Shown in pieces: positions 1 through 64,000 of a stretch of DNA of 64,000 bases (positions are counted from its first letter, which is position 1; each line of letters begins with the position of its first letter). The notes under the pieces were generated by a model that saw only the letters and a list, made by a program, of their open reading frames with translations, made no database searches and was not told where the DNA came from. The DNA lies in assembly GCA_031254335.1 (NCBI GenBank), contig JAIRUP010000014.1, positions 3,043-67,042 of the forward strand, read 5' to 3'. A program made the position numbers and the translations under genes. Origin of the DNA: Rickettsiales bacterium. GTDB lineage: Bacteria; Pseudomonadota; Alphaproteobacteria; Rs-D84.

Positions 1-53
1 GCCGAACGACAACCGCCAGCCGCACCGCCGCCGCGCGCGGTCAAATCCAACCC

Positions 54-3000
54 ATGGTCGGCTCCGCGCCCATCAGCGGCGCGCTCCGTGGCCGCTCTGC
101 AATTAATAAAAACAACTCCCCCCTTGCGGGGGAGTCGCGGGGCGCCGCGCGCTCCGCGGTGGGGGGTCGAACCGCCCGCTCGGCCGTCGCGAACGCCCAG
201 GTGGATATAAACACACCCTACGGCAAATGCCGCGCTTCGTATTTCTCGTGCATGGATGAATTCTGCGCGAACCGCGACGCGCAGTTCCGCCGTTGCGCGT
301 GTTCGGCGCGCGTGGAGGGCCTTATGAAATTCCAAACGGAGCTGGAAGGCGTCCAGAACATGATGAAGGACTATAACGAGAATCTTCTGCTTGTGGGCGT
401 GTCGGCCGAGCAGGCGGTCGCGGCTATGCAGGCCAGCGGGGGCGAGGACGCCTTCGGCGAAGGGGACACCGGAACGGCGAACAAGAATATTTTGAACAAA
501 TTGTCGGCGGACATAGACCGCCCGACGAAACCCAAGATTTCCGAAGCGATAAGGATAGACATGGACATGAATTTCGCGATGTCGGACGAATGGGCCGGCG
601 GCCAGTCGCGCGCGAGGGAGCTGTTCGGCAAGGATTTATACGATTTCACGGCGGCGTCCTGCAAGAAGATTTCGGCGGACGATTGCGGCGCGAACGATTT
701 GGGCATGGCGGTCTCGGCGTATCAAATGTCGATAGAGCAGGATTGCCTGGCGGTAGAGCGGGGATACGGAAAAATCGCGGACAACGCCATGCGCGGCGTC
801 GCGGAAAGCGGCGCCTTGCTGGACGAGGCGCGTCTTAACGCGGACCAAATACGGAACTCGGACACGGCGTCGGAATGCCGGACGAAGCTGGAAGCGCAAA
901 TGCGTCTTCCGGGAGTCTGCGGCCCCGAGTATGAGCTTTGTATCGATGTGTCGGGCCGGTTTGTGAACAAAGGGTCGGGAAAGCCGATTCTGACGCCGGA
1001 TTTCTGGAAGATAGAGGGCGACGCGGCGAAGAACGTGGCGTCCTTCCGCCGCCTGCTTGAATCGAAGCGGCCTTTGGTGTCGCGCGCGCTGGCGGCGTGC
1101 CAGAAAGACGCGGACGCGGTCTGGACGGGATTTGCGGACGATTTCATCGGTAATGTGAAGGTCGCGCAAACTCGCATGCTGGATTTTGTGCGCCAGGATT
1201 GCACGAAGCTGATAGCGGCGTGCTATAATCAGGCGTCCGCCGGTCTGGAAAACATATCGGACCTGTCGCTAAGCGTTTTGGCGGTTGAAAGTTTCGCGTC
1301 GCAAAAGGTTATATGCCAAAATGTAACGGACAGCTGCCAGGCGATATTGAAATCGGATGTGCCGGACTTGCAAAGCATAGTGTCGAACCAGGAAAGGGAA
1401 TTGCTGCGGAAAAAATGCCTGGACGAAGGGAAGAATTGCATAATGCGGGATTGTATCGCCTATGACGGAAGATTGTGGCTCGGCTGCATTCCCGGCGAAG
1501 CGTCGAACGAAGCCTGCGATGCCAATCCCTATTGCAGAACGGCGCGCGACAACAGGGCAAGGATGATTGGCGAGCCGGATGGAAAGGGCGGTTCGGACTA
1601 TACCCTTGTGAACGAACACGGATGCCTGACCAAAGTGCGCGCCTGCGCCGGGGAATCGTTCAAGCCGACGCTGGCGAACTGCGGCAAAGACGAAAATGAC
1701 AAAGCGTATAGAAATCTTGGGTTCGACAACTGGACGGACTGCATGAACACCGACCATGTCGTCAAATTCATCTGGGGCGATTGGCGGGGCGATTGGAGGG
1801 GCGATTGGAATAGCGATAAAATTTATACTTCGTCCAGTGCCCTCCGCCCGAAAAACTCCACGGTCTTGAACTATTTCTATCACGAATTCCAGGCTCCTGA
1901 AATAGCAGTCGACTACATCTGGAACGACGAGACCTGCGCGCTGATGGGCAACGACGCAAACTGCCTGTTCCCGAACGACCAGGGCTTCGAATCTGCGACA
2001 ACCCAGCTTAAGAAAGACACCCTCGTCGCGCGGGAAATGCTTAAACGGTATTTTATCGAGAATTTCAACTATATGATTGGCAGCACGGGCCAAAGAACGC
2101 CAAGCGAAAAATTTTCTGACCTCGAAACCAGATTGAAATTGTATCTCGGCCTGAAAGGCGACATAACCCAATTCGCCGACATGTTCGGAAGCGCTGCGAA
2201 ACAAGCGACAACTCTTTGGCAGGAAAGTTGCACTTATGATTATAATATTGAAGATTCATGTGATAATAAATTCAATAATGAACCTAATGATATTTTCAGC
2301 CAAGTTGCTTTCCCCTCCGCCTCCTTCCTCTCCTGGCTGGCCATGTGGCCCAAGAACCGCACCTGCCCCTCCGGCCGATCCAACAACCAGAACAATTCGA
2401 ATATGTTCTATTCCAACGCCGCATACGCCTACAACCAGCAATTCTTCCTATGCGCCGACGACGATTGCAGCTCGGGCTCATGCCCCGGCGGCCGATGGGG
2501 CGGCCTGTTTGACAGAAACAAAGCCGCTAATTGCGACCCCGGCAAAGAATATAGGGACGGCGATTGCGGGGACTGCCGCGAAGGCTACTACAAGCCGAAT
2601 GCTGGCACCGCCGCCTGCACCTTATGCAATCGGATGGCCGCCGACAAAAACAACGAGCCCGTCAGCTCTGGTGCGGTCGACTGCGTTGCATGCAAGGCTT
2701 CTCCTGGACAATATTGCGCGGGCGGCGCATTGAAACCCTGCCCGGTCGGATACAAATGCCCGGGCGGCGAGGCTTCTGCGGCGGCCTGCCTGCCCGGCGA
2801 AACATCGAACGCCGGGTCTTCCTCGTGCAGGGAATGCGTTGCTGGCGAAATCTGCCCCGGCGGCGCCGCGCCCGGCCAATGCCCGTTCATGAATGAACCG
2901 ACGACGAACCCGCTCGCTGCTTGGTCCGGTAGTTCTGTTACTTATATATTCGACCTGCCGACATCGCCGTCTAGGGCCGCGTCAATAACTGCCTGTTCCC

Positions 3001-4802
3001 GAACGATGCCATGCAGAAATGAAAACGACAACAGCATCGGCATCCAAACATGCTGGTCGCAGTCCATCTTGGGCACCAATTGGATTGATACATATACATC
3101 CTCATGCGGGACGACGACATGCCGGACTATTGCTTGCGGTCAAGGTATGGAGAAAGTCGGCGAAACATGCGCACAATGCCCCGCCGGAAAATACAAAAAC
3201 ACAATCGGAGATACCGCCTGCCTTCCCTGCGCCGACGGATACTATTCGGACTCTCCGGGTCGGTCGTTATGCAGCCCTTGCCCGACAGACAAAATATGCC
3301 CTGATAAAGCCAGCTCCCCTGAACTTTGCGGGCAGGGAAACTGGTGTGCATCTAATACCCGGCATCCATGCGCCGCCGGAACTTATAGTGCCCAGCCGTC
3401 AAGGACTACCCAATGCGACAACCAATGCCCTGCCGGCTATTACTGCCCTCCGGGTTCGATAAATGGCTCTGTGCCGGGCAACTTGTGTAAAGAGGGCTGT
3501 TATTGCCCGCAAGGTTCGGGTGCCAGCGCGGATGCCAATTGTCAGAACTTCTGCAATGCCGGATATTTGTGCCTTGCCGGCTCTATAACGGGAACAGGGA
3601 TAACCACGCTTTCTAATGGTAAAACGAATCCATGCGGCAAGGACAATTACTGCCCCCTCGCAACTTCAATCGATACTTTGACAACCGAGCGGAAACAGTG
3701 CGACAGCAAATATACGACCGACGCTAACGACGCCCGATTGAACGGACAAAGCCATCCGGACGCTCCGCCGTCGTCTGACACGGCGTACCTGGAAAGTCAT
3801 TGCGCCATTGGTTGCGGACAAGACGGCTTATATGTGAATACTTTGAAGGGTGAATGCGTCCAGCTCGCAACCGACGACTCGAATTGCAGATATGTCAAAG
3901 CGCATGCGGTCAGCCAAACGCAGACTTCGGAAACTGCATCTAAGATTTCAACCTGCCCGTCTGGTTGCAATCTGAACAGGAACACTGCCGGCATAGACGG
4001 TTGCGCGGCGGCAGACTTGGATTGGAATATGAACAACGGAAAAGGAAAGCGAACCTGCTGGCTTGCTGCTGCAATAAACGTATACAATCCGACTGTAAAC
4101 GAAGCCAATACCGCAAGATGCGACTCTATAACCACGACTTCCTGCAATGCCGGCTACAAATTCAATAGTGCCGGTTCCGCTTACAACCAATGTGAAATCT
4201 GCCCCATCGACACATACAAATCCGCGGAATCGCTTGCAACCGCCTGCACTGCCTGCGCGGACGGTTATACGACCAACAACGGACAGGGCAAAACAAATCA
4301 ATCCGATTGCATTATAACCTGCCCTGCCGGTCAATATGTAGCGACCGCCGGACATGGCTGCGTCGCTGTTCCGGCCGGCACATACAGCTCGTCTCATACC
4401 GTCGCCCAGGGCAGCATAAGCCCCCCCCCCCCGTCCGACCCCGTAAAACAGTGTCCAGACAACTGTGTCAATGCCGACCAGAATAATCAAACCGCGATAA
4501 CCGGCTGCCGCAACAACAATGCGTCTTGGACCGTAAGCAACGGAGCGGGGACAATGTCTTGCGGCGCGACTGCGGCAAGTCCGACCTGCGTTCCATCCGG
4601 CAGCGCGACAACGCAATGCTCCGGACATGCGATAACTTCGTGCAACGCGGGATATTATATGACCGGGTCCGGGACAGCTGCGGCCTGCACGGCCGTGGGC
4701 AACGGTTATGCAAGCCCGCAAGATTCGCTTACAAGAACGCAATGCGCTGCGCCGACCGGCTGCTCTAATGCGGACAAATCGGCCTGCGTCGCCTGCCCCT
4801 AA
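54..4802 (+). CDS. Giant secreted cysteine-rich protein of more than 1580 aa, with an N-terminal domain followed by tandem CxxC..G.Y repeats; the 5' end probably lies upstream of the window
   Basis: The reading frame stays open back to position 3, and there is no signal peptide within the window. From about 2500 to 4800 it carries dozens of repeats such as CPAGYY and CxxCxxGxY, matching the ephrin-receptor-like / furin-like / GCC2_GCC3 pattern. The N-terminal roughly 550 aa are homologous to the 20160-21425 protein. Confidence 0.8.
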   Translation: MVGSAPISGALRGRSAINKNNSPLAGESRGAARSAVGGRTARSAVANAQVDINTPYGKCRASYFSCMDEFCANRDAQFRRCACSARVEGLMKFQTELEGVQNMMKDYNENLLLVGVSAEQAVAAMQASGGEDAFGEGDTGTANKNILNKLSADIDRPTKPKISEAIRIDMDMNFAMSDEWAGGQSRARELFGKDLYDFTAASCKKISADDCGANDLGMAVSAYQMSIEQDCLAVERGYGKIADNAMRGVAESGALLDEARLNADQIRNSDTASECRTKLEAQMRLPGVCGPEYELCIDVSGRFVNKGSGKPILTPDFWKIEGDAAKNVASFRRLLESKRPLVSRALAACQKDADAVWTGFADDFIGNVKVAQTRMLDFVRQDCTKLIAACYNQASAGLENISDLSLSVLAVESFASQKVICQNVTDSCQAILKSDVPDLQSIVSNQERELLRKKCLDEGKNCIMRDCIAYDGRLWLGCIPGEASNEACDANPYCRTARDNRARMIGEPDGKGGSDYTLVNEHGCLTKVRACAGESFKPTLANCGKDENDKAYRNLGFDNWTDCMNTDHVVKFIWGDWRGDWRGDWNSDKIYTSSSALRPKNSTVLNYFYHEFQAPEIAVDYIWNDETCALMGNDANCLFPNDQGFESATTQLKKDTLVAREMLKRYFIENFNYMIGSTGQRTPSEKFSDLETRLKLYLGLKGDITQFADMFGSAAKQATTLWQESCTYDYNIEDSCDNKFNNEPNDIFSQVAFPSASFLSWLAMWPKNRTCPSGRSNNQNNSNMFYSNAAYAYNQQFFLCADDDCSSGSCPGGRWGGLFDRNKAANCDPGKEYRDGDCGDCREGYYKPNAGTAACTLCNRMAADKNNEPVSSGAVDCVACKASPGQYCAGGALKPCPVGYKCPGGEASAAACLPGETSNAGSSSCRECVAGEICPGGAAPGQCPFMNEPTTNPLAAWSGSSVTYIFDLPTSPSRAASITACSRTMPCRNENDNSIGIQTCWSQSILGTNWIDTYTSSCGTTTCRTIACGQGMEKVGETCAQCPAGKYKNTIGDTACLPCADGYYSDSPGRSLCSPCPTDKICPDKASSPELCGQGNWCASNTRHPCAAGTYSAQPSRTTQCDNQCPAGYYCPPGSINGSVPGNLCKEGCYCPQGSGASADANCQNFCNAGYLCLAGSITGTGITTLSNGKTNPCGKDNYCPLATSIDTLTTERKQCDSKYTTDANDARLNGQSHPDAPPSSDTAYLESHCAIGCGQDGLYVNTLKGECVQLATDDSNCRYVKAHAVSQTQTSETASKISTCPSGCNLNRNTAGIDGCAAADLDWNMNNGKGKRTCWLAAAINVYNPTVNEANTARCDSITTTSCNAGYKFNSAGSAYNQCEICPIDTYKSAESLATACTACADGYTTNNGQGKTNQSDCIITCPAGQYVATAGHGCVAVPAGTYSSSHTVAQGSISPPPPSDPVKQCPDNCVNADQNNQTAITGCRNNNASWTVSNGAGTMSCGATAASPTCVPSGSATTQCSGHAITSCNAGYYMTGSGTAAACTAVGNGYASPQDSLTRTQCAAPTGCSNADKSACVACP
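101..172 (+). repeat. Family-A palindromic element (CTCCCCCCTTGCGGGGGAGTCG..GGTGGGGGGTCG) inserted in-frame in the giant gene
   Basis: The same bipartite palindrome recurs at 13059, 13421, 32236, 37416, 39327 and 39881. Each copy is preceded by an AT-rich TAATAAA-like motif. Confidence 0.8.
1776..1811 (+). repeat. Three tandem copies of a 12-bp repeat (GGCGATTGGNGG) encoding GDWRGDWRGDWN
   Basis: Tandem units read directly at 1776-1787, 1788-1799 and 1800-1811. Confidence 0.8.
4421..4432 (+). repeat. Poly-C12 homopolymer inside the giant gene, encoding PPPP
   Basis: Twelve consecutive C residues counted in the sequence. This is a potential slipped-strand tract. Confidence 0.7.
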
Positions 4803-4803
4803 C

Positions 4804-4948
4804 CCCCTTGTCACCCCAGGCAACCGCGCCGAAAGGCGGGGCGACCATGGGTCTCCGACCCCTTCCCTATTGTCATGGTCGGATTTAATCCGACCATCCA
4901 GGTAATAAGCTGTCGCCTCCGGCGACACATCCCTTCTTCCTTCTTCCT
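4804..4948 (+). repeat. Composite family-B element made of a C-like 5' part, the hairpin TGTCATGGTCGG..CCGACCATCCAGGTAAT, a second hairpin TGTCGCC..GGCGACA and a TTCTTCC tail
   Basis: The modular structure is shared with copies at 6111, 37768, 39603, 40444, 51512 (inverted), 58166 (inverted), 21447 and 38283. Confidence 0.75.
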
Positions 4949-4971
4949 TGTTTTTATGATATAATTCTTGT

Positions 4972-6108
4972 ATGAACATGACCCGCCGCGAATTTTTCGG
5001 ACTCGCTGCCGCGTCCGCCGTCGCTGTCGCGTTTCTTCCGCGCGCGGCCTTCGCCGCGGCGTCGAACTCTCTCCGCGCCGTCCGCACAGGGAAACAAATC
5101 GATAAAACGCGCATAGTGATTGAAACCGCGAAAAAGCCGTCGTATTCGCTGGCCTATCCCGCGGGCGCGCTGGAAATCACATTGAAGGACACGGACGGTT
5201 CGGCCGCGCCGGAAATGGCAAGCGGCACGCTGGTGTCGAATATAACGGTTGCGGCAAGCGGCGGCGATACGGTTGTAAAAGCCGCGCTTAGCCGCCCTAT
5301 ATATGAAATCCCGAAAAAGCAAACGATGATTTTGGAGCCGGGCGGAAGCAACAAGAACTATCGCCTTGTTCTGGACTTCGGCGCGGACGGGGAAGAATCC
5401 GGCGCGGCCGCGCCGGTCGCGACGAAACAGAACGACAAGAAAATCATAGTCCTCGACGCGGGGCACGGCGGCAAGGACCCCGGGACTATTGGAAAGAACA
5501 TGAAAATAAAGGAAAAGGACATCGTGCTGAAAGTCGCAAGAAAATTGCGCGACAGCCTGAATGGACAATACCGCGTGTATCTGACGCGCGACAAGGACGA
5601 ATTCCTGAACTTGAACACGCGCGCGGCGTTTGCGGAATCCAAGGGCGCGGACTTGTTCATATCGCTCCACGCGAACGCGAATCCGTCCAAGAAGACTCAG
5701 GGCTTTTCGACATATACCTTGTCGAAGAAAGCGTCGGACGAGGAAGCGATGAAAACGGCGGAGGCTGAAAACGCGGCGGATAGAATCGCGGTGGATAATT
5801 TCCAGAAGTTCGAGCAGGAAATAAGAATGGCCTTGTCGTCCTTGCAGCAGCAGGTGGTGGCGGAAAGCTCGGTCGCGTTCGGGTCGAATCTGGTGAAGAC
5901 GACTAAATCCAGCGGAATAAAGTTGCAGGATAACCCGCTAAGATACGCGCCGTTCGCGGTCTTGAAATCGAGCGTTCCTTCGGTGCTGGTTGAATTGGGC
6001 CACCTGTCGAATGCGGAAGAGGAAAAACTTCTGAATTCCGACCCGCATCAAAACAAGCTGGTTTCTGTAATCAAAAAAGCCATCGACAATTTCGAGTTTC
6101 TCTCCTAA
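4972..6108 (+). CDS. amiC: N-acetylmuramoyl-L-alanine amidase (AmiC/AmiA type) with a Tat signal peptide
   Basis: It has an RREFF twin-arginine signal followed by an A-F-A cleavage site. The amidase_3 motif reads IVLDAGHGGKDPG. Confidence 0.8.
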   Translation: MNMTRREFFGLAAASAVAVAFLPRAAFAAASNSLRAVRTGKQIDKTRIVIETAKKPSYSLAYPAGALEITLKDTDGSAAPEMASGTLVSNITVAASGGDTVVKAALSRPIYEIPKKQTMILEPGGSNKNYRLVLDFGADGEESGAAAPVATKQNDKKIIVLDAGHGGKDPGTIGKNMKIKEKDIVLKVARKLRDSLNGQYRVYLTRDKDEFLNLNTRAAFAESKGADLFISLHANANPSKKTQGFSTYTLSKKASDEEAMKTAEAENAADRIAVDNFQKFEQEIRMALSSLQQQVVAESSVAFGSNLVKTTKSSGIKLQDNPLRYAPFAVLKSSVPSVLVELGHLSNAEEEKLLNSDPHQNKLVSVIKKAIDNFEFLS

Positions 6109-6110
6109 CC

Positions 6111-6215
6111 CTTTGTCATGGTCGGGCCTGACCCGACCATCCAGGTAATAAATTGTCGCCACAGGCGACACAATACTTCTTCCTTCTTACTTCCTACTTC
6201 TTCCTCATCCCCGTC
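6111..6215 (+). repeat. Family-B composite element; its TTCTTCC tail encodes the last codons (MRKK, stop) of the HAD gene on the opposite strand
   Basis: It shows the pattern CTTTGTCATGGTCGGGCCTGACCCGACCATCCAGGTAATAAATTGTCGCCACAGGCGACA followed by TTCTTCC repeats. Confidence 0.75.
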
Positions 6216-6865
6216 CTCGAATCAACCCAAACCTGTTCCTTTGCAAGCCTCATCATCGGCAAATCCGACTTTGAATCGGAATACGCCCGAACAACTTCCA
6301 AAGTTCCCCTCCTGTGGAGGGGTGCCCGACTTGTCCGCCGAAGCCCGAAGGGCGAAGGTGGAAGGCCGGGGTCCATTGTGTGATTCATTATTATTGTGCC
6401 GTTCGCCCACTCATCCAACCTATCCACCTTCCATTCCCCCCAGCACGGCTTGTCGTATCTCCAAGGCTTAGCCTTGTCCATGACGGAACTTATGACGGCG
6501 TCGAATCCCAAATCCGCGACCAGCGGAGGAAGCAGAAAATCCGGGCTGGCGGAAATGCAAACAACCGTCGCGCCGCGCGCTTTTTCCTCGGCGATTTTTT
6601 CCGCGGCCCATCCGAATCGGTTGCGCCTGTGTTCCTTTATGAATCCCGCCGCATACTTCCGCGCCATGCCGGGGGTCAGGTATCTGCGCATGGCCTCGCG
6701 GCACCATTTTCCGTTTGGATTCAGAAGTTTTCCAACCGCGCCGGCGATAAGCCAGGGCAGAAATAAAAACTGGCGGAAACTTCTGAAAAAAGTGTATTTG
6801 TAAAATTCGGCGTTCGCGTCCCTCGCGGACAGCGTCCCGTCAAAATCGAAAAGCACTATTTTCAT
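6194..6865 (-). CDS. HAD-superfamily hydrolase
   Basis: The N-terminus reads MKIVLFDFDGTL, the HAD motif I. Confidence 0.65.
   Translation of the reverse strand: MKIVLFDFDGTLSARDANAEFYKYTFFRSFRQFLFLPWLIAGAVGKLLNPNGKWCREAMRRYLTPGMARKYAAGFIKEHRRNRFGWAAEKIAEEKARGATVVCISASPDFLLPPLVADLGFDAVISSVMDKAKPWRYDKPCWGEWKVDRLDEWANGTIIMNHTMDPGLPPSPFGLRRTSRAPLHRRGTLEVVRAYSDSKSDLPMMRLAKEQVWVDSRTGMRKK
6296..6400 (+). repeat. Family-C element (..TTCCCCTCCTGTGGAGGGG..GACTTGTCCGCCGAAGCCCGAAGGGCGAAGGTGGAAGGCCGGGGT..)
   Basis: A near-identical copy is inserted in-frame in hemW at 12708-12787. Partial copies lie at 16385 and 37297. Confidence 0.7.
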
Positions 6866-6904
6866 AATCTCTGCTCTTGTTATATTTTTATTATAACACT
6901 CGAA

Positions 6905-6945
6905 AAATATTAGCGCAATCGCGTTTTCGAGAGAAAATCAAACGC
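6905..6945 (+). repeat. Partial family-D repeat (TTAGCGCAATCGCGTTTTCGAGAG..) that supplies the stop codon and C-terminus of the RND gene
   Basis: It shares about 20 nt (CAATCGCGTTTTCGAGA) with copies at 58262, 38401 and 61050. Confidence 0.55.
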
Positions 6946-9900
6946 CTTGCTCCTCAGCTTCTCCATCGCCACGAAAAGCGCGGGCGTTAATACAAAAGCG
7001 AACACCAACGCGGCCAGCATACCGCCGACTATGACGGCTCCCATAGAGGATTTCATTCCCTCCGCGGACCAAAGCTGCGGCACCATTCCGGCCATGACCG
7101 CGACCGAAGTCATTATAATCATGCGCGACCGCTCGTTGTATATTTTCCAAAGAACCTTCTTCATGTCGCCTCCTTTTCGGATTTCCGCGACGGCCGGTTC
7201 GAGAACTATGATGTTGTTGTTGACGGCAAGCCCCACAAGCATGATGATGGAAAGCATGGCGGCGATGTTCAGCGACGCGCCCGAAAGGAACATCATTATG
7301 AAAACGCCCGAGAACGAAGTCAGGATTCCGGTCGCGATTGTGAACGGATGAAGCATGGAATTCATGATTGCGGCGAGAAGCATGTATGTAAGGATGACCG
7401 CAAGCAGGAACGCGCCGGCCATCTCGCCGGTGGTTTCGGCCTGAATCTCGCTCATTCCGGCGTAATAGAATCCGTATCCGGGCGAAAAATCGAATCGGTC
7501 CAGTTCCGCGGTTATCTTGTTTTGCACGGGACCCATGGTGGATTTTCCAATGATGACCTGAATCTCGCTCACGCGGGACTTGTCGCGGCGGTAAATGTTC
7601 GGGGACGCGGGCGCGCGCTTTATCTCGCCAAGCTCGGACAAAGGCACAAGGCCCTTCACGGTCTTGACCGTTATGTTCTCGAACATGTCCGGGTTCACGA
7701 ATTCGTCGGCGACGGAAACGATGATGGGAACCTCTTCGCCGCTGTCGCGGAACTTGTAGGTGTCGTTGCCGTAAAGGGCGGCGCGAAGGACGGACGCGGC
7801 CTGAACATTGTTGATGCCGTAAAAGCTCATCGTCTTTTCGTTCGGAATGAAGCGGAATTCATAACCGGGATTGGTCGCGGACAGGCGGGCGGATTGGATT
7901 TCCGGAATATTGTTCAGGGCGTGAATCGCGCGCGCGGCGTATCCCTCGCGGATTTCGTCGTTGTCGCCGTATATGTTGATTGTTATGTCCGCGGCGAAGC
8001 CCTGGATTTTTCCGGCCTTTACCTGAATGTCTGCGTCGACGATTCCGGCCATCTTTGGAACGATTCTTTGGGCCAGAAGTTTGTCGGATATGCTCCGCTG
8101 CCCAAGTGGTTTAAGGGTCGCGACGACTGTGATGTTTTCCACGCCGCGTTGGCCGATTTGGGTCGCCGTGGATATTACTTCGGGGAATTGCGAAAGTTTC
8201 GATTCGATTTCCTCGGCGATTTCAAGCGACTTGGCGTATGTCGCTCCGCGCGGAGCGGCGGCGATTACGGTTATTTCGGACACATCGGTTTCGGGCTTGA
8301 ATTCGTTTCCGACAAAGGGCAATAGCCCCATGGACAATATCAGAATCCCGAACGCCGCGCCGATTGTGGCCATGGGCCGTCTGAACTGGAACTCGAATAT
8401 CTTTTTGAATAGCCCTTCGGCTTCTTTTTCCGTCGGGTCTTTTTTCTTTTTTTCTTTTTTGACGCGAAGCAGCAGGCTAATCATCATGGGCGTAAGACTG
8501 AACGAGAACATGATGGAAAGCAAAGTCAGATAAACGACCGTCATTCCGAACTGGCTCATGAACATTCCGGCGATTCCGTCCATCATCGCAAGCGGCGTGA
8601 AAACGGCCATGTTTGTCCCTGCGCCGGCGAGAACGGCGGCGGCGACGCGGCCGGTCCCGCGGACGGCGGCCTCCGCGGGCGGCGTTCCCTCGCCCATCAG
8701 CATAAGCGCGCTCTCGATTATTATGATTGCGTTGAATATAAGCGAGCCGAGCGCGGTGGCCATGGCAAGCATGGTGAACGAATTTATGGTGAATCCGCTG
8801 GCGTTCATGAAGAAGAATCCGGCGACCAAAGACGCCGGTATGACGGCGCATGCGATTATGGTCGTGCGCCAGTTGCGCGTGAACGCCAAAAGCACGGCGA
8901 TGGTGAGAATCATTCCAAGAAGTATCCCGTTGACGGTGGAATTGGTTTCGTTGGTTATGGCGACGGCGGAATCGCTGACGATTTTAAGCCGCGCCGATTC
9001 GCCGAGTTCGGCCCGAAGAGCGTCGGTGTATTTTTTTATGTTCTTGTTGACGGCTTTCGAGATTTTAACGGCGTTTCCGTCGGAAGCCTTGACGATTGAA
9101 ATCATGACCATGTCGGTCCCGTCCATGCGCGCGCCGGACTCCTGCTTGCGGGACGAATCGGAAACGGATGCGACATCTTTCAGGCGGAACCTGCCGCCCT
9201 CGGAAGTTGTTATGGAAAGGTTGGCGATGTCCTGGACGGTCGCGAATTCGCCGACGAATCGGACGGACATGCTTCCCGCGCCGTATTCGATTCGCCCGCC
9301 CGGGAAGTTGAGGTTGCTTTGGGACAGCGCGCCGGTTATGTCGGAAATCCCGATTCCGCGCGACATCATAAGGACGGGGTTAAGGTCGATTCGAATCGCG
9401 CGCTCGCGCCCTCCGGCGACTTTGGCGGAAGCGACGCCGGCGATGCTTGTCAGCTTGTTTGCAAGGACTTCCTCGGAATAGGTGAAAGCCTTTTTAAGAA
9501 ATTCGTCGCCGCCCTGGCCGGAATCGAAAATGACCATGTCCACGACGGATTCGGTCATGACATTCAGCTTTTCTATGCGCGGTTTTTTAAGTTCCGCGGG
9601 AAGGCTCGAAACTATCGCCTCGACCTTGTCCTTTACTTCCAAAAGTTTGTGGTTGATGTCGGATTCCATTGTGAATTCGACCATGACGAAGCCGCCGCTC
9701 TCGAAAGCCTGGGACGACAGCCGTTTGATTTGCGATACTTCCGCGATTGCGTTTTCGATGGGTTTAAGAACCTGCTCCTCGACTTCCAGCGGATTCGCGC
9801 CGGGATAAATCAGGGTGGCGGACACCATGGGAAAATCCATTGCGGGCGCGCGCTCGACATTCATCTTTGGCAAAGACCACGCGCCAAGGATGACCCAGAA

Positions 9901-9951
9901 AAGAACGAACATCAAAGTTGTGACGGGCCTGTCTACGAAGAATTTAATCAT
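6910..9951 (-). CDS. RND multidrug efflux permease (AcrB/HAE1 family)
   Basis: It is 1013 aa with 12 TM segments and two large periplasmic loops, characteristic of RND pumps. The last codons (KTRLR, stop) fall inside a family-D repeat. Confidence 0.85.
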   Translation of the reverse strand: MIKFFVDRPVTTLMFVLFWVILGAWSLPKMNVERAPAMDFPMVSATLIYPGANPLEVEEQVLKPIENAIAEVSQIKRLSSQAFESGGFVMVEFTMESDINHKLLEVKDKVEAIVSSLPAELKKPRIEKLNVMTESVVDMVIFDSGQGGDEFLKKAFTYSEEVLANKLTSIAGVASAKVAGGRERAIRIDLNPVLMMSRGIGISDITGALSQSNLNFPGGRIEYGAGSMSVRFVGEFATVQDIANLSITTSEGGRFRLKDVASVSDSSRKQESGARMDGTDMVMISIVKASDGNAVKISKAVNKNIKKYTDALRAELGESARLKIVSDSAVAITNETNSTVNGILLGMILTIAVLLAFTRNWRTTIIACAVIPASLVAGFFFMNASGFTINSFTMLAMATALGSLIFNAIIIIESALMLMGEGTPPAEAAVRGTGRVAAAVLAGAGTNMAVFTPLAMMDGIAGMFMSQFGMTVVYLTLLSIMFSFSLTPMMISLLLRVKKEKKKKDPTEKEAEGLFKKIFEFQFRRPMATIGAAFGILILSMGLLPFVGNEFKPETDVSEITVIAAAPRGATYAKSLEIAEEIESKLSQFPEVISTATQIGQRGVENITVVATLKPLGQRSISDKLLAQRIVPKMAGIVDADIQVKAGKIQGFAADITINIYGDNDEIREGYAARAIHALNNIPEIQSARLSATNPGYEFRFIPNEKTMSFYGINNVQAASVLRAALYGNDTYKFRDSGEEVPIIVSVADEFVNPDMFENITVKTVKGLVPLSELGEIKRAPASPNIYRRDKSRVSEIQVIIGKSTMGPVQNKITAELDRFDFSPGYGFYYAGMSEIQAETTGEMAGAFLLAVILTYMLLAAIMNSMLHPFTIATGILTSFSGVFIMMFLSGASLNIAAMLSIIMLVGLAVNNNIIVLEPAVAEIRKGGDMKKVLWKIYNERSRMIIMTSVAVMAGMVPQLWSAEGMKSSMGAVIVGGMLAALVFAFVLTPALFVAMEKLRSKAFDFLSKTRLR

Positions 9952-10523
9952 TTTACTTTGACTCCGTCCATAAGGTTCGCGGTGGATGATGTTATAAGTT
10001 GCTCTCCGTCGGAAATTCCGCCGGCTACAAGAACGCGCTCGGCGTCGGTCGCGGCGACTCTGATTTTGCGGCGGACGGCGTTGCCGTTCGAGTTAATCCA
10101 AACGAAGTTGTCGTTGACGGCGGAACGGGGGATGAAAATCCCGCGCGATGGTTCCTCGGCCGAATGCTCGCCGCTGAGTTTGCCGGACACGCGAACCTCG
10201 TAAAGGCCTGTGTCGAAGTCCAGGTTGCCGGATATGAAGGTTATCTTTTCGTCCGAAACGGCCATGCCTTTTTTAAGGCGCAGCTTGATTTCCAAAGGAA
10301 CGAAGGCTCGGCCCGATTTTAGCGACAGCGGGAATTTAAGGGCGTCGGATTCTCTTTTGATTTCCATGGTTTCTACGGGAATCCCGTCTTGAACATGGAT
10401 GCGGACTATGTTGCTCACCTCCCTGTCGCCCTCTTTGACAAGCGCGGATATGCGGTATATTACAAGCGCGGCGACAAGCGCGGCGCAAAGGATGACAAGG
10501 TTTCGTTTAAGCAGTTTTTTCAT
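9948..10523 (-). CDS. Short periplasmic adaptor (membrane fusion protein) of the RND pump, lacking the alpha-helical hairpin
   Basis: It has an N-terminal TM anchor and beta-rich MFP-like domains but is only 191 aa. It overlaps both the OMF gene and the RND gene by 4 nt. Confidence 0.55.
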   Translation of the reverse strand: MKKLLKRNLVILCAALVAALVIYRISALVKEGDREVSNIVRIHVQDGIPVETMEIKRESDALKFPLSLKSGRAFVPLEIKLRLKKGMAVSDEKITFISGNLDFDTGLYEVRVSGKLSGEHSAEEPSRGIFIPRSAVNDNFVWINSNGNAVRRKIRVAATDAERVLVAGGISDGEQLITSSTANLMDGVKVK

Positions 10524-11860
10524 CGGTTTTCACCCGTAAGTTTTTTGATGGTCTCATATGCGATTGCGATTTGCATGCGCGTGTTCAGAAGCGCGATTTC
10601 AAGCTGAACCAGGGACGACTCGACATCCGAAAGCTCTACCGCGCTGGTCTGCCCGGCGGCGAATCGGTCGGCGGACATCTTATAGGTCCTTCGGGCCAGG
10701 TCAAGCGCGCGCTCCTGCGTCTTGGCGTTTTCGATAAGGTAGTTGTGCTTGTTGGTCGCCTCGATTAAATCGTTGCGGCGCATCTTCTTGGACTTGTCAA
10801 GGTCCTGCATGGCGCGGTCGGCCTCGCGCGCGTCCTGGGTCGCCTGATACCGCGCAAGCCCGCCGTCGAGAATCGGAAGGCTGATTGCAAGGCCGACGCT
10901 GGCGTTCTTGCTGTTCTGCCCGTTCCAAACATCGGCCGCCTCGTGCATCATGACATAGTTGTAGGATGCGGTCGCGGCAAGGGTCGGCATCCATCCGGCG
11001 TATTTTGATTTCATGGACGCGCGCGAGGCGTTGTAGGATTCCTGATATATATCCCATTCCGGATGGGCGTATATTTCGGAATCCGCGGCCTTCGGGAATT
11101 TGGATGGAATCTCGTCGACCAAAACGACGACCGCGTCGTCGTCGATGTCGGCCATGATTTTCAGCATGCGCATGGCGGAATCCGCGTTGAATTTCGCGTC
11201 GGCCAGTTGCGCTTCCTTTACGACCACATCGGTGGAGATTTTAAGAAGGTTGGCCTTGTTGGCGCGGCCCGCGCCCATGGTCAGCGCGCGTTGGTTCTTC
11301 TTGGCGTTGAGAAGGGATTGTCCGACGATTTCCTGAATATGCGCGGCCATCTTCGCGCCGTAATAAATCTGAACGGCCGCGACGCGCATCTCGCGGCGTG
11401 CAAGCTCGGCCGAGGACTCGGCGATTTTGATTGCCGAGCGCGCGGCATCAAGCCCGTATCCGATTCGGCCGAAAGTGTAAATCGGCTGGGTCAGGTCAAG
11501 TCCGACCATGCCGATATTGTCGGGCACGCGGAACCCTCCGGCGGTGGGGATGAATCCGATTTGGCTTCCGATTGAATTCAGGACCGGCATATCTGGGAAT
11601 TCGATGTATCTGGGTTTTCCCGGCTCGTCCACATTGATGTTGTTCATGTATGTCCCGGACGCGGAAAGTTTGGGGAAGCGGTTCGCGCGCGCGGCGTTGA
11701 AAACGGCTTCGGACTTTCTGATGTTAAGGTCGGCCTTTTTGACATCATGGCTGGCGTCCATGATTTTCTGAACGGCGGATTCAAGGCCAAGTTTCACGGT
11801 CGCCGCGCCCGCATTGAATGATATAAGGATTGCGATAAGAATCAGGGATGTTTTTTTCAT
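10520..11860 (-). CDS. TolC-like outer-membrane efflux protein (OMF family)
   Basis: There is a signal peptide, and at 446 aa with a repeated helical/beta architecture it is typical of OEP/TolC proteins. Confidence 0.75.
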   Translation of the reverse strand: MKKTSLILIAILISFNAGAATVKLGLESAVQKIMDASHDVKKADLNIRKSEAVFNAARANRFPKLSASGTYMNNINVDEPGKPRYIEFPDMPVLNSIGSQIGFIPTAGGFRVPDNIGMVGLDLTQPIYTFGRIGYGLDAARSAIKIAESSAELARREMRVAAVQIYYGAKMAAHIQEIVGQSLLNAKKNQRALTMGAGRANKANLLKISTDVVVKEAQLADAKFNADSAMRMLKIMADIDDDAVVVLVDEIPSKFPKAADSEIYAHPEWDIYQESYNASRASMKSKYAGWMPTLAATASYNYVMMHEAADVWNGQNSKNASVGLAISLPILDGGLARYQATQDAREADRAMQDLDKSKKMRRNDLIEATNKHNYLIENAKTQERALDLARRTYKMSADRFAAGQTSAVELSDVESSLVQLEIALLNTRMQIAIAYETIKKLTGENR

Positions 11861-12291
11861 TTCATTTTTTCCAGCATTTCATTGACGGTCGTAAGGGCGG
11901 CGGCGAACCGCGCCTCGTCGCGCGCGGAAAGGTTTTTAGAAAGGTCGTTTATGCGTTCCAAGAACTTGTCTATGGCGTCGACTGCGGCCTTGTTTCCCGC
12001 GGCGGTCAGGGAATACCAGACATTCCGATGGTCGTCCATGCTGGTTTCGCGCGCGACCAGGCCCTGCTCTTCAAGGCGACGAACGGTCGTGCTGATGTTC
12101 GCGGCGGACATATACGACGCGCTGGACATTTCTTTAAGGGTCGTCCTCCCTTTCAGTTTAAGCCCGATTACGACCTCCAAGAACTGCTTGGACTTTTGCG
12201 CCATCGGCACATCTTTCGCGGCGACGCTCGCAAGGTGGCGAAGCGCGTTCACATTCTCCAAAAGCAGATAAGAGTGTTTCTTGTATGCCAT
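11857..12291 (-). CDS. MarR-family transcriptional regulator
   Basis: It is 144 aa with a winged-helix MarR pattern. It is the first gene of the efflux operon, and an AT-rich divergent promoter region follows at 12292-12410. Confidence 0.75.
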   Translation of the reverse strand: MAYKKHSYLLLENVNALRHLASVAAKDVPMAQKSKQFLEVVIGLKLKGRTTLKEMSSASYMSAANISTTVRRLEEQGLVARETSMDDHRNVWYSLTAAGNKAAVDAIDKFLERINDLSKNLSARDEARFAAALTTVNEMLEKMK

Positions 12292-12410
12292 TAAAAACCA
12301 CCATTTATTTTTAATTTAGAATATTTATATAATAAAAACATTCCTAAGTCAAGCATAAATTCCTAAGCCGCTTGCAGATTACGACTTCTTGGCGTATAGT
12401 CAATGGAAAT

Positions 12411-13550
12411 ATGATAAAAGTTCCGCCGCACCATTTGTATATCCATGTCCCGTTCTGCGAAAGGAAATGCCCCTATTGCGCGTTCCATTCAAGCGCGGAA
12501 AAACCGGATTGGGACAAATACGCGGCGGATATAATCGCGGCGATAAGCGAAAGCCCGGGCTGCGAAGTCCCGACGATATTCTTCGGCGGCGGCACGCCAA
12601 GCCTTATGCCGGCGGCGACGCTTGAAAAAATCCTGAACGCCGCGCATAAGCATTTCACAGTTTCGCCCGACGCCGAAATCACAATCGAAATGAATCCCGG
12701 AACCCTTGAATTCCCCTCCCGGGAGGGGGTGGCCGACTTGTCCGCCGAAGCCCAAAGGGCGAAGGGGGAAGGCCGGGGTGGGAACCAACTATCCGATTAC
12801 AAATCTCTCGGCATAACGCGAATCTCGGTCGGCGCGCAAAGTTTTAATGACGGCGAATTGCGTTTCCTCGGGCGCATACACGACGCGAAGCAGGCGCGCG
12901 AAACCATAACGGCGGCGCAGAACGCGGGCTTCGAAACATCGGCGGACTTTATATACGCCCTGCCCGGCCAAACCGTGGCGGATGTCGAGAAATTATGCCG
13001 TGAAATAAAATCCATGGGCCTGACCCACGCCTCGCTCTACGAACTCACCCTCGAACCTGGTAATAAACTCCCCCCTTGCGGGGGAGTCGGCGACGAAGTC
13101 GCCGGTGGGGGGTCGAAAACGGAGATGTGGCTTTCCATCGGACATATCCTTAACCGCTATGAAGTGTCCAACTACGCCCAGCCCGGCCATGAATGCAAAC
13201 ATAATTCGGGAATCTGGGCGGGAGAGCCTTATATAGGCCTGGGCCCGTCCGCCGCCGGCCGCATATTCGACGGGACTAACTGGTATGAACAATATACTCC
13301 TCCGTCATCACTTCTTCCTTCTTCCTTCGTCCTTCTTCCTTCCCATGACCGCGCGGTTGAAAAAGTGATAACGGGCCTTCGCACCAAGCGCGGCGTCCGC
13401 CTTTCGCCGGATGTCCTGGAAATATTAAACTCCCCGCTTGCGGGAAAGTCGAAAAAGCGCGAGCTTTTTCGGTGGGGGGTCGATTCGCTTGCCCTTTCCG
13501 ACTCCGGCCTTTTAATACTGGACTCCCTGCTGCCGGACATGATAAAATAA
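12411..13550 (+). CDS. hemW: Radical-SAM heme chaperone HemW (HemN-like), carrying four in-frame repeat insertions
   Basis: The CxxxCxxC motif reads HLYIHVPFCERKCPYCAF. The start is set at MIKVPP (12411); the ORF track places it at 12372. Insertions lie at 12708-12787 (family C), 13059-13118 (A), 13299-13345 (TTCTTCC tail) and 13421-13483 (A). Each is a multiple of 3 nt and stop-free. Confidence 0.8.
   Translation: MIKVPPHHLYIHVPFCERKCPYCAFHSSAEKPDWDKYAADIIAAISESPGCEVPTIFFGGGTPSLMPAATLEKILNAAHKHFTVSPDAEITIEMNPGTLEFPSREGVADLSAEAQRAKGEGRGGNQLSDYKSLGITRISVGAQSFNDGELRFLGRIHDAKQARETITAAQNAGFETSADFIYALPGQTVADVEKLCREIKSMGLTHASLYELTLEPGNKLPPCGGVGDEVAGGGSKTEMWLSIGHILNRYEVSNYAQPGHECKHNSGIWAGEPYIGLGPSAAGRIFDGTNWYEQYTPPSSLLPSSFVLLPSHDRAVEKVITGLRTKRGVRLSPDVLEILNSPLAGKSKKRELFRWGVDSLALSDSGLLILDSLLPDMIK
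12708..12787 (+). repeat. Family-C element in-frame in hemW (PSREGVADLSAEAQRAKGEGRGGNQ)
   Basis: It matches the 6296-6372 copy. Confidence 0.8.
13059..13118 (+). repeat. Family-A element in-frame in hemW
   Basis: CTCCCCCCTTGCGGGGGAGTCGGCGACGAAGTCGCCGGTGGGGGGTCG. Confidence 0.8.
13299..13345 (+). repeat. TTCTTCC-type tail repeat in-frame in hemW (PSSLLPSSFVLLPS)
   Basis: The same TTCTTCCTTCTTCC motif appears at 4930, 6178, 18140 and 21500. Confidence 0.7.
13421..13483 (+). repeat. Family-A element in-frame in hemW
   Basis: CTCCCCGCTTGCGGGAAAGTCG..GGTGGGGGGTCG. Confidence 0.8.
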
Positions 13551-13554
13551 AGCC

Positions 13555-14079
13555 ATGCGTAACATTGAAAAAATTCTTGAACATAACGGGAAATTCGTCG
13601 CGGAAAAGCAGTATGAAAAATTCGCCTCGACGAAATATCCGGCTCAAAAGCTGGCGATTTTAACCTGCATGGACGCGCGGCTGACGGAACTTTTGCCCGC
13701 CGCGCTGGGCTTGAAAAACGGCGACGCGAAAATCATAAAGACGGCCGGGGCGATAATATCGCACCCTTACGGCAGCGTCATGCGCAGCCTGATTGTCGCG
13801 GTCTTCGCGCTCGGCGTGGAAGAGGTTTTGGTGGTGGGCCACCACGACTGCGGAATGCAGAATTTCGACGCGGAGAAATATATGCCGAAGCGGGCCTTGA
13901 ACGAAGCGCGGGAATCCGGCGTGGATGTGGACAAGTGGCTGCAAGGATTCGCCAGCGCGGAAGAATCCGTCCGCCGGTCGGTCGATATGATAAGGAACCA
14001 TCCGTTCATGCCTGGCGACATATCGGTGCGCGGCTTTGTGATGGACCCGACGACCGGCAAGCTCGACCCCGTCGCATAA
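13555..14079 (+). CDS. can: Beta-class carbonic anhydrase
   Basis: Zinc-ligand motifs read CMDARL and HHDCG. Confidence 0.8.
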   Translation: MRNIEKILEHNGKFVAEKQYEKFASTKYPAQKLAILTCMDARLTELLPAALGLKNGDAKIIKTAGAIISHPYGSVMRSLIVAVFALGVEEVLVVGHHDCGMQNFDAEKYMPKRALNEARESGVDVDKWLQGFASAEESVRRSVDMIRNHPFMPGDISVRGFVMDPTTGKLDPVA

Positions 14080-14151
14080 TTTTGTCCTATTTAATATCTA
14101 GAATAAACGCTTTCTCGTTGCAGCATTCTACCGCCATCGCGGCTTTTCTAA

Positions 14152-15099
14152 TCATTTCGTTTTTCCCAATATGTCGAACAGCAAAGCCATCCTGATGTAA
14201 AGTCCGTTTTCGACTTGGTTGAAGAAAACGGCCCGCGGGTCGCCGTCGACGCAGGTTGCGATTTCCTCGTTTCTCGGCAGCGGGTGCATGAGTATGGTGT
14301 CTTTCGAGAATTCGTTCAAGGTGTTTTTGTTTATGGTGAGCATAGAGCGGGAAATATCGTCGCCGTTAAGCCTTTCCTTTTGTATGCGGGAATGGTAAAT
14401 CAAATCGACATCGCGCGGAAGGGTGTCAAGCGAGTAATGCTGGACATATTTCGCGCCGTTGCTTTTGATATACTTTTGGTATTCCGGTTCAAGTGCCAGC
14501 TCTTTCGACGACACGCCGTGAATCTCCTTGTTCCCAAGGCTTACCAGCATTTTAATCAGCGAATGGTTGGTCCGCCCGTATTTAAGGTCGCCAAGGAAGG
14601 CGGGCTTCAAATCTTCAATCCGCCCCTTGTTTTTGTAGATTGTGTAAAGGTCGAGAAGCCCCTGGGTGGGATGTTCGGATTTTCCGCTTCCGGCGTTGAT
14701 GACGGGAACGCTGGACACTTTGGCCGCGCGGACGGCGGAATCGTCGGCCGGATGGCGCATGATGATTCCATCGGAAAGGCATGAAAGGGTCCGGACGGTG
14801 TCTTCGATGGTCTCGCCCTTTTTCCCGGAAGAGTTTTCGTTTGCGTTTTCTGTTTCAAGCGTCCGGCCCCCAAGGCGTTGAATCGCGGAAACGAAGGAAA
14901 GGCGGGTCCGCGTGCTTGGCTCGAAGAAGATTGCGGCGATATATTGTCCGTCCAAAGTGCTTCTGTATAGTTTGGGACTGCTCCTCATATGGTCCGCCAG
15001 GGAGAAAAGTTTGAAAAGATAAGTCTTGTTGAACTGGTCTGCCTTGATTATGTGTTTTATCTTCTTGCTCATTTTGCTGCTCCTTTTTTTCTCTGTCAT
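14152..15099 (-). CDS. pyrB: Aspartate carbamoyltransferase catalytic subunit
   Basis: The STRTR, HPTQ and HPLP motifs are present; HPLP points to ATCase rather than OTCase. The start may be the internal MSKKIK. Confidence 0.75.
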   Translation of the reverse strand: MTEKKRSSKMSKKIKHIIKADQFNKTYLFKLFSLADHMRSSPKLYRSTLDGQYIAAIFFEPSTRTRLSFVSAIQRLGGRTLETENANENSSGKKGETIEDTVRTLSCLSDGIIMRHPADDSAVRAAKVSSVPVINAGSGKSEHPTQGLLDLYTIYKNKGRIEDLKPAFLGDLKYGRTNHSLIKMLVSLGNKEIHGVSSKELALEPEYQKYIKSNGAKYVQHYSLDTLPRDVDLIYHSRIQKERLNGDDISRSMLTINKNTLNEFSKDTILMHPLPRNEEIATCVDGDPRAVFFNQVENGLYIRMALLFDILGKTK

Positions 15100-15160
15100 C
15101 CCCGGGCTTGACCCGGGGTCTCGGCAACATAAAAAAACTCCCCTGCCGGGGAGTTTTTAG
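15097..15160 (+). repeat. Family-B variant hairpin (CCCCGGGCTTGACCCGGGG) plus a second hairpin CTCCCCTGCCGGGGAG flanked by A-run and T-run
   Basis: The inverted repeats were read directly. The second hairpin is terminator-like in both orientations. Confidence 0.5.
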
Positions 15161-15185
15161 ATGATTCCGATGTTGCGAACGAATT

Positions 15186-15213
15186 TTGACATATTTTTCC
15201 TTGTCTATATAAG
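15186..15213 (+). promoter_or_regulatory. Candidate sigma70 promoter (TTGACA-N16-TATAAG) upstream of the tRNA pair
   Basis: -35 at 15186-15191 and -10 at 15208-15213. Confidence 0.35.
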
Positions 15214-15327
15214 GGCTACGATACAAATATTCCCATTCCTTGTCAAGCCCCTTGTGTTGACCGGGGAATCCCGGCATATAAAATGACTTGCAATTTCGCA
15301 GTCCCGCCATTAACATTGGACAGTTTT

Positions 15328-15412
15328 GCGGATATGGCGAAATTGGTAGACGCGCAGCACTAAGGATGCTGTGGGGCAACCCTTGGGAGTTCGAGTCTCC
15401 CTATCCGCACCA
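15328..15412 (+). tRNA. tRNA-Leu (class II, long variable arm); the anticodon reads AAG
   Basis: Acceptor stem GCGGATA/TATCCGC with ACCA. Anticodon stem CAGCA/TGCTG with loop CTAAGGA. T-arm GGGAGTTCGAGTCTCCC. It aligns with E. coli tRNA-Leu. Confidence 0.75.
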
Positions 15413-15494
15413 CTGATTTTGCCCAAGCTGCGCTTGGTCGCAAAATCAAGTGTCCGCCGTAGCCTTGGCGAAGGTGGACGGGAAAAACAGTTAA

Positions 15495-15568
15495 GGCCCG
15501 GTGGCAGAGTGGTTATGCAGAGGACTGCAAATCCTTGTATGCCGGTTCGATTCCGACCCGGGCCTCCA
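15495..15568 (+). tRNA. tRNA-Cys (GCA)
   Basis: Acceptor stem GGCCCGG/CCGGGCC with TCCA. Anticodon loop CTGCAAA. T-arm GCCGGTTCGATTCCGGC. Confidence 0.85.
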
Positions 15569-15571
15569 AAT

Positions 15572-15606
15572 TAAAAAAGACCCTTTCGGGTCTGTTTTTA
15601 TTTGGA
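15572..15606 (+). terminator. Rho-independent terminator after tRNA-Cys
   Basis: Hairpin AGACCC-TTTC-GGGTCT followed by a T-run. Confidence 0.7.
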
Positions 15607-15678
15607 AGTCTTGGCAAGGAATCGTGCCGAACGGAATTTTACATTTGACAAACTACTATATCTTGTCATAATCGGCCT

Positions 15679-16359
15679 ATGAATAAAATACAATCCGCAC
15701 CCAAAATAATAGAGCTCTGCCCGAATATAAAGCATATACTCGGCGTCGGCGACTGGAACCAGTATTTCCAGAAATGGCTGAACGGCGGCTTCTCGGAAGG
15801 CGGGCGCGGCTGGTGCAGGGACAATTATTTCAGCATAGACCTTGCGCCGTTCAATCCGTTGCGCTGGGAAAACTATCTTCCGCGGTTCTTCACCGGGGAG
15901 GAATTGAGCTTCATGGGCAAATTCACGATGACCGCCGACGCCTGGCATGAAGACCTTGTCGGTTCCGGCTGGCTGCATTTCGGCGTCAACGAGGCCGGGG
16001 ATTTATGCATCAGAATTTCCGGGCCAAGAAAGGAATTGGGCGACGATGATTATCCCGCCACGGACTGGCTGGCGACATATTGCGATTTGAACGGACAGGT
16101 CAAGCAGGACGCCCGCCGCGCCTTTTGGGAAAAATTCGTCCGCCCGGTCTGGGAAAACAAAGGGCGTCCTAATCTGTTCGCCCGGCGCGTCGCGGAAATG
16201 CTTGCGGCCGAGCGCGCCGCGGAAATGAAAACATGGCCGACGCCGGCCGAAAGGCTGGACGCGCTGATTGCCGAGCGCGAACGGCTGTATCGCCCGCTTA
16301 AAATTCCATCCCGCCGGGACGCCGTCGCGCGCGCAATGGCGGAAAGAACAAAAAAATAA
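15679..16359 (+). CDS. Hypothetical protein of 226 aa (orphan) immediately downstream of the tRNA pair
   Basis: Clean ORF with no recognisable motif. Confidence 0.45.
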   Translation: MNKIQSAPKIIELCPNIKHILGVGDWNQYFQKWLNGGFSEGGRGWCRDNYFSIDLAPFNPLRWENYLPRFFTGEELSFMGKFTMTADAWHEDLVGSGWLHFGVNEAGDLCIRISGPRKELGDDDYPATDWLATYCDLNGQVKQDARRAFWEKFVRPVWENKGRPNLFARRVAEMLAAERAAEMKTWPTPAERLDALIAERERLYRPLKIPSRRDAVARAMAERTKK

Positions 16360-16360
16360 A

Positions 16361-16432
16361 ATCCCTAATTTGTCATCCCTGCCCCAAGTTCCCCTCCTGC
16401 GGAAGCCTGACTGTCGCGCTTTCTGCGCAGGC
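16361..16432 (+). repeat. Degenerate B/C-type element (TGTCATCCC..CCAAGTTCCCCTCCTGCGGAAG..TGTCGCGCTTTCTGCGCAGGCAT)
   Basis: It shares the C 5' segment and a hairpin-2-like module. Confidence 0.5.
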
Positions 16433-16462
16433 ATAAAAAATCTCCCCGGTTTTACCCGGGGA
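16433..16462 (-). terminator. Rho-independent terminator (minus strand), downstream of the 16691-17836 gene
   Basis: A-run, then hairpin TCCCCGG-TTTTA-CCGGGGA on the plus strand, which gives hairpin plus T-run on the minus strand. Confidence 0.5.
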
Positions 16463-16690
16463 TACAAAGTGTTCATAGAAGGAGGAAGGAAAGGAGAAAC
16501 GAACACTTTAAGCTGTTTGCCTTTTGCGGCTTAAAGGTCCCTGGGGCCTAGAGGAGAGAGAATGTAGGAGGGAGTCTAGTTCCCCAGGGATAAAGACGAG
16601 GGGACTCTTTTTTATTCCCTCGACAATGCAAATATAAACCATATTTTGCATTTGTCAAGTATTAAATAAAAAATATTTTTGTCGATATAT

Positions 16691-17836
16691 TTACTGACAT
16701 TCCCCGGCAATCGAACCGCTTGCGAAAGCCCAATGCAAATTGAATCCGCCTAAATCTCCTGTTATGTCCAAAACCTCGCCCGCGAAATACAAGCCCGGAC
16801 ACAGTTTGGATTCGAATGTCTTGGATGAAATTTCGTCGGTGGAAACGCCGCCAAGCATAACTTCCGCGCTGTCGAACCCGCGGACCTTGACATTGGGGAT
16901 GACGAAATCGTTTATTTTTTTCGCCAACGCCTCCAACTGTATGTCTTTATAGTCCGCAAGGTTTTTATCATAATCTTCCGAAATCCATTTGGCGAATCGC
17001 ACGGGCAAATACGCGCCCAAAACGGTGGACGGCGATTTCGCGCCATCCGTGTTTTTCGCGCCAATCAACAAATCCTTCGCCGGAATCCCGGGCATAAAAT
17101 TTATGCGGACGCCCTTGGACAAGTCGAGAAGCGACGCGCGGTAGGCGGCCGGGCCCCCGATTCCGAAATGCGTGAACAGCAGCGAATCGTTTATCCCGTT
17201 TATCCGAACCGTCAACGCCATGCCCGCGAACTCCGCCGGGAACGCGCCGGTTTTTAACCCGGCCAAGCCCGGACGGACGGGTTCGATTTTATGCCCGAAT
17301 TTCCTGGCGATTTTCATTCCGGAATCGGACGCGCCCAGCGAAGGGAACGAAACCCCGCCAGTCGCGACAACAACTGTCGTGCCGGCATAGGCGGGAATCC
17401 CGGATTGTAAAAAAATCAAAAATTCATTGTCCTTTTTCTCCACATCCCTAACCTCCGCCCCAAGCGCAATATCCGCTCCGCGCGCGTCGGCAAGCATGGC
17501 CTTGACCAAAACTTCCGCGCCGTCTTTGCAGAAAAATTGCCCGGGATTTTTTTCGATGTATTTTATTCCATGCCGCTTGGCCCAGTCCAAAATGTCGGCG
17601 GGGCGAACGCGCGCCAGGGCGGATTTTGCGAAGTCGGGATTCTTTCCGAAATAGCGGGACGAGTCGGCCGCCGAATTTGTGAAGTTGCAGCGGCCTCCGC
17701 CGGAAACGGAAACCTTTCGCAAGGGCGCGCCGCCGTCCAAAACGAGAACGCTTTTGCCGCGGGCAAGCGCGGCGCGCGCGGCGGCCAGCCCTGCCGCCCC
17801 CGCCCCGATAATTATGACATCATATTTTTTGGTCAT
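16691..17836 (-). CDS. NAD(FAD)-utilising dehydrogenase of the HI0933 / BaiN family (flavoprotein)
   Basis: The N-terminal FAD-binding motif reads MTKKYDVIIIGAGAAGLAAA. Its start overlaps the cysS end by 17 nt. Confidence 0.75.
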   Translation of the reverse strand: MTKKYDVIIIGAGAAGLAAARAALARGKSVLVLDGGAPLRKVSVSGGGRCNFTNSAADSSRYFGKNPDFAKSALARVRPADILDWAKRHGIKYIEKNPGQFFCKDGAEVLVKAMLADARGADIALGAEVRDVEKKDNEFLIFLQSGIPAYAGTTVVVATGGVSFPSLGASDSGMKIARKFGHKIEPVRPGLAGLKTGAFPAEFAGMALTVRINGINDSLLFTHFGIGGPAAYRASLLDLSKGVRINFMPGIPAKDLLIGAKNTDGAKSPSTVLGAYLPVRFAKWISEDYDKNLADYKDIQLEALAKKINDFVIPNVKVRGFDSAEVMLGGVSTDEISSKTFESKLCPGLYFAGEVLDITGDLGGFNLHWAFASGSIAGECQ

Positions 17837-19193
17837 TTACAATATGCCCCGCCGCCGCCAGTTTGTCGCGCAATTCATCGGATTTCTTCCAATCCTTCGC
17901 GGCGCGCGCGGCGGCGCGCTGGTCCAGCAACGCCTGAATCTCGGGTGTGATTTCCGCGGCAGGCCTCGTCGCGCTCTCTACAAGGCGAAGTCCCAAAAGC
18001 TCGTCCGCATATTTTGCGACCGCAAGTTTCACCGCGTCCGGTTCGTCCGATTTCAGAACCGCCTGCAATTCGGCCAGCACATTCGCCGTATCAAGATTAT
18101 TCGATATGATGTCTAATAATTTATTGTTTATTTCAATACTTCTTCCTTCTTCCTTCTGCCTTCTGCCTTTCTCCATCGCCGCCGCCACCTTGCGCACAAG
18201 ATTCCTGTATCCGGCGGCGGCGGCGTCCAACGCCTCCCAGGAAAATTCCAGCTGGCTTTTGTAATGCCCGGTCAAAAGGAGATAGCGGTATGCCATCGGG
18301 TCATAGCCTTTGGATTTAAGCAGCCCAAGGGTCAGAAATTCGCCTTTCGACTTGCTCATCTTGCCGCCCTTTTCGTTCAGGAACTCGCCGTGCAGCCAGT
18401 AATTAACCCAAGGCGCGCCGACGATTGGCTCGGACTGCGCGATTTCGTTGGTGTGATGAACCTTGATGTGGTCGATTCCGCCGGTGTGAATGTCGAAATG
18501 CGCGCCCAGGGTCTCCGCGCTCATGACGCTGCATTCGATGTGCCAGCCGGGAAAGCCCCTGCCCCACGGGCTGTCCCATTCCATGTCGCGCTTGGCGTCG
18601 GTTGGGGAAAATTTCCAAAGGGCGAAATCGGTCGGATTTTTTTTGCCGGCGTCGGATACGCGCGCGCCGCCGCGCAGCTCGTCCAAATTCTGATGGCCCA
18701 GCTTTCCGTAATCGGGGAATTTGGAAGTGTCGTAATAAATGCCGTCCCCGGGAATCTCGTAAGTGTATCCCAGGTCTTCCAGCTTTTTAACCCATGCGAT
18801 TTGCTGGGCGATGTAATCGGTCGCGCGCGGCATGTTGGCCGGCTCCGGAATGTTCAGGTCGCGCAAATCGCCGCGAAAGGCGGCCTCGTAGAATTTGGCG
18901 ATGTCCCAGGCGGTCTTTCCCTCGCGCCGCGCGCCCTTTTGCATCTTGTCTTCGCCGGCGTCCTCGTCGGACACAAGGTGTCCGACATCGGTTATGTTTA
19001 TGGTGTTGTTGACTCTGTATCCGTTGGCGATGAACATCCGGCGAAGTATGTCGGAATTGACGAACGCGCGAAGGTTCCCGATGTGGGCGAAGTCGTAGAC
19101 GGTGGGCCCGCATGAATAGATGGAAACTTGGCCCGGAACGCGCGGCTTGAACTCTTCGGCTTTAAGCGACATCGTGTTGTAAAGTTTTATCAT
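17820..19193 (-). CDS. cysS: Cysteinyl-tRNA synthetase
   Basis: HIGH motif (CGPTVYDFAHIGN) and KMSKS are present. The C-terminal region carries an in-frame insertion (MEKGRRQKEEGRSIEINNKLLDI) encoded by the TTCTTCC tail plus an AT-rich module at 18106-18172. Confidence 0.9.
   Translation of the reverse strand: MIKLYNTMSLKAEEFKPRVPGQVSIYSCGPTVYDFAHIGNLRAFVNSDILRRMFIANGYRVNNTINITDVGHLVSDEDAGEDKMQKGARREGKTAWDIAKFYEAAFRGDLRDLNIPEPANMPRATDYIAQQIAWVKKLEDLGYTYEIPGDGIYYDTSKFPDYGKLGHQNLDELRGGARVSDAGKKNPTDFALWKFSPTDAKRDMEWDSPWGRGFPGWHIECSVMSAETLGAHFDIHTGGIDHIKVHHTNEIAQSEPIVGAPWVNYWLHGEFLNEKGGKMSKSKGEFLTLGLLKSKGYDPMAYRYLLLTGHYKSQLEFSWEALDAAAAGYRNLVRKVAAAMEKGRRQKEEGRSIEINNKLLDIISNNLDTANVLAELQAVLKSDEPDAVKLAVAKYADELLGLRLVESATRPAAEITPEIQALLDQRAAARAAKDWKKSDELRDKLAAAGHIVNDQKI
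18106..18172 (+). repeat. AT-rich module plus TTCTTCCTTCTTCCTTCTGCC tail repeat, in-frame inside cysS
   Basis: Same tail motif as the B-family tails. Confidence 0.65.
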
Positions 19194-19212
19194 GTTTTAT
19201 TCCTATAATGAC

Positions 19213-19240
19213 TTGACAAACCCGGGCGTAAGGCTATAAT
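19213..19240 (+). promoter_or_regulatory. Near-consensus sigma70 promoter (TTGACA-N16-TATAAT) for the argB-like gene
   Basis: -35 at 19213-19218 and -10 at 19235-19240. Confidence 0.55.
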
Positions 19241-19269
19241 CAATCTGAATTTAATTATGGAGAAAACCA

Positions 19270-20063
19270 TGAGCAAAGTCAAACCCGGATTCAATGTTAC
19301 AATCGTAAGCGGCGCGCTGCTTGACAACCAGTCCATGCTTGAAAAGTTCGTCCATGACTTCGCGCACCACCGGGACCGCGGGCACGCGCTTGTCCACGGC
19401 GGGGGCGAGGAAGCGGACAAGTTCATAAAAAAGCTGGATATGCCGATATGCAAGGTGAACGGGAACCGCATAACGGACGAGCGAACCCTGGCCGAAATCA
19501 CGATGGTGTTCACCGCGCTTAATGGAAAGCTGATAAGATTGTTGGACAAGGACGCCGGCGAAAGCTATCACTGCAAGGAATATGTGGGCATGCCGCTTTG
19601 GGGCGCGATTGCGGGTTCGAAGAAAAAGCCGAAAACGAACGGAACGGATTACGGGCTTGTCGGACGGGTAGAGCCGGAAGACATAACCGAAGACACTCTT
19701 GATACGATAAAGGACGGATTTATACCGGTCATGTCGCCCATCACTTATGATTTTGGAAGGAAGCTGTGGCTGAATTCCAAGTCGAATTTCATCGCGGCCT
19801 CGCTGGCGGTTCGGTTAAGCGGCGAATACGATGTGAACCTTCGGTTTTATTCCAGCGTGATGGGCGTTCGCCTTGGGCGCGGCCAAGGGGAATTGGTCCC
19901 TGAAATAAACGAGGGGCTTTTCAACGAATTGCGTCGTGAAAATATGCTGACGCCGAATATGGTGCAAAAGCTCGAAGCTGGATTCTATGCGCTGAACTTG
20001 GGCGTTGGCAAGGTAAGCATAACGAATACATTCGCGGAACGCGGCACCGCCCTCGCCCGCTGA
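19270..20063 (+). CDS. argB: Amino-acid-kinase family protein, probably acetylglutamate kinase
   Basis: It has HGGG and an LN..N..AA..LA pattern. The start is chosen at the ATG 7 nt downstream of a GGAG box (the ORF track gives 19257). Confidence 0.55.
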
Positions 20064-20159
20064 ATCGTCACCCCCGGGTCTTCGCCCGGCCAACTCGTCT
20101 ATTTTGTGATTGCTTGCATGCCCCTTTTCTGATAAAATGGTGGAAAGAGGGAATTTTAA

Positions 20160-21425
20160 GTGAATGTTAAAAAGCTGATATTGGTCGGAATGATGGCGAT
20201 TGTGCCGTTCGGCGCGTTTGCGGTGCCGTCTGCGCAGCTGGCCCAGCCGACGGCCGGAACGCGCGGAAACGCGGGCAAGGCGCAAAGCTATCGCAACCAG
20301 CAAATCCAGCAGTATTATATGGTGAACACGCCCGATGTCGATACGGCGTGCCGCGCCAAGATTTACCAGTGCCTCGCGGACTATTGCGGCGATATGACCA
20401 TGCTTCCGGGAACCTATCAGGGCCGGTGCGATTTCGTCTCCGAGGGAGAGCTTTATAATTGGGCGCTGTTATGCATACAGAAAGATTCCACGGATTTGAT
20501 GCCCCAGTATAATGTCTATACCAAGGCGCAGGGGAAACCCGTGAATACGGCGGCGCGCCTGTGTCCGACCTATATCCAGCAGGAAATTATGTCTTACCTT
20601 TCGATGATGAACATGTCGGAAAAATTGGCCCAGCAGCGGTCAAGCGGCTGCATGGATGCGCGGGCGGAATTGGCGGCGGCCCTGTCGTGCCATGAAACGA
20701 CGATGATTTACGCGATGGAAAGTTCCAGCATGCTTGAATCTATGCTGACGGACAGTTGCGGCTCGGGCGTGTTGGGCGGAAGCCGCGCTATGGTCCAGAA
20801 ATTCTTGAATGCCGGAAATGTCGGCGGCAATGTGTGGGGTTGGGTGGACAAGATTATAAGCATGGACGCGCTGTTCGGGTCTGAAAAGGCGCGCGGCTGG
20901 GAAAGCGCGGTTGACGCGATTGCGGCGGGCTATGTGAACAGAATGAACGCGGCTTGCGGCGAAAATATGCAGTTCCAAGCGGTGCAAAGATATGTCGATA
21001 CCAGCCCGACATTGTTGCAACAAGCGGCGACTGCGTTCGTAAGCTCGCAGTTTAACGCGACGACCGACCCGAAGCAATTGACGGCGGGCGGCAAAGGCGG
21101 CGCGGCGGCGTTCCCGTCGGCCGGCGGCGCGGGCGCGGCAAGCTCTGCGAAACAGCTGATTCTGACGGTGAACTCGAATTACGCGGTGTATGATTTCAAT
21201 ACGGCGGCCCAGGTCGTGCAAGCGGGGCTTACGAATCCTATAACGACGCAGAATCCGTTTTTGACATCGCAGCAAATGAATACTATGCAGAACGCCAGAA
21301 AAACTGGAACGAAAGTATTTTTGCTTAAAGATAATTCAAGGTGCTTCATAATCGCGGTCGACGCATTGACCGAGGCCGAGAACAACCTGCTAGCCCCCCA
21401 CCTCGCCACCTGTTCCTATAATTGA
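20160..21425 (+). CDS. Secreted protein paralogous to the N-terminal domain of the giant 54-4802 protein
   Basis: GTG start with an AAGAGGG ribosome-binding site and a signal peptide (MMAIVPFGAFA). The segment TPDVDTACRAKIYQCLADYCGD aligns with TPYGKCRASYFSCMDEFCAN in the giant protein. Confidence 0.7.
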   Translation: MNVKKLILVGMMAIVPFGAFAVPSAQLAQPTAGTRGNAGKAQSYRNQQIQQYYMVNTPDVDTACRAKIYQCLADYCGDMTMLPGTYQGRCDFVSEGELYNWALLCIQKDSTDLMPQYNVYTKAQGKPVNTAARLCPTYIQQEIMSYLSMMNMSEKLAQQRSSGCMDARAELAAALSCHETTMIYAMESSSMLESMLTDSCGSGVLGGSRAMVQKFLNAGNVGGNVWGWVDKIISMDALFGSEKARGWESAVDAIAAGYVNRMNAACGENMQFQAVQRYVDTSPTLLQQAATAFVSSQFNATTDPKQLTAGGKGGAAAFPSAGGAGAASSAKQLILTVNSNYAVYDFNTAAQVVQAGLTNPITTQNPFLTSQQMNTMQNARKTGTKVFLLKDNSRCFIIAVDALTEAENNLLAPHLATCSYN

Positions 21426-21446
21426 TATGACGCGTGGAATCCTTGT

Positions 21447-21515
21447 TTATCCCGGACATAGCAGGTAATAAAAACTGTCTATTATAATAGACACAATCCT
21501 TCTTCCCTCTTCCTT
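21447..21515 (+). repeat. Degenerate family-B element with a perfect palindrome TGTCTATTATAATAGACA and a TTCTTCC tail
   Basis: Modular similarity to B copies. Confidence 0.5.
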
Positions 21516-21521
21516 TTTCCC

Positions 21522-21549
21522 TTGCACTTCCCCAAACACCTGCTATAAT
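21522..21549 (+). promoter_or_regulatory. Candidate sigma70 promoter (TTGCAC-N16-TATAAT) for rho, followed by a C-rich, G-poor leader
   Basis: -35 at 21522-21527 and -10 at 21544-21549. The leader 21555-21616 is C-rich and rut-like. Confidence 0.45.
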
Positions 21550-21616
21550 ACACCCATCAACCGGCGTCCGCCGGCCTGAATACCCCACAATTTAATACGA
21601 ACAAAAAGGCATTGAA

Positions 21617-22885
21617 ATGCTAGTCAAAGACTTGAAGTCCAAATCCGCGAAGGAACTATTGAAAATCGCCGAGGCCGCGGGGGTGGAAAACCCGTCGCAG
21701 CTGAACGCGCAGCAGCTTCGCTTCGCCATCGCGAAAACCGCGCTGCTAAGCGACCCCGATACGGCGCAAACCGGCACGGGCGTGCTGGAAAGAATGCAGG
21801 ACGGCTTCGGATTCCTAAGACAGCCCGAGGCGAATTACCTCGCGGGCCCGGACGACATCTATGTGAATCCGGCGTTAATCAGACAACATGGTCTCAGAAC
21901 CGGCGACCTTATAGAGGGCGAAATTTCCGCGCCGGCCGAAGGCGAACGCTACCTCGCGCTTAAAAATATAATAAAGGTGAATGAAGAAGAGCCGGCCGAA
22001 ATTCTGCACCGCGTGTCGTTCGACGACATGACGCCGCTCTACCCGGACGAAATGCTGAAAATGGAAACGGACGGCGACACGGAGAAAGGCCGTTCCTTGT
22101 CCGCGCGTGTCATCGATTTGATTTCGCCGACCGGCAAGGGCCAGCGTTCGTTGATAGTCGCGCCTCCGCGCACGGGTAAAACGGTCATGTTGCAGAACAT
22201 CGCGCATTCGGTCGCGACGAATTATCCGAAAGTGAAATTGATAGTCCTTCTGATAGACGAGCGCCCGGAAGAAGTTACCGACATGCAAAGGAATGTGAAG
22301 GGCGAGGTGATTTCGTCGACATTCGACGAGCCCGCGACGCGCCATGTCCAAGTCGCGGAAATGGTAATAGAAAAGGCGAAGCGCCTGGTCGAAGGCGGCG
22401 AGGATGTCGTGATTCTTCTGGACTCTATCACCCGCCTCGCGCGCGCGTTCAATACGGTCGTACCAAGCTCGGGCAAGGTCTTGACGGGCGGCGTGGACGC
22501 GCACGCGTTGCAAAGGCCGAAGAAATTCTTCGGCGCGGCGCGCAATATAGAGAACGGCGGCTCGCTTACGATTATAGCGACGGCGTTGGTGGATACGGGC
22601 TCGAAAATGGACGAAATCATATTCGAGGAATTCAAGGGAACGGGCAACTCGGAAATCATCTTGGACCGCAAGCTGTCGGACAAGCGCGTCTATCCCGCCA
22701 TCGATATAACGAAATCCGGAACGCGGAAGGACGACCTGCTGGTGGACAAGCCGACGCTTTCCAAAATGTGGGTGCTTCGCCGCATAATCAATCCGATGGG
22801 AACATTGGAAGCGATGGAGTTCTTGTTGGATAAAATGAGAACGACGAAAACGAACGCTGACTTCTTCAACACCATGAACGGGTAA
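21617..22885 (+). CDS. rho: Transcription termination factor Rho
   Basis: The N-terminal RNA-binding domain, Walker A (PPRTGKT) and RecA-like core are present. Confidence 0.95.
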
Positions 22886-22889
22886 ATTT

Positions 22890-23726
22890 ATGAAGAATAA
22901 AAATCCGAAAGTGTCGGTCTTGACGCCGATTTACAACACGAACCCTGAACACCTGCGCCAGGCCGTCGAATCCATCCTCGCCCAGACATTTTCCGATTTC
23001 GAGTTTATAATCCTTAACGATTCCCCGGAAAACAAGGAACTTGCGAAGATAGTGAAATCGTATAAAGACCCGCGCGTCGTCTATGTCGAGAACAAAAGGA
23101 ATATCGGGATTTCCGCCAGCAGGAACCGGCTTTTGGAACTGGCGCGCGGGGAATACCTGGCGATTTTCGACCATGACGATATATCCATGCCGGACCGCCT
23201 TGAAAAGGAAGCGGGGTATTTGGACAAGAACCCATGGGTCGGGGTGGTAAGCGGCAATGTGCTTTTCTTCCCTAAAAAGCGTATCACGAAATGCGTGGCG
23301 GATAATCTAAGAATCAAGCAATCGCTTATGTTCGGCATGACGGTTCCGCATACGGCCTGTATGCTTCGGAAAAGCGTTCTGATTGATAACGGGGTGCGTT
23401 GGGAAGAAAAATATTCCCCGGCCGAAGACTATATGCTGATGGTTCGCCTGATAGAGCATGCCATGTTTCATAACTTCCGGGACATATTGGTCCGGTATCG
23501 CTCTTTTGAAGGCAACACGACCCACCGACAATTCGATAAAATGAGGGACGCGGACGCCATGATAAAATGCGTGGCGTATGCGAAGTATCCGTATTTGGTG
23601 CGGTCCGGCGGAAGAAAATATTGGCTAAGGCTGTTCGGGGTTCCGCTTGTCCGAATCAAATTGGAATTCCGGAAAATGAAATTCTACCTTTTCGGCTTTA
23701 TCCCGGTGCTTTATATCAGGGGATAA
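22890..23726 (+). CDS. Family-2 glycosyltransferase
   Basis: GT2 N-terminus VSVLTPIYNT followed by a DxD region. The C-terminal tail contains LFGFIP. Confidence 0.75.
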   Translation: MKNKNPKVSVLTPIYNTNPEHLRQAVESILAQTFSDFEFIILNDSPENKELAKIVKSYKDPRVVYVENKRNIGISASRNRLLELARGEYLAIFDHDDISMPDRLEKEAGYLDKNPWVGVVSGNVLFFPKKRITKCVADNLRIKQSLMFGMTVPHTACMLRKSVLIDNGVRWEEKYSPAEDYMLMVRLIEHAMFHNFRDILVRYRSFEGNTTHRQFDKMRDADAMIKCVAYAKYPYLVRSGGRKYWLRLFGVPLVRIKLEFRKMKFYLFGFIPVLYIRG

Positions 23727-23752
23727 GCGAAGTTCGCGGGACCTTGTCGTTC

Positions 23753-24448
23753 TTACTTCCGCTCGGCGCAGGGTGCCGTCTCGCGCTGTTTCTCGAAAAC
23801 TATGATAGAGTTGTAGAAACACATGCTGTGCGTGATTGCCGTGAATTGCGGAACGGCTTTTTTCTTGTCCCAGGCTCCGTCCCAAAACCAATAGTTCAGA
23901 TAGTCTATGTGCCTTTTTGCGAAATCGACGAATGTTTCCTTGCTGTCTATGAAGCTCTTCCAATAATTGGTGTGCAAATCCTCGCACAGATAAACTCCGT
24001 CCTCGGCGATTTTGTCATAGCATTCAAGGAAGGTGTTTATCTGTTGCTTGGTGGTGTGTCCGCCGTCGTCGATAAGGATGTCGATTTTCGGAAGTTTTTT
24101 CATAAGGCCGCGCATGAATTTTCTGTCGCTTTGGTCGCCGATGAAAATATGGATTCCGTTTTTAGGGTCGGCGTATTTTTTGGCGGCCGGGTCTATATCA
24201 AGGCCGTAGACGGCGACCTTGCTTCCGAAATATTTCTTCCACATCTTGACGCTGCCGCCCTTGTCGATTCCGATTTCAAGGATATTGACTTTTTTGCCTA
24301 TGTATTTTGAGAAATGGCGGTTGTAGATTTGGAAATAATGGTGCCATTTGTGTATGGAGCCGTCGGAAGTCTTGTTGAATATGTCATAAAGTTTATTCTT
24401 CTCGACATCTTTTGCGCGGAACGGAATCGCCGGAACGCGCTTGGACAA
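23753..24448 (-). CDS. SAM-dependent methyltransferase, CmcI / TylF-like (sugar O-methyltransferase type)
   Basis: Motifs read VNILEIGIDKGGS, DLIDDGGH and LHTNYW, as in the CmcI family. Confidence 0.6.
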   Translation of the reverse strand: MSKRVPAIPFRAKDVEKNKLYDIFNKTSDGSIHKWHHYFQIYNRHFSKYIGKKVNILEIGIDKGGSVKMWKKYFGSKVAVYGLDIDPAAKKYADPKNGIHIFIGDQSDRKFMRGLMKKLPKIDILIDDGGHTTKQQINTFLECYDKIAEDGVYLCEDLHTNYWKSFIDSKETFVDFAKRHIDYLNYWFWDGAWDKKKAVPQFTAITHSMCFYNSIIVFEKQRETAPCAERK

Positions 24449-24505
24449 ATGGTCCGATTCAATTACTCCCCCCCCTCATCCTATTGAATATCGCTGGTTT
24501 TTTCA

Positions 24506-26146
24506 TTACTTGCTCCTTTTTATCAATGGAATGAACCCGAACAGGCGGTAAATATCCAAGCCCGGCTTGTGCCTGACAAGCATGACGGGGAAAAAGCCGA
24601 ACAGCCTGTAAATCGTTCTGCCCGGTTTTCTGCGCACCCGCATCCACGCGAACATCGGCGGGCGCGGAAGTTCCAAGGCCTTTCTGTTTTTTGCCTCGAT
24701 GTCGAATCCTTTGTGGTTGCGGCAAAGCACGACATACTGCCCGACATGGGAATGCGGGTCGCGGAGAATTTTTCGCCGGGTCTGGGCGGACAGCTCCCTG
24801 AACGGATTGAAGTCCAGCATCATGCCTTTGGGGAAAATTGTGTTCCTTGTTTTTTCCACCAGCAGGTTTGCGTCGGCCAGCTCGCGCGCGATGCTGTTCC
24901 AAGTGAAGAAATGGATATGGGTGCGGTCGAGAAGTCCGACATCCTTATAGTCGAATCTGTCGCAAAGCAGCGCGGCCTTTACCGAAGCGTGCGCGATGTT
25001 CGGGATGGACAATGCGAACGCGCCGCCGGGTTCGAGGGATTCGCGCAGTTTGGCAAGCGTCGCCATCGGGTCGCGCAAATGTTCCAGCACATCGCCCATG
25101 ACGATGAAGTCGAATTTTCCAAGGTGCGCCAAATCGGCCGCCTTGAAATTGTCCATGTCCGCGCGCTCGCACTGTTCGAAGCAGCCGGTCGCTTTGGCTA
25201 TGTCGACGGATTCCTGGTTGTAGTCCAAACCGACGACTTTGCATTTTTTCGTGTCATGCAGAAGTTTGCCCAAATCCCCGCACGCGCAGCCTATGTCCAG
25301 GACGCGCGAGCCGGGCGTTATGTAGTCGTATGCGAACGCCATGGCGTCGTTGCGCGCCCCGATTATTTCCGAAAGGTCCCTCTTGTATATCGTCCCGCGG
25401 TTGTCTTTGACGGTCGGCAGAATGCATTTCGCGCTCTTGTCCCCGTCGGCTCCAAGAAGCTGGATAACGCAGCCGTATGGGTGGGACGGCTTCGGATATT
25501 TGAATCTGAAAATATCCATGTTCTTCTCGATTTGCAAAGCCTGCTCTGGCGAAAGTTTTTCTATTATGTTGTGGTGTATGCAGTCAAGGGCGGCGATTTC
25601 TGTTTTGATTCCGTGGTTTTCGTTGGCCGCGACGCTGAAATCCTCGACATACAGATGGAAGTCGAATTTTTCGTCGAAGCGCATTTTATGCTTTTTGACC
25701 AGGGACGAATGGACGATAAGGCACTGCGCGTCAAGGGTGTCGACGGGCGTCCCGGTCTGGCTGTGCCGGTTCCAAAGGGTTCTGGACCTTTTTCCGTCGC
25801 GGGACATTTCGCGGATTGTGCCGCAGAAAATCATTTTGTTTTCTCGCGGGATATATTTCGCGCCGATTGGTCCGTAAATCTTGCCGGTGTCAAGCGCGTC
25901 CAGCTTTGGGATTATGTCTTCGCGCATTTCCCAGTCGTTGTGGCAGAAGACAAGCCATGCGTCGGATTTTGCGGCGTCGGTTTCAAGAAACTGGTTGTAT
26001 CTTTTTGATATGTGCTGGTTGTCCGTCCTGTTGTCCAAAGGAAATATCGAAATGTCTCCGTTGTCCCGGACAAAGGGATTCCGCCGGACGCATTCGTCGT
26101 AAAGCGCGTCGTTGTTGTTGACCGAGATGAATATTGCCTTTGTCAT
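24506..26146 (-). CDS. Bifunctional protein with a glycosyltransferase-like N-half and a class I SAM methyltransferase C-half
   Basis: Motif I reads VLDIGCACGDLG and there is a DVLEHL motif. The start is chosen at MTKAIF, giving an ATGA overlap with the upstream stop; the ORF-track extension to 26311 is rejected. The C-terminus has YRLFGFFP and YRLFGFIP tails. Confidence 0.65.
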   Translation of the reverse strand: MTKAIFISVNNNDALYDECVRRNPFVRDNGDISIFPLDNRTDNQHISKRYNQFLETDAAKSDAWLVFCHNDWEMREDIIPKLDALDTGKIYGPIGAKYIPRENKMIFCGTIREMSRDGKRSRTLWNRHSQTGTPVDTLDAQCLIVHSSLVKKHKMRFDEKFDFHLYVEDFSVAANENHGIKTEIAALDCIHHNIIEKLSPEQALQIEKNMDIFRFKYPKPSHPYGCVIQLLGADGDKSAKCILPTVKDNRGTIYKRDLSEIIGARNDAMAFAYDYITPGSRVLDIGCACGDLGKLLHDTKKCKVVGLDYNQESVDIAKATGCFEQCERADMDNFKAADLAHLGKFDFIVMGDVLEHLRDPMATLAKLRESLEPGGAFALSIPNIAHASVKAALLCDRFDYKDVGLLDRTHIHFFTWNSIARELADANLLVEKTRNTIFPKGMMLDFNPFRELSAQTRRKILRDPHSHVGQYVVLCRNHKGFDIEAKNRKALELPRPPMFAWMRVRRKPGRTIYRLFGFFPVMLVRHKPGLDIYRLFGFIPLIKRSK

Positions 26147-27477
26147 TTTCGCGTATCCTCTATTGCTTGGCGGGTGGCGTCCAGGAATGAATATCCGTAT
26201 TTCATGTCTGGTTCGAGATACATGGCTTCGGCCCATTCGTTCCAGGCTGAAACGAAGACGAACCGCTCGTCCTTTTGCTGGCGCGTCCAGCGGCAAAGGT
26301 CGGTTATCCATGTTTTGTAAAGCCCCGGCGACACGGGATACAAATGCGCTTCGGTGCTTATCTTGCGGGCGGTGTTGTCGTATCCGGTCATTGCGCCGCG
26401 ATGTATGGGATATTCGGCTTCATACATGTATTTTTTTGATTTTATATAATCTTCGATTTTAAGGATTTTGATGTTGCCGTTCGGATTGACAATCGTATCG
26501 ACCTTTTCTTTCCTGATTGGACAGCGCGTGTTCGTCGCAAAGTCGGCGAAAGCGTCGGCGTTATATTTGGTCGGAAGGTCCTCGGGCTTGTCGTTGTCGC
26601 AAATCAGAATTATATACGGCTCGGCCGTGCCGCGGTTGGCGCATTCTTTTTTAAGCGCGGCGATGAAATCGCCGACGCCCTTGTATTTGTTGTGCTTGTA
26701 GACGGTAAGCGCGGGGCGTCCGTCGATTTTGATATATCGCGGGTCTTGGAAAAACGGCAGGATGTCGTCCAGGAACTTGGCGGCTTCGCCCGGCGCGTGG
26801 TATGCATCATAGACTTTGCTGCCTATGCTTGTGCTGGCGATGTCCGGGTGCCAGTTCTGCGTCCAGTTCTCGTTCGCCCAGAAAAGCATGAAGGGCATAT
26901 CCAGCGATTTGTCGGACAGGAAATTGAAAATCGGCTTTTCCATTATTCGGTCGCCGTGGAACCAATAGTAATAAAAGCAGAATCCGTATATTCCGTATTG
27001 CCTTGCCAATTCCGCTTGGCGGTGCATTACGGCGGTGGTATCCAAATTATAGAACCCGGTGTCTATCGGAAGTCGCGGTTGGTAATGCCCGCAGAACTGC
27101 GGAACGGCTTTTGTTGTGTTTGTCCATTCTGTGAATCCGCGTCCGAACCAGTTGTCGTTCATCGGAAAGGAATAGAATTGTGGAAGATAATACGCGATGA
27201 CTTTCGGGTCTCCGGGTTTCCGCTCGAAATTGCGGTCGGAAAGCGGGACGAACTGGCTTTTGTCGTTGATATGATTCAGGCACCAGTCAAGATATTCCTT
27301 GCGCGCCTTGTCTTTGTCGACGCGGTTGTATAGCTTGGCCCGAACGGACGAATCACGCGCCTCGCGGAGCGCGAAGTATTTGTTTCGGACTTCCTGATAT
27401 TTTTCCCACTTTATCAAATGCAGGTTCGCCGTCAGTTTCAGCGCGTTTTTGTATATCCTGTAAATATGGAAATTCAT
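26143..27477 (-). CDS. WbsX-like / GH99-like polysaccharide biosynthesis protein
   Basis: The motif YYLPQFYSFPMNDNWFGRGFTEW is typical of the Glyco_tran_WbsX family. Confidence 0.65.
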   Translation of the reverse strand: MNFHIYRIYKNALKLTANLHLIKWEKYQEVRNKYFALREARDSSVRAKLYNRVDKDKARKEYLDWCLNHINDKSQFVPLSDRNFERKPGDPKVIAYYLPQFYSFPMNDNWFGRGFTEWTNTTKAVPQFCGHYQPRLPIDTGFYNLDTTAVMHRQAELARQYGIYGFCFYYYWFHGDRIMEKPIFNFLSDKSLDMPFMLFWANENWTQNWHPDIASTSIGSKVYDAYHAPGEAAKFLDDILPFFQDPRYIKIDGRPALTVYKHNKYKGVGDFIAALKKECANRGTAEPYIILICDNDKPEDLPTKYNADAFADFATNTRCPIRKEKVDTIVNPNGNIKILKIEDYIKSKKYMYEAEYPIHRGAMTGYDNTARKISTEAHLYPVSPGLYKTWITDLCRWTRQQKDERFVFVSAWNEWAEAMYLEPDMKYGYSFLDATRQAIEDTRK

Positions 27478-27923
27478 TGTTTTTTCCTGAAAGAATTTAT
27501 GTCGATGACATTGTTTTGTTGCGCCTTGTCCTCGTCGTTGTCGAAGGGAAGGTTTTGCTGGACGGTGTCGTCGGGGCCGTTGTCGACGGGAACGAATCCA
27601 AGGACGAAATTGACGGACGGGTCCTTGAATTCGACAAGGGAATTGAAAGGGACGATGATGTAAAAGGGTTGGCCTGAAAACGCAAGGCTGACGCCGAATC
27701 CGGTCTCGCCGACATTGAGGTTCGAGAAGGAATGTTGCAGAACGATGGTAATGGTGTCGGGATAGCGGGCGCGCAGAAAGTCGGGAAGTTTGACGCCCTT
27801 GAATCCGGTCTTGAAGGTTATGTAGAAATGTGTGGAGTCGCCAAGCCCGTTCAGCTGCACTGCGCGCAACGCCTCGCGCGCTATGAAAATTTTGGAGCGT
27901 TCGATAATCTCGTCATAGTTCAT
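27474..27923 (-). CDS. sspB: ClpXP adaptor SspB-like (stringent starvation protein B)
   Basis: The pattern LPDFLRARYPDTITIVLQ..FSNLNV..FGVSLAFSGQPFYIIVPFNSL matches the SspB fold signature, with an acidic C-terminal tail. Confidence 0.55.
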   Translation of the reverse strand: MNYDEIIERSKIFIAREALRAVQLNGLGDSTHFYITFKTGFKGVKLPDFLRARYPDTITIVLQHSFSNLNVGETGFGVSLAFSGQPFYIIVPFNSLVEFKDPSVNFVLGFVPVDNGPDDTVQQNLPFDNDEDKAQQNNVIDINSFRKKQ

Positions 27924-27960
27924 GCGGGAATGATAAACCCGCGCCCGTGGTTTTTCAAGT

Positions 27961-28797
27961 TCAATTTATTTTCCTAATGGCGCGAAGGCGCGCCGAGCGG
28001 GCGCGCGGGTTGGCGGCGACCTCGCTGTCGCTCGCCGCGTCGCCGCGGACGACGGAAACGAATTCGGGCGTGTCCACGGCTGGAAGGCGCGGGTCGCCCT
28101 TGGCTTCGGTCAGGCTGCGCATGAAGTCTTTGACAAGCCGGTCTTCAAGGGAATGGAAGGAAACGACCGCCAGGGTCCCGCCGGGTTTCAGCATGACGGA
28201 CGCCTTGCCCAAAGCCGTCTCGATTTCGTCCAGCTCGTCGTTCACATAAATGCGGAATGCCTGGAATGTGCGCTGGGCGGATTTCGGGTCGTAAGAGCCG
28301 CGCTCGATTGCGGCCTTTAATTGTCCGGTGGTGGACAAGGGCCGCGCCAGGATGATTTCTTCCGCGATGAATTTCGCCTTTGGCTCCTCGCCGAATCGCT
28401 GCATGATTTTAATCAGCATATCCTTGCTGGCGGAATTTATGAAGTCCGCGGCGGATTCGCCCTCTCGCGACATACGCATGTCCAAAGGCCCGTCAAGGCG
28501 GTGCGAAAATCCGCGCTCGGGCTCGTCAAGCTGCATGGAAGACACGCCAAGGTCGAATACGATTGCATCGGGCTTGACGCCCGCTTTGTCGATTTCGGAA
28601 AACGGCGCGCGAATAAGCCTGACGCCGGCGACCTCGGATACGGTCGGGTCGCGGTCGAAAGCGACGACGGTCGCGCCGCGCTCCAAGAACGCCTCTGAAT
28701 ACCCGCCCGCGCCGAAAGTCGCGTCGACAATCGTCTTGCCCTTGATGTCGCCGAGAGCTTCCAAAACTTGCCCAAGCATTACGGGAATGTGCTTCAT
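27961..28797 (-). CDS. rsmH: 16S rRNA (cytosine1402-N4)-methyltransferase RsmH
   Basis: It has the HIPVML and FGAGGYS motifs. The start is at MKHIPV, giving an ATGA overlap with the dnaE stop; the 75-codon upstream extension in the ORF track is rejected. Confidence 0.8.
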   Translation of the reverse strand: MKHIPVMLGQVLEALGDIKGKTIVDATFGAGGYSEAFLERGATVVAFDRDPTVSEVAGVRLIRAPFSEIDKAGVKPDAIVFDLGVSSMQLDEPERGFSHRLDGPLDMRMSREGESAADFINSASKDMLIKIMQRFGEEPKAKFIAEEIILARPLSTTGQLKAAIERGSYDPKSAQRTFQAFRIYVNDELDEIETALGKASVMLKPGGTLAVVSFHSLEDRLVKDFMRSLTEAKGDPRLPAVDTPEFVSVVRGDAASDSEVAANPRARSARLRAIRKIN

Positions 28798-31700
28798 AAC
28801 AGCTCCATCTTCGGCGAAAGGCGCGCCATGCTTTCCAAAGCGGCGGGCGTAAGGCGGTATGTTTTGGGCAAGGTTATGGTGGTGATTTTTCCGCCGGAAT
28901 GAACGGATATTTTTATCTTGGAAATTCCCGGGCGAAGGGCGTCCAGCATGGTGTGCAAGTCGCGCGCGGAATTTTCGTCGTGGATTTCGATGGACGCGCC
29001 GGATACTTCGCCCGCGACCCATTCCGCAAGCGGAATGGCGTTGTCTATTATGATTGACACGCGCTCGTCGCGGACGCTGGTCCGCGCGTTTATCATGACA
29101 AGGCTTCCGTCGGAAATATTGTTGAAGATTTTATTGATGTCGTTTCCGAAGGACACGGCCTCGACATTGCCGTCAAGGTCGGAACCTTTGACGACAAGCA
29201 TTTTCTTGCCGGCTTTCGTCATGCGTATTTTCGCGTTCTCCACGAACATGGGAACCATGATGTTGGTCCGGTCTGGAAGGCTTTGGATTTTGGAGGAAGA
29301 TTTGACCATGCCGCTCTTCGCGAAAAGGTTTTTGTATTGGTCCAAAGGATGGGCGGAGATATAGAATCCCAGCATGGCGTATTCGCCGGCCAGCTTGTCG
29401 CCGAAGGACCACGGCGCGGCGTCGTCAAGCTGCTTGGACAATTTGTTGTCGATTACATCGTCGGAGCCTGCGGCGTCGAACAGGGATATTCCGGCGGCCT
29501 TTGCGCCCGCGGCGTATCCGATTATTCGGTCCATGTTCTGGAAAAGTTTTGCGCGGTTGGCGTCGAGCGAATCCAAAGCGCCGGACTTCACAAAGGCTTC
29601 CAGCACGCGCTTGTTCAGCATGCCTTCGGTTCGTTTTGCAAAGTCGGTAAGGTTCTTGAAAGGCCCGTTCGCCTTGCGTTCGTTTGCGATTTGTTCGGCC
29701 GCGGCGACGCCGACGCCTTTAAGCGCGGCCAGGGCGAAAACGATGCTGCGCCCGCGTGTCGTGAATAAAGCGTCCGAGGAATTGATGTCGGGCTGCGCGA
29801 TTTTAAGGCCGAAATTCGCGGTCGCGTCGTCGATGAACATGGACAGCTTGTCGGCGTTGTCGCGGTTGTGGCTCATGCTTGCGGCGATGAATTCGGCGGG
29901 ATAGTTGGCTTTGAGATAGGCGCATTGGTTTGATATTACGCCATAGCAGACCGAGTGTGATTTGTTGAATCCGTATTCCGCGAACTTCGCGAAAAGGTTC
30001 CAAATCTCCACGGCTTCCGATTCGGACATGTTGGAAACTTTGACGCAGCCGCTTGTGAATTTTGGGCGGATGGATTCCATCAGGTCTTTAAGTTTCTTGC
30101 CCATGGCCTTTCGAAGTCCGTCGGCCTCTCCCGGGGTGAATCCTGCAAGGCGTTTTGACGCCTCCATGATTTGCTCCTGATAAACAAGGATTCCGTAAGT
30201 CTCTTTAAGGAATTCTTCGGTCTTCGGGTGCGGATAGTGGATGGGCTGTCGGCCGTGCTTCCGCTCGATGAAGTCGGGAATGTTGGCCATGGGACCCGGG
30301 CGGTAAAGCGCGATGACGGCGACGATTTCCTCGAACGCGGTGGGGCGCATCTGGCGCAGCGCGTTGCGCATGCCCTGGGATTCAAGCTGGAAGACTCCGG
30401 CGGTCTTCGCCTCTTGGAAAAGTCTGAAAGTCTTCTCGTCGTCCAGCGGAATGTTGTCGACATCGATAAGAACGCCGTGATTGTCTTTGATAAGACGCGC
30501 GGCGTATTTCAGGATTGTCAAAGTGGACAAGCCCAAAAAGTCGAACTTGATAAGGCCGATGTCTTCGACGATGCCCATGTCGTATTGGGTCGCGGGAATT
30601 CCGTTGGACGGGTCCTTGTAAAGCGGCGCGAGTTCGACAAGCGGCCTGTCGCCGACGATGACGCCGGCGGCGTGAACGCCCGCATGGCGGTAAAGCCCTT
30701 CCAGCTGCGACGCGATGTCCACGACCTTGGCCAGCTCTTCGGAACCGGCAATCATCTCCTGCATCTGCGGGGTCTTCGCGATGATTTTGGGCAGCGGGTC
30801 TTTTTCCATCATGTCGATAAGCTTGGCCAGCTTGTCGGCCTTGGCGTAAGACAACCCCATGACCCGCGCGACATCGCGGATGGTTCCTTTGGCTTTGAGC
30901 GAGCCGAAGGTTATGATTCGGGACACCTGTTCGTAATTGTATTTTTTCTGCATGTATTCGATGACGCGCTCGATTCCGTCGGGGTCGAAATCGATGTCGA
31001 AATCGGGCATGGAAATTCGGTCGGGGTTAAGGAACCGTTCGAACAGAAGGCGATACTTGAAAGGGTTCACGGCGGTTATTCCCAAAGCCCACGACACGAC
31101 GGAACCCGCGCCGGAGCCTCGCCCGGGCCCGACCCAGACATCGTTGTCCTTGCACCAGCTTACATAGTCGGCGACTATTAAAAAGTATCCCGGGAATTTC
31201 ATGCGAACTATGACGGACAGCTCGAATTCGGCCTGGTCGAAGTATGTCTTGCGGGTCGCCTCGTCGGTAATGCCTTCGGTGTCCAAGTGGGCGGCAAGGC
31301 CGAGCATGGTCTTGTCCCGAAGCATGGCGCACTCCTGCTCGAAGTCGGGCGCGAATTTGGGAAGCAAAGGGGGGCGTTGCGGAATCACATAAGCGCAGCG
31401 TTTCGCGATATTGACGGTGTTGGCTATGGCCTCGGGAAGGTCGGAGAAAATCTCGCGCATCTGTTCGGCGGATTTGAAATAGTGTTCGGGCGTCTCGCGG
31501 CGGCGGTCGGGGTCGATGATTTTGGTTCCGGCTGCGATGCAAAGAAGCGCGTCCTGGGCTTCGAAAGCGTCGGGCGTCTCGAAGAAAATATTGTTGGTGG
31601 CGACAATGGGAATGTTTTTTTCATAAGCGATATTTAACAGTTCTGGTTCGGATTTGATTTCGGATTCCAACCCGTGGCGTTGAAGTTCTATGTAAAACCG

Positions 31701-32216
31701 CGTGGGAAGAATGTCGGAAAATCTCGAAGCGAATTCGCGCGCAAGATTGTCCTGATTGTTAAGTATGGCGTGGGCGACGGGCCCCTTCGCGCCGCCGGAT
31801 AGGCAAATCAAACCCTCGGACGCGGCGGCCAGTTCGGAGAAAGTTATATAAGGCCCGAGATGGGCGTTTCCATCGCGGAGATAAGCGTCGGTTATAAGTT
31901 TGGAAAGATTCTTGAAGCCTTCCTCGGACTGCGCAAGCAAAGCGATTTCGGAAAGCTGCGAAGCGCGAAGGGTCGCGGGTTGGGCGGTGTCGTGCTGGTT
32001 GAAGGAAATGGTCGCGCCAATAATCGGCTGAATGCCTTCGGTTCGGCAAACTTTGGAAAATTGCGGCGCGCCGAAAAGGGCGTTGGTGTCTGTAATGGCG
32101 ACGCTTGGCATGCCCAACCGCTTTGCTATTCCAGGAATTTTCTTGACGGGAATGGCTCCTTCCGCCAATGAATAAGCGGAATGCAACCGAAGATGTATGA
32201 ATTTATTATCCGCCAT
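28794..32216 (-). CDS. dnaE: DNA polymerase III alpha subunit
   Basis: It has a PHP domain (HLRLHSAYSL), a polymerase core and an OB fold. The start is set at MADNKF (32216). The ORF-track extension to 32423 runs through a family-A repeat in the leader. Confidence 0.9.
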   Translation of the reverse strand: MADNKFIHLRLHSAYSLAEGAIPVKKIPGIAKRLGMPSVAITDTNALFGAPQFSKVCRTEGIQPIIGATISFNQHDTAQPATLRASQLSEIALLAQSEEGFKNLSKLITDAYLRDGNAHLGPYITFSELAAASEGLICLSGGAKGPVAHAILNNQDNLAREFASRFSDILPTRFYIELQRHGLESEIKSEPELLNIAYEKNIPIVATNNIFFETPDAFEAQDALLCIAAGTKIIDPDRRRETPEHYFKSAEQMREIFSDLPEAIANTVNIAKRCAYVIPQRPPLLPKFAPDFEQECAMLRDKTMLGLAAHLDTEGITDEATRKTYFDQAEFELSVIVRMKFPGYFLIVADYVSWCKDNDVWVGPGRGSGAGSVVSWALGITAVNPFKYRLLFERFLNPDRISMPDFDIDFDPDGIERVIEYMQKKYNYEQVSRIITFGSLKAKGTIRDVARVMGLSYAKADKLAKLIDMMEKDPLPKIIAKTPQMQEMIAGSEELAKVVDIASQLEGLYRHAGVHAAGVIVGDRPLVELAPLYKDPSNGIPATQYDMGIVEDIGLIKFDFLGLSTLTILKYAARLIKDNHGVLIDVDNIPLDDEKTFRLFQEAKTAGVFQLESQGMRNALRQMRPTAFEEIVAVIALYRPGPMANIPDFIERKHGRQPIHYPHPKTEEFLKETYGILVYQEQIMEASKRLAGFTPGEADGLRKAMGKKLKDLMESIRPKFTSGCVKVSNMSESEAVEIWNLFAKFAEYGFNKSHSVCYGVISNQCAYLKANYPAEFIAASMSHNRDNADKLSMFIDDATANFGLKIAQPDINSSDALFTTRGRSIVFALAALKGVGVAAAEQIANERKANGPFKNLTDFAKRTEGMLNKRVLEAFVKSGALDSLDANRAKLFQNMDRIIGYAAGAKAAGISLFDAAGSDDVIDNKLSKQLDDAAPWSFGDKLAGEYAMLGFYISAHPLDQYKNLFAKSGMVKSSSKIQSLPDRTNIMVPMFVENAKIRMTKAGKKMLVVKGSDLDGNVEAVSFGNDINKIFNNISDGSLVMINARTSVRDERVSIIIDNAIPLAEWVAGEVSGASIEIHDENSARDLHTMLDALRPGISKIKISVHSGGKITTITLPKTYRLTPAALESMARLSPKMELL

Positions 32217-32235
32217 TTTCCATTTGCCATCTTTA

Positions 32236-32395
32236 TGATTAACTCCCCCCCCTTGCGGGGGAGTCGTCGCGCCGGCGCGAAGCGCAGGCGGACGGTGGGG
32301 GGGGGTCATCCCTCGACGGTTCGCGCCGAAGACGGACGACTCATCCCTTCTTGCTTCTATCTTGAAAATATACCCCTTCCCTTTCATTAAGTCAA
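32236..32395 (+). repeat. Family-A element plus CATCCCTTCTT-type tail in the dnaE 5' leader
   Basis: AACTCCCCCCCCTTGCGGGGGAGTCG..GGTGGGGGGGGGTCA followed by a pyrimidine-rich tail. Confidence 0.7.
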
Positions 32396-32409
32396 CACCC
32401 TTTAACCGC

Positions 32410-32437
32410 TTGATTCCCCACAAATATTTGATATAAT
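32410..32437 (+). promoter_or_regulatory. Candidate sigma70 promoter (TTGATT-N16-TATAAT), plus strand, divergent from dnaE
   Basis: -35 at 32410-32415 and -10 at 32432-32437. Confidence 0.45.
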
Positions 32438-32443
32438 TAACAA

Positions 32444-32585
32444 AGCGCGGGCGAATTGCCTGCGTTGGGGTGTGAAGACCTTTTCAAATGACTCTTGCTT
32501 CGGCAGGAGGTCGGCGCAAGCCGAACTATCCATTTGAATAGTCTTCACCCTCCTGCCACTTATTTTATAAGTGGCATTTTTTTTA
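32444..32585 (+). ncRNA. Candidate small RNA of about 140 nt: promoter, two mutually exclusive helices, then a strong intrinsic terminator
   Basis: Helix A pairs GTGAAGAC (32472) with GTCTTCAC (32541). Helix B pairs GGCAGGAGG (32502) with CCTCCTGCC (32549). The terminator hairpin GCCACTTA-TTTTA-TAAGTGGC is at 32555-32575 and is followed by 8 T. Confidence 0.35.
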
Positions 32586-32603
32586 ACCGAACAGGATGAA
32601 TCT

Positions 32604-32729
32604 ATGGCATACAAGAAAGCACCCGCCACACATACGGTCGTGAAGGAACTGAGAAAGTTCATGGATACCTTTTCGTTTTCCAAAACTCCAAAAAGAATTG
32701 AAATCAAAAAGTTATTGTTGCTCCAATGA
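32604..32729 (+). CDS. Possible 41-codon basic peptide (MAYKKAPATHTVVKELRKFMDTFSFSKTPKRIEIKKLLLLQ)
   Basis: ATG with an AGGATGA ribosome-binding site upstream, just after the terminator. It is not in the ORF track because it is shorter than 60 aa. Confidence 0.2.
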   Translation: MAYKKAPATHTVVKELRKFMDTFSFSKTPKRIEIKKLLLLQ

Positions 32730-32752
32730 GAATAAATGCAACACTTTTCATA

Positions 32753-33541
32753 TCATGCCTCCGCAACCTTGTCAATAATCGTCCTAATATCATGATTGTG
32801 GCTCTTGCTTAGGATTCCGAAGATTTTCAGCATTTCAAGGAATATCCCGATGTTCTTGGAGTCGATTATGAAATCGGCGGTTTCTTTTGCTCTCGCTGTT
32901 CGTCCGATAATGGAAGAATTAAGCTCGGAAATTCTAAACCATACTCTCACGATTGCACCAATTCCTTGCGCATAGCCTCGGGGCAACAACTCTATGTCCA
33001 ATTTATAATTTTTATTAATCTCTTTATATAATCGGATATAACGCTTTACAGATTTGAACTCTTCAAAACCGAATTCCATATTGAAAATTATTTTCGTTCC
33101 GCGGCCGGTTCTTGCGGGTTTGTCCTGCTTTAACTTGGAACGCAGAGATTCTTCAACAAAATCCGATGTTTTGGATATTTCTCCTTTTATCTTTGATAAT
33201 TCGTTCTTGGAAACAAGACCTGTTTGGCATGCATAAAAAATTATGTCCGATAATTCCCATGATTTAAGTTTTTTGTCGCCAAGCTCCAACTCAAGCGCGC
33301 CATTAATATCTTTATCGTATCCGTCTGCCTTTGTGTCGCCCAAAGATGTCTTTGATTTTACAGCGTATCCTATCATCCAATCGCACCACGCATTTTTAGG
33401 AACGCTCTCGTCGCGGACTTTCACAATAGGATAATCAGAGTCCTTGTCATCCTTGCGCAAAATAAGATTATACCTCGCCGCCCGGACCGGGAAGGTCATG
33501 ATAATTCGCTTGTTCGCATTATCAATCTTTTTTATCCACAT
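32753..33541 (-). CDS. Hypothetical protein of 262 aa in the low-GC island, translationally coupled to the DNA methyltransferase; a restriction endonuclease partner is conceivable (ELELGDKK could be a PD-(D/E)xK-like motif)
   Basis: It overlaps the methyltransferase 3' end by 20 nt. The region is AT-rich relative to its flanks and has no recognisable domain. Confidence 0.35.
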   Translation of the reverse strand: MWIKKIDNANKRIIMTFPVRAARYNLILRKDDKDSDYPIVKVRDESVPKNAWCDWMIGYAVKSKTSLGDTKADGYDKDINGALELELGDKKLKSWELSDIIFYACQTGLVSKNELSKIKGEISKTSDFVEESLRSKLKQDKPARTGRGTKIIFNMEFGFEEFKSVKRYIRLYKEINKNYKLDIELLPRGYAQGIGAIVRVWFRISELNSSIIGRTARAKETADFIIDSKNIGIFLEMLKIFGILSKSHNHDIRTIIDKVAEA

Positions 33542-34658
33542 AGTGTTCCCCTAACAAATTCTTGAAATATGAATGTATCAGCAGGTCTTCGGACACATTG
33601 TCGTCGCCGTAATCCGCCGCCAAATGCTTCAAGAATCCCCACTTGCGCAAGCTCTTTCTGACAAAAGCGTCCCGCAGGCGGTCGAACGCCGGATAATCTA
33701 TCATGACATCGCTGTTCCCGAAATAGTATGGAATGTTCGGGATATATTCCTTGAACACATCGGCATAGCAATAAAACGCCAGCTTGCCCTTCGGAACGCG
33801 GATGGAGTTATAAACTTCGTTCTCGATAAAAGTCCGCGTGCGTTTAAGGGCGTTTATGTCGCGCATGGTCCAAAAGTGCGCGACAAAATCTTTTTCATTT
33901 TTGTTCGGATATTTCGTTATATAGTTGCTTAGCTTGTCAAACTGCCCAATTCGGAATCGCTTGTTGTCTTTTGTCTTGAAAGCGTGATTGCAAATTGAAT
34001 CGTAAGTCATGCCGTTCCCGCGTTTATACAACGCAATCACTATCGGGAATTGGGTCGCTTTGGAAGTCGCCGAAAACTCTCCGCTGCTGATGACAAGGCT
34101 GTCAATCAAGCTGTAATTATCCTTAAATTTCCCAAGCCCCTCGAAGTTCGCCTTCTTAATCAGATAGGACAAAGGATGCAGAACGCAAATATAATCCGCA
34201 GCCAACTTGTCATAGGACAGCAAAAACGAAATCCCCAAATCGCGGTGTTTCAAGTCCGGGTCTATCTCGCAATTCTCGCGTTTTATGCCGTTGCGTATGA
34301 TAGAGGTCGTGTCGTTATAAGGCGGATTCCCGACAATTATCAATTTGTCGGAATCGCCCAAGCCATACTGCCCGCGCCCGACATCTTTCAAGCTGTTGTG
34401 ATGAAATAATCGGCGATTATCCGTGTTTTTTTCGGCCTGAGCCAAAGCCGTCTTATCGCAATCCGCGCCGATAGAGCCGGGCATGACAAGAAAATTTCCA
34501 TACCCGCAAGAAGTATCCAAAACAGTATATTCCGCCGCGTTTCCTATATTTTTGCGAAGCATGTCATAAACGATTGATACGACGCTTCCCGGCGTGTAAT
34601 AACTGCCGTAATTTATGGTGTCTTCGTATCCAAGATGAGATTGTTCCCGCCTTAACAT
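33522..34658 (-). CDS. Gamma-class N6-adenine DNA methyltransferase (TaqI-like motif order X-I-IV)
   Basis: Motif X reads YYTPGSVVSIVYDML. Motif I reads VLDTSCGYGNFLV. Motif IV reads IIVGNPPYN. Confidence 0.8.
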   Translation of the reverse strand: MLRREQSHLGYEDTINYGSYYTPGSVVSIVYDMLRKNIGNAAEYTVLDTSCGYGNFLVMPGSIGADCDKTALAQAEKNTDNRRLFHHNSLKDVGRGQYGLGDSDKLIIVGNPPYNDTTSIIRNGIKRENCEIDPDLKHRDLGISFLLSYDKLAADYICVLHPLSYLIKKANFEGLGKFKDNYSLIDSLVISSGEFSATSKATQFPIVIALYKRGNGMTYDSICNHAFKTKDNKRFRIGQFDKLSNYITKYPNKNEKDFVAHFWTMRDINALKRTRTFIENEVYNSIRVPKGKLAFYCYADVFKEYIPNIPYYFGNSDVMIDYPAFDRLRDAFVRKSLRKWGFLKHLAADYGDDNVSEDLLIHSYFKNLLGEHYVDKKD

Positions 34659-34673
34659 TAAAATTTTTGTCCT

Positions 34674-37268
34674 TTACTTCAACTTCCCGCAGCAGTGCTT
34701 GTATTTAAGGCCCGACCCGCAGGGACAGGCGTCGTTGCGGTTTAGCGCGGCGTCGGCCTGCTCGTGCTGCTTCTTCATCTCGTCGATGTCGGATTCGGAC
34801 ATTTCAAGTTTGCAGATATATGCGACCAGCGCGCGCTTGAAATTCGCCATCATCTCCTCGAACAGGGCGAAGGCTTCCTTCTTGTATTCGTTCAGCGGAT
34901 TTTTCTGGCCGTATCCCCGAAGGCCGATTCCGGTCTGCAAATAATCCATATTCTGCAAATGCTTTTTCCATCCGGCGTCAAGGACATGGAGCGCGATTTG
35001 CTTTTCTGCCGAGAACATCCCGTTGCCATACCTCTGCCGCTGGCTCTCATAGCGGCGTTTCGCAAGGCGCAAAAGTGTCTCGAACGCCTTCATCTCGGTA
35101 ATTTCGGCGTTGGTCTTCCAGTCGCCGATGTCGGTTATGTCCATACCGAACAAGCGGATGAATTCGGAATGCATGAGTTCGATGTTCCATTCGTCGGGCC
35201 GGGATTTTTCGGGGATTCCGGCTTCGGCCACCTGCTCGACCACATCGGTAATGATGTCTTCGATGAATGGTTTAAGGTCGCCGTCTTTTACGGCGATAAA
35301 TTCGGCGCGCTGCTTGTAGACGACTTTGCGCTGGTCGTTCATGACATCGTCGTATTTAAGAAGTTCCTTGCGCGATTCGAAATAACGGGCCTCGACGCGC
35401 TTCTGGGCCTTTTCCAAAGCCTTGGAAATCCATGGGTGCGTGATGGCCTCGTCGGGTTTAAGGCCAAGTTTGACCAGCATTCCGTCAAGCCTCTGCGCGC
35501 CGAAAATCCGCATCAGGTCGTCTTCCAGCGAAAGGAAGAATTTGGAGTCGCCGGGGTCGCCCTGCCGCCCGGACCGCCCGCGAAGCTGGTTGTCGATACG
35601 GCGCGACTCGTGCCGTTCGGTGCCGACGACATAAAGCCCGCCCGCGCGCAGAACAAGGCCTTTGTTGATTTCGACCTCGTCGTAAATGGCCTGCTTTTTC
35701 GCCTCGAAGTCGGGGCCCGCGGGGTCCAAAGCGGAGATTTCCTCTTCGGCGTTTCCGCCGAGTTTGATGTCGGTCCCGCGCCCGGCCATGTTGGTTGCGA
35801 TGGTGATGGCTCCGGGCCGCCCGGCCTGCGCGATGATTTTGGATTCCATGGCGTGCTGTTTCGCGTTCAGGACATTGGGCGAAATTTTAAGCTCGCGCCG
35901 GATGATTTCGGCCAGCTCTTCGGACTTTTCGATGGTGATGGTTCCGACCAGAACGGGCTGCTTGCGCGCCTGGCACTCGCGGAGCGTCTCGATAATCGCG
36001 CGGTGTTTTTCGGCCTTGGTGCGGTATATTTCGTCGTGATGGTCGACGCGGGCGATGGCGCGGTTGGTGGGAATGGACACGACGCGGAGCTTGTAAATCT
36101 CCTCGAATTCCACGGCCTCGGTCATGGCGGTCCCGGTCATGCCGGAAAGGGTTTCATACAAACGGAAAAGGTTTTGATAGGATATGGATGATACCGTCTG
36201 GTTTTCGGGCTGAATCTCCACGCCCTCTTTTGCCTCGATGGCCTGGTGCAGCCCGCGCCCGAATCGGCGGCCGGAAAGCACGCGGCCGGTGAATTCGTCG
36301 ACAATCATAATCTGGCCGTCGCGCACGACATAATTGACATCAAGCTGATACATGTATGTCGCGAGCAAAGCCTGCTGAATATGCATGACCAACGCGGCGT
36401 TAAGGGCGTCGTAAAGGTTCCCGCCTTGAAGCAAGCCGGCGTCGGACAGCATCTTTGTTATGGCGTCCACGCCTATGTCGGTAAGGGTCACATGGCGGTC
36501 CTTCTCGTCCTTCTTGATGTGTTCGGGCGCAAGCTGTTTCACAATCGCGGCGATTTTGGAATACAGTTCGGAAGAGTCCTCGGCCTGGCCGGATATGATG
36601 AGCGGAGTGCGCGCCTCGTCGATAAGAATCGAATCGACCTCGTCCACAATCGCGAAAAACAAAGGCCGCAAAACCTGCTGTTCGGCCGAGAATTTCATAT
36701 TGTCGCGCAAATAATCGAAGCCCAGCTCGGAATTGGTTACATAAGTGATGTCGCAGGCGTAGGCCTCGCGCCGCTCGTCGTCGGTCATGTCGTGCTGGAT
36801 TATTCCGATTGTCATGCCAAGGAATTTGTAAATCTGGCCCATCCATTCGGCGTCGCGGTTGGCGAGATAGTCGTTGACGGTTATAAGGTGCGCGCCTTTC
36901 CCGTGCAGTGCTTTGAGGTAAAGCGCAAGGGTTGCGACAAGGGTCTTTCCCTCGCCGGTCTTCATCTCGGCGATTCGCCCGTCGGACAAGACCATCCCGC
37001 CGACAAGCTGAACATTGAAATGGCGCAAACCGATTGTGCGGATTGAAGCCTCGCGCACGGCGGCGAAAGCGTCGGGAATGATGTCCTTTTCGGACGCGCC
37101 GGCGGCAAGCCGCGCGCGGAGTTTTTCGGTGGACGCGCGAAGGTCGCTGTCGGACATGTTGTGATATTTTTGTTCAAGGTCGTTTATGAAGGAAACGCTG
37201 CGGTCGTAACCTTTGACAGCGCGGTCGTTCGCCGACCCGATGATGGCTTTCAATATTTTATTCAGCAT
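34674..37268 (-). CDS. secA: Preprotein translocase ATPase SecA
   Basis: DEAD-like motor motifs are present. The C-terminal zinc-binding tail reads CPCGSGLKYKHCCGK. Confidence 0.95.
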   Translation of the reverse strand: MLNKILKAIIGSANDRAVKGYDRSVSFINDLEQKYHNMSDSDLRASTEKLRARLAAGASEKDIIPDAFAAVREASIRTIGLRHFNVQLVGGMVLSDGRIAEMKTGEGKTLVATLALYLKALHGKGAHLITVNDYLANRDAEWMGQIYKFLGMTIGIIQHDMTDDERREAYACDITYVTNSELGFDYLRDNMKFSAEQQVLRPLFFAIVDEVDSILIDEARTPLIISGQAEDSSELYSKIAAIVKQLAPEHIKKDEKDRHVTLTDIGVDAITKMLSDAGLLQGGNLYDALNAALVMHIQQALLATYMYQLDVNYVVRDGQIMIVDEFTGRVLSGRRFGRGLHQAIEAKEGVEIQPENQTVSSISYQNLFRLYETLSGMTGTAMTEAVEFEEIYKLRVVSIPTNRAIARVDHHDEIYRTKAEKHRAIIETLRECQARKQPVLVGTITIEKSEELAEIIRRELKISPNVLNAKQHAMESKIIAQAGRPGAITIATNMAGRGTDIKLGGNAEEEISALDPAGPDFEAKKQAIYDEVEINKGLVLRAGGLYVVGTERHESRRIDNQLRGRSGRQGDPGDSKFFLSLEDDLMRIFGAQRLDGMLVKLGLKPDEAITHPWISKALEKAQKRVEARYFESRKELLKYDDVMNDQRKVVYKQRAEFIAVKDGDLKPFIEDIITDVVEQVAEAGIPEKSRPDEWNIELMHSEFIRLFGMDITDIGDWKTNAEITEMKAFETLLRLAKRRYESQRQRYGNGMFSAEKQIALHVLDAGWKKHLQNMDYLQTGIGLRGYGQKNPLNEYKKEAFALFEEMMANFKRALVAYICKLEMSESDIDEMKKQHEQADAALNRNDACPCGSGLKYKHCCGKLK

Positions 37269-37278
37269 ATTTTTTCCT

Positions 37279-37372
37279 TTGTCATACCAAGCAGAGTCTT
37301 CCGCCGCCCGTCACCCCCGAGAAGTCGGGGGTCCATTGTGTTAAACTGTCGCCGCAAGCGACTCATTTTACA
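37279..37372 (+). repeat. Composite element (B-like TTGTCATACC, C-like GTCACCCCCGAGAAGTCGGGGGTCCATTGTG, hairpin TGTCGCCGCAAGCGACTCA)
   Basis: Modules shared with families B and C. Confidence 0.55.
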
Positions 37373-37415
37373 AAGGAAAATATAGTGCAAACCCGTATAT
37401 AAGTCAATGCTTTAC

Positions 37416-37486
37416 TATAAATAACTCCCCCCTTGCGGGGGAGTCGAAATTTTCAAGGAAAATTTCGGTGAGTGGGGGGGGGTCAA
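37416..37486 (+). repeat. Family-A element; it overlaps the stop of the 37483-37764 gene
   Basis: ACTCCCCCCTTGCGGGGGAGTCGAAATTTTCAAGGAAAATTTCGGTGAGTGGGGGGGGGTCA. Confidence 0.75.
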
Positions 37487-37764
37487 AAATTCTCCACGGG
37501 AACTTTATAAACGCGCATGGCCTCTCCGGCCTTGTCGACTTCCGCGACAAGAATCTGCTTCGCGGTCTTCAAATGCTTGGAAACCATATAAGGCATGTGT
37601 TCAAGAAGCACTTCTTCCGTGGGCCGCCTGAAAAGAACGGCGCGTCCGCGGCCGGACGCGGAAAGCCGCGGCTCCAATTCGCCGCCCGCGCGCGCGGAAA
37701 GGACCAGCACCCAGGGCTTCCCCCGCCGCTCTATAAAATCGAAATAAGGCTCGACCGTCCGCAC
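37483..37764 (-). CDS. Small conserved protein of 93 aa, possibly of the DUF167 / YggU family
   Basis: Weak pattern similarity (VLVLSARAGG..., ...KHLKTAKQILV). Confidence 0.35.
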   Translation of the reverse strand: MRTVEPYFDFIERRGKPWVLVLSARAGGELEPRLSASGRGRAVLFRRPTEEVLLEHMPYMVSKHLKTAKQILVAEVDKAGEAMRVYKVPVENF

Positions 37765-37767
37765 AAC

Positions 37768-37820
37768 CCATCCCCTTTATTGTCATGGTCGGGCTTGACC
37801 CGACCATCCAGGTAATTGTC
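37768..37820 (+). repeat. Family-B hairpin element (TTGTCATGGTCGGGCTTGACCCGACCATCCAGGTAAT)
   Basis: Near-identical to the 6111 copy. Confidence 0.8.
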
Positions 37821-37867
37821 ATTTTATTATAGCATATTTATTTTTGCTATGCTATACACTTATCGCA

Positions 37868-38197
37868 ATGACCCAAAACGACGAGATTTTTCAGTTCATA
37901 CGGAACACGCAGGAGCGGCTGAACAACCCGGACCGCCAAGCGGCGATGCGCGCGGCGCAAACCGAGCCGACGGCGCAAAATCAGGGCCAAATACAAGACT
38001 TGAAGCTGGACCAAATCGTGTCGGATGTGTTCGTCGTGTCGCCTGCGCAGTTGGAGCTGATAATAGAATATACGGCGAAAAGCCTTGCAATCGGCCTGAA
38101 TGTTAAAACGATGTATCCGAAGATTTTACGGCTGACGGATAAAGCGTTGAAGGAAGCCATGAATAAATCGAAACGCCTCGGCGCCAAGCGAAAGTAA
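37868..38197 (+). CDS. Hypothetical protein of about 109 aa (the ORF track starts at 37844)
   Basis: Clean ORF with no motif recognised. Confidence 0.35.
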   Translation: MTQNDEIFQFIRNTQERLNNPDRQAAMRAAQTEPTAQNQGQIQDLKLDQIVSDVFVVSPAQLELIIEYTAKSLAIGLNVKTMYPKILRLTDKALKEAMNKSKRLGAKRK

Positions 38198-38217
38198 TTA
38201 CATCTCGTCACCCCGGC

Positions 38218-38226
38218 GGGGGGGGG
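38218..38226 (+). repeat. Poly-G9 homopolymer (intergenic)
   Basis: Counted directly. Confidence 0.6.
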
Positions 38227-38282
38227 CGCGATTTCGATGGATAATTTTAATAAAACTCAAAAAATAATTAGGGGCGTCGCGT

Positions 38283-38385
38283 TTCCCCCTCCCCTCCACC
38301 GTCATGCCAGCCCCCCCCCCCCTCCTCCGCCGTCATGCTGGCGAAGGCCAGCATCCAGTAATAAGTCCTGCGTTAGCAGGTTAAT
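38283..38385 (+). repeat. Family-B variant (hairpins TGCTGGCGAAGGCCAGCA and TCCTGCGTTAGCAGG) containing a poly-C12 tract at 38311-38322
   Basis: Same module order as B copies: hairpin, CCAGTAATAA, hairpin 2. Confidence 0.55.
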
Positions 38386-38387
38386 AA

Positions 38388-38556
38388 ACTCTAAAAAAGT
38401 TTAGCGCAATCGCGTTTTTGATGGATAATCGTCCAATACCGAGAAAAACCGACCGACGCTGGCCTTGGTCGCCGCCGCGGCGTGTCGGGTTTGCGACGGT
38501 AGTGGGTGATTTGACCCGGCGGACGGAAAAGTCCGCCCTGTTTTTTGTCCGCTTAT
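38388..38556 (+). repeat. Full-length family-D element of about 165 nt: conserved 5' box, long hairpin with copy-specific stem, box AGTGGGYGATTTR, and a terminal hairpin plus T-run
   Basis: Aligns with 51581-51740, 61036-61206 and 63322-63478. Short forms lie at 58240-58300, 38243-38283 and 6905-6945. Confidence 0.7.
38517..38548 (+). terminator. Intrinsic terminator formed by the 3' hairpin of the family-D element
   Basis: Hairpin GGCGGAC-GGAAAA-GTCCGCC followed by TTTTTT. Confidence 0.5.
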
Positions 38557-38565
38557 TTTTTGTCC

Positions 38566-38958
38566 TTACTCCGCCACAGGCTGGGTCTCGTCGGCTTCTT
38601 CTTCGACGACGGCGACCTCTTCGGCGGTCGCGGCGGGAATGACATCGCCGGACAATTCGGCGTCGATGGATTCAAGCATCTGGGTCTCTTCCGCGCTGTG
38701 TTCGATGTCTTTTTCTTCCTGGAATTCCTGGGTTGTGGGCTTCTTATAGCTTTGCACCAATTCGCGGCGAAGCCCCGGAATGTCGATTTTTCCGCTGGCG
38801 ATTTCGCGCAAGGCGCGCACGGTGTTCCTGTCCTTGGATTCGGGCAGAACGGAAGGAATCCCTGCGTTCAGGTCCCGCACGCGCTGGGCGGCAAGCAGGT
38901 TCAGTTCGTATTTGTTGTCCACATATTGTAAAGTGTCGCTGGTGGTTGTCCGTGCCAT
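38566..38958 (-). CDS. rpoZ: DNA-directed RNA polymerase omega subunit
   Basis: The N-terminus (NKYELNLLAAQRVRDL) matches the RpoZ signature, and there is an acidic C-terminal extension. Confidence 0.75.
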   Translation of the reverse strand: MARTTTSDTLQYVDNKYELNLLAAQRVRDLNAGIPSVLPESKDRNTVRALREIASGKIDIPGLRRELVQSYKKPTTQEFQEEKDIEHSAEETQMLESIDAELSGDVIPAATAEEVAVVEEEADETQPVAE

Positions 38959-39034
38959 ATTTTATTCCCTTTCTAATATAATTGAATATCCCGAATAATA
39001 AGTTATACTATCCTAAAATGCAAGAGTTAAATGA

Positions 39035-40321
39035 ATGCCTGTAATCGTCAAATCTTTCGGGTGCCGCCTGAACGCGCTCGAGGCCGCGAAAATCGAAATC
39101 GTGGCGTCGCGTGCGGGCCTGACCGACGCGCTGATATTCAATACCTGCGCGGTGACAGGCGAAGCGGAAGCCCAGGCCCGGCAAGCCATAAGGAAAGCGG
39201 CAAGGGAAAACCCTGGCGCGCGGATTTTCGTGGTGGGCTGCGGGGCGGACAGGAACCCGGACGGATTTGCGAAGCTGCCCAATGTCGCGGCGGTGATAAA
39301 AAACGCCGACAAATTCACCCCCGAATCATATAACCCAACTCCCCCCTTGCGGGGGAGTCGGCAAGGCGAAGCCGAGCCGGTGGGGGGTCAAAACATAACA
39401 ATCGAAAAATGCGGGCAGTTTTCAAAGGGTTTCGTCCAAATCCAAACGGGCTGCAACTATGCCTGCACATATTGTATTGTCCATACATTGCGCGGCCCCG
39501 CGCGCTCATTTGACTACGACGCAATCCTGGCGCAAACAAAACAGCTGACTTCAAGCGGTTATTCCGAAATCACCCTTACCGGCGTGGACATCGCCTCCTA
39601 CAAGTTCCCCTCCCCTGTCATGGTCGGGCAAGGACCCGACCATCCAGGTCATAAATCCCGCGATAGCGGGTTATTATCACTCATCCAAAAACTCTTGACC
39701 GACGACCCCGACATCCAACGCCTCCGCCTGTCATCCCTTGACCCGGCGCACGACTGGTCGGATTTAATCAAACTTATGAAAGAAAACCCGCGGCTTATGC
39801 CGCACCTTCACCTGTCCATGCAGTCGGGAAGCGACGAAATCCTGCGCCTTATGGCCCGCCGCCACCGCATCGCCGACATATTGAAACTCCCCCCTTGCGG
39901 GAAAGTCGGCGGCTTTGCCGCCGGTGGGGGGTCAATCACCTTCTCCGTGGACATCATAACCGGCTTCCCGGGCGAAACGGACGAACTCTTCCAAGAAACC
40001 CTAGCGACCCTCGAAAAGCTCCGCCCTATAAGAATCCACGCATTCCCGTTTTCGCCGCGCCCCGGCACGCCGGCGGCGACATTTCCAAACCAAGTCCCGA
40101 AATCGGTGGCGAAAGACCGGGTGCGGGAATTAAACGCGCTTGGGACTAAATTCCTAAATGAATTCATGGTTTCCCAACTTGGCCGCCCCACCCAAGTCCT
40201 AATGGAAAGGGGCGGCGTGGGGCGCACCCCGAACGATATAGAGTTTCTTTTTGACGCGCCCGAAGGGGCGATTTTGACCCTTACCCCGACCGAAATAAAA
40301 GACGCAAAATTCAAGGCCTAA
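39035..40321 (+). CDS. MiaB-family radical-SAM tRNA/ribosomal methylthiotransferase (MtaB/RimO-like), carrying three in-frame repeat insertions
   Basis: It has an N-terminal MTTase domain (KSFGCRLNALEAAKIE), the CxxxCxxC motif IQTGCNYACTYCIV, and a TRAM-like C-terminus. Insertions lie at 39327-39393 (A), 39603-39682 (B) and 39881-39934 (A). Confidence 0.8.
   Translation: MPVIVKSFGCRLNALEAAKIEIVASRAGLTDALIFNTCAVTGEAEAQARQAIRKAARENPGARIFVVGCGADRNPDGFAKLPNVAAVIKNADKFTPESYNPTPPLRGSRQGEAEPVGGQNITIEKCGQFSKGFVQIQTGCNYACTYCIVHTLRGPARSFDYDAILAQTKQLTSSGYSEITLTGVDIASYKFPSPVMVGQGPDHPGHKSRDSGLLSLIQKLLTDDPDIQRLRLSSLDPAHDWSDLIKLMKENPRLMPHLHLSMQSGSDEILRLMARRHRIADILKLPPCGKVGGFAAGGGSITFSVDIITGFPGETDELFQETLATLEKLRPIRIHAFPFSPRPGTPAATFPNQVPKSVAKDRVRELNALGTKFLNEFMVSQLGRPTQVLMERGGVGRTPNDIEFLFDAPEGAILTLTPTEIKDAKFKA
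39327..39393 (+). repeat. Family-A element in-frame in the methylthiotransferase gene
   Basis: AACTCCCCCCTTGCGGGGGAGTCGGCAAGGCGAAGCCGAGCCGGTGGGGGGTCA. Confidence 0.8.
39603..39682 (+). repeat. Family-B element in-frame in the methylthiotransferase gene (PSPVMVGQGPDHPGHKSRDSGLLSL)
   Basis: TGTCATGGTCGGGCAAGGACCCGACCATCCAGGTCATAAATCCCGCGATAGCGGGTT. Confidence 0.8.
39881..39934 (+). repeat. Family-A element in-frame in the methylthiotransferase gene
   Basis: CTCCCCCCTTGCGGGAAAGTCGGCGGCTTTGCCGCCGGTGGGGGGTCA. Confidence 0.8.
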
Positions 40322-40443
40322 CCCATATAACTCCTTGTTTTAAGCCATAATAAAGCATACAATAATTTATCGGCCAAAATCAATAACTTATACAGAAAAA
40401 TCCCCAAAAACCGGTTTCAGCTATAATCAAACACTTATTTGGC

Positions 40444-40530
40444 ATTTCATGTGAAATGGCGCGCTCCGCGCACCATTTCACATTATAATTGTCATGGTCG
40501 GGCCAGGACCCGACCATCCAGGTTATAATC
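40444..40530 (+). repeat. Palindrome (TGTGAAATGGCGCGC / GCGCACCATTTCACA) followed by a family-B hairpin
   Basis: Read directly. The B hairpin is TTGTCATGGTCGGGCCAGGACCCGACCATCCAGGTTAT. Confidence 0.7.
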
Positions 40531-40569
40531 AATATCATTTTGCGGGAAGCCTTATATGAAAATTTTCCC

Positions 40570-40597
40570 TTGCACAATACCTCACCTTTGCTACAAT
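40570..40597 (+). promoter_or_regulatory. Candidate sigma70 promoter (TTGCAC-N16-TACAAT) for the porin gene
   Basis: -35 at 40570-40575 and -10 at 40592-40597. A strong AAAGGAG ribosome-binding site precedes the ATG at 40650. Confidence 0.45.
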
Positions 40598-40649
40598 TCC
40601 CTCGGCGTCACCTAAGGACGCTTTTCATAAAACTCAAAAGGAGAAAAAT

Positions 40650-41801
40650 ATGAAAAACATAGTGAAGGGTCTTGCCATAGCGACTGCGGTTCTAACCGGC
40701 GCGAACGGCACGGCCGGTGCACAAAGCACGAAAAACCTCGAAAACCCCTTGTATATCCCGACGGCGGGCGAAGTCTGGTCCAAGACTGCGGCCGGCCTGG
40801 TGTATAAGGAAACCGACCACACTGACGCGCTGAAAGCCAAGGACCAGGCGGGACAAACGGAATTCCCGATTTGGAACCTGTATCAGGACTTGGGCGTCGG
40901 AATCACGGACCGCTTGAACGCGCGGGGCGGGGTCCGTTATACATATAACGACGAAACCGGCCGCAAGGGCTTGTCGGGCGGAAACGCCGGGCTTTCCTAC
41001 CGCGTGTTCGAAGGCGCGGCGACCAATGGCATAGTCTTTGATGTCTATGGCTTGGCCGGTCTGGGCGGTCTGTCCGAAATGACGGGCGAGTTCATCATAA
41101 ACGGGAACAAGAAATACTTCAATTACGACAACTATTCGCACGGCAGATACAGCGCGATTTTCGGTGCCTCTATCGGAAAGCAGTTCGATAAATTGTCGGT
41201 CGGCGTCTATGGCGATGTTGTCCGGGTCTTCGGGAACGACAACAACGAAATCCGCCTTGGAACCAGCAAATCGATAATGGAAGCAAACTTGGCTCCGCTT
41301 GGTGGTTCAACTGCGATTACGGCATGTTTGGCAAACCCGGGCGCGGGTTCCTGTCCGGCACTTCTTACAGGTTTCAATGCTAATGTAGCCGCGCAAACGG
41401 CCTATGCGATAACGCAAATGCCGGACAGCATAGCGGTCAATCTGAAATCCACGACGGAATATAACGCCGGACTTAAAGCGTTGTATGAAATCGACCAAAA
41501 ATGGTCGGTCGGCGGAACATTCGCCTATAAGTTCCACGCGGACAACGGCGTTGAATCGATTGCGACCAAGATAGCCAACCCTTATGCCGCGAACTTCGCC
41601 AAGGTATTGGCCGCCGGCATGGAGAACATGGACGACGGATTCGCTGAGTATATCGTCGGAGTCCTTGGCGCGTATCAAATAAACGCCGCCGTCCAAACGG
41701 CCGTCTATGCGGAATACACCTTTGACACGGCGCATGCGAACTCGCAATCGGGTTCGGATGTCAAGGCCGAGCTGGGTGTCCGCCTGAACGCCCGGTTCTA
41801 A
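40650..41801 (+). CDS. Outer-membrane beta-barrel protein / porin
   Basis: There is a signal peptide (AGA-QS) and alternating amphipathic beta-strands. The C-terminus ends in the aromatic residue F (..VRLNARF). Confidence 0.7.
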   Translation: MKNIVKGLAIATAVLTGANGTAGAQSTKNLENPLYIPTAGEVWSKTAAGLVYKETDHTDALKAKDQAGQTEFPIWNLYQDLGVGITDRLNARGGVRYTYNDETGRKGLSGGNAGLSYRVFEGAATNGIVFDVYGLAGLGGLSEMTGEFIINGNKKYFNYDNYSHGRYSAIFGASIGKQFDKLSVGVYGDVVRVFGNDNNEIRLGTSKSIMEANLAPLGGSTAITACLANPGAGSCPALLTGFNANVAAQTAYAITQMPDSIAVNLKSTTEYNAGLKALYEIDQKWSVGGTFAYKFHADNGVESIATKIANPYAANFAKVLAAGMENMDDGFAEYIVGVLGAYQINAAVQTAVYAEYTFDTAHANSQSGSDVKAELGVRLNARF

Positions 41802-41835
41802 TCGAACTAAACAAAAAACTAAAAAAGCTAGACGC

Positions 41836-41867
41836 GAAAAACCCGCCGCCCGGCGGGTTTTTCTTTC
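41836..41867 (+). terminator. Rho-independent terminator after the porin gene
   Basis: Hairpin CCCGCCG-CC-CGGCGGG followed by TTTTTCTTT. Confidence 0.7.
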
Positions 41868-41937
41868 GCTTGACCAAGACGCGAAAAAATCTCTATAATG
41901 GCGTTATCCTAGGGGAAATGGGGCTAAGGAGCATATC

Positions 41938-42084
41938 ATGAGGAAATTTCTTTTACTGTTCGTGTTCGCGCTGGCGACGGCGGGTTGCGGGCAGATTTAC
42001 GAGAAGGACCCGGTCGGCGTCGGGTATAGCCAGGACGAATTGAAATTGTCGCCCTGCGCCTGCATGATTGTGTATCGTGGATAA
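41938..42084 (+). CDS. Small secreted peptide or lipoprotein of 48 aa (MRKFLLLFVFALATAGCGQ...)
   Basis: AAGGAG ribosome-binding site 6 nt upstream, a signal peptide with Cys at position 17, and a TATAAT at 41894. It is not in the ORF track because it is shorter than 60 aa. Confidence 0.35.
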   Translation: MRKFLLLFVFALATAGCGQIYEKDPVGVGYSQDELKLSPCACMIVYRG

Positions 42085-42835
42085 TAGAAAGAACGCTGTC
42101 CCCTCCCCCGAATATCCCCAGCGTTTCGACATTCCGACAAACCCCGAAAACCGGCAGCTCGCGCTTTCGCGCCTTCTTGCGATTTGGACGCTTGCGCTTG
42201 CGGCGGTTCTGGCCGCGCTTGCGGGCGGGATTTACCTTGCGAAAAAATACCAGAACTCGCAGGCCCTTATCATCGTCCGAAGCCGCGACAATTCCGCATG
42301 GAGCGTTCTGGACGAGGTCCAGGATATAAACTCGGCCTATCTGATTCAGGAATATGTGGCGCGGGAATTCGTGCGCCGCTGGTTCGCGGTGGCGGCAAGC
42401 GAGGGCGCGAACGACGCGGCTTGGAAGACCTGCGTCCTGGCCAAATGCGGACAGGTGGACGAGAATATCCAAGGCGAAATCTGCTGCCAGACAACCCCCG
42501 AAATCTTCGCCGGATTTATGAATTCCCAGGTCCCCGAATACAGAAAAATCTTCGAGTCGCGCCGCGCGCGCGGCGTGGCGGCGGACGCGGGCGGCGCCCC
42601 GGATGTCCGCGCCAAGCCCTTGTCCCGCCCGGAGTTCGACGGCCAAGGCACGGTATGGCGTCTGCGTTTCGATGTCGTGAATTACGCCGTCAAACCTGAC
42701 GGAACCCAAAGCGAAACAAGCCGCGAACCCGTTGTGGCGTTCGTCCGCATAGGAACGAACGCGCAGGTCTATCCTAAAAATTTGGGGCAATATGTCGCCG
42801 GCTTCGATTACTTTTGGCGAGAGGTCCGGGAATGA
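42068..42835 (+). CDS. Bitopic membrane protein, VirB8-like (NTF2-fold) candidate; the start is uncertain (TTG in the ORF track)
   Basis: A single N-terminal TM (LAIWTLALAAVLAALAGGIYL) is followed by a periplasmic domain. The C-terminal NLGQYVAGFDY resembles the VirB8 NPxGFxV box. It is paralogous to the next gene. Confidence 0.4.
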   Translation: MCIVDNRKNAVPSPEYPQRFDIPTNPENRQLALSRLLAIWTLALAAVLAALAGGIYLAKKYQNSQALIIVRSRDNSAWSVLDEVQDINSAYLIQEYVAREFVRRWFAVAASEGANDAAWKTCVLAKCGQVDENIQGEICCQTTPEIFAGFMNSQVPEYRKIFESRRARGVAADAGGAPDVRAKPLSRPEFDGQGTVWRLRFDVVNYAVKPDGTQSETSREPVVAFVRIGTNAQVYPKNLGQYVAGFDYFWREVRE

Positions 42836-43443
42836 AAAACCTTCTGAATCTCTTGGCGGTCCTGCTGATAATCGCGCTTGCGGGCGCGGCGGTTTTTCTA
42901 TCGGCGGAAATTTACACCGCGGCGAAAAAATCCGAAGTCGTCCCGGTGGTTTTCCAAACCTCGAACTATGCCGAGGGTCGCGCGGACATAGTGCCCTTTG
43001 ACGAAATCCCGGACGATGAGGCCGTCGACTGGCTTGTCCGCCGCTGGATTGTCGAGGCCTATTATGTGATTCCCGACATGGCGGATGTCCGGACGCGCGG
43101 CGCGGAGGGGCGGGATTCCTTTATATGGTTCATGTCCGATTCACAAAGCGCGGTCTTCGAGACATGGCGGCAGTCGGTCTTCCCGGATATAGAGGAACTG
43201 GCGGCAAAGCGCGGCCTGCGCGAGGTCCGCGTCCAGAAAATCGCGAAGGAAGGCGACTATTACCGCGTGGATTTCCGGCTTGATTCATGGACCGCGCCGG
43301 ACAAAAGAAGGACCGAAACGAGGACGGCCTATGTGCGGGTCGAATTCGAGCGCGGGCTGCGCCCGAACGCCGAAAGGATTCTTAAAAACGGCGGCGACGC
43401 TTCGAAAATCTTCAAGTTCCGCGTGAACGATTTTCGGATTTGA
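42832..43443 (+). CDS. Bitopic membrane protein, paralog of the 42068 gene
   Basis: The start MKNLLNLLAVLL gives an ATGA overlap with the upstream stop. TM and domain architecture are the same as in the 42068 gene. Confidence 0.45.
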   Translation: MKNLLNLLAVLLIIALAGAAVFLSAEIYTAAKKSEVVPVVFQTSNYAEGRADIVPFDEIPDDEAVDWLVRRWIVEAYYVIPDMADVRTRGAEGRDSFIWFMSDSQSAVFETWRQSVFPDIEELAAKRGLREVRVQKIAKEGDYYRVDFRLDSWTAPDKRRTETRTAYVRVEFERGLRPNAERILKNGGDASKIFKFRVNDFRI

Positions 43444-43474
43444 CGGCGGAGGGTTATTGGATTAATATGAATAT

Positions 43475-44329
43475 ATGCTGAAAAGGATTCTGATTTTCGC
43501 CGCCGTTATTATGCTCGCCACGCCGCTCGCGCGCGCGGACGACGAGGATGCGGGCGACGACCCGTTTTTGGACGACTTCGACATGTATGCGCCGACGGAC
43601 GATTTCGGCGGAAGCGATTTGCTGGACGGCGACATCGAAAGCCGCGCGGCGTCGTGGTTCGACTGGCGCGATTTGCCGGAACGGTTTTCGCTGAACCCGA
43701 ATTCGTCGTTCGCAAGCGTCGGCGATTTCGACATATCGGGCATCATGCTCGGGATGTCGTTCGAGAGCGCGCGCGTCCTGTTCTTCCGCGAGGCCGCGAT
43801 TTATTCGCCAGCCGCGAAGAACGCGATTGTCTATTCCATCCCGCGCGAATGGCGGTTCAATTTGGATTACGAATGCCGCCGGCAGAAAATATTCGCGCCG
43901 CGGGATTTGGAAAGCTGCATAAACACCGCGGCGAAAAAACGCGGATTTTTGTATCCGTCCGAAATGCGGCTGGAACGGCCTTCGACCGGGGAATCGATTA
44001 CGGTTTATTTCACTTCGAACGCGACCGACAATGTCGTTTGGAAAATATCGTATTCCAACGATGTGAACAAGCTGCCCGGCGCGGCCGAAAAGTTCGAGAA
44101 CCAAAGGGATAAGAAAATCCTGGCGTTCTGGCAGATGATTCTTGAAAAATACGGGCCGCCCAATTCCGGCAACGATATATGGGCGTCAAGCGACAATCCC
44201 GCCGACCCGTTCATGACCGCGGGATACGGCGAATTGGGCCTTATCGACATCGGTTTGCGCAGCCTTGACGACATAGAGAACAACGATGATTCCCGCGAAA
44301 GATTCCGCGCAAAGCCTTACTCGTTTTAA
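43475..44329 (+). CDS. Secreted hypothetical protein of 284 aa with an acidic N-terminal region
   Basis: Signal peptide MLKRILIFAAVIMLATPLARA. No domain recognised. Confidence 0.45.
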   Translation: MLKRILIFAAVIMLATPLARADDEDAGDDPFLDDFDMYAPTDDFGGSDLLDGDIESRAASWFDWRDLPERFSLNPNSSFASVGDFDISGIMLGMSFESARVLFFREAAIYSPAAKNAIVYSIPREWRFNLDYECRRQKIFAPRDLESCINTAAKKRGFLYPSEMRLERPSTGESITVYFTSNATDNVVWKISYSNDVNKLPGAAEKFENQRDKKILAFWQMILEKYGPPNSGNDIWASSDNPADPFMTAGYGELGLIDIGLRSLDDIENNDDSRERFRAKPYSF

Positions 44330-44666
44330 GCGATACAAACAGGGATTGCTGGCCGAATTTTTGGCGGCTGCGCTGCTTCGCGTCAAAGGCTATGCGATTT
44401 TGGAGAAACGATTCAGGACCGGCAACGGCTCCGGGCGCGCCGAGATAGACTTAATCGCGCGGCGTGGAAACACAATCGTTTTCGTGGAAGTTAAAAGCAG
44501 AAAAACAATAGAAGACGGGCTGCTTGCGATTCCGCCCGCCCAGCAAATCCGCCTTCGCCGCGCGGCGGAATCGTATCTTGCCAAGCGCGCCCGCGGCATG
44601 GACGCGCGGTTCGATGTGATTATAGTCGCCGGATTCGGAATCCGCCATTTTAAGAATATGTTGTAA
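44286..44666 (+). CDS. yraN: YraN-family (UPF0102) endonuclease-like protein
   Basis: The pattern GEAAE..LL..KGY.IL....R...GEIDLIAR.G....FVEVKSR is conserved. Confidence 0.7.
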   Translation: MIPAKDSAQSLTRFKRYKQGLLAEFLAAALLRVKGYAILEKRFRTGNGSGRAEIDLIARRGNTIVFVEVKSRKTIEDGLLAIPPAQQIRLRRAAESYLAKRARGMDARFDVIIVAGFGIRHFKNML

Positions 44667-44727
44667 TTTCGAATATTATTTTGGCATTATGCCTTTTTAT
44701 GGGGAAATATTCAGTAGGAAGGTCTTC

Positions 44728-45159
44728 TTATCGGCTATGCTTGGCGGCGATGGCGTTTTCTATGACCGCTTTGTTTTTCATGATTTTTTGGACGGCGGCG
44801 GCGTTGCCGCGGGCTATGTCCATCATGGATTCAAGGTCGCTTTTGATGGCGGACAATTCGGCCGCGCCAAGCTTGTGCGGCCAGGACGACCACTTTTCGC
44901 CCAAGACTATATCCTGCACGAAGACCGGGCTGCCGTTTATCGCGGACATGACCGCGGTCCCGCAGGTGCAAAGCGGATAATACACATTGATTTGGTGTCC
45001 CTTGTGGTTTTTCAGAAACTTCTTCACGCCGCTGAACAAAAAGTCCTTGGGCTTCAAATGGAAGAGGACCGTGGAAGTGTCGTCGCCGTTGCCCGCCTCG
45101 ACATAGATTCTGTTCCCGGACTTATAGGCGTCGTTCAAATACCATTTCTGGACTATCAT
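44728..45159 (-). CDS. Hypothetical protein of 143 aa with a C.CG motif (PLCTCGTAVMSAING)
   Basis: The start MIVQKWY gives an ATGA overlap with the argC stop. The longer ORF-track form overlaps argC and is rejected. Confidence 0.4.
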   Translation of the reverse strand: MIVQKWYLNDAYKSGNRIYVEAGNGDDTSTVLFHLKPKDFLFSGVKKFLKNHKGHQINVYYPLCTCGTAVMSAINGSPVFVQDIVLGEKWSSWPHKLGAAELSAIKSDLESMMDIARGNAAAVQKIMKNKAVIENAIAAKHSR

Positions 45160-46094
45160 CGGACAAGGCCTTTGGTTTCCGCGACGCCGAGGGCGATGTT
45201 CATGTTCTGGACGGCCGCGCCGGACGCGCCCTTGCCGAGGTTGTCGAACACGGCGCAAACCAGCGCCTGCTCTTCGTTTCCGAAGACATGGATTTCCAGG
45301 TTGTTGGTGTCGTTGCATCTTTGCGCGTCCAGTCTTCCGGCGTTGAGGCAGTCCGCGCTTCCAAGCGGCATGACCTTTATAAAGGTCTGTCCCGCGTAAT
45401 GGTCGGACAATACTTCGTGGATTTTCTTCGCCGAATGGCGTCCGCTGTCCTTGCAGTCGAACGGGACCATGGTGTTCATTCCCTGCGCGATGTTGCCAAG
45501 AATCGGAACGAAGAGCGGCGCGGACTTAAGCCAGCACTGCTCTTTCATTTCCGGCAGGTGCTTGTGCGAAAGGCCAAGCGCGTAAGGCATGGGGCTGTTC
45601 AATGCTCCCGCGGCGGCCTCGTATTCTGCAATCATCTTTTTTCCGCCGCCGGAATAGCCCGTTATGGACTGGCACATAAGGACGGCTTCATAGGAGATGG
45701 TTTCGTTCGATATAAGCGGCCAGACTATGCTTATGAAGCCGGTCGCGTGGCAGCCGGGATTCGCAATGCGTTTCGATTGCGATATTTGCTTGCGCCGTTT
45801 TTCGTTTCTTTCGGGAAAGCCGTAGACCCAGTCCGGGTTGGTGCGGTGCGCGGTGGACGCGTCGATAATTATTGTGTCGGGATTTTCGACCAGGGACGCG
45901 GACTCTTTCGCGGCCGCGTCGTCAAGGCACAGGAACACGACATCGGCCCTGTTCATGTAATCTTTTTTGGCCGCCGGGTCTTTGCGCAGCTCGTCGGGAA
46001 TCGTCATGACTTCCATGTCGTCGCGGGCGGCCATGCGCTCGTCTATTTTAAGCCCGGTGGTTCCGCCCCGTCCGTCTATGAATGCTTTAATCAT
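45156..46094 (-). CDS. argC: N-acetyl-gamma-glutamyl-phosphate reductase (short type)
   Basis: The N-terminus reads DGRGGTTGLKIDE and the catalytic Cys region reads NPGCHATG. Confidence 0.8.
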   Translation of the reverse strand: MIKAFIDGRGGTTGLKIDERMAARDDMEVMTIPDELRKDPAAKKDYMNRADVVFLCLDDAAAKESASLVENPDTIIIDASTAHRTNPDWVYGFPERNEKRRKQISQSKRIANPGCHATGFISIVWPLISNETISYEAVLMCQSITGYSGGGKKMIAEYEAAAGALNSPMPYALGLSHKHLPEMKEQCWLKSAPLFVPILGNIAQGMNTMVPFDCKDSGRHSAKKIHEVLSDHYAGQTFIKVMPLGSADCLNAGRLDAQRCNDTNNLEIHVFGNEEQALVCAVFDNLGKGASGAAVQNMNIALGVAETKGLVR

Positions 46095-46145
46095 AATGCG
46101 CTCCTTTTTTGATTACAATCAGTCAAGCACACTAATTTGTATTTG

Positions 46146-47933
46146 TCAAGCGTCATGCTTGGTGGTTATAAATCCGTCCACTTGTAAATTCCAAAGGTTC
46201 GCGTAAATTCCATTTTGTTTGATTAGCTCGGCGTGCGTTCCCTGCTCCACTATTTTGCCCTTGTCCAGGACTATTATCCTGTCCATCTGGCGAAGCGTCG
46301 AAAGCCGGTGCGCGACGACCAGCGCGGTCTTGCCGTCCAGGAATTTCTTCATAGAGTTTTGGATTAGGGTTTCGGTTTTGGAGTCCAAAGCCGATGTCGC
46401 CTCGTCCATCACGACAATCGGCGCGTTCTTGCAGATAGTCCTCGCAATCGCCACGCGCTGGCGTTGTCCGCCGGACAATTTTATTCCGCGGTCGCCGACC
46501 GGCGTGTCGTATCCGTTCTCCATCTTCATTATGAATTCGTGCGAGCCGGCCTGTTTCGCCGCGGCGACTATGTCGTCCTTTTTCGCGCCTATTGCGCCGT
46601 ACGAGATATTCTCGGACAAGGTGCGGTTGAACAGGACGCTTTCCTGCGGCACGAATGAAATCGCGCCGCGAAGCGAATCCTGCCGGACGCTCCGTATGTC
46701 CTTGCCGTCGATGGAAATCTTTCCGGCGTTTATGTCATACAAACGCATAAGCAAATAAAGAAGCGTGCTTTTTCCGCCGCCGGACAATCCCACGATTCCG
46801 ACTTTTTCGCCGGGCATTATGCAAAGGTTCAGGTTCTTGAAGACGAACGGCCCGTCCTTGTCGTATTTGAACGAGATATTGTTGAAGTCGATACGGCACT
46901 TTTTGGGGTTAAGGCATTTCGCGGCCGGCGCGTCGGTTATCATGATTGGCTGGGATATGCTTTTATAGGCCTGCGCGACATCCGCAAGGTCGCCGCTGAT
47001 GTCGGGCAGCTTCCAGGTGGTGCGGCGCACCAGGCTCATCATCGTCCCGAAGGACATGAAGGCGAACGCGATGTCGCCGAGTTTAAGGTCGCCGACCGTG
47101 TAAAGCCACACCAGCAAAAATGTCAGGCCGATAAGGCACGCGTTCTCGAACGAGAACGGAAGTATCCAGAATTTCCGCTCGTGATAGCTTGCGATTTGGC
47201 GCGCTTTGTTGTGGCTGCCGCGGACCTTGTTCAGATACCTAGCCTCGACATCGTTGCGCGAAAAAAGTTTTATGTTCATGAAGTTCGATATGCTGTCCAC
47301 ATAGTTCGCCGTTACGATTGCGCCGATTTTTGACGCCTTCTTTCCGCTGGTCCAAAGGTCCTTCACATGGAGCGAACAGTGAATCAACCTGACGCCGGCG
47401 CACACCGAGAACAGCGTCGCCACCGCCCAATGGACTTTGAGGAGCAACGCGGCATTGACCGCTATGGCCAGGGCCAGGGAAAATATTTCGCTTACATGGT
47501 CGATTGCGATTTTCTGGTATTTGTTGTATATGTATCCGGCCTGCTCCACCAAAAATCCGGCGGAATTGTCCTTGAAGAACGCGATGGTCTGGCGCGACAG
47601 GCGGCGGTAGATTATGTCCGCGACACGGCTTTTTATAATGGGTGAAAAGTGGCCGCGCATCCACGACGACACTATGTCCGATGTAAGCCACGCGAGGTGC
47701 ATTCCCGCAATCAGAAGCAGAACGGGAAGCATTTGCTGTATAAGGGGCGTGTCCGCCGACGCGGTTTCGATTCCGTCCACCAGCCAGCGGACTGTTAAAG
47801 CGGGAAGGATTCCGCCCAAAACTTCGTTGATTGCGTAAAGAATCAGAAGCGCGGAAACATAAATCCAGAACTTCTTGGACAGCCACCAGTAAAACCCGAG
47901 TATGGTTTTGGGAAATAAATCGATTTTCTTCAT
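46146..47933 (-). CDS. ABC exporter, fused permease-ATPase (MsbA-like)
   Basis: It has a 6-TM domain, Walker A (GLSGGGKST), the signature LSGGQRQR and Walker B (VVMDEATS). Confidence 0.85.
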   Translation of the reverse strand: MKKIDLFPKTILGFYWWLSKKFWIYVSALLILYAINEVLGGILPALTVRWLVDGIETASADTPLIQQMLPVLLLIAGMHLAWLTSDIVSSWMRGHFSPIIKSRVADIIYRRLSRQTIAFFKDNSAGFLVEQAGYIYNKYQKIAIDHVSEIFSLALAIAVNAALLLKVHWAVATLFSVCAGVRLIHCSLHVKDLWTSGKKASKIGAIVTANYVDSISNFMNIKLFSRNDVEARYLNKVRGSHNKARQIASYHERKFWILPFSFENACLIGLTFLLVWLYTVGDLKLGDIAFAFMSFGTMMSLVRRTTWKLPDISGDLADVAQAYKSISQPIMITDAPAAKCLNPKKCRIDFNNISFKYDKDGPFVFKNLNLCIMPGEKVGIVGLSGGGKSTLLYLLMRLYDINAGKISIDGKDIRSVRQDSLRGAISFVPQESVLFNRTLSENISYGAIGAKKDDIVAAAKQAGSHEFIMKMENGYDTPVGDRGIKLSGGQRQRVAIARTICKNAPIVVMDEATSALDSKTETLIQNSMKKFLDGKTALVVAHRLSTLRQMDRIIVLDKGKIVEQGTHAELIKQNGIYANLWNLQVDGFITTKHDA

Positions 47934-47951
47934 GTGGGAATTATAGCATAT

Positions 47952-49850
47952 TCAGCGGCCGTTTCCTATGATTTTATCGATATAGTGTTGAAGCGTTTGC
48001 TCGGCTTCGCCGCGGAACATTTGCAGGAAATTTTCCATTTCGCAGGTCCCGAAATCCTTCTCGTAAATGTATTTGATGTTTTTGACGAACGGGCAAAGCG
48101 ACCAGTCCTGCTTTATAAGCGCGGGGCAGCGCGATTTGATTTTAAGCGGATTTTTTCCGTGGTTCGGGAATTCGCAGTGAATCTTGGCCGCTTCGGCGGA
48201 GCTTGAATGGTGGTATTTGACATACACGCGCTTCATCTTCCAGCTTACCCGTTTGTAAAGCCACTCTCCTTCCAGGTCCGGGTATTCGCCGTTTTCCTTG
48301 TCGACCCAAAGGCGCAAATATCGCTTGCCGTTTATGGTCGTCAGGTCGTAGATTGTCTTTTCGATTGTATAGCTTCGGGATTTTTTCAAGTCCATGAACA
48401 TCATGACGGCGGGGCATATTTTTTTTCCAAGCTCGTTCTTGGCCCTGCGCTTGTCGCGGGTCCTGTCCCGGGATTCGCGCTCTGCGGGCGTTATGCTTGT
48501 GGCGTTGCCATAGCGGTTTTCGTATTCGCCGCTGTCCCTGCGGGCTTGCCTTTTTTCAAGGTTGTAAATGCGGCGCGTCTCGCGGCGCATATGCGCGCGC
48601 ATTCTGGCCGCGCCGCGCGTCAGCTCGCCAAGCAGCTTCATGTCGACATCGATTCCGCGCGCGGCGGGTTCGCTTTTGATTACATCCATGTTCAGCTTGG
48701 AAAGTTTCAAAGGGGTTATGGAAAAATCCGCCAAAAGCCCGATGTATCTGAACGCGGCGGGCGTGATATACGCCTTGCCCCGCATTATAGATTCCAGCTG
48801 CGCCTCGCTGAAAAGCCCGCCCAGCTTCGCCATGAACGATTCCAAAGAATCGCTCTTCGTCGAAATATAAAGTTCCGTGAAGACTTCGGCCAGGGAATTT
48901 ATGCGCGTCTTCGATACGCCCCACGCTATCTTCAAATTGTCGGCAATCAGATACTGGCCGAGCATTTTCCTGTCGCGGTCGACATTGTCGCGGAATTCCT
49001 CGAACGAGCTGGACGGCGGAATATATTTCCCGGCGGATTTTTTCCTGGCTCCCGGCTCGGAAAGGCTAAGGCCGAGCTCTTTCAATACTTCGCCGAGGCC
49101 GGCGGCGTTGTCCCCGTCGAATCCCTTTTCGAGCATGAGTTTTTTTATCGCCGCGAAAATTTCGCCGGCGTCCTTGAAGTGGCTTGTCGCGTCCATCTTG
49201 AATTCCAGCCCGGCCATGATATGCTTCGTTCCGTCCGGCGATTTTTCCGTCTTTTCCAACGCGGGCGCGTCTATCGTTTTGGTGGGCAGTCGCAGCATGG
49301 CGCAGGCCTGTGTGTCGCCTTCGCGGTAATAAATCATGCCGCCGAAGAAATTATATGCGTCAAGGGCGGACTTCATCCTGAATTTGGAGATGTCCAAACG
49401 CCAATGCTTTGTTATGATTCCGAAAATCCTGTCCGAAAGCCACGGCCTTAATGCCGAAGGGTCGCATTCGTGTTCCCAGTCGGTCCGGGGAAGGACTCCG
49501 TCGAAGCTTGGATAATCGACCTTGATTATGTCTTCGCGCGCGGGGACGAAGCGTTCGATAAGCCCGTCGCCGCGGATGTATTTCTTTTGCGGAAGAACGC
49601 GTATTGGTTCGGGCAAAGGCTCTTCGCCGTCTGGGATTTTTTCGCGCTTTCTTATAAGGATGAATTTGTCGGTCGCCTCGTAATAGCGCGAGCCGCGGCC
49701 GTCGTCGTAGATATTGACGCAGCACAAGCCCGGGCGAAGCTCGTCGTGGGCGGCGACGGCTTGGGCGCAATCTGCGAAAATACGGATGTCGAGAGATACG
49801 GCCACTTCGGTTTCCTTTGTCGCATTCTCCCTTGGCGGAAATGCTAGCAC
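47952..49850 (-). CDS. Large hypothetical protein of 632 aa with a Cys-rich C-terminal tail
   Basis: Long clean ORF with no recognisable catalytic motif. It has a Lys/Arg/Glu-rich central region. Confidence 0.5.
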   Translation of the reverse strand: MLAFPPRENATKETEVAVSLDIRIFADCAQAVAAHDELRPGLCCVNIYDDGRGSRYYEATDKFILIRKREKIPDGEEPLPEPIRVLPQKKYIRGDGLIERFVPAREDIIKVDYPSFDGVLPRTDWEHECDPSALRPWLSDRIFGIITKHWRLDISKFRMKSALDAYNFFGGMIYYREGDTQACAMLRLPTKTIDAPALEKTEKSPDGTKHIMAGLEFKMDATSHFKDAGEIFAAIKKLMLEKGFDGDNAAGLGEVLKELGLSLSEPGARKKSAGKYIPPSSSFEEFRDNVDRDRKMLGQYLIADNLKIAWGVSKTRINSLAEVFTELYISTKSDSLESFMAKLGGLFSEAQLESIMRGKAYITPAAFRYIGLLADFSITPLKLSKLNMDVIKSEPAARGIDVDMKLLGELTRGAARMRAHMRRETRRIYNLEKRQARRDSGEYENRYGNATSITPAERESRDRTRDKRRAKNELGKKICPAVMMFMDLKKSRSYTIEKTIYDLTTINGKRYLRLWVDKENGEYPDLEGEWLYKRVSWKMKRVYVKYHHSSSAEAAKIHCEFPNHGKNPLKIKSRCPALIKQDWSLCPFVKNIKYIYEKDFGTCEMENFLQMFRGEAEQTLQHYIDKIIGNGR

Positions 49851-49908
49851 CCGAAAATGCTTGCGTCAAGCCCCCGTTTGGGCTATCTTTTTGGAAAAGG
49901 GGAATACA

Positions 49909-50442
49909 ATGCGAAAACTTTTAACGGCGATTTTTATGATTGCCATAACCGCGGGAGCGAATGCGATGGACAAGGAAAACACCATATATCTGGACCTTAA
50001 AGACGGGCGCGTTGTTATAGAGCTTGACCCGGGCGTCGCGCCGAATCATGTCGCGCGCATAAAGGAATTGACGCGCGCGGGATTTTACGACGGCGTGAAA
50101 TTTCACCGCGTGATTCCGGGATTCATGGCGCAGACCGGCGACCCGACCGGGACGGGTTCCGGCGGAACCGGCAAAAAGCTGATGGCGGAATTCAATAGGA
50201 CGCCGCATGTCAGGGGCGTGGTCTCGATGGCGCGCGCGAACGATGTTAACAGCGCGGACAGCCAGTTCTTTATCGTTTTCGCGGACGCGCGGTTTCTTGA
50301 CGGGCAATATACGGCCTTCGGCAAAGTGTCGAGCGGCATGGAATTCGTGGATAAGATAAAGGCGGGGACAAGCGCGAACAATGGCGCGGTATCGGACCCG
50401 GACACGATTGTTAAAATGCAAGTCGCATCCGACGCGGAATAA
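49909..50442 (+). CDS. ppiA: Cyclophilin-type peptidyl-prolyl cis-trans isomerase, periplasmic
   Basis: It has a signal peptide, and the segment HRVIPGFMAQTGDP...GKKL.AEF is the cyclophilin signature. The start follows an AAAAGGGGA ribosome-binding site; the ORF track starts upstream at 49714. Confidence 0.8.
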   Translation: MRKLLTAIFMIAITAGANAMDKENTIYLDLKDGRVVIELDPGVAPNHVARIKELTRAGFYDGVKFHRVIPGFMAQTGDPTGTGSGGTGKKLMAEFNRTPHVRGVVSMARANDVNSADSQFFIVFADARFLDGQYTAFGKVSSGMEFVDKIKAGTSANNGAVSDPDTIVKMQVASDAE

Positions 50443-50448
50443 TACGGC

Positions 50449-50991
50449 ATGAGAAAATTGTTGGTTAATATCATTTGCGCCTTTGTGCCGTCCGGGAAAT
50501 ATAGGAGACGCCTGCGCAGAATGCTGTCGTATAAAAAACCCCAAAAAAAATACGACTGCATATTTTCCTTCGGTCATGCGTGCAATACGGCGACTATGCT
50601 GAACCGCATCGGATTGCGCAAGTTCAGCGCGCCGCTCGATTGGGTATATGGCTGCGATTTCCAAGAAAGGTTCGCTATGTTCCTAGAAGGATTCCCGCAT
50701 TTTTTTGACAAGAAAGACTTGAAATTCCTTGAAACATATAAAATAGGCGATAGGACGACGGCGGTATATAAAAATACCAGGACAGGAATAGTGTTCAACC
50801 ATGATTTCGCGGCGGAGGTCGGATTTGATTCGGAATATCTGACGGTTGCTGAAAAATACGCCAGGCGCATAAGCCGCCTTATTGGAAAAATAAATAAATG
50901 CAGGCGCACGCTTATTGTATATGCCGAAGAACGCGGGGGGGGGTCGTATCTCTCTCGCCCGGTCTTCCGCGCCCTGCGCTGGGGGCAGTGA
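50449..50991 (+). CDS. DUF1796 family protein (putative papain-like cysteine peptidase), possibly truncated at a poly-G9 tract
   Basis: The motif DCIFSFGHACNTATMLNRIGLRKFSAPLDWVY matches DUF1796. The poly-G tract at 50935-50943 lies near the 3' end. Confidence 0.55.
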   Translation: MRKLLVNIICAFVPSGKYRRRLRRMLSYKKPQKKYDCIFSFGHACNTATMLNRIGLRKFSAPLDWVYGCDFQERFAMFLEGFPHFFDKKDLKFLETYKIGDRTTAVYKNTRTGIVFNHDFAAEVGFDSEYLTVAEKYARRISRLIGKINKCRRTLIVYAEERGGGSYLSRPVFRALRWGQ

Positions 50992-51142
50992 CTATCGGTT
51001 TTCGGGCATAATATATGTCCGCCCGAAAAAGGCATAAACCCTAGGGATTTTGCGGGGCATATAGAGTCAGAGCAGGAAGAATCCCGCAGAACTGCGGGCT
51101 TTGCGGCCTTATTCGGCATAGACCATATACATCTAGTAATTC

Positions 51143-51232
51143 TGGCGGACGGGGTGGGATTTGAACCCACGATACCCTTGCGGGTATGCCGCATTTCGAG
51201 TGCGGTACAATCAACCGCTCTGCCACCCGTCC
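51143..51232 (-). tRNA. tRNA-Ser (CGA), class II
   Basis: On the reverse complement: acceptor stem GGACGGG/CCCGTCC with GCCA, anticodon loop CTCGAAA, a long variable arm, and T-arm GTGGGTTCAAATCCCAC. Confidence 0.85.
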
Positions 51233-51269
51233 GTTTGGAAAAGTATAATTGGATTTTGCGGAATTGCAA

Positions 51270-51500
51270 TCAGTTTTTTAGGCGGTCTTTTCTTTTCAGA
51301 AGCTGGGCCGTGCGGTAAATCTGGATGAAAATCAGCGCGGCGTTCAGGAACATTATGGAATACGAGCCGATTAGCGCGCCGTATATCACGAACAGGGCCG
51401 CGCCGACCGCGTTGATGGACCTTATATAAAGCCGCGTCTTCATTAAAAACGAAGTTATTACGAACAGCGACGCCGCAATTCCGATTATCTCATAGTTCAT
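51270..51500 (-). CDS. Small integral membrane protein of 76 aa
   Basis: Two TM helices, with a GAGGGA ribosome-binding site. Confidence 0.45.
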   Translation of the reverse strand: MNYEIIGIAASLFVITSFLMKTRLYIRSINAVGAALFVIYGALIGSYSIMFLNAALIFIQIYRTAQLLKRKDRLKN

Positions 51501-51511
51501 GGTTCCCTCGT

Positions 51512-51580
51512 TATATTGTGTCGCCTACGGCGACGGTTATTACCTGGGTCCTCGGGTCAAGCCCGAGGATGACAATTTTT
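51512..51580 (-). repeat. Family-B element in inverted orientation (hairpin 2 TGTCGCCTACGGCGACGG, then ATTACCTGGGTCCTCGGGTCAAGCCCGAGGATGACAAT)
   Basis: Reverse complement of the B consensus. Confidence 0.7.
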
Positions 51581-51740
51581 AATAAGGCCAAAAAAATCTT
51601 ACCGAGGTCGCGTTTTCGAGGATAAATCGTTCAATGCGCGGGAAAACCGACCCGAGTCTGGACTTGACGGTCCGCGAGGTGTCGGTTTTCCAAGCAAGTG
51701 GGCGATTTAGACCGAAAACGAAAAACCGAGGTTATGATTT
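51581..51740 (+). repeat. Full-length family-D element
   Basis: It has the 5' box CGCGTTTTCGAGGATAAATCG. The long hairpin pairs GGAAAACCGAC with GTCGGTTTTCC. It also has the box AGTGGGCGATTTAGACC. Confidence 0.7.
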
Positions 51741-51749
51741 TTTATCTTA

Positions 51750-52121
51750 TTAATTGCCGGTGCCGGAAGCCTGGACGACATCGTAGTTTTTGATTTTATC
51801 CTTGGCGTCGAACTTCACATACAGCGCCGTTATGTCATAGCTGAAATCGTCCTGGAAAAGCGAGATGATGGGGCCTGCAATCGGAACCAGCCAAATGTGC
51901 CTCCCGCTGCCGTCGACGCGGCTGTATTCATAGACTTCGTTCCCGTCCTTCTTGAACATGAGCGAGGGCGAGCCGTAAAGGTCGCGCACATCGGCCTTGG
52001 TGCTCGCGTCCTTCATCTGCTTGTCGATTTTGGACTGGCTGCTTCCCAGTTTCTCGTTGCCGATTGTGTTCGTGCAGGCCGCGGCACTAAGGGCAAGAAT
52101 TGCTATGATTAGGTTTCTCAT
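51750..52121 (-). CDS. Outer-membrane lipoprotein, BamE (SmpA/OmlA)-like
   Basis: Lipobox LSAAAC, and the pattern TKADVRDLYGSPSLM....NEVYEY resembles BamE. Confidence 0.45.
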   Translation of the reverse strand: MRNLIIAILALSAAACTNTIGNEKLGSSQSKIDKQMKDASTKADVRDLYGSPSLMFKKDGNEVYEYSRVDGSGRHIWLVPIAGPIISLFQDDFSYDITALYVKFDAKDKIKNYDVVQASGTGN

Positions 52122-52810
52122 TATCGGACCTCTTTTTCAAGCGATTGCAGTTTTTTATCGTCCAGTTCGGCGCGGGTCTTGGCGCGGACCGAGGCGAAGC
52201 GCACGATGAAGTCCTTGCCGAATTCCTCCTTCCATTCGCGGCGCTGCTCGTCGCCGATATTGTCGGAATCGTCTTCAAGTTTGAAGCTCGGCATTTTCAG
52301 GCTTCCGTCCTTGTTGGTCGCGCCCTTTTCGGGTTTTTCCATCTGGAAATGGCCGAGATAGACGACTTCCTGGGGTTTCACTGCGAAGGTTATCACCTTG
52401 TCCTGCTCGAAATGCTCGTGCGTTATGACATGGACGGTGGTCACGGTCATATTGCCCTGCCTTTGCGTGGTCGTATAAACATAGCGCAGATAAAGGTTCG
52501 TTACCTCGTATTCGCCGATGGGAAGCATGGCGGTCGCGAATTCGTCGCCGCCCAATTTCGTTTTCACGAAATACATCTCGCCGGTCTGCTTGTTCTTGAA
52601 GGACATTATATTGTCGTAGACGGTTCCGAAGAATCCGTCGCTGGAAAGGTTGTCGGACATCGAAAGTATGATTTGCCCGCGGCCGCCCTGCTCGAATATT
52701 TCGGAATGGTGTTGCAGCGACGCGTTCAGGAGGTTGCCCTCGCCCGGAGTTTTCGGGAACGAGCATGCGCCCGCCATAAGCGCGCAGCAGAGTAAGACCA
52801 GTTTTTTCAT
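52121..52810 (-). CDS. Hypothetical lipoprotein of 229 aa
   Basis: Signal peptide plus lipobox LMAGAC. Confidence 0.5.
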   Translation of the reverse strand: MKKLVLLCCALMAGACSFPKTPGEGNLLNASLQHHSEIFEQGGRGQIILSMSDNLSSDGFFGTVYDNIMSFKNKQTGEMYFVKTKLGGDEFATAMLPIGEYEVTNLYLRYVYTTTQRQGNMTVTTVHVITHEHFEQDKVITFAVKPQEVVYLGHFQMEKPEKGATNKDGSLKMPSFKLEDDSDNIGDEQRREWKEEFGKDFIVRFASVRAKTRAELDDKKLQSLEKEVR

Positions 52811-52823
52811 ATTTAGCCCTTTT

Positions 52824-55328
52824 TTATTCGTCGGACCATGTTATTTCAGGCCCGGACTCTAATCCCATCTTGAACTCTAATTCCGAAACATTCAAGACAT
52901 TTTTTATATCCGCTTCGGCCGCGCGCAAATCCGCGTCGTCCTTGATTGCCAGCCTTTTGATTCCCTTTTTCATCGAGAAATTGTTTTCGGATTTTTTGCC
53001 GCGGACGAAGGACACCAGCCCGCGGACTTTCTCGTATATTTCCGCGCCGGGCAGCGGCCATTCCCATTTCTTCCAAAGCGCGGGATGAAGGCAGAGGTGG
53101 ATTGATTTTTGGATGTCGTTTTTATTGTCCAGCGACCATTCCTTGAATTTTTGATAGGGGTGCGCCTGGAAAATTTCCTCGGCTATGAAGGGCATGAAGG
53201 GCGCGGACATCGCGGCGAATTCCAGAATCGCGTTCCGCAAATGTTTAAGCGCGGAATCGTCGCCGGCGTATGCGCGGCCTTTCACGATTTCGAGATAATT
53301 GTCGCAGAAATCCCAGAACGCCTGTTCCGTCGCTATAAGCGCGCCGGTATGGTCGTTTTGCTCGAAATATTTTTTGGATTCTTCCGCGGCCTGCTCCAAT
53401 TTTTTCGCATAGGCCAAATCGACGGGATTGTCGGACGGCAGTATCGCTATGTTTTTCGTGTCGCCGGCGAATCCATAGACGAACTTGGCGGCGTTGAAGA
53501 ACTTCATGACCAGCTTTCGCTTTTGCTCCATGATTTTTTCGTCCGCGATTCCGTCGGTCCCCCACTTCGCGCTGGCGGCCCATACGCGGATTGCGTCCGC
53601 GCCGAACTTGTCCACAAGCTCTTTCGGGACGACGACATTGCCTTTGGATTTCGACATCTTCTTCCTGTCCGGGTCAAGCACGAATCCGTTAATCCAAAGC
53701 TGTTCCCACGGAAGTTCGCCCCCGAAGTTCAGCATTGTTATAAGGACGGTGCAGAAATCCCAGGTCCTTATTATGTCATGCCCGTTCCAGCGCGCGCTGA
53801 ACGGCACCGACAGATTTTTCGCGTCGGTTTTCGCCATTGCGATTGCGGGCGTCAGCGCGCTTGTCGCCCAAGTGTCTATGACATCGGGGTCGGCGGCGAA
53901 GCCGTTCGGTTGGTTTCGTTGCGCTTCGGAGAATCCGGCGGGAACATCGGTCGCCGGGTCGCACGGAAGCTTGTCGGATAAAATCGGTTCGTCGTGAATC
54001 GGACTGCCCTTCGCGTCCAGTTTATACCAGACCGGGAACGGCACGCCGAAGAACCGCTGGCGCGAAATCAGCCAGTCCTGGTTTATTCCGTCGGCCCAGT
54101 TTATGAAGCGCGCCTTCATGTGTTCGGGCGTCCATTTGATTTTTCCGGCGGCCTGGACCATCGCCTCTTTCTTGTCCATCATGGATACGAACCATTGGCG
54201 CGAGGACACGAACTCTATCGGCGAGTCGCCCTTCTCGTAGAATTTCACGGCGTGCGTTATTGGTTTCGGCTCGCCGATTAAATCGCCGGATTCGCGCAGC
54301 ATTTCCACGATTTTCTTCCGAGCCTGCTTGACGCGAAGGCCTTCCAGTTCCGGGACGTCGAAGATTTTTCCGTCGCGCCCGATGATTTGTTTAAGGGGCA
54401 TTTTATGCGTCTTCCAAAAATTCACATCTTCCTGGTCGCCGAAGGTGCAGACCATCATGATGCCGGTGCCTTTTTCGGGATTCGCGTGTTCTGACGGCAT
54501 GATTGGGACTTCCGTCTTGAATATCGGACTGGTCGCGGTCTTGCCGAAGAATTTTTTATAGCGCAAATCGTCGGGGTGCGCGACGATTGCGATAATCGCG
54601 GGAAGAAGTTCCGGCCGCGTCGTGGCGATTGTGAATTCGTCGCTTCCGCACTTGAATCTGATGTCGTGGAAATGTCCGGCGATTTCCTTGTCCTCGATTT
54701 CGGCCTGGGCGACGGCGGTTTGGAAATCGACATCCCACATGGTCGGGGCCTCGACGGATTTCACATTGCCGGACTTGTATAGTTTGATGAAGGATTCCTG
54801 CGCAAGCCGTATAGCGTCCGGCGAAATCGTGGAATACATCAGCGACCAGTCGTATGACATCCCGGTTCCGCGGAAGATATTCTCGAATATCTTCTCGTCC
54901 TGGTCCACAAGGGCGCGGCAATGCTCTATGAAGTTCCGGCGCGATACGGGCGTCTGCGGCGCGTCGAACTTATCCTTATGCTCGGCCTTGAAATTCGGGT
55001 CGTATGCAAGGGTCGGGTCGCACTTTATATTGAAGTAGTTCTGCACGCGCCGTTCGGTCGGAAGGCCGTTGTCGTCCCAGCCGATTGGGAAGAAGATGTT
55101 TTTGCCAAGCATGCGCTGAAAGCGCGCGCCGATGTCCGCCTGGGTGTATCCGAAGATGTGGCCGATATGAAGCGAGCCGGAAACGGTCGGCGGCGGGGTG
55201 TCCAGGGCGAATGTTTCCGCGCGCGGACGGGCCGGGTCGAACTTATAAATCTGTTCTTTGTCCCAAAAGGAAGTCCATCGGTTTTCGATTGCCTGATGGT
55301 CGTATCTGTCGTCTAGTTTGTGTGTCAT
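52824..55328 (-). CDS. valS: Valyl-tRNA synthetase
   Basis: HIGH motif (SGSLHIGH) and KMSKS are present. At 834 aa it is a compact form. Confidence 0.9.
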   Translation of the reverse strand: MTHKLDDRYDHQAIENRWTSFWDKEQIYKFDPARPRAETFALDTPPPTVSGSLHIGHIFGYTQADIGARFQRMLGKNIFFPIGWDDNGLPTERRVQNYFNIKCDPTLAYDPNFKAEHKDKFDAPQTPVSRRNFIEHCRALVDQDEKIFENIFRGTGMSYDWSLMYSTISPDAIRLAQESFIKLYKSGNVKSVEAPTMWDVDFQTAVAQAEIEDKEIAGHFHDIRFKCGSDEFTIATTRPELLPAIIAIVAHPDDLRYKKFFGKTATSPIFKTEVPIMPSEHANPEKGTGIMMVCTFGDQEDVNFWKTHKMPLKQIIGRDGKIFDVPELEGLRVKQARKKIVEMLRESGDLIGEPKPITHAVKFYEKGDSPIEFVSSRQWFVSMMDKKEAMVQAAGKIKWTPEHMKARFINWADGINQDWLISRQRFFGVPFPVWYKLDAKGSPIHDEPILSDKLPCDPATDVPAGFSEAQRNQPNGFAADPDVIDTWATSALTPAIAMAKTDAKNLSVPFSARWNGHDIIRTWDFCTVLITMLNFGGELPWEQLWINGFVLDPDRKKMSKSKGNVVVPKELVDKFGADAIRVWAASAKWGTDGIADEKIMEQKRKLVMKFFNAAKFVYGFAGDTKNIAILPSDNPVDLAYAKKLEQAAEESKKYFEQNDHTGALIATEQAFWDFCDNYLEIVKGRAYAGDDSALKHLRNAILEFAAMSAPFMPFIAEEIFQAHPYQKFKEWSLDNKNDIQKSIHLCLHPALWKKWEWPLPGAEIYEKVRGLVSFVRGKKSENNFSMKKGIKRLAIKDDADLRAAEADIKNVLNVSELEFKMGLESGPEITWSDE

Positions 55329-55340
55329 GGCTTATTTTTA

Positions 55341-58216
<2,876 letters not shown>

Positions 58217-58239
58217 TTAAAATTAAATTAATAAGCTCA

Positions 58240-58300
58240 TAATGAACTCAAAAAATAATTAGGCCAATCGCGTTTTCGAGAATAAAACGCGATTGGCCTT
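58240..58300 (+). repeat. Short-form family-D element: 15-bp perfect hairpin GGCCAATCGCGTTTT / AAAACGCGATTGGCC flanked by A-run and T-run
   Basis: It sits between the fabI stop and the ligA start, and is terminator-like for fabI on the minus strand. Confidence 0.65.
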
Positions 58301-59110
58301 TTATTTTTTGGCCGCTAATATAAGGTCTTTGGCTTCATTGGATACCGAGCCGGTCGAATGATAGCCGCAGTCGACATGGTGTATTTCGCCCGTAACGCCG
58401 CTCGACAAATCGCTGAACATATAAAGTCCCGCGCCCGCGACATCGTCCAGCGTTATGTTTCTGCGCATCGGCGTCAAGAGCTCGTTCAAATCCAAAAGCG
58501 ACTTGAAGTCCCCGACCCCGGACGAGGCCAGCGTGCGGATGGGTCCGGCGGAAATCGCGTTCACGCGGATGTTCTTCGGTCCGCAGTCGGCGGCCAAATA
58601 TCTGACGGAAGAATCCAAGGCGGATTTGGCGACGCCCATCACATTGTAATTCGGAATCGATTTCTCGCCGCCGAAATATGTGAGGGTCAGAATGCTTCCG
58701 CCGTTCTTCATAAGCGGGACGCTTCGGCGCGTTATGTCGACCAGCGAATAGACCGAAATGTCCATCGTGTTCTTGAAATTTTCGCGCGTGGTGTTCGCGT
58801 AATATTCGCCGGTAAGCTCGGACTTGTCGGAAAACGCGATGGCGTGGAGGACGAAGTCCAGGCCGCCCCATTCTTTCCCTATGGCGCCGAAAAGCGCGTC
58901 CATCTGCGCGTCGTTCTGGACATTCGTTTCCATGACGAATTTCGCGCCGATGGAATCGGCCAACGGCTGCACGCGCTTTTCAAGCTGCGGGATTCCGTAG
59001 GGCATGGCGATTTGCGCGCCGTTGTCCGCGCAGATTTTGGCGATGGCCCAGGCCATCGACATATCGTTCGCTACGCCCATTATAAGGCCGCGCTTTCCTT
59101 TCAATAACAT
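58301..59110 (-). CDS. fabI: Enoyl-[acyl-carrier-protein] reductase (NADH)
   Basis: SDR fold with the N-terminus GKRGLIMGVANDMS and the catalytic Y..K. Confidence 0.9.
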   Translation of the reverse strand: MLLKGKRGLIMGVANDMSMAWAIAKICADNGAQIAMPYGIPQLEKRVQPLADSIGAKFVMETNVQNDAQMDALFGAIGKEWGGLDFVLHAIAFSDKSELTGEYYANTTRENFKNTMDISVYSLVDITRRSVPLMKNGGSILTLTYFGGEKSIPNYNVMGVAKSALDSSVRYLAADCGPKNIRVNAISAGPIRTLASSGVGDFKSLLDLNELLTPMRRNITLDDVAGAGLYMFSDLSSGVTGEIHHVDCGYHSTGSVSNEAKDLILAAKK

Positions 59111-59122
59111 TTTATGAACTCC

Positions 59123-59704
59123 TTACCAGGTTTTTTTGTCTTTCGATGTCAGCTTTGTGATGACCTCTTTCGAGCTCCAAATTTCGAGGCCCGTTTTCAG
59201 GTCCGTTATGGAAAGCGAGAAGGTGTATTCGATTTTCTTCTTTCCGTTCACTATGAAGTCGCGCTGCGAGACGCGTCCGAACAGGCTGGAATCCGCCGCG
59301 ACGACGGTCCCGTTTTTCATGGTGGTGGACTTGTTCATCATCGCGTTGTTCGCCAGCTCGCGCGAACCCGCGACCGAAGCGTTCTCGCCCGTGTTGGTCA
59401 GCTGGACGCGGCCGCCGCGGCGAAGTTCTTTCCTCATATAGTCCGTCAATTCCGCCGTGTTGATTTTCTGCATGGTGTCGTTCTTGACCTCGGCCACTTC
59501 CATTACGAATTTTCTGTCGCCTTTAAGCTCGTTCTTCATGGCGTCGTCCAGCATCAGCTTGGCGGCGCGCTGGAAGTCGTGGTCCGAAAGCTCGGCCGTG
59601 ACCCAGTTGGCGGATTCCTTGTCGTCGATTACGCGGGTGTCCACGCATGCGCCCAGCGCAAGCGTCGCGCACATTGCGGATGTTATGAATATCTTTTTGT
59701 TCAT
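59123..59704 (-). CDS. Lipoprotein, LpoB-like (penicillin-binding protein activator family)
   Basis: Lipobox LALGAC, and the C-terminal pattern ...TFSLSITDLKTGLEIWSSKEV resembles LpoB. Confidence 0.45.
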   Translation of the reverse strand: MNKKIFITSAMCATLALGACVDTRVIDDKESANWVTAELSDHDFQRAAKLMLDDAMKNELKGDRKFVMEVAEVKNDTMQKINTAELTDYMRKELRRGGRVQLTNTGENASVAGSRELANNAMMNKSTTMKNGTVVAADSSLFGRVSQRDFIVNGKKKIEYTFSLSITDLKTGLEIWSSKEVITKLTSKDKKTW

Positions 59705-59719
59705 TTTTTCTGCTCCCTG

Positions 59720-61033
59720 TTAGTTGAGTTTCCCGATTATAATACCGGGTTTTGCGGTTTGCAATGGAATTCGGACGGAAACAATCGCGTTGTTTATTCC
59801 GGCCGGAATCCGAACCTTGCCGACGCCGTCTATCTCGATTTCGCGGCTTCTCGGCATGGGAACGCGGGCGACGGCGACCGTGTTCGGAAGCGCGCCCCAG
59901 TTTCGCGTCTCCCAATCCAAATCCCGCGCCATAAGGACGGCGAACGCGGCCCGGCCGAGCAGCGCGAAGGCCATCGCGCCGCCCGCGTCGTTTTTCCCCG
60001 CGTGAGAGTGCGCGGCGACTTCGGATACGACGAATGCGGTTCCCGCGGCGGCGACCTTCGCCACCTCGAACGAGACCGAGGCGATTATGTCGCGGCGGCG
60101 AGTCTTCATAAGGTCGGTCTTCGCGATGCGCGTTATGTCGGCTAAAAGCTGGGTTTCGACCTTTTTGTTCCCGTCGGCGATTTCAAGGTTTCGGACGGCG
60201 CGGGTTCCGGCGGTCAAATCGGGGATGGAAAGGTTTATGTTCCATTTCCTTAAACTGCGCGGGGCCATTTTATGAATGGTGCGCCTGCCGACGATTCCGT
60301 CTTCCAGGACAATCCAGACATGCGGCTGTCCGGACTTCAACGCGGCGATGTCGCCTGCGACGAATTTGTTTTCCGGCGCGAAGACCATGACTCGCTTTAT
60401 ATAGTTTTCGGCGTTGCCGATGTCGCCGTTAAGGCCGCTATGCAGGGCGGAAAGCCAGGTGGCATACGGATTCGCGAAATCGGACATCGCCGCGACCTGG
60501 GCGTTTCGCTCCATCTGGGAATCGACATCCTTCACGATTGAGGACAAGGACGGCATCCCGGGAACCTTGGCGGCGGATTTCTTGAATTCCTGTTCAAGCT
60601 CGTCTATCTGTTTCGACGCGGCCTGGACGCTTTGGGTCTGCAAATAATAGGCTTGGTTGAAGAACCGGCGCGCGGCCGGGTCGTGCATGGTGAGCGCGGA
60701 CATGCCCTGATATGTCTTCATCATGATTTTCTCGAATTCCAGGGGGTCGTAGGTGGTGGATTTGGATTCCCCAAGCGCGTCGTCCGCGGCGGCGAAGCAT
60801 TGCTGCGCCTTTTCTTCGCGGCCGGCCCACATGTATCCCGCGCCGCATTGAAGCCCGGCCAGCCAGGTTTCATTCGCCAGCTCTTCGTCTTTTATGGGAA
60901 GGAATTGGGCGGCGGATTCATAATCGCCCTTCTTGAACGCGTCCATGTATTTTTCATTGCGCGAGTCGAAATTGCCGCCGCACGCGGCAAGAAGAAAAAG
61001 TATTGATAAATATGAAAAACTTATCCTAAACAT
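59720..61033 (-). CDS. Hypothetical lipoprotein of 437 aa
   Basis: Signal peptide plus lipobox LLAACGG. It is adjacent to the LpoB-like gene. Confidence 0.5.
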   Translation of the reverse strand: MFRISFSYLSILFLLAACGGNFDSRNEKYMDAFKKGDYESAAQFLPIKDEELANETWLAGLQCGAGYMWAGREEKAQQCFAAADDALGESKSTTYDPLEFEKIMMKTYQGMSALTMHDPAARRFFNQAYYLQTQSVQAASKQIDELEQEFKKSAAKVPGMPSLSSIVKDVDSQMERNAQVAAMSDFANPYATWLSALHSGLNGDIGNAENYIKRVMVFAPENKFVAGDIAALKSGQPHVWIVLEDGIVGRRTIHKMAPRSLRKWNINLSIPDLTAGTRAVRNLEIADGNKKVETQLLADITRIAKTDLMKTRRRDIIASVSFEVAKVAAAGTAFVVSEVAAHSHAGKNDAGGAMAFALLGRAAFAVLMARDLDWETRNWGALPNTVAVARVPMPRSREIEIDGVGKVRIPAGINNAIVSVRIPLQTAKPGIIIGKLN

Positions 61034-61035
61034 AA

Positions 61036-61206
61036 AATTGATAAACTAAAAAATAATTGGCGCAATCGCAATTTCGATGACAAACCGCCGAGGACCAAGA
61101 AAAACAGGTCGGCGTCTGGACTTACTCGTCCGCGACGACCTGTTTTTCGCCGTGTCATTCGGCGGTTTGGCGCGAAATTGAAAAATTGCGCTTTTATTTT
61201 TTGCCT
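61036..61206 (+). repeat. Full-length family-D element
   Basis: The long hairpin pairs GAAAAACAGGTCG with CGACCTGTTTTTC. The terminal hairpin GCGCGAAATT/AATTGCGC is followed by a T-run. Confidence 0.7.
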
Positions 61207-61392
61207 TTATCTTTTCGCGTAGAAGCCGGCGGCTACGACAACCGCGCATACGCCGATGACTATTTGCGCAATCTGCACCAAATCGCCGGACAGATAGCTA
61301 AGCAGGTCGATGCGGAATATGCCTATAAGTCCATAATTGACGGCACCGACAAGCGTTATCGGCAAAGCGACCAAGTCTATAAGTTTTTTCAT
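61207..61392 (-). CDS. DUF378-family small membrane protein
   Basis: MKKLIDLVALPITLVGAVNYGLIGIFRIDLLSYL matches the DUF378 pattern. Confidence 0.65.
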   Translation of the reverse strand: MKKLIDLVALPITLVGAVNYGLIGIFRIDLLSYLSGDLVQIAQIVIGVCAVVVAAGFYAKR

Positions 61393-61501
61393 GTTTTTCT
61401 CCTTTTTATGTTAACGGATGGATTTTACATCTTATGCGCGCATAAGTCAACGCGAAACAAATCGCGCTTGAAATCCGTTTTCTTTATGCTATAATCCGCG
61501 A

Positions 61502-63310
61502 ATGTTCGGAAAAATCGGAAAATTCTTGAAAAACAACGACGCGGAGTCCAAGGTGAAATGGTCCCTGTGGGGCCGCGTATGGCGCGAAATCGGCCGCCCT
61601 CATATTTTCGGCCTGATTGCGGGCGTCGCGCTTATGCTTGTCGCCGTCGGGGCCGAGGCGTTCTCGATAACCCTTGTGAAGCAGGCCATCGATTACGGCT
61701 TTATCGACAACAACATGTCGTTCCTTTACATACTGGGGCTTCAAATCATAGCGGCGTTCTTCTTCAAGGGCGCGGCCGGATACGCGAACACCCTTGTCAT
61801 GGCCAAAGTCGGGCTAAGCGCGGCGACAAAGCTGCGCCGCAGGATTTACGCCCACATGCTGAAACAGGACATGAGCCGCTTCAAGAAAAGCAATTCCGGG
61901 AAAATCATGAATTATTTCAGCCTTCAAGCGTCGGCTGTCCTGAACCTTATAACGGGGACATTAATCGCCTTTATCCGCGACTCGGCCACGATGGTCATCA
62001 TGTTCGGCCTTATGGTTTATTACGCCGCGCCGCTGAGTGCGCTTCTTCTGTTCATCGTGCCTTTGGTCATAATGCCCATGATAATCATCCTGCGCAAGCA
62101 GGCGAAGAATACGCGCAAAACCTTTGGAATCGCCGCGAACTCGGCGTCGTGGGTCATGCAGAGCATAAACGGAATCAAGACCATCCAGGGATACAACGCC
62201 GAGGCCGCGTCGAACAAGCGCATGGGCAGGATAGAGGACGACGCAATCCATCTTGCATACAAGGCGACCCAGCTTTCCGGAATCCGCAGCCCGATTATGG
62301 AGCTTATGATAAGCGTCTGCCTTGCCGTGTCCCTTGTCGTCGGCGGAATATTCATAACGAACGGCAATATGACGGTCGGAGATTTCACGGCGTTTTTGCT
62401 TGCGCTTACCGCGGCCTATAAGCCCGCGAAGAAGATAACCAATGTCGGCGGAAACATCCAGACCGGCGTAATCGCGGCGGAAGTCCTGTTCGACTTCCTT
62501 GACACCGACCCCGGAATCAAGGACAGGCCGGGCGCGAAGAAACTGGACGCGAAGAACGGAATCGATGTCGAATTCAAGAATGTCGGGTTCCATTATGACG
62601 ACGACCCGGAGCGCGAGATTTTGGACGATATAAATCTGTCGGTGAAAAGCGGGCAGATGTGCGCGCTTGTGGGCGCGAGCGGCGGCGGCAAGACGACAAT
62701 CATAAACCTTCTTGCGCGCTTTTACGATGTGACGGGCGGCGGTATAAAAATAAACGGGACGGACATCCGCGATTATACATTGGAATCCCTGCGCGCCAAT
62801 TTGGCCGAGGTTTCGCAGGATGTGTTCCTTTTCGACGGAACCATCGCGGACAATATCCGCTTCGGCAATCCGAACGCCACGGACGCCCAGGTCGCGGCGG
62901 CGTCCCAAATCGCCAATGTCGCCGAATTCGTCGAAAAAATGCCCGAGAAATATGAAACGGTTGTCGGCGAGCGCGGCGTCATGCTGTCCGGCGGTCAAAG
63001 GCAGCGCGTGGCGATTGCGCGCGCCGTGCTTAAAAACGCGCCGCTGCTCTTGCTGGACGAGGCGACAAGCGCGCTGGACACCCGGTCCGAGCGCATGGTC
63101 CAGGAAGCGTTGGCGAAGCTGATGGCGGGCAAGACGACATTCGTCGTCGCGCACAGGCTTTCCACGATTGTGAATTCCGACATAATCTGCGTTATCAAGC
63201 AGGGGAAAATCGTCGAGCAGGGAACGGACGAAGAGCTTATGGCCTTGGGCGGCGAATACGCCGCGCTGAAACAAATGCAGCTTGCGAAGAAAGACCAAAA
63301 ATCCGAATAA
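61502..63310 (+). CDS. ABC exporter, fused permease-ATPase (MsbA-like)
   Basis: Walker A (GASGGGKTT), the signature LSGGQRQR and Walker B (LLLDEATS). Confidence 0.85.
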   Translation: MFGKIGKFLKNNDAESKVKWSLWGRVWREIGRPHIFGLIAGVALMLVAVGAEAFSITLVKQAIDYGFIDNNMSFLYILGLQIIAAFFFKGAAGYANTLVMAKVGLSAATKLRRRIYAHMLKQDMSRFKKSNSGKIMNYFSLQASAVLNLITGTLIAFIRDSATMVIMFGLMVYYAAPLSALLLFIVPLVIMPMIIILRKQAKNTRKTFGIAANSASWVMQSINGIKTIQGYNAEAASNKRMGRIEDDAIHLAYKATQLSGIRSPIMELMISVCLAVSLVVGGIFITNGNMTVGDFTAFLLALTAAYKPAKKITNVGGNIQTGVIAAEVLFDFLDTDPGIKDRPGAKKLDAKNGIDVEFKNVGFHYDDDPEREILDDINLSVKSGQMCALVGASGGGKTTIINLLARFYDVTGGGIKINGTDIRDYTLESLRANLAEVSQDVFLFDGTIADNIRFGNPNATDAQVAAASQIANVAEFVEKMPEKYETVVGERGVMLSGGQRQRVAIARAVLKNAPLLLLDEATSALDTRSERMVQEALAKLMAGKTTFVVAHRLSTIVNSDIICVIKQGKIVEQGTDEELMALGGEYAALKQMQLAKKDQKSE

Positions 63311-63321
63311 TTGAATTTACT

Positions 63322-63478
63322 GAAAAAATGCGAGCGGTGTCGCAAAATCGAGGACAAATCGTCCAATACCAAGGGAAACCGCCGCGCGCTAGGCTTGCCG
63401 CTCCTGCGAAGGCGGTTTCCCGCTGCGTAGTGGGCGATTTATACCGATTTTGAAAAACATCGCCGCATTTTTTTGCAA
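63322..63478 (+). repeat. Full-length family-D element
   Basis: The long hairpin pairs GGGAAACCGCC with GGCGGTTTCCC. It also has the box AGTGGGCGATTTATACC. Confidence 0.7.
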
Positions 63479-63508
63479 TACGAAAGAAATTGTGATATAG
63501 TTCCTATC

Positions 63509-64000
63509 ATGCGCAACCTTCGTAATTTCCTGCTTAATGTCTATGGCGTTTCGTTCACCAACGCTTTGATGTTCATGTATCCCGTCATGGCCCTGATGTT
63601 CGTCGACAAGGGCGTTTCCGACGGCGGCGTGTCCGCCCTGCTTGCGATTTGGGCGGGTTCCGTAATGCTGATGCAGATTCCCGTCAACGCGCTGGCGCAA
63701 AGGTTTTCCCATAAAAACATCGTGATATTCGGCCAGTTCATGAAAATCGCATGCTTCATGCTGTTCATATTCTGGCCGTCGTTTTGGGGCTTCGCGCTTG
63801 GCTTCGTCCTTTGGGGCGTGCAGTGGGCGGTTTACGACGCCGTGTTCGAGTCCCTTGTGTATGAGGAACTGAAAGCCCTGAAACAGCGGAAAATCTATAC
63901 GAAGATTTGCGCCAGGCAATCCGCGTTCGGACAGGTCGCGTTCATGATTGCGATGACGGGTTCGCTCATGTCGCCGCTTGGATATGAATTCGTGGTGCTG
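63509..64000 (+). CDS. Membrane transporter (MFS-like), 3'-partial at the window end
   Basis: The frame from ATG 63509 stays open to position 64000, with hydrophobic TM-rich sequence. Confidence 0.5.
   Translation, partial: MRNLRNFLLNVYGVSFTNALMFMYPVMALMFVDKGVSDGGVSALLAIWAGSVMLMQIPVNALAQRFSHKNIVIFGQFMKIACFMLFIFWPSFWGFALGFVLWGVQWAVYDAVFESLVYEELKALKQRKIYTKICARQSAFGQVAFMIAMTGSLMSPLGYEFVVL

Follow-up and report, generated by a model that had tools for sequence, protein, structure and literature searches.

Family D, a lineage-restricted family of stop-codon-anchored imperfect palindromes with a conserved rod-like fold

Relation to described repeats and terminators

SPRITE elements are interspersed repeats of less than 200 bp with AAAA/TTTT termini. 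Their long duplex, which runs into a U-rich tract, exceeds that of ordinary terminators, and they lie near the 3' termini of coding sequences, with enrichment between convergent genes (PMC3049150). The repeats described here, family D, resemble them in each of these traits; as in SPRITE, neither a target-site duplication nor a parent IS was found. SPRITE, however, is one loosely folded, AT-rich duplex of 18 bp (28% GC), whereas family D is a 54-bp five-helix rod of 38-55% GC, in which deep divergence goes with compensatory change and whose position, exactly on stop codons, comes with a fixed antisense polarity. The SPRITE host belongs to another phylum; the two families are set apart by description, and a sequence relation is not expected.

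ERIC (IRU), of about 127 bp, is likewise an imperfect palindrome over its whole length. Its short and long variants arise via internal deletions and insertions, a further likeness to family D, while we know of no report of stop-codon anchoring for ERIC. Its copies occur in both orientations and are far more alike in sequence than those of family D; the element is confined to Enterobacteriaceae and Vibrionaceae and is again set apart by description. Both are found in intergenic DNA, and ERIC is transcribed, often lies at gene 3' ends and changes transcript fate (PMC10969869).

REP/BIME sequences, and REPINs with their RAYT transposases, are, like family D, palindromes outside genes, located at the ends of operons and between cistrons. 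Classical reports on REP include stem-preserving compensatory changes, and REPs that lie within about 15 nt of a stop codon in some cases affect the gene upstream. REP units measure 20-40 nt and REPINs are doublets, whereas family D is one continuous 155-nt rod with no repeated sub-unit; REP also has many near-identical copies, unlike family D. A 5' GTAG and a cognate RAYT define REP, whereas in family D GTAG is internal only and present in 6 of 12 copies, and a RAYT that would serve it is not known.

Rickettsia palindromic elements (RPEs), palindromic repeats of 100-150 bp in Rickettsiales-type alphaproteobacteria, may contribute codons to host genes, as family D does in the tails of an AcrB-family gene and of an ABC gene (copy L094). 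RPEs enter ORFs in frame and code for a conserved peptide (PMC10969869). Unlike them, family D is extragenic and touches ORFs at their last codons only, which places it outside the RPE definition.

Integron attC sites follow directly after the stop codon of the preceding gene and carry conserved extrahelical bases or bulges. They keep structure rather than sequence, which is highly diverged, and the strand that folds and recombines is complementary to the coding strand of the cassette. Family D is alike in all these respects, but the attC core sites RYYYAAC/GTTRRRY are absent: its ends are TAATAAACTCAAAAAA ... TTTTTTGTCCTTATTA, and neither strand fits. It is also longer than attC (57-141 bp) and, rather than forming a cassette array beside an intI gene, is scattered among housekeeping genes of both orientations with no integrase gene nearby.

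Ordinary bidirectional intrinsic terminators, finally, place an A-tract, a GC-containing hairpin and a T-tract directly 3' of stop codons. The short form described below and the hairpins that relatives carry at the same sites are exactly of this type. Their stems of 5-14 bp come without family-wide boxes, fixed bulges or a 100-nt inner rod, unlike the full copies of family D.

Against Rfam 15, only three tRNAs reach the gathering threshold in the window, the whole 64-kb stretch of DNA analysed here; permissive E-value scans with two copies gave NmsRb as the best match, whose 23.6 bits fall short of its threshold of 52. Plasmid and phage collections searched by BLAST with two copies returned no match, and a broader two-box pattern has none in viral contigs. 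A three-box IUPAC scan yielded no match in a genome collection and five chance matches, in coding DNA, in a metagenome collection; this pattern misses real copies in the L007 genome, which is part of the scanned collection, so its zeros set no bound on the distribution of the family. Using nhmmer for L091 and a covariance model for the remaining loci, we found no copy in more distant relatives with LigA or RpoZ 63-75% identical (L008, L090/L091, L097, L100 and L102), nor in 12 kb more of a genome with 84% LigA identity (L098), nor at 78 distant ligA loci that served as negative controls. Family D, whose members are imperfect palindromes over their whole length, is restricted to one lineage and has not been described before.

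Copies, fold and compensatory change

The window, DNA of an uncultured alphaproteobacterium, holds four full copies in a common orientation, all on the + strand, just where the preliminary description had located them (Table 1). A covariance model run over the 64 kb recovers these four, at E = 1.6e-35, 3.8e-31, 1.4e-30 and 2.6e-10, together with the short form at 58249-58310, and nothing further. The three-box pattern matches three times, against 0.00 matches expected from 100 shuffles. Copies lie 2-13 kb apart, and their neighbours are housekeeping genes on both strands (leuS, ligA, fabI, rpoZ, secA).

Table 1 Family D in the window, with the helices of the reference copy c61036
Feature	Position	Strand	Evidence or pairing partner
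Reference full copy c61036	61038-61209	+	covariance model, 160.7 bits, E 1.6e-35
c61036 helix 1, 5' arm (A-run)	61050-61056	+	pairs with 61196-61202 (T-run)
c61036 helix 2, 5' arm GGCGCAAT	61059-61066	+	pairs with 61185-61192
c61036 helix 3, 5' arm CAATTTCGAT	61069-61078	+	pairs with 61172-61180
c61036 helix 4, 5' arm CAAACCGCCGA	61081-61091	+	pairs with 61159-61169 (TCGGCGGTTTG)
c61036 helix 5 and apical stem-loop	61099-61148	+	61099-61111 with 61136-61148; stem-loop 61112-61135
Full copy c51581	51576-51752	+	covariance model, 142.2 bits
Full copy c63322	63306-63476	+	covariance model, 139.7 bits
Rearranged copy c38388	38378-38568	+	covariance model, 53.7 bits, E 2.6e-10
Short form	58236-58312	+	covariance model, 30 bits, both strands; MFE -34, z about -9, both strands
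5' arm remnant (flank, A-run, TTAGCGCAATCGCGTTTTCGAG)	6892-6940	+	sequence
5' fragment TTTTAATAAAACTCAAAAAATAATTAGGGGCGTCGCGTTT, then C-rich tracts	38246-38284	+	sequence

Each whole copy is a single imperfect palindrome: five stacked helices of ~54 bp, closed by the helix between A-run and T-run, make up a rod of ~155 nt, or ~190 nt counting the flanks. The order is TAATAA-ACTC-A6, then the five helices with fixed small internal loops and an A-rich bulge, then T6-GTCC-TTATTA. The conserved boxes, earlier thought to flank a long hairpin, turn out to be the outer helices of one end-to-end rod: AGTGGGCGATTT is the partner of AAATCGTCCAAT, CGAAAACG near the 3' end that of the TCGCGTTTTCG box, and the T-run that of the A-run. 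The conserved terminal motifs ACTC and GTCC, beside the A/T runs, do not pair; TAATAA/TTATTA stand outside them. Terminal inverted repeats, a criterion for MITEs, are present, as the entire element is inverted, including TAATAA...TTATTA and the A/T runs. Three copies fold with an MFE between -72 and -81 kcal/mol (z from -7 to -10).

In c61036, the 5' flank TTGATAAAC and the A-run lead into the five-helix rod, which is followed by the T-run and GCCTTTA. Other copies show G-C replacements in helix 1: AAAGAATCC/GGATTCTTT, which copy L094 has in place of A-run/T-run, and AAAAACCAC/GTGGTTTTT. Across copies, 6 of the 8 pairs of helix 2 and 17 of the 19 of helix 5 are altered on both sides. Helix 3 covaries as GTTTTC/GAAAAC, AAAATC/GATTTT and AATTTC/GAAATT, and helix 4 of other copies is AAATCGTCCA / TGGGCGATTT. 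At 61181-61184, c61036 has the conserved, unpaired A-rich bulge (G)AAAA(A); bulge and internal loops are kept in all ten full copies, and the apical loop is the least conserved part of the element.

The rearranged copy c38388 keeps the 5' flank and helices 4-5. It has lost the 3' arms of helices 1-3 and bears a private hairpin, GGCGGAC/GTCCGCC (38518-38537), followed by T-runs, instead. A separate terminal hairpin with T-run, which had been ascribed to every copy, is found in this one only. The short form is built of the 5' flank, an A-run, a perfect 16-bp hairpin AGGCCAATCGCGTTTT/AAAACGCGATTGGCCT and a T-run; its hairpin equals helices 2-3 minus the bulge. Two short forms had been proposed, at 58240-58300 and 6905-6945: the first stands, as the basal helices (58249-58310), while the second comprises a 5' arm only (6900-6940), within the last codons of an AcrB-family ORF.

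Eight further copies occur in two related metagenome-assembled genomes. Covariation was measured on ten copies from the three genomes, with 500 shuffles and slid alignments as controls. Standard pairs occupy 93.9% of pair cells and both sides have changed at 41 of 54 pairs, at an identity of 52-78% among copies (78% for the closest pair). None of the 500 shuffles matches these values, and the slid controls are 36-48% paired. The stems originally quoted are correct and their pairing is kept; a check of the further copies for uncompensated stem mismatches was negative. These figures bear out the earlier view that compensatory change here marks a structure under selection. They likewise favour a structured ncRNA or a REP-like regulatory/terminator family over junk, leaving the first two undivided. 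The whole-length rod, the stop-codon anchoring and the strand asymmetry are additions to that description.

The copies have diverged to about 60% identity but preserve the fold, so the shape as such is of use to the cell, probably where transcripts end. As a natural example of compensatory evolution the family is unusually clean: sequences differ by ~40%, yet a 54-bp rod keeps 94% of its base pairs, in a host lineage known only from metagenomes.

Quasipalindrome correction by template switching is an established mutational process, and it might have restored arm complementarity in functionless palindromic DNA in place of selection. The short form, a perfect 16-bp palindrome without the bulge, is what templated correction would give. 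Such correction would erase bulge and loops, so the retention of the asymmetric bulge and internal loops in 10/10 full copies at 52-78% identity counts against it. It also predicts neither the asymmetry of G.U over A.C nor the fixed stop-codon position and polarity reported below, and we consider it very improbable.

The spacer between the DUF378 and lipoprotein genes, home of c61036, also carries a copy in the genome with 84% LigA identity; this orthologue is 66% identical to c61036 and forms the same rod. Presence, absence and orientation vary at the orthologous rpoZ, SecA, PBP and ABC sites, with polarity reversed at the ABC site; copies coincide with synteny breaks, and the terminators of relatives at the rpoZ and fabI sites are plain hairpins. 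The element has thus persisted at one orthologous site and been gained or lost at others.

This variability and the synteny breaks would suit a site that acts as DNA, the sense hairpin being the substrate of a single-stranded-DNA transposase or recombinase, as for REPIN/RAYT, IS200/IS605-derived MITEs or attC. The conserved non-pairing terminal motifs resemble element ends, and anchoring could come from target choice (e.g. insertion beside TAA) and purging of intragenic insertions. However, near-identical copies are absent, and a closest pair of only 78% identity gives no hint of recent mobility. Every old copy, and the orthologous pair too, has kept its pairing, as decaying selfish DNA would not be expected to. 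No consistent flanking direct repeat marks a target-site duplication, which may have decayed in copies this old. Neither a transposase nor an integrase gene is found among the window ORFs scanned, nor a Y1 transposase in Pfam listings for ~215 kb of the three genomes, and the ends lack attC cores.

Anchoring on stop codons and strand asymmetry

In 13 of 14 copies, the T-run end overlaps the stop codon of an opposite-strand gene or comes within 0-7 nt of it; the distance is 12 nt in the remaining one. Read on the strand of the abutted gene, a conserved TAAGGAC lies right at the stop codon. At c61036, TTA within the terminal GCCTTTA is the stop codon of the DUF378 gene (61207-61392, -); on the other side, the lipoprotein gene (-) begins with an ATG at 61033, ~20 nt past the T-run start on the gene strand, and no promoter was found in the gap. 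At c51581, TTA at 51750-51752 ends a 123-aa gene (51750-52121, -), which, like the 229-aa gene also beside this copy, has no Pfam match. The rpoZ stop codon (38566-38568, -) is where GTCCTTA of c38388 ends, that of fabI (58301-58303, -) falls inside the T-run of the short form, and the AcrB-family ORF (6910-9951, -) reads antisense through the remnant at 6892-6940 to stop at 6910-6912.

Copy c63322 is the sole one in the same sense as the gene preceding it, an ABC transporter gene with its stop codon at 63308-63310 (+); a promoter-like site of an MFS gene follows at 63473-63501. The opposite polarity of this copy runs against the explanation that we rank first below.

Two ORFs, those with the AcrB tail and the L094 ABC tail, take their last codons from a copy. 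Copies are otherwise extragenic and contain no conserved ORF; a conserved small ORF or toxin was rejected, six-frame translations having neither a conserved start codon nor a hydrophobic peptide.

With the next gene beginning 7-20 nt past it, the element has to lie within a gene-strand transcript. This spacing favours a cis element of the abutted gene's mRNA only, in which the reverse-complement rod would serve as terminator or attenuator and as a barrier to 3'-to-5' exonucleases, like REP, ERIC and SPRITE. Such a role would agree with the anchoring and fixed polarity of 13 of 14 copies, with the A-run, rod and U-run present on the gene strand of each copy, and with TAAGGAC, which would fall within the gene's mRNA. 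It has published analogues in SPRITE, which lies close to 3' termini (PMC3049150), and in ERIC, which alters transcript levels from 3' ends (PMC10969869).

Strand asymmetry speaks against it. The element's own (sense) strand has a lower MFE than the antisense strand in 12/12 copies, under RNA and DNA parameters alike: the gene-strand rod folds worse every time. Paired columns show G.U over A.C at 22:4 and A.G over C.U at 13:1, and what is tolerated on the sense strand would become C.A and C.U mismatches in the gene's mRNA. A C-to-T bias on coding or lagging-template strands is known, but predicts the opposite sign. The private hairpin of c38388 has its T-run in the sense direction only, with no U-run toward rpoZ. 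Overall, we find it unlikely that the element serves the abutted gene's own mRNA only. In 11 of 12 copies, purines are also in excess on the sense strand.

The strand under selection appears to be the converging one, which is antisense to the abutted gene. Because both strands yield very stable rods (-57 to -86 kcal/mol for full copies), the polarity of termination stays a prediction.

A site acting as DNA would accommodate the asymmetry, which persists under DNA parameters, and has its parallel in integrons, with their recombining strand and structure-only conservation. However, if genes are co-oriented with replication, the sense strand would be the leading-strand template and little exposed, and GC skew does not follow orientation. 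Its sign agrees with the element strand at two loci and disagrees at three, and a replication-linked orientation is not supported. We hold the transposase or recombinase substrate, together with its account of anchoring by target choice and purging, to be doubtful.

A proposed role at gene ends

We rank first, with a probability of about 0.4, a gene-end module akin to REP, ERIC and SPRITE that acts as a transcribed hairpin, a two-way terminator or insulator. The host would keep the palindromic repeat as a two-way intrinsic terminator or insulator and as a 3'-end hairpin, and the selected molecule would be the hairpin RNA made by transcription converging on the gene 3' end. This RNA might begin in the conserved, AT-rich 5' flank and form a self-contained hairpin transcript of ~160 nt, or it might be a product of stray antisense read-in; either would be halted at the T-run, with 0-7 nt left to the stop codon of the abutted gene. 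The gene's own transcript would bear the weaker reverse-complement rod, leading to attenuation or to read-through into the next gene.

Terminator anatomy is present on both strands: in nearly all copies, a GC-containing basal helix has T5-7 after it and A5-7 before it. The stem, U-tract and opposite A-tract of intrinsic terminators are found just 3' of the stop codon, and the short form is a plain two-way terminator-like hairpin. From these features, transcription of either strand, terminator activity and a promoter are predicted. Sigma-70 scans around three copies detected no promoter at a consistent position; the candidate -10 (TAAACT / CATAAT, in the 5' flank) is weak and the -35 is not conserved. 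Promoters directed outward along the gene strand (TTGCGC-17-TATAAT at 6905, TTGGCC-17-CATTAT at 58245) suit only some copies and were rejected as a general feature.

The 54-bp rod far exceeds the needs of a terminator, so the inner helices probably have a further function. Beyond the T-run, the conserved GTCCTT carries information of up to 1.6 bits per position; as it would be absent from a sense transcript ending in the T-run, it indicates a role at the level of the DNA or of the gene's mRNA.

The same sense asymmetry, with A-rich unpaired positions and a terminator-like 3' end, would also befit an RNA gene. Copies might then encode sibling small RNAs of ~160 nt that act in trans, each with its own promoter and terminator and a role unconnected with the neighbouring genes, for instance as a protein sponge or a regulator processed by RNase III. 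Loop and bulge sequences are conserved, and the family is multi-copy and lineage-restricted. Independent RNA genes, however, need not sit 0-7 nt from a stop codon in 13 of 14 cases, and no conserved promoter was found near the copies. The apical loop, usually the seed region, is the least conserved part, and the rod is almost fully paired, leaving little single strand for targets. We judge such RNAs to be quite improbable.

A broader idea, to which we attach a low probability, sees in the elements more than passive terminators and takes the strand antisense to each abutted gene as the active molecule of a host-maintained system, made of either convergent hairpin RNAs or attC-like sites. In the former version, stop-codon-anchored rod RNAs of ~160 nt would cap gene 3' ends, perfectly complementary to the neighbour's 3' UTR; this, if true, would permit RNase III-type control of mRNA ends and of read-through. 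In the latter, a single-stranded-DNA site outside integrons would let a recombinase shuffle gene modules of the core genome, which would account for the synteny breaks that coincide with copies. Do bacteria maintain dedicated structured modules to control convergent or antisense transcription where genes end, or is this a mobile or recombination site of stranded DNA? Stop-codon anchoring, and a better-folding strand that is antisense to the anchored gene, make the question testable.

In practice, the repeats disrupt the assembly of these genomes from short reads; in annotation they give rise to spurious ORFs and append C-terminal tails to proteins.

Copies and architecture of Family D

The four full copies of Family D, a rod-shaped repeat of about 155 nt, lie where a preliminary description had placed them, all on the plus strand, and share the boxes it quoted. 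A three-box pattern built from these copies has three matches in the window, against 0.00 expected from 100 dinucleotide shuffles. The covariance model suggested as a check recovers all four (E = 1.6e-35, 3.8e-31, 1.4e-30 and 2.6e-10); over the 64 kb, with filters off, it also picks up one short form and no further match. At gathering thresholds, Rfam finds three tRNAs only in the window, and a scan of two copies at a permissive E-value returned nothing relevant.

The boxes do exist, but as boxes flanking a hairpin they were incompletely described: each copy is one end-to-end rod. On the plus strand it begins with a conserved 5′ flank, (T)TAATAAACTC, and an A-run that forms helix 1 with the T-run at the other end. 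There follow helix 2 of the GGCGCAAT type, a two-base step facing a conserved A-rich bulge, (G)AAAA(A), helix 3 (CRWWWTCG), a small internal loop, helix 4 (AAATCGTCCA / TGGGCGATTT), a purine-rich internal loop, the variable helix 5, whose stem was the one quoted initially, and a short apical stem-loop. The 3′ arms are succeeded by the T-run and by G(T/C)C(C/T)TTA(TTA). Three window copies have minimum free energies of −72 to −81 kcal/mol (z = −7 to −10). In copy 38388 the 5′ half and helices 4-5 are intact, and the 3′ arms of helices 1-3 are gone; a private hairpin, GGCGGAC/GTCCGCC, with T-runs stands in their place.

Of two short forms announced at 58240-58300 and 6905-6945, the former is indeed a hairpin: helices 2-3 alone, set between A-run and T-run, make a perfect palindrome of 16 bp that lacks the bulge. 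The latter is only the 5′ arm. Another 5′ fragment precedes copy 38388. No ORF is conserved within the copies; a 50-aa 'gene' called at locus L094 is an ORF inside one of them.

The window has a match in Logan, to a contig from SRR14710927, and its LigA shares 100% identity with a protein of an NCBI MAG labelled Rickettsiales bacterium. Eight more copies were found with nhmmer and the covariance model in two relatives: one in the closest, a Rickettsiales-labelled MAG with LigA 84% identical (loci L088, L092 and L098), and seven in the next, the alphaproteobacterial MAG Emb289P3bin18 with LigA 76% identical (L007, L094 and L101), five of these on the same strand within 19 kb. The three genomes, sampled over about 215 kb, supplied 12 copies in all. 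None was seen in about 100 kb of sequence from relatives with 63-75% identity, in 78 distant ligA loci serving as negative controls, in plasmid and phage collections, or in viral contigs. In genome and metagenome collections our first patterns gave no real match, the pattern also missing the true Emb289P3bin18 copies. Short-read assemblies break inside Family D, with three contig ends within copies.

Covariation and strand asymmetry

In the 10-copy alignment, which was fitted to the model, 93.9% of pair cells hold standard pairs, against 36-48% in controls slid by 1-3 columns; both sides change in 41 of the 54 pairs (112 cells), against 11-20 pairs in the controls. None of 500 shuffles matches any observed covariation measure. 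All helices contribute, even that of the A- and T-runs (AAAGAATCC/GGATTCTTT, AAAAACCAC/GTGGTTTTT). A MAFFT-only alignment of five copies is concordant (91.4% paired, 30 of 54 pairs), as is an alignment-free comparison of folding energies. The further copies show none of the uncompensated mismatches that, by the preliminary description, would have refuted it. Since the copies are only 52-78% identical and cluster little by genome, they must be old and nearly independent.

Unexpectedly, the two strands are not equivalent. The element's own strand, ending in the T-run, folds better than its complement in 12 of 12 copies, by 1.7-13.9 kcal/mol with RNA parameters and in the same direction with DNA parameters. 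Paired columns contain G.U-type and A.C-type cells at 22:4 (14 and 4 distinct pairs), and A.G and C.U cells at 13:1; the purine excess on the sense strand reaches +17 per copy and is positive in 11 of 12. Selection therefore appears to act on the strand that is antisense to the gene abutted. The known deamination biases of coding or lagging-template strands predict the reverse sign, and at five loci GC skew does not track element orientation. This asymmetry contradicts a cis element acting only in the gene's own mRNA, which we hold to be unlikely. Neutral palindromes kept symmetrical by template-switch mutation are the least credible origin, in view of the same asymmetry and of the bulge and internal loops, retained in 10 of 10 copies.

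Gene ends and orthologous sites

The T-run ends 0-7 nt from, or over, an opposite-strand stop codon in 13 of the 14 copies with a readable 3′ end, and the conserved gene-strand motif TAA(TAA)GGAC-A6 includes that codon. The anchored genes are rpoZ, a 123-aa gene, a DUF378 gene, fabI and an AcrB-family gene in the window; secA, three unnamed genes (one with transglycosylase/transpeptidase Pfam domains) and a TrbI-domain gene in L101; and a DUF378 gene in L088, an ABC transporter in L094 and a 411-aa gene in L007. The exception, copy 63322, has the same sense as the preceding ABC transporter, whose stop codon lies 12 nt before the A-run. The data as a whole establish Family D as a structured element under purifying selection, tied to gene ends. 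Sibling small RNAs acting in trans would leave the anchoring unexplained, and we consider them quite improbable.

The next gene can start very close to a copy: the lipoprotein ATG (61033) follows the T-run start by some 20 nt on the gene strand, and one gene in L101 begins 7 nt after its copy. Such genes must be transcribed through the element or from a start within it. No consistent sigma-70-like promoter was found upstream of the copies; a weak −10 (TAAACT / CATAAT) may lie in the conserved 5′ flank, with no conserved −35.

The reading we rank first, at a probability of about 0.4, is a transcribed gene-end module: a REP/ERIC/SPRITE-like palindrome that the host may keep as a bidirectional terminator or as an insulator. 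Selection would favour a hairpin RNA that arises when transcription converges on the abutted gene and is halted at the T-run, shortly ahead of that gene's stop codon; in the transcript of the gene itself a weaker rod would form, which can be read through. Such a module would explain why the copies are anchored, why the strands differ, why the rearranged copy 38388 has its terminator on the sense strand only and why read-through is required. It leaves unexplained why GTCCTT is conserved past the T-run, why no clear promoter is present and why the rod is so long.

Orthologous sites differ. A copy occupies the DUF378-lipoprotein spacer of the window and that of the 84% genome; the two are 66% identical and form the same rod. 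The rpoZ site in three relatives and the fabI site in L007 have plain hairpin terminators, the secA and PBP sites vary between genomes, and at the ABC site L094 has a copy of opposite polarity, L092 no copy at all. Elements have thus persisted for long at some positions and been gained or lost at others. Such turnover, with the conserved non-pairing termini, would suit a REPIN- or attC-like site that a transposase or recombinase uses as single-stranded DNA; this is doubtful, as no young copies are seen, the old ones are intact, no consistent target-site duplication flanks the copies (one could have decayed in elements so old) and no transposase or integrase gene was found among the window ORFs scanned.

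The L007 fabI terminator, AAATCGCCCGC-GGAA-GCGGGCGATTT between A- and T-runs, resembles helix 4 alone, its model score not being significant (12.7 bits, E 1.7). Synteny breaks coincide with Family D copies in three places. A 229-aa gene, the 123-aa gene and copy 51581 are absent between leuS and a 76-aa gene in L007; L088 has ArgJ between fabI and ligA, where the window has the short form; and in L095 the copy that comes after the ABC gene is itself followed by a large serine recombinase and by DNA methylases.

Family D repeats also donate C-terminal codons and stop codons to ORFs. The AcrB-family ORF ends in ...FDFLSKTRLR*, from the antisense of the 5′ arm, its Pfam match ending at residue 996 of 1013, and the L094 ABC transporter ORF extends 19 nt into its copy.

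Known families and neighbouring repeats

In function and position, Family D comes nearest to SPRITE of S. pneumoniae, an over-long terminator-like duplex with AAAA/TTTT termini near 3′ termini, without target-site duplication or parent IS (PMC3049150). In architecture it comes nearest to ERIC, an imperfect palindrome over its whole length, which lies at 3′ ends and alters transcript fate (PMC10969869). REP/REPIN, RPE and attC each miss at least one defining feature tested. Family D is therefore a new member of the group of interspersed extragenic palindromes, presumably unrelated to the others in sequence; its deep compensatory divergence, exact stop-codon anchoring and antisense-strand folding bias are distinctive.

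Coordinates of repeats and other features, in the window unless a locus is named
Feature	Coordinates	Strand
Family D, full copies	38388-38556; 51581-51740; 61036-61206; 63322-63478	+
Family D, short form	58249-58310	
Family D, 5′ arm	6900-6940	
Family D, 5′ fragment	38254-38284	
Private hairpin of copy 38388	38518-38537	
TTGTCAT hairpins	4870-4906; 6113-6149; 37780-37816; 39616-39654; 40490-40528	+
TTGTCAT hairpins	51548-51575; 58180-58208	reverse
Third repeat family	113-162; 13065-13114; 13427-13476; 32242-32266; 37422-37446; 39336-39385; 39884-39933	
Pyrimidine runs	4927-4963; 6170-6206; 13291-13341; 18133-18169; 21493-21529; 32337-32364	
C and CT tracts	38285-38335	
AcrB-family ORF	6910-6963 (C-terminal end)	-
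229-aa and 123-aa genes, copy 51581	51500-52824	
Low-GC3 island	32402-34658	
R.Pab1-like endonuclease ORF	32753-33541	-
1582-aa ORF	54-4802	+
fabI terminator	L007 8806-8852	
leuS to 76-aa gene	L007 15364-15382	
ArgJ between fabI and ligA	L088 3355-4554	
Recombinase and methylases	L095 12455-14038	
ABC transporter ORF in copy	L094 11806-11827	
50-aa 'gene' call	L094 11881-12033	
Contig ends within copies	L087/L001 start; L007 end 20289-20407; L101 start 1-141	

Other repeats occur in the window. A second hairpin family reads TTGTCAT-stem-CTTGA-stem′-ATCCAGGTAAT(AA), its 7-bp stems varying with pairing kept; the two reverse members lie directly 5′ of Family D copies 51581 and 58245. A third family has AACTCCCCCCTTGCGGGGGAGTCG at its start and GGTGGGGGGTC at its end, with a second variable hairpin between. 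Pyrimidine runs of the CTTCTTCCTTCTTCC type recur in intergenic DNA, often adjoining TTGTCAT hairpins. Long C and CT tracts (ccccctcccctcc...gcccccccccccccctcctccg) separate the Family D 5′ fragment from copy 38388, an intergenic region where at least three repeat types pile up.

An island of low GC3 (0.45-0.58, against about 0.7 elsewhere), which includes the R.Pab1-like restriction endonuclease ORF, was probably acquired horizontally. The 1582-aa ORF is almost without Pfam match, with a weak Ephrin_rec_like hit only.
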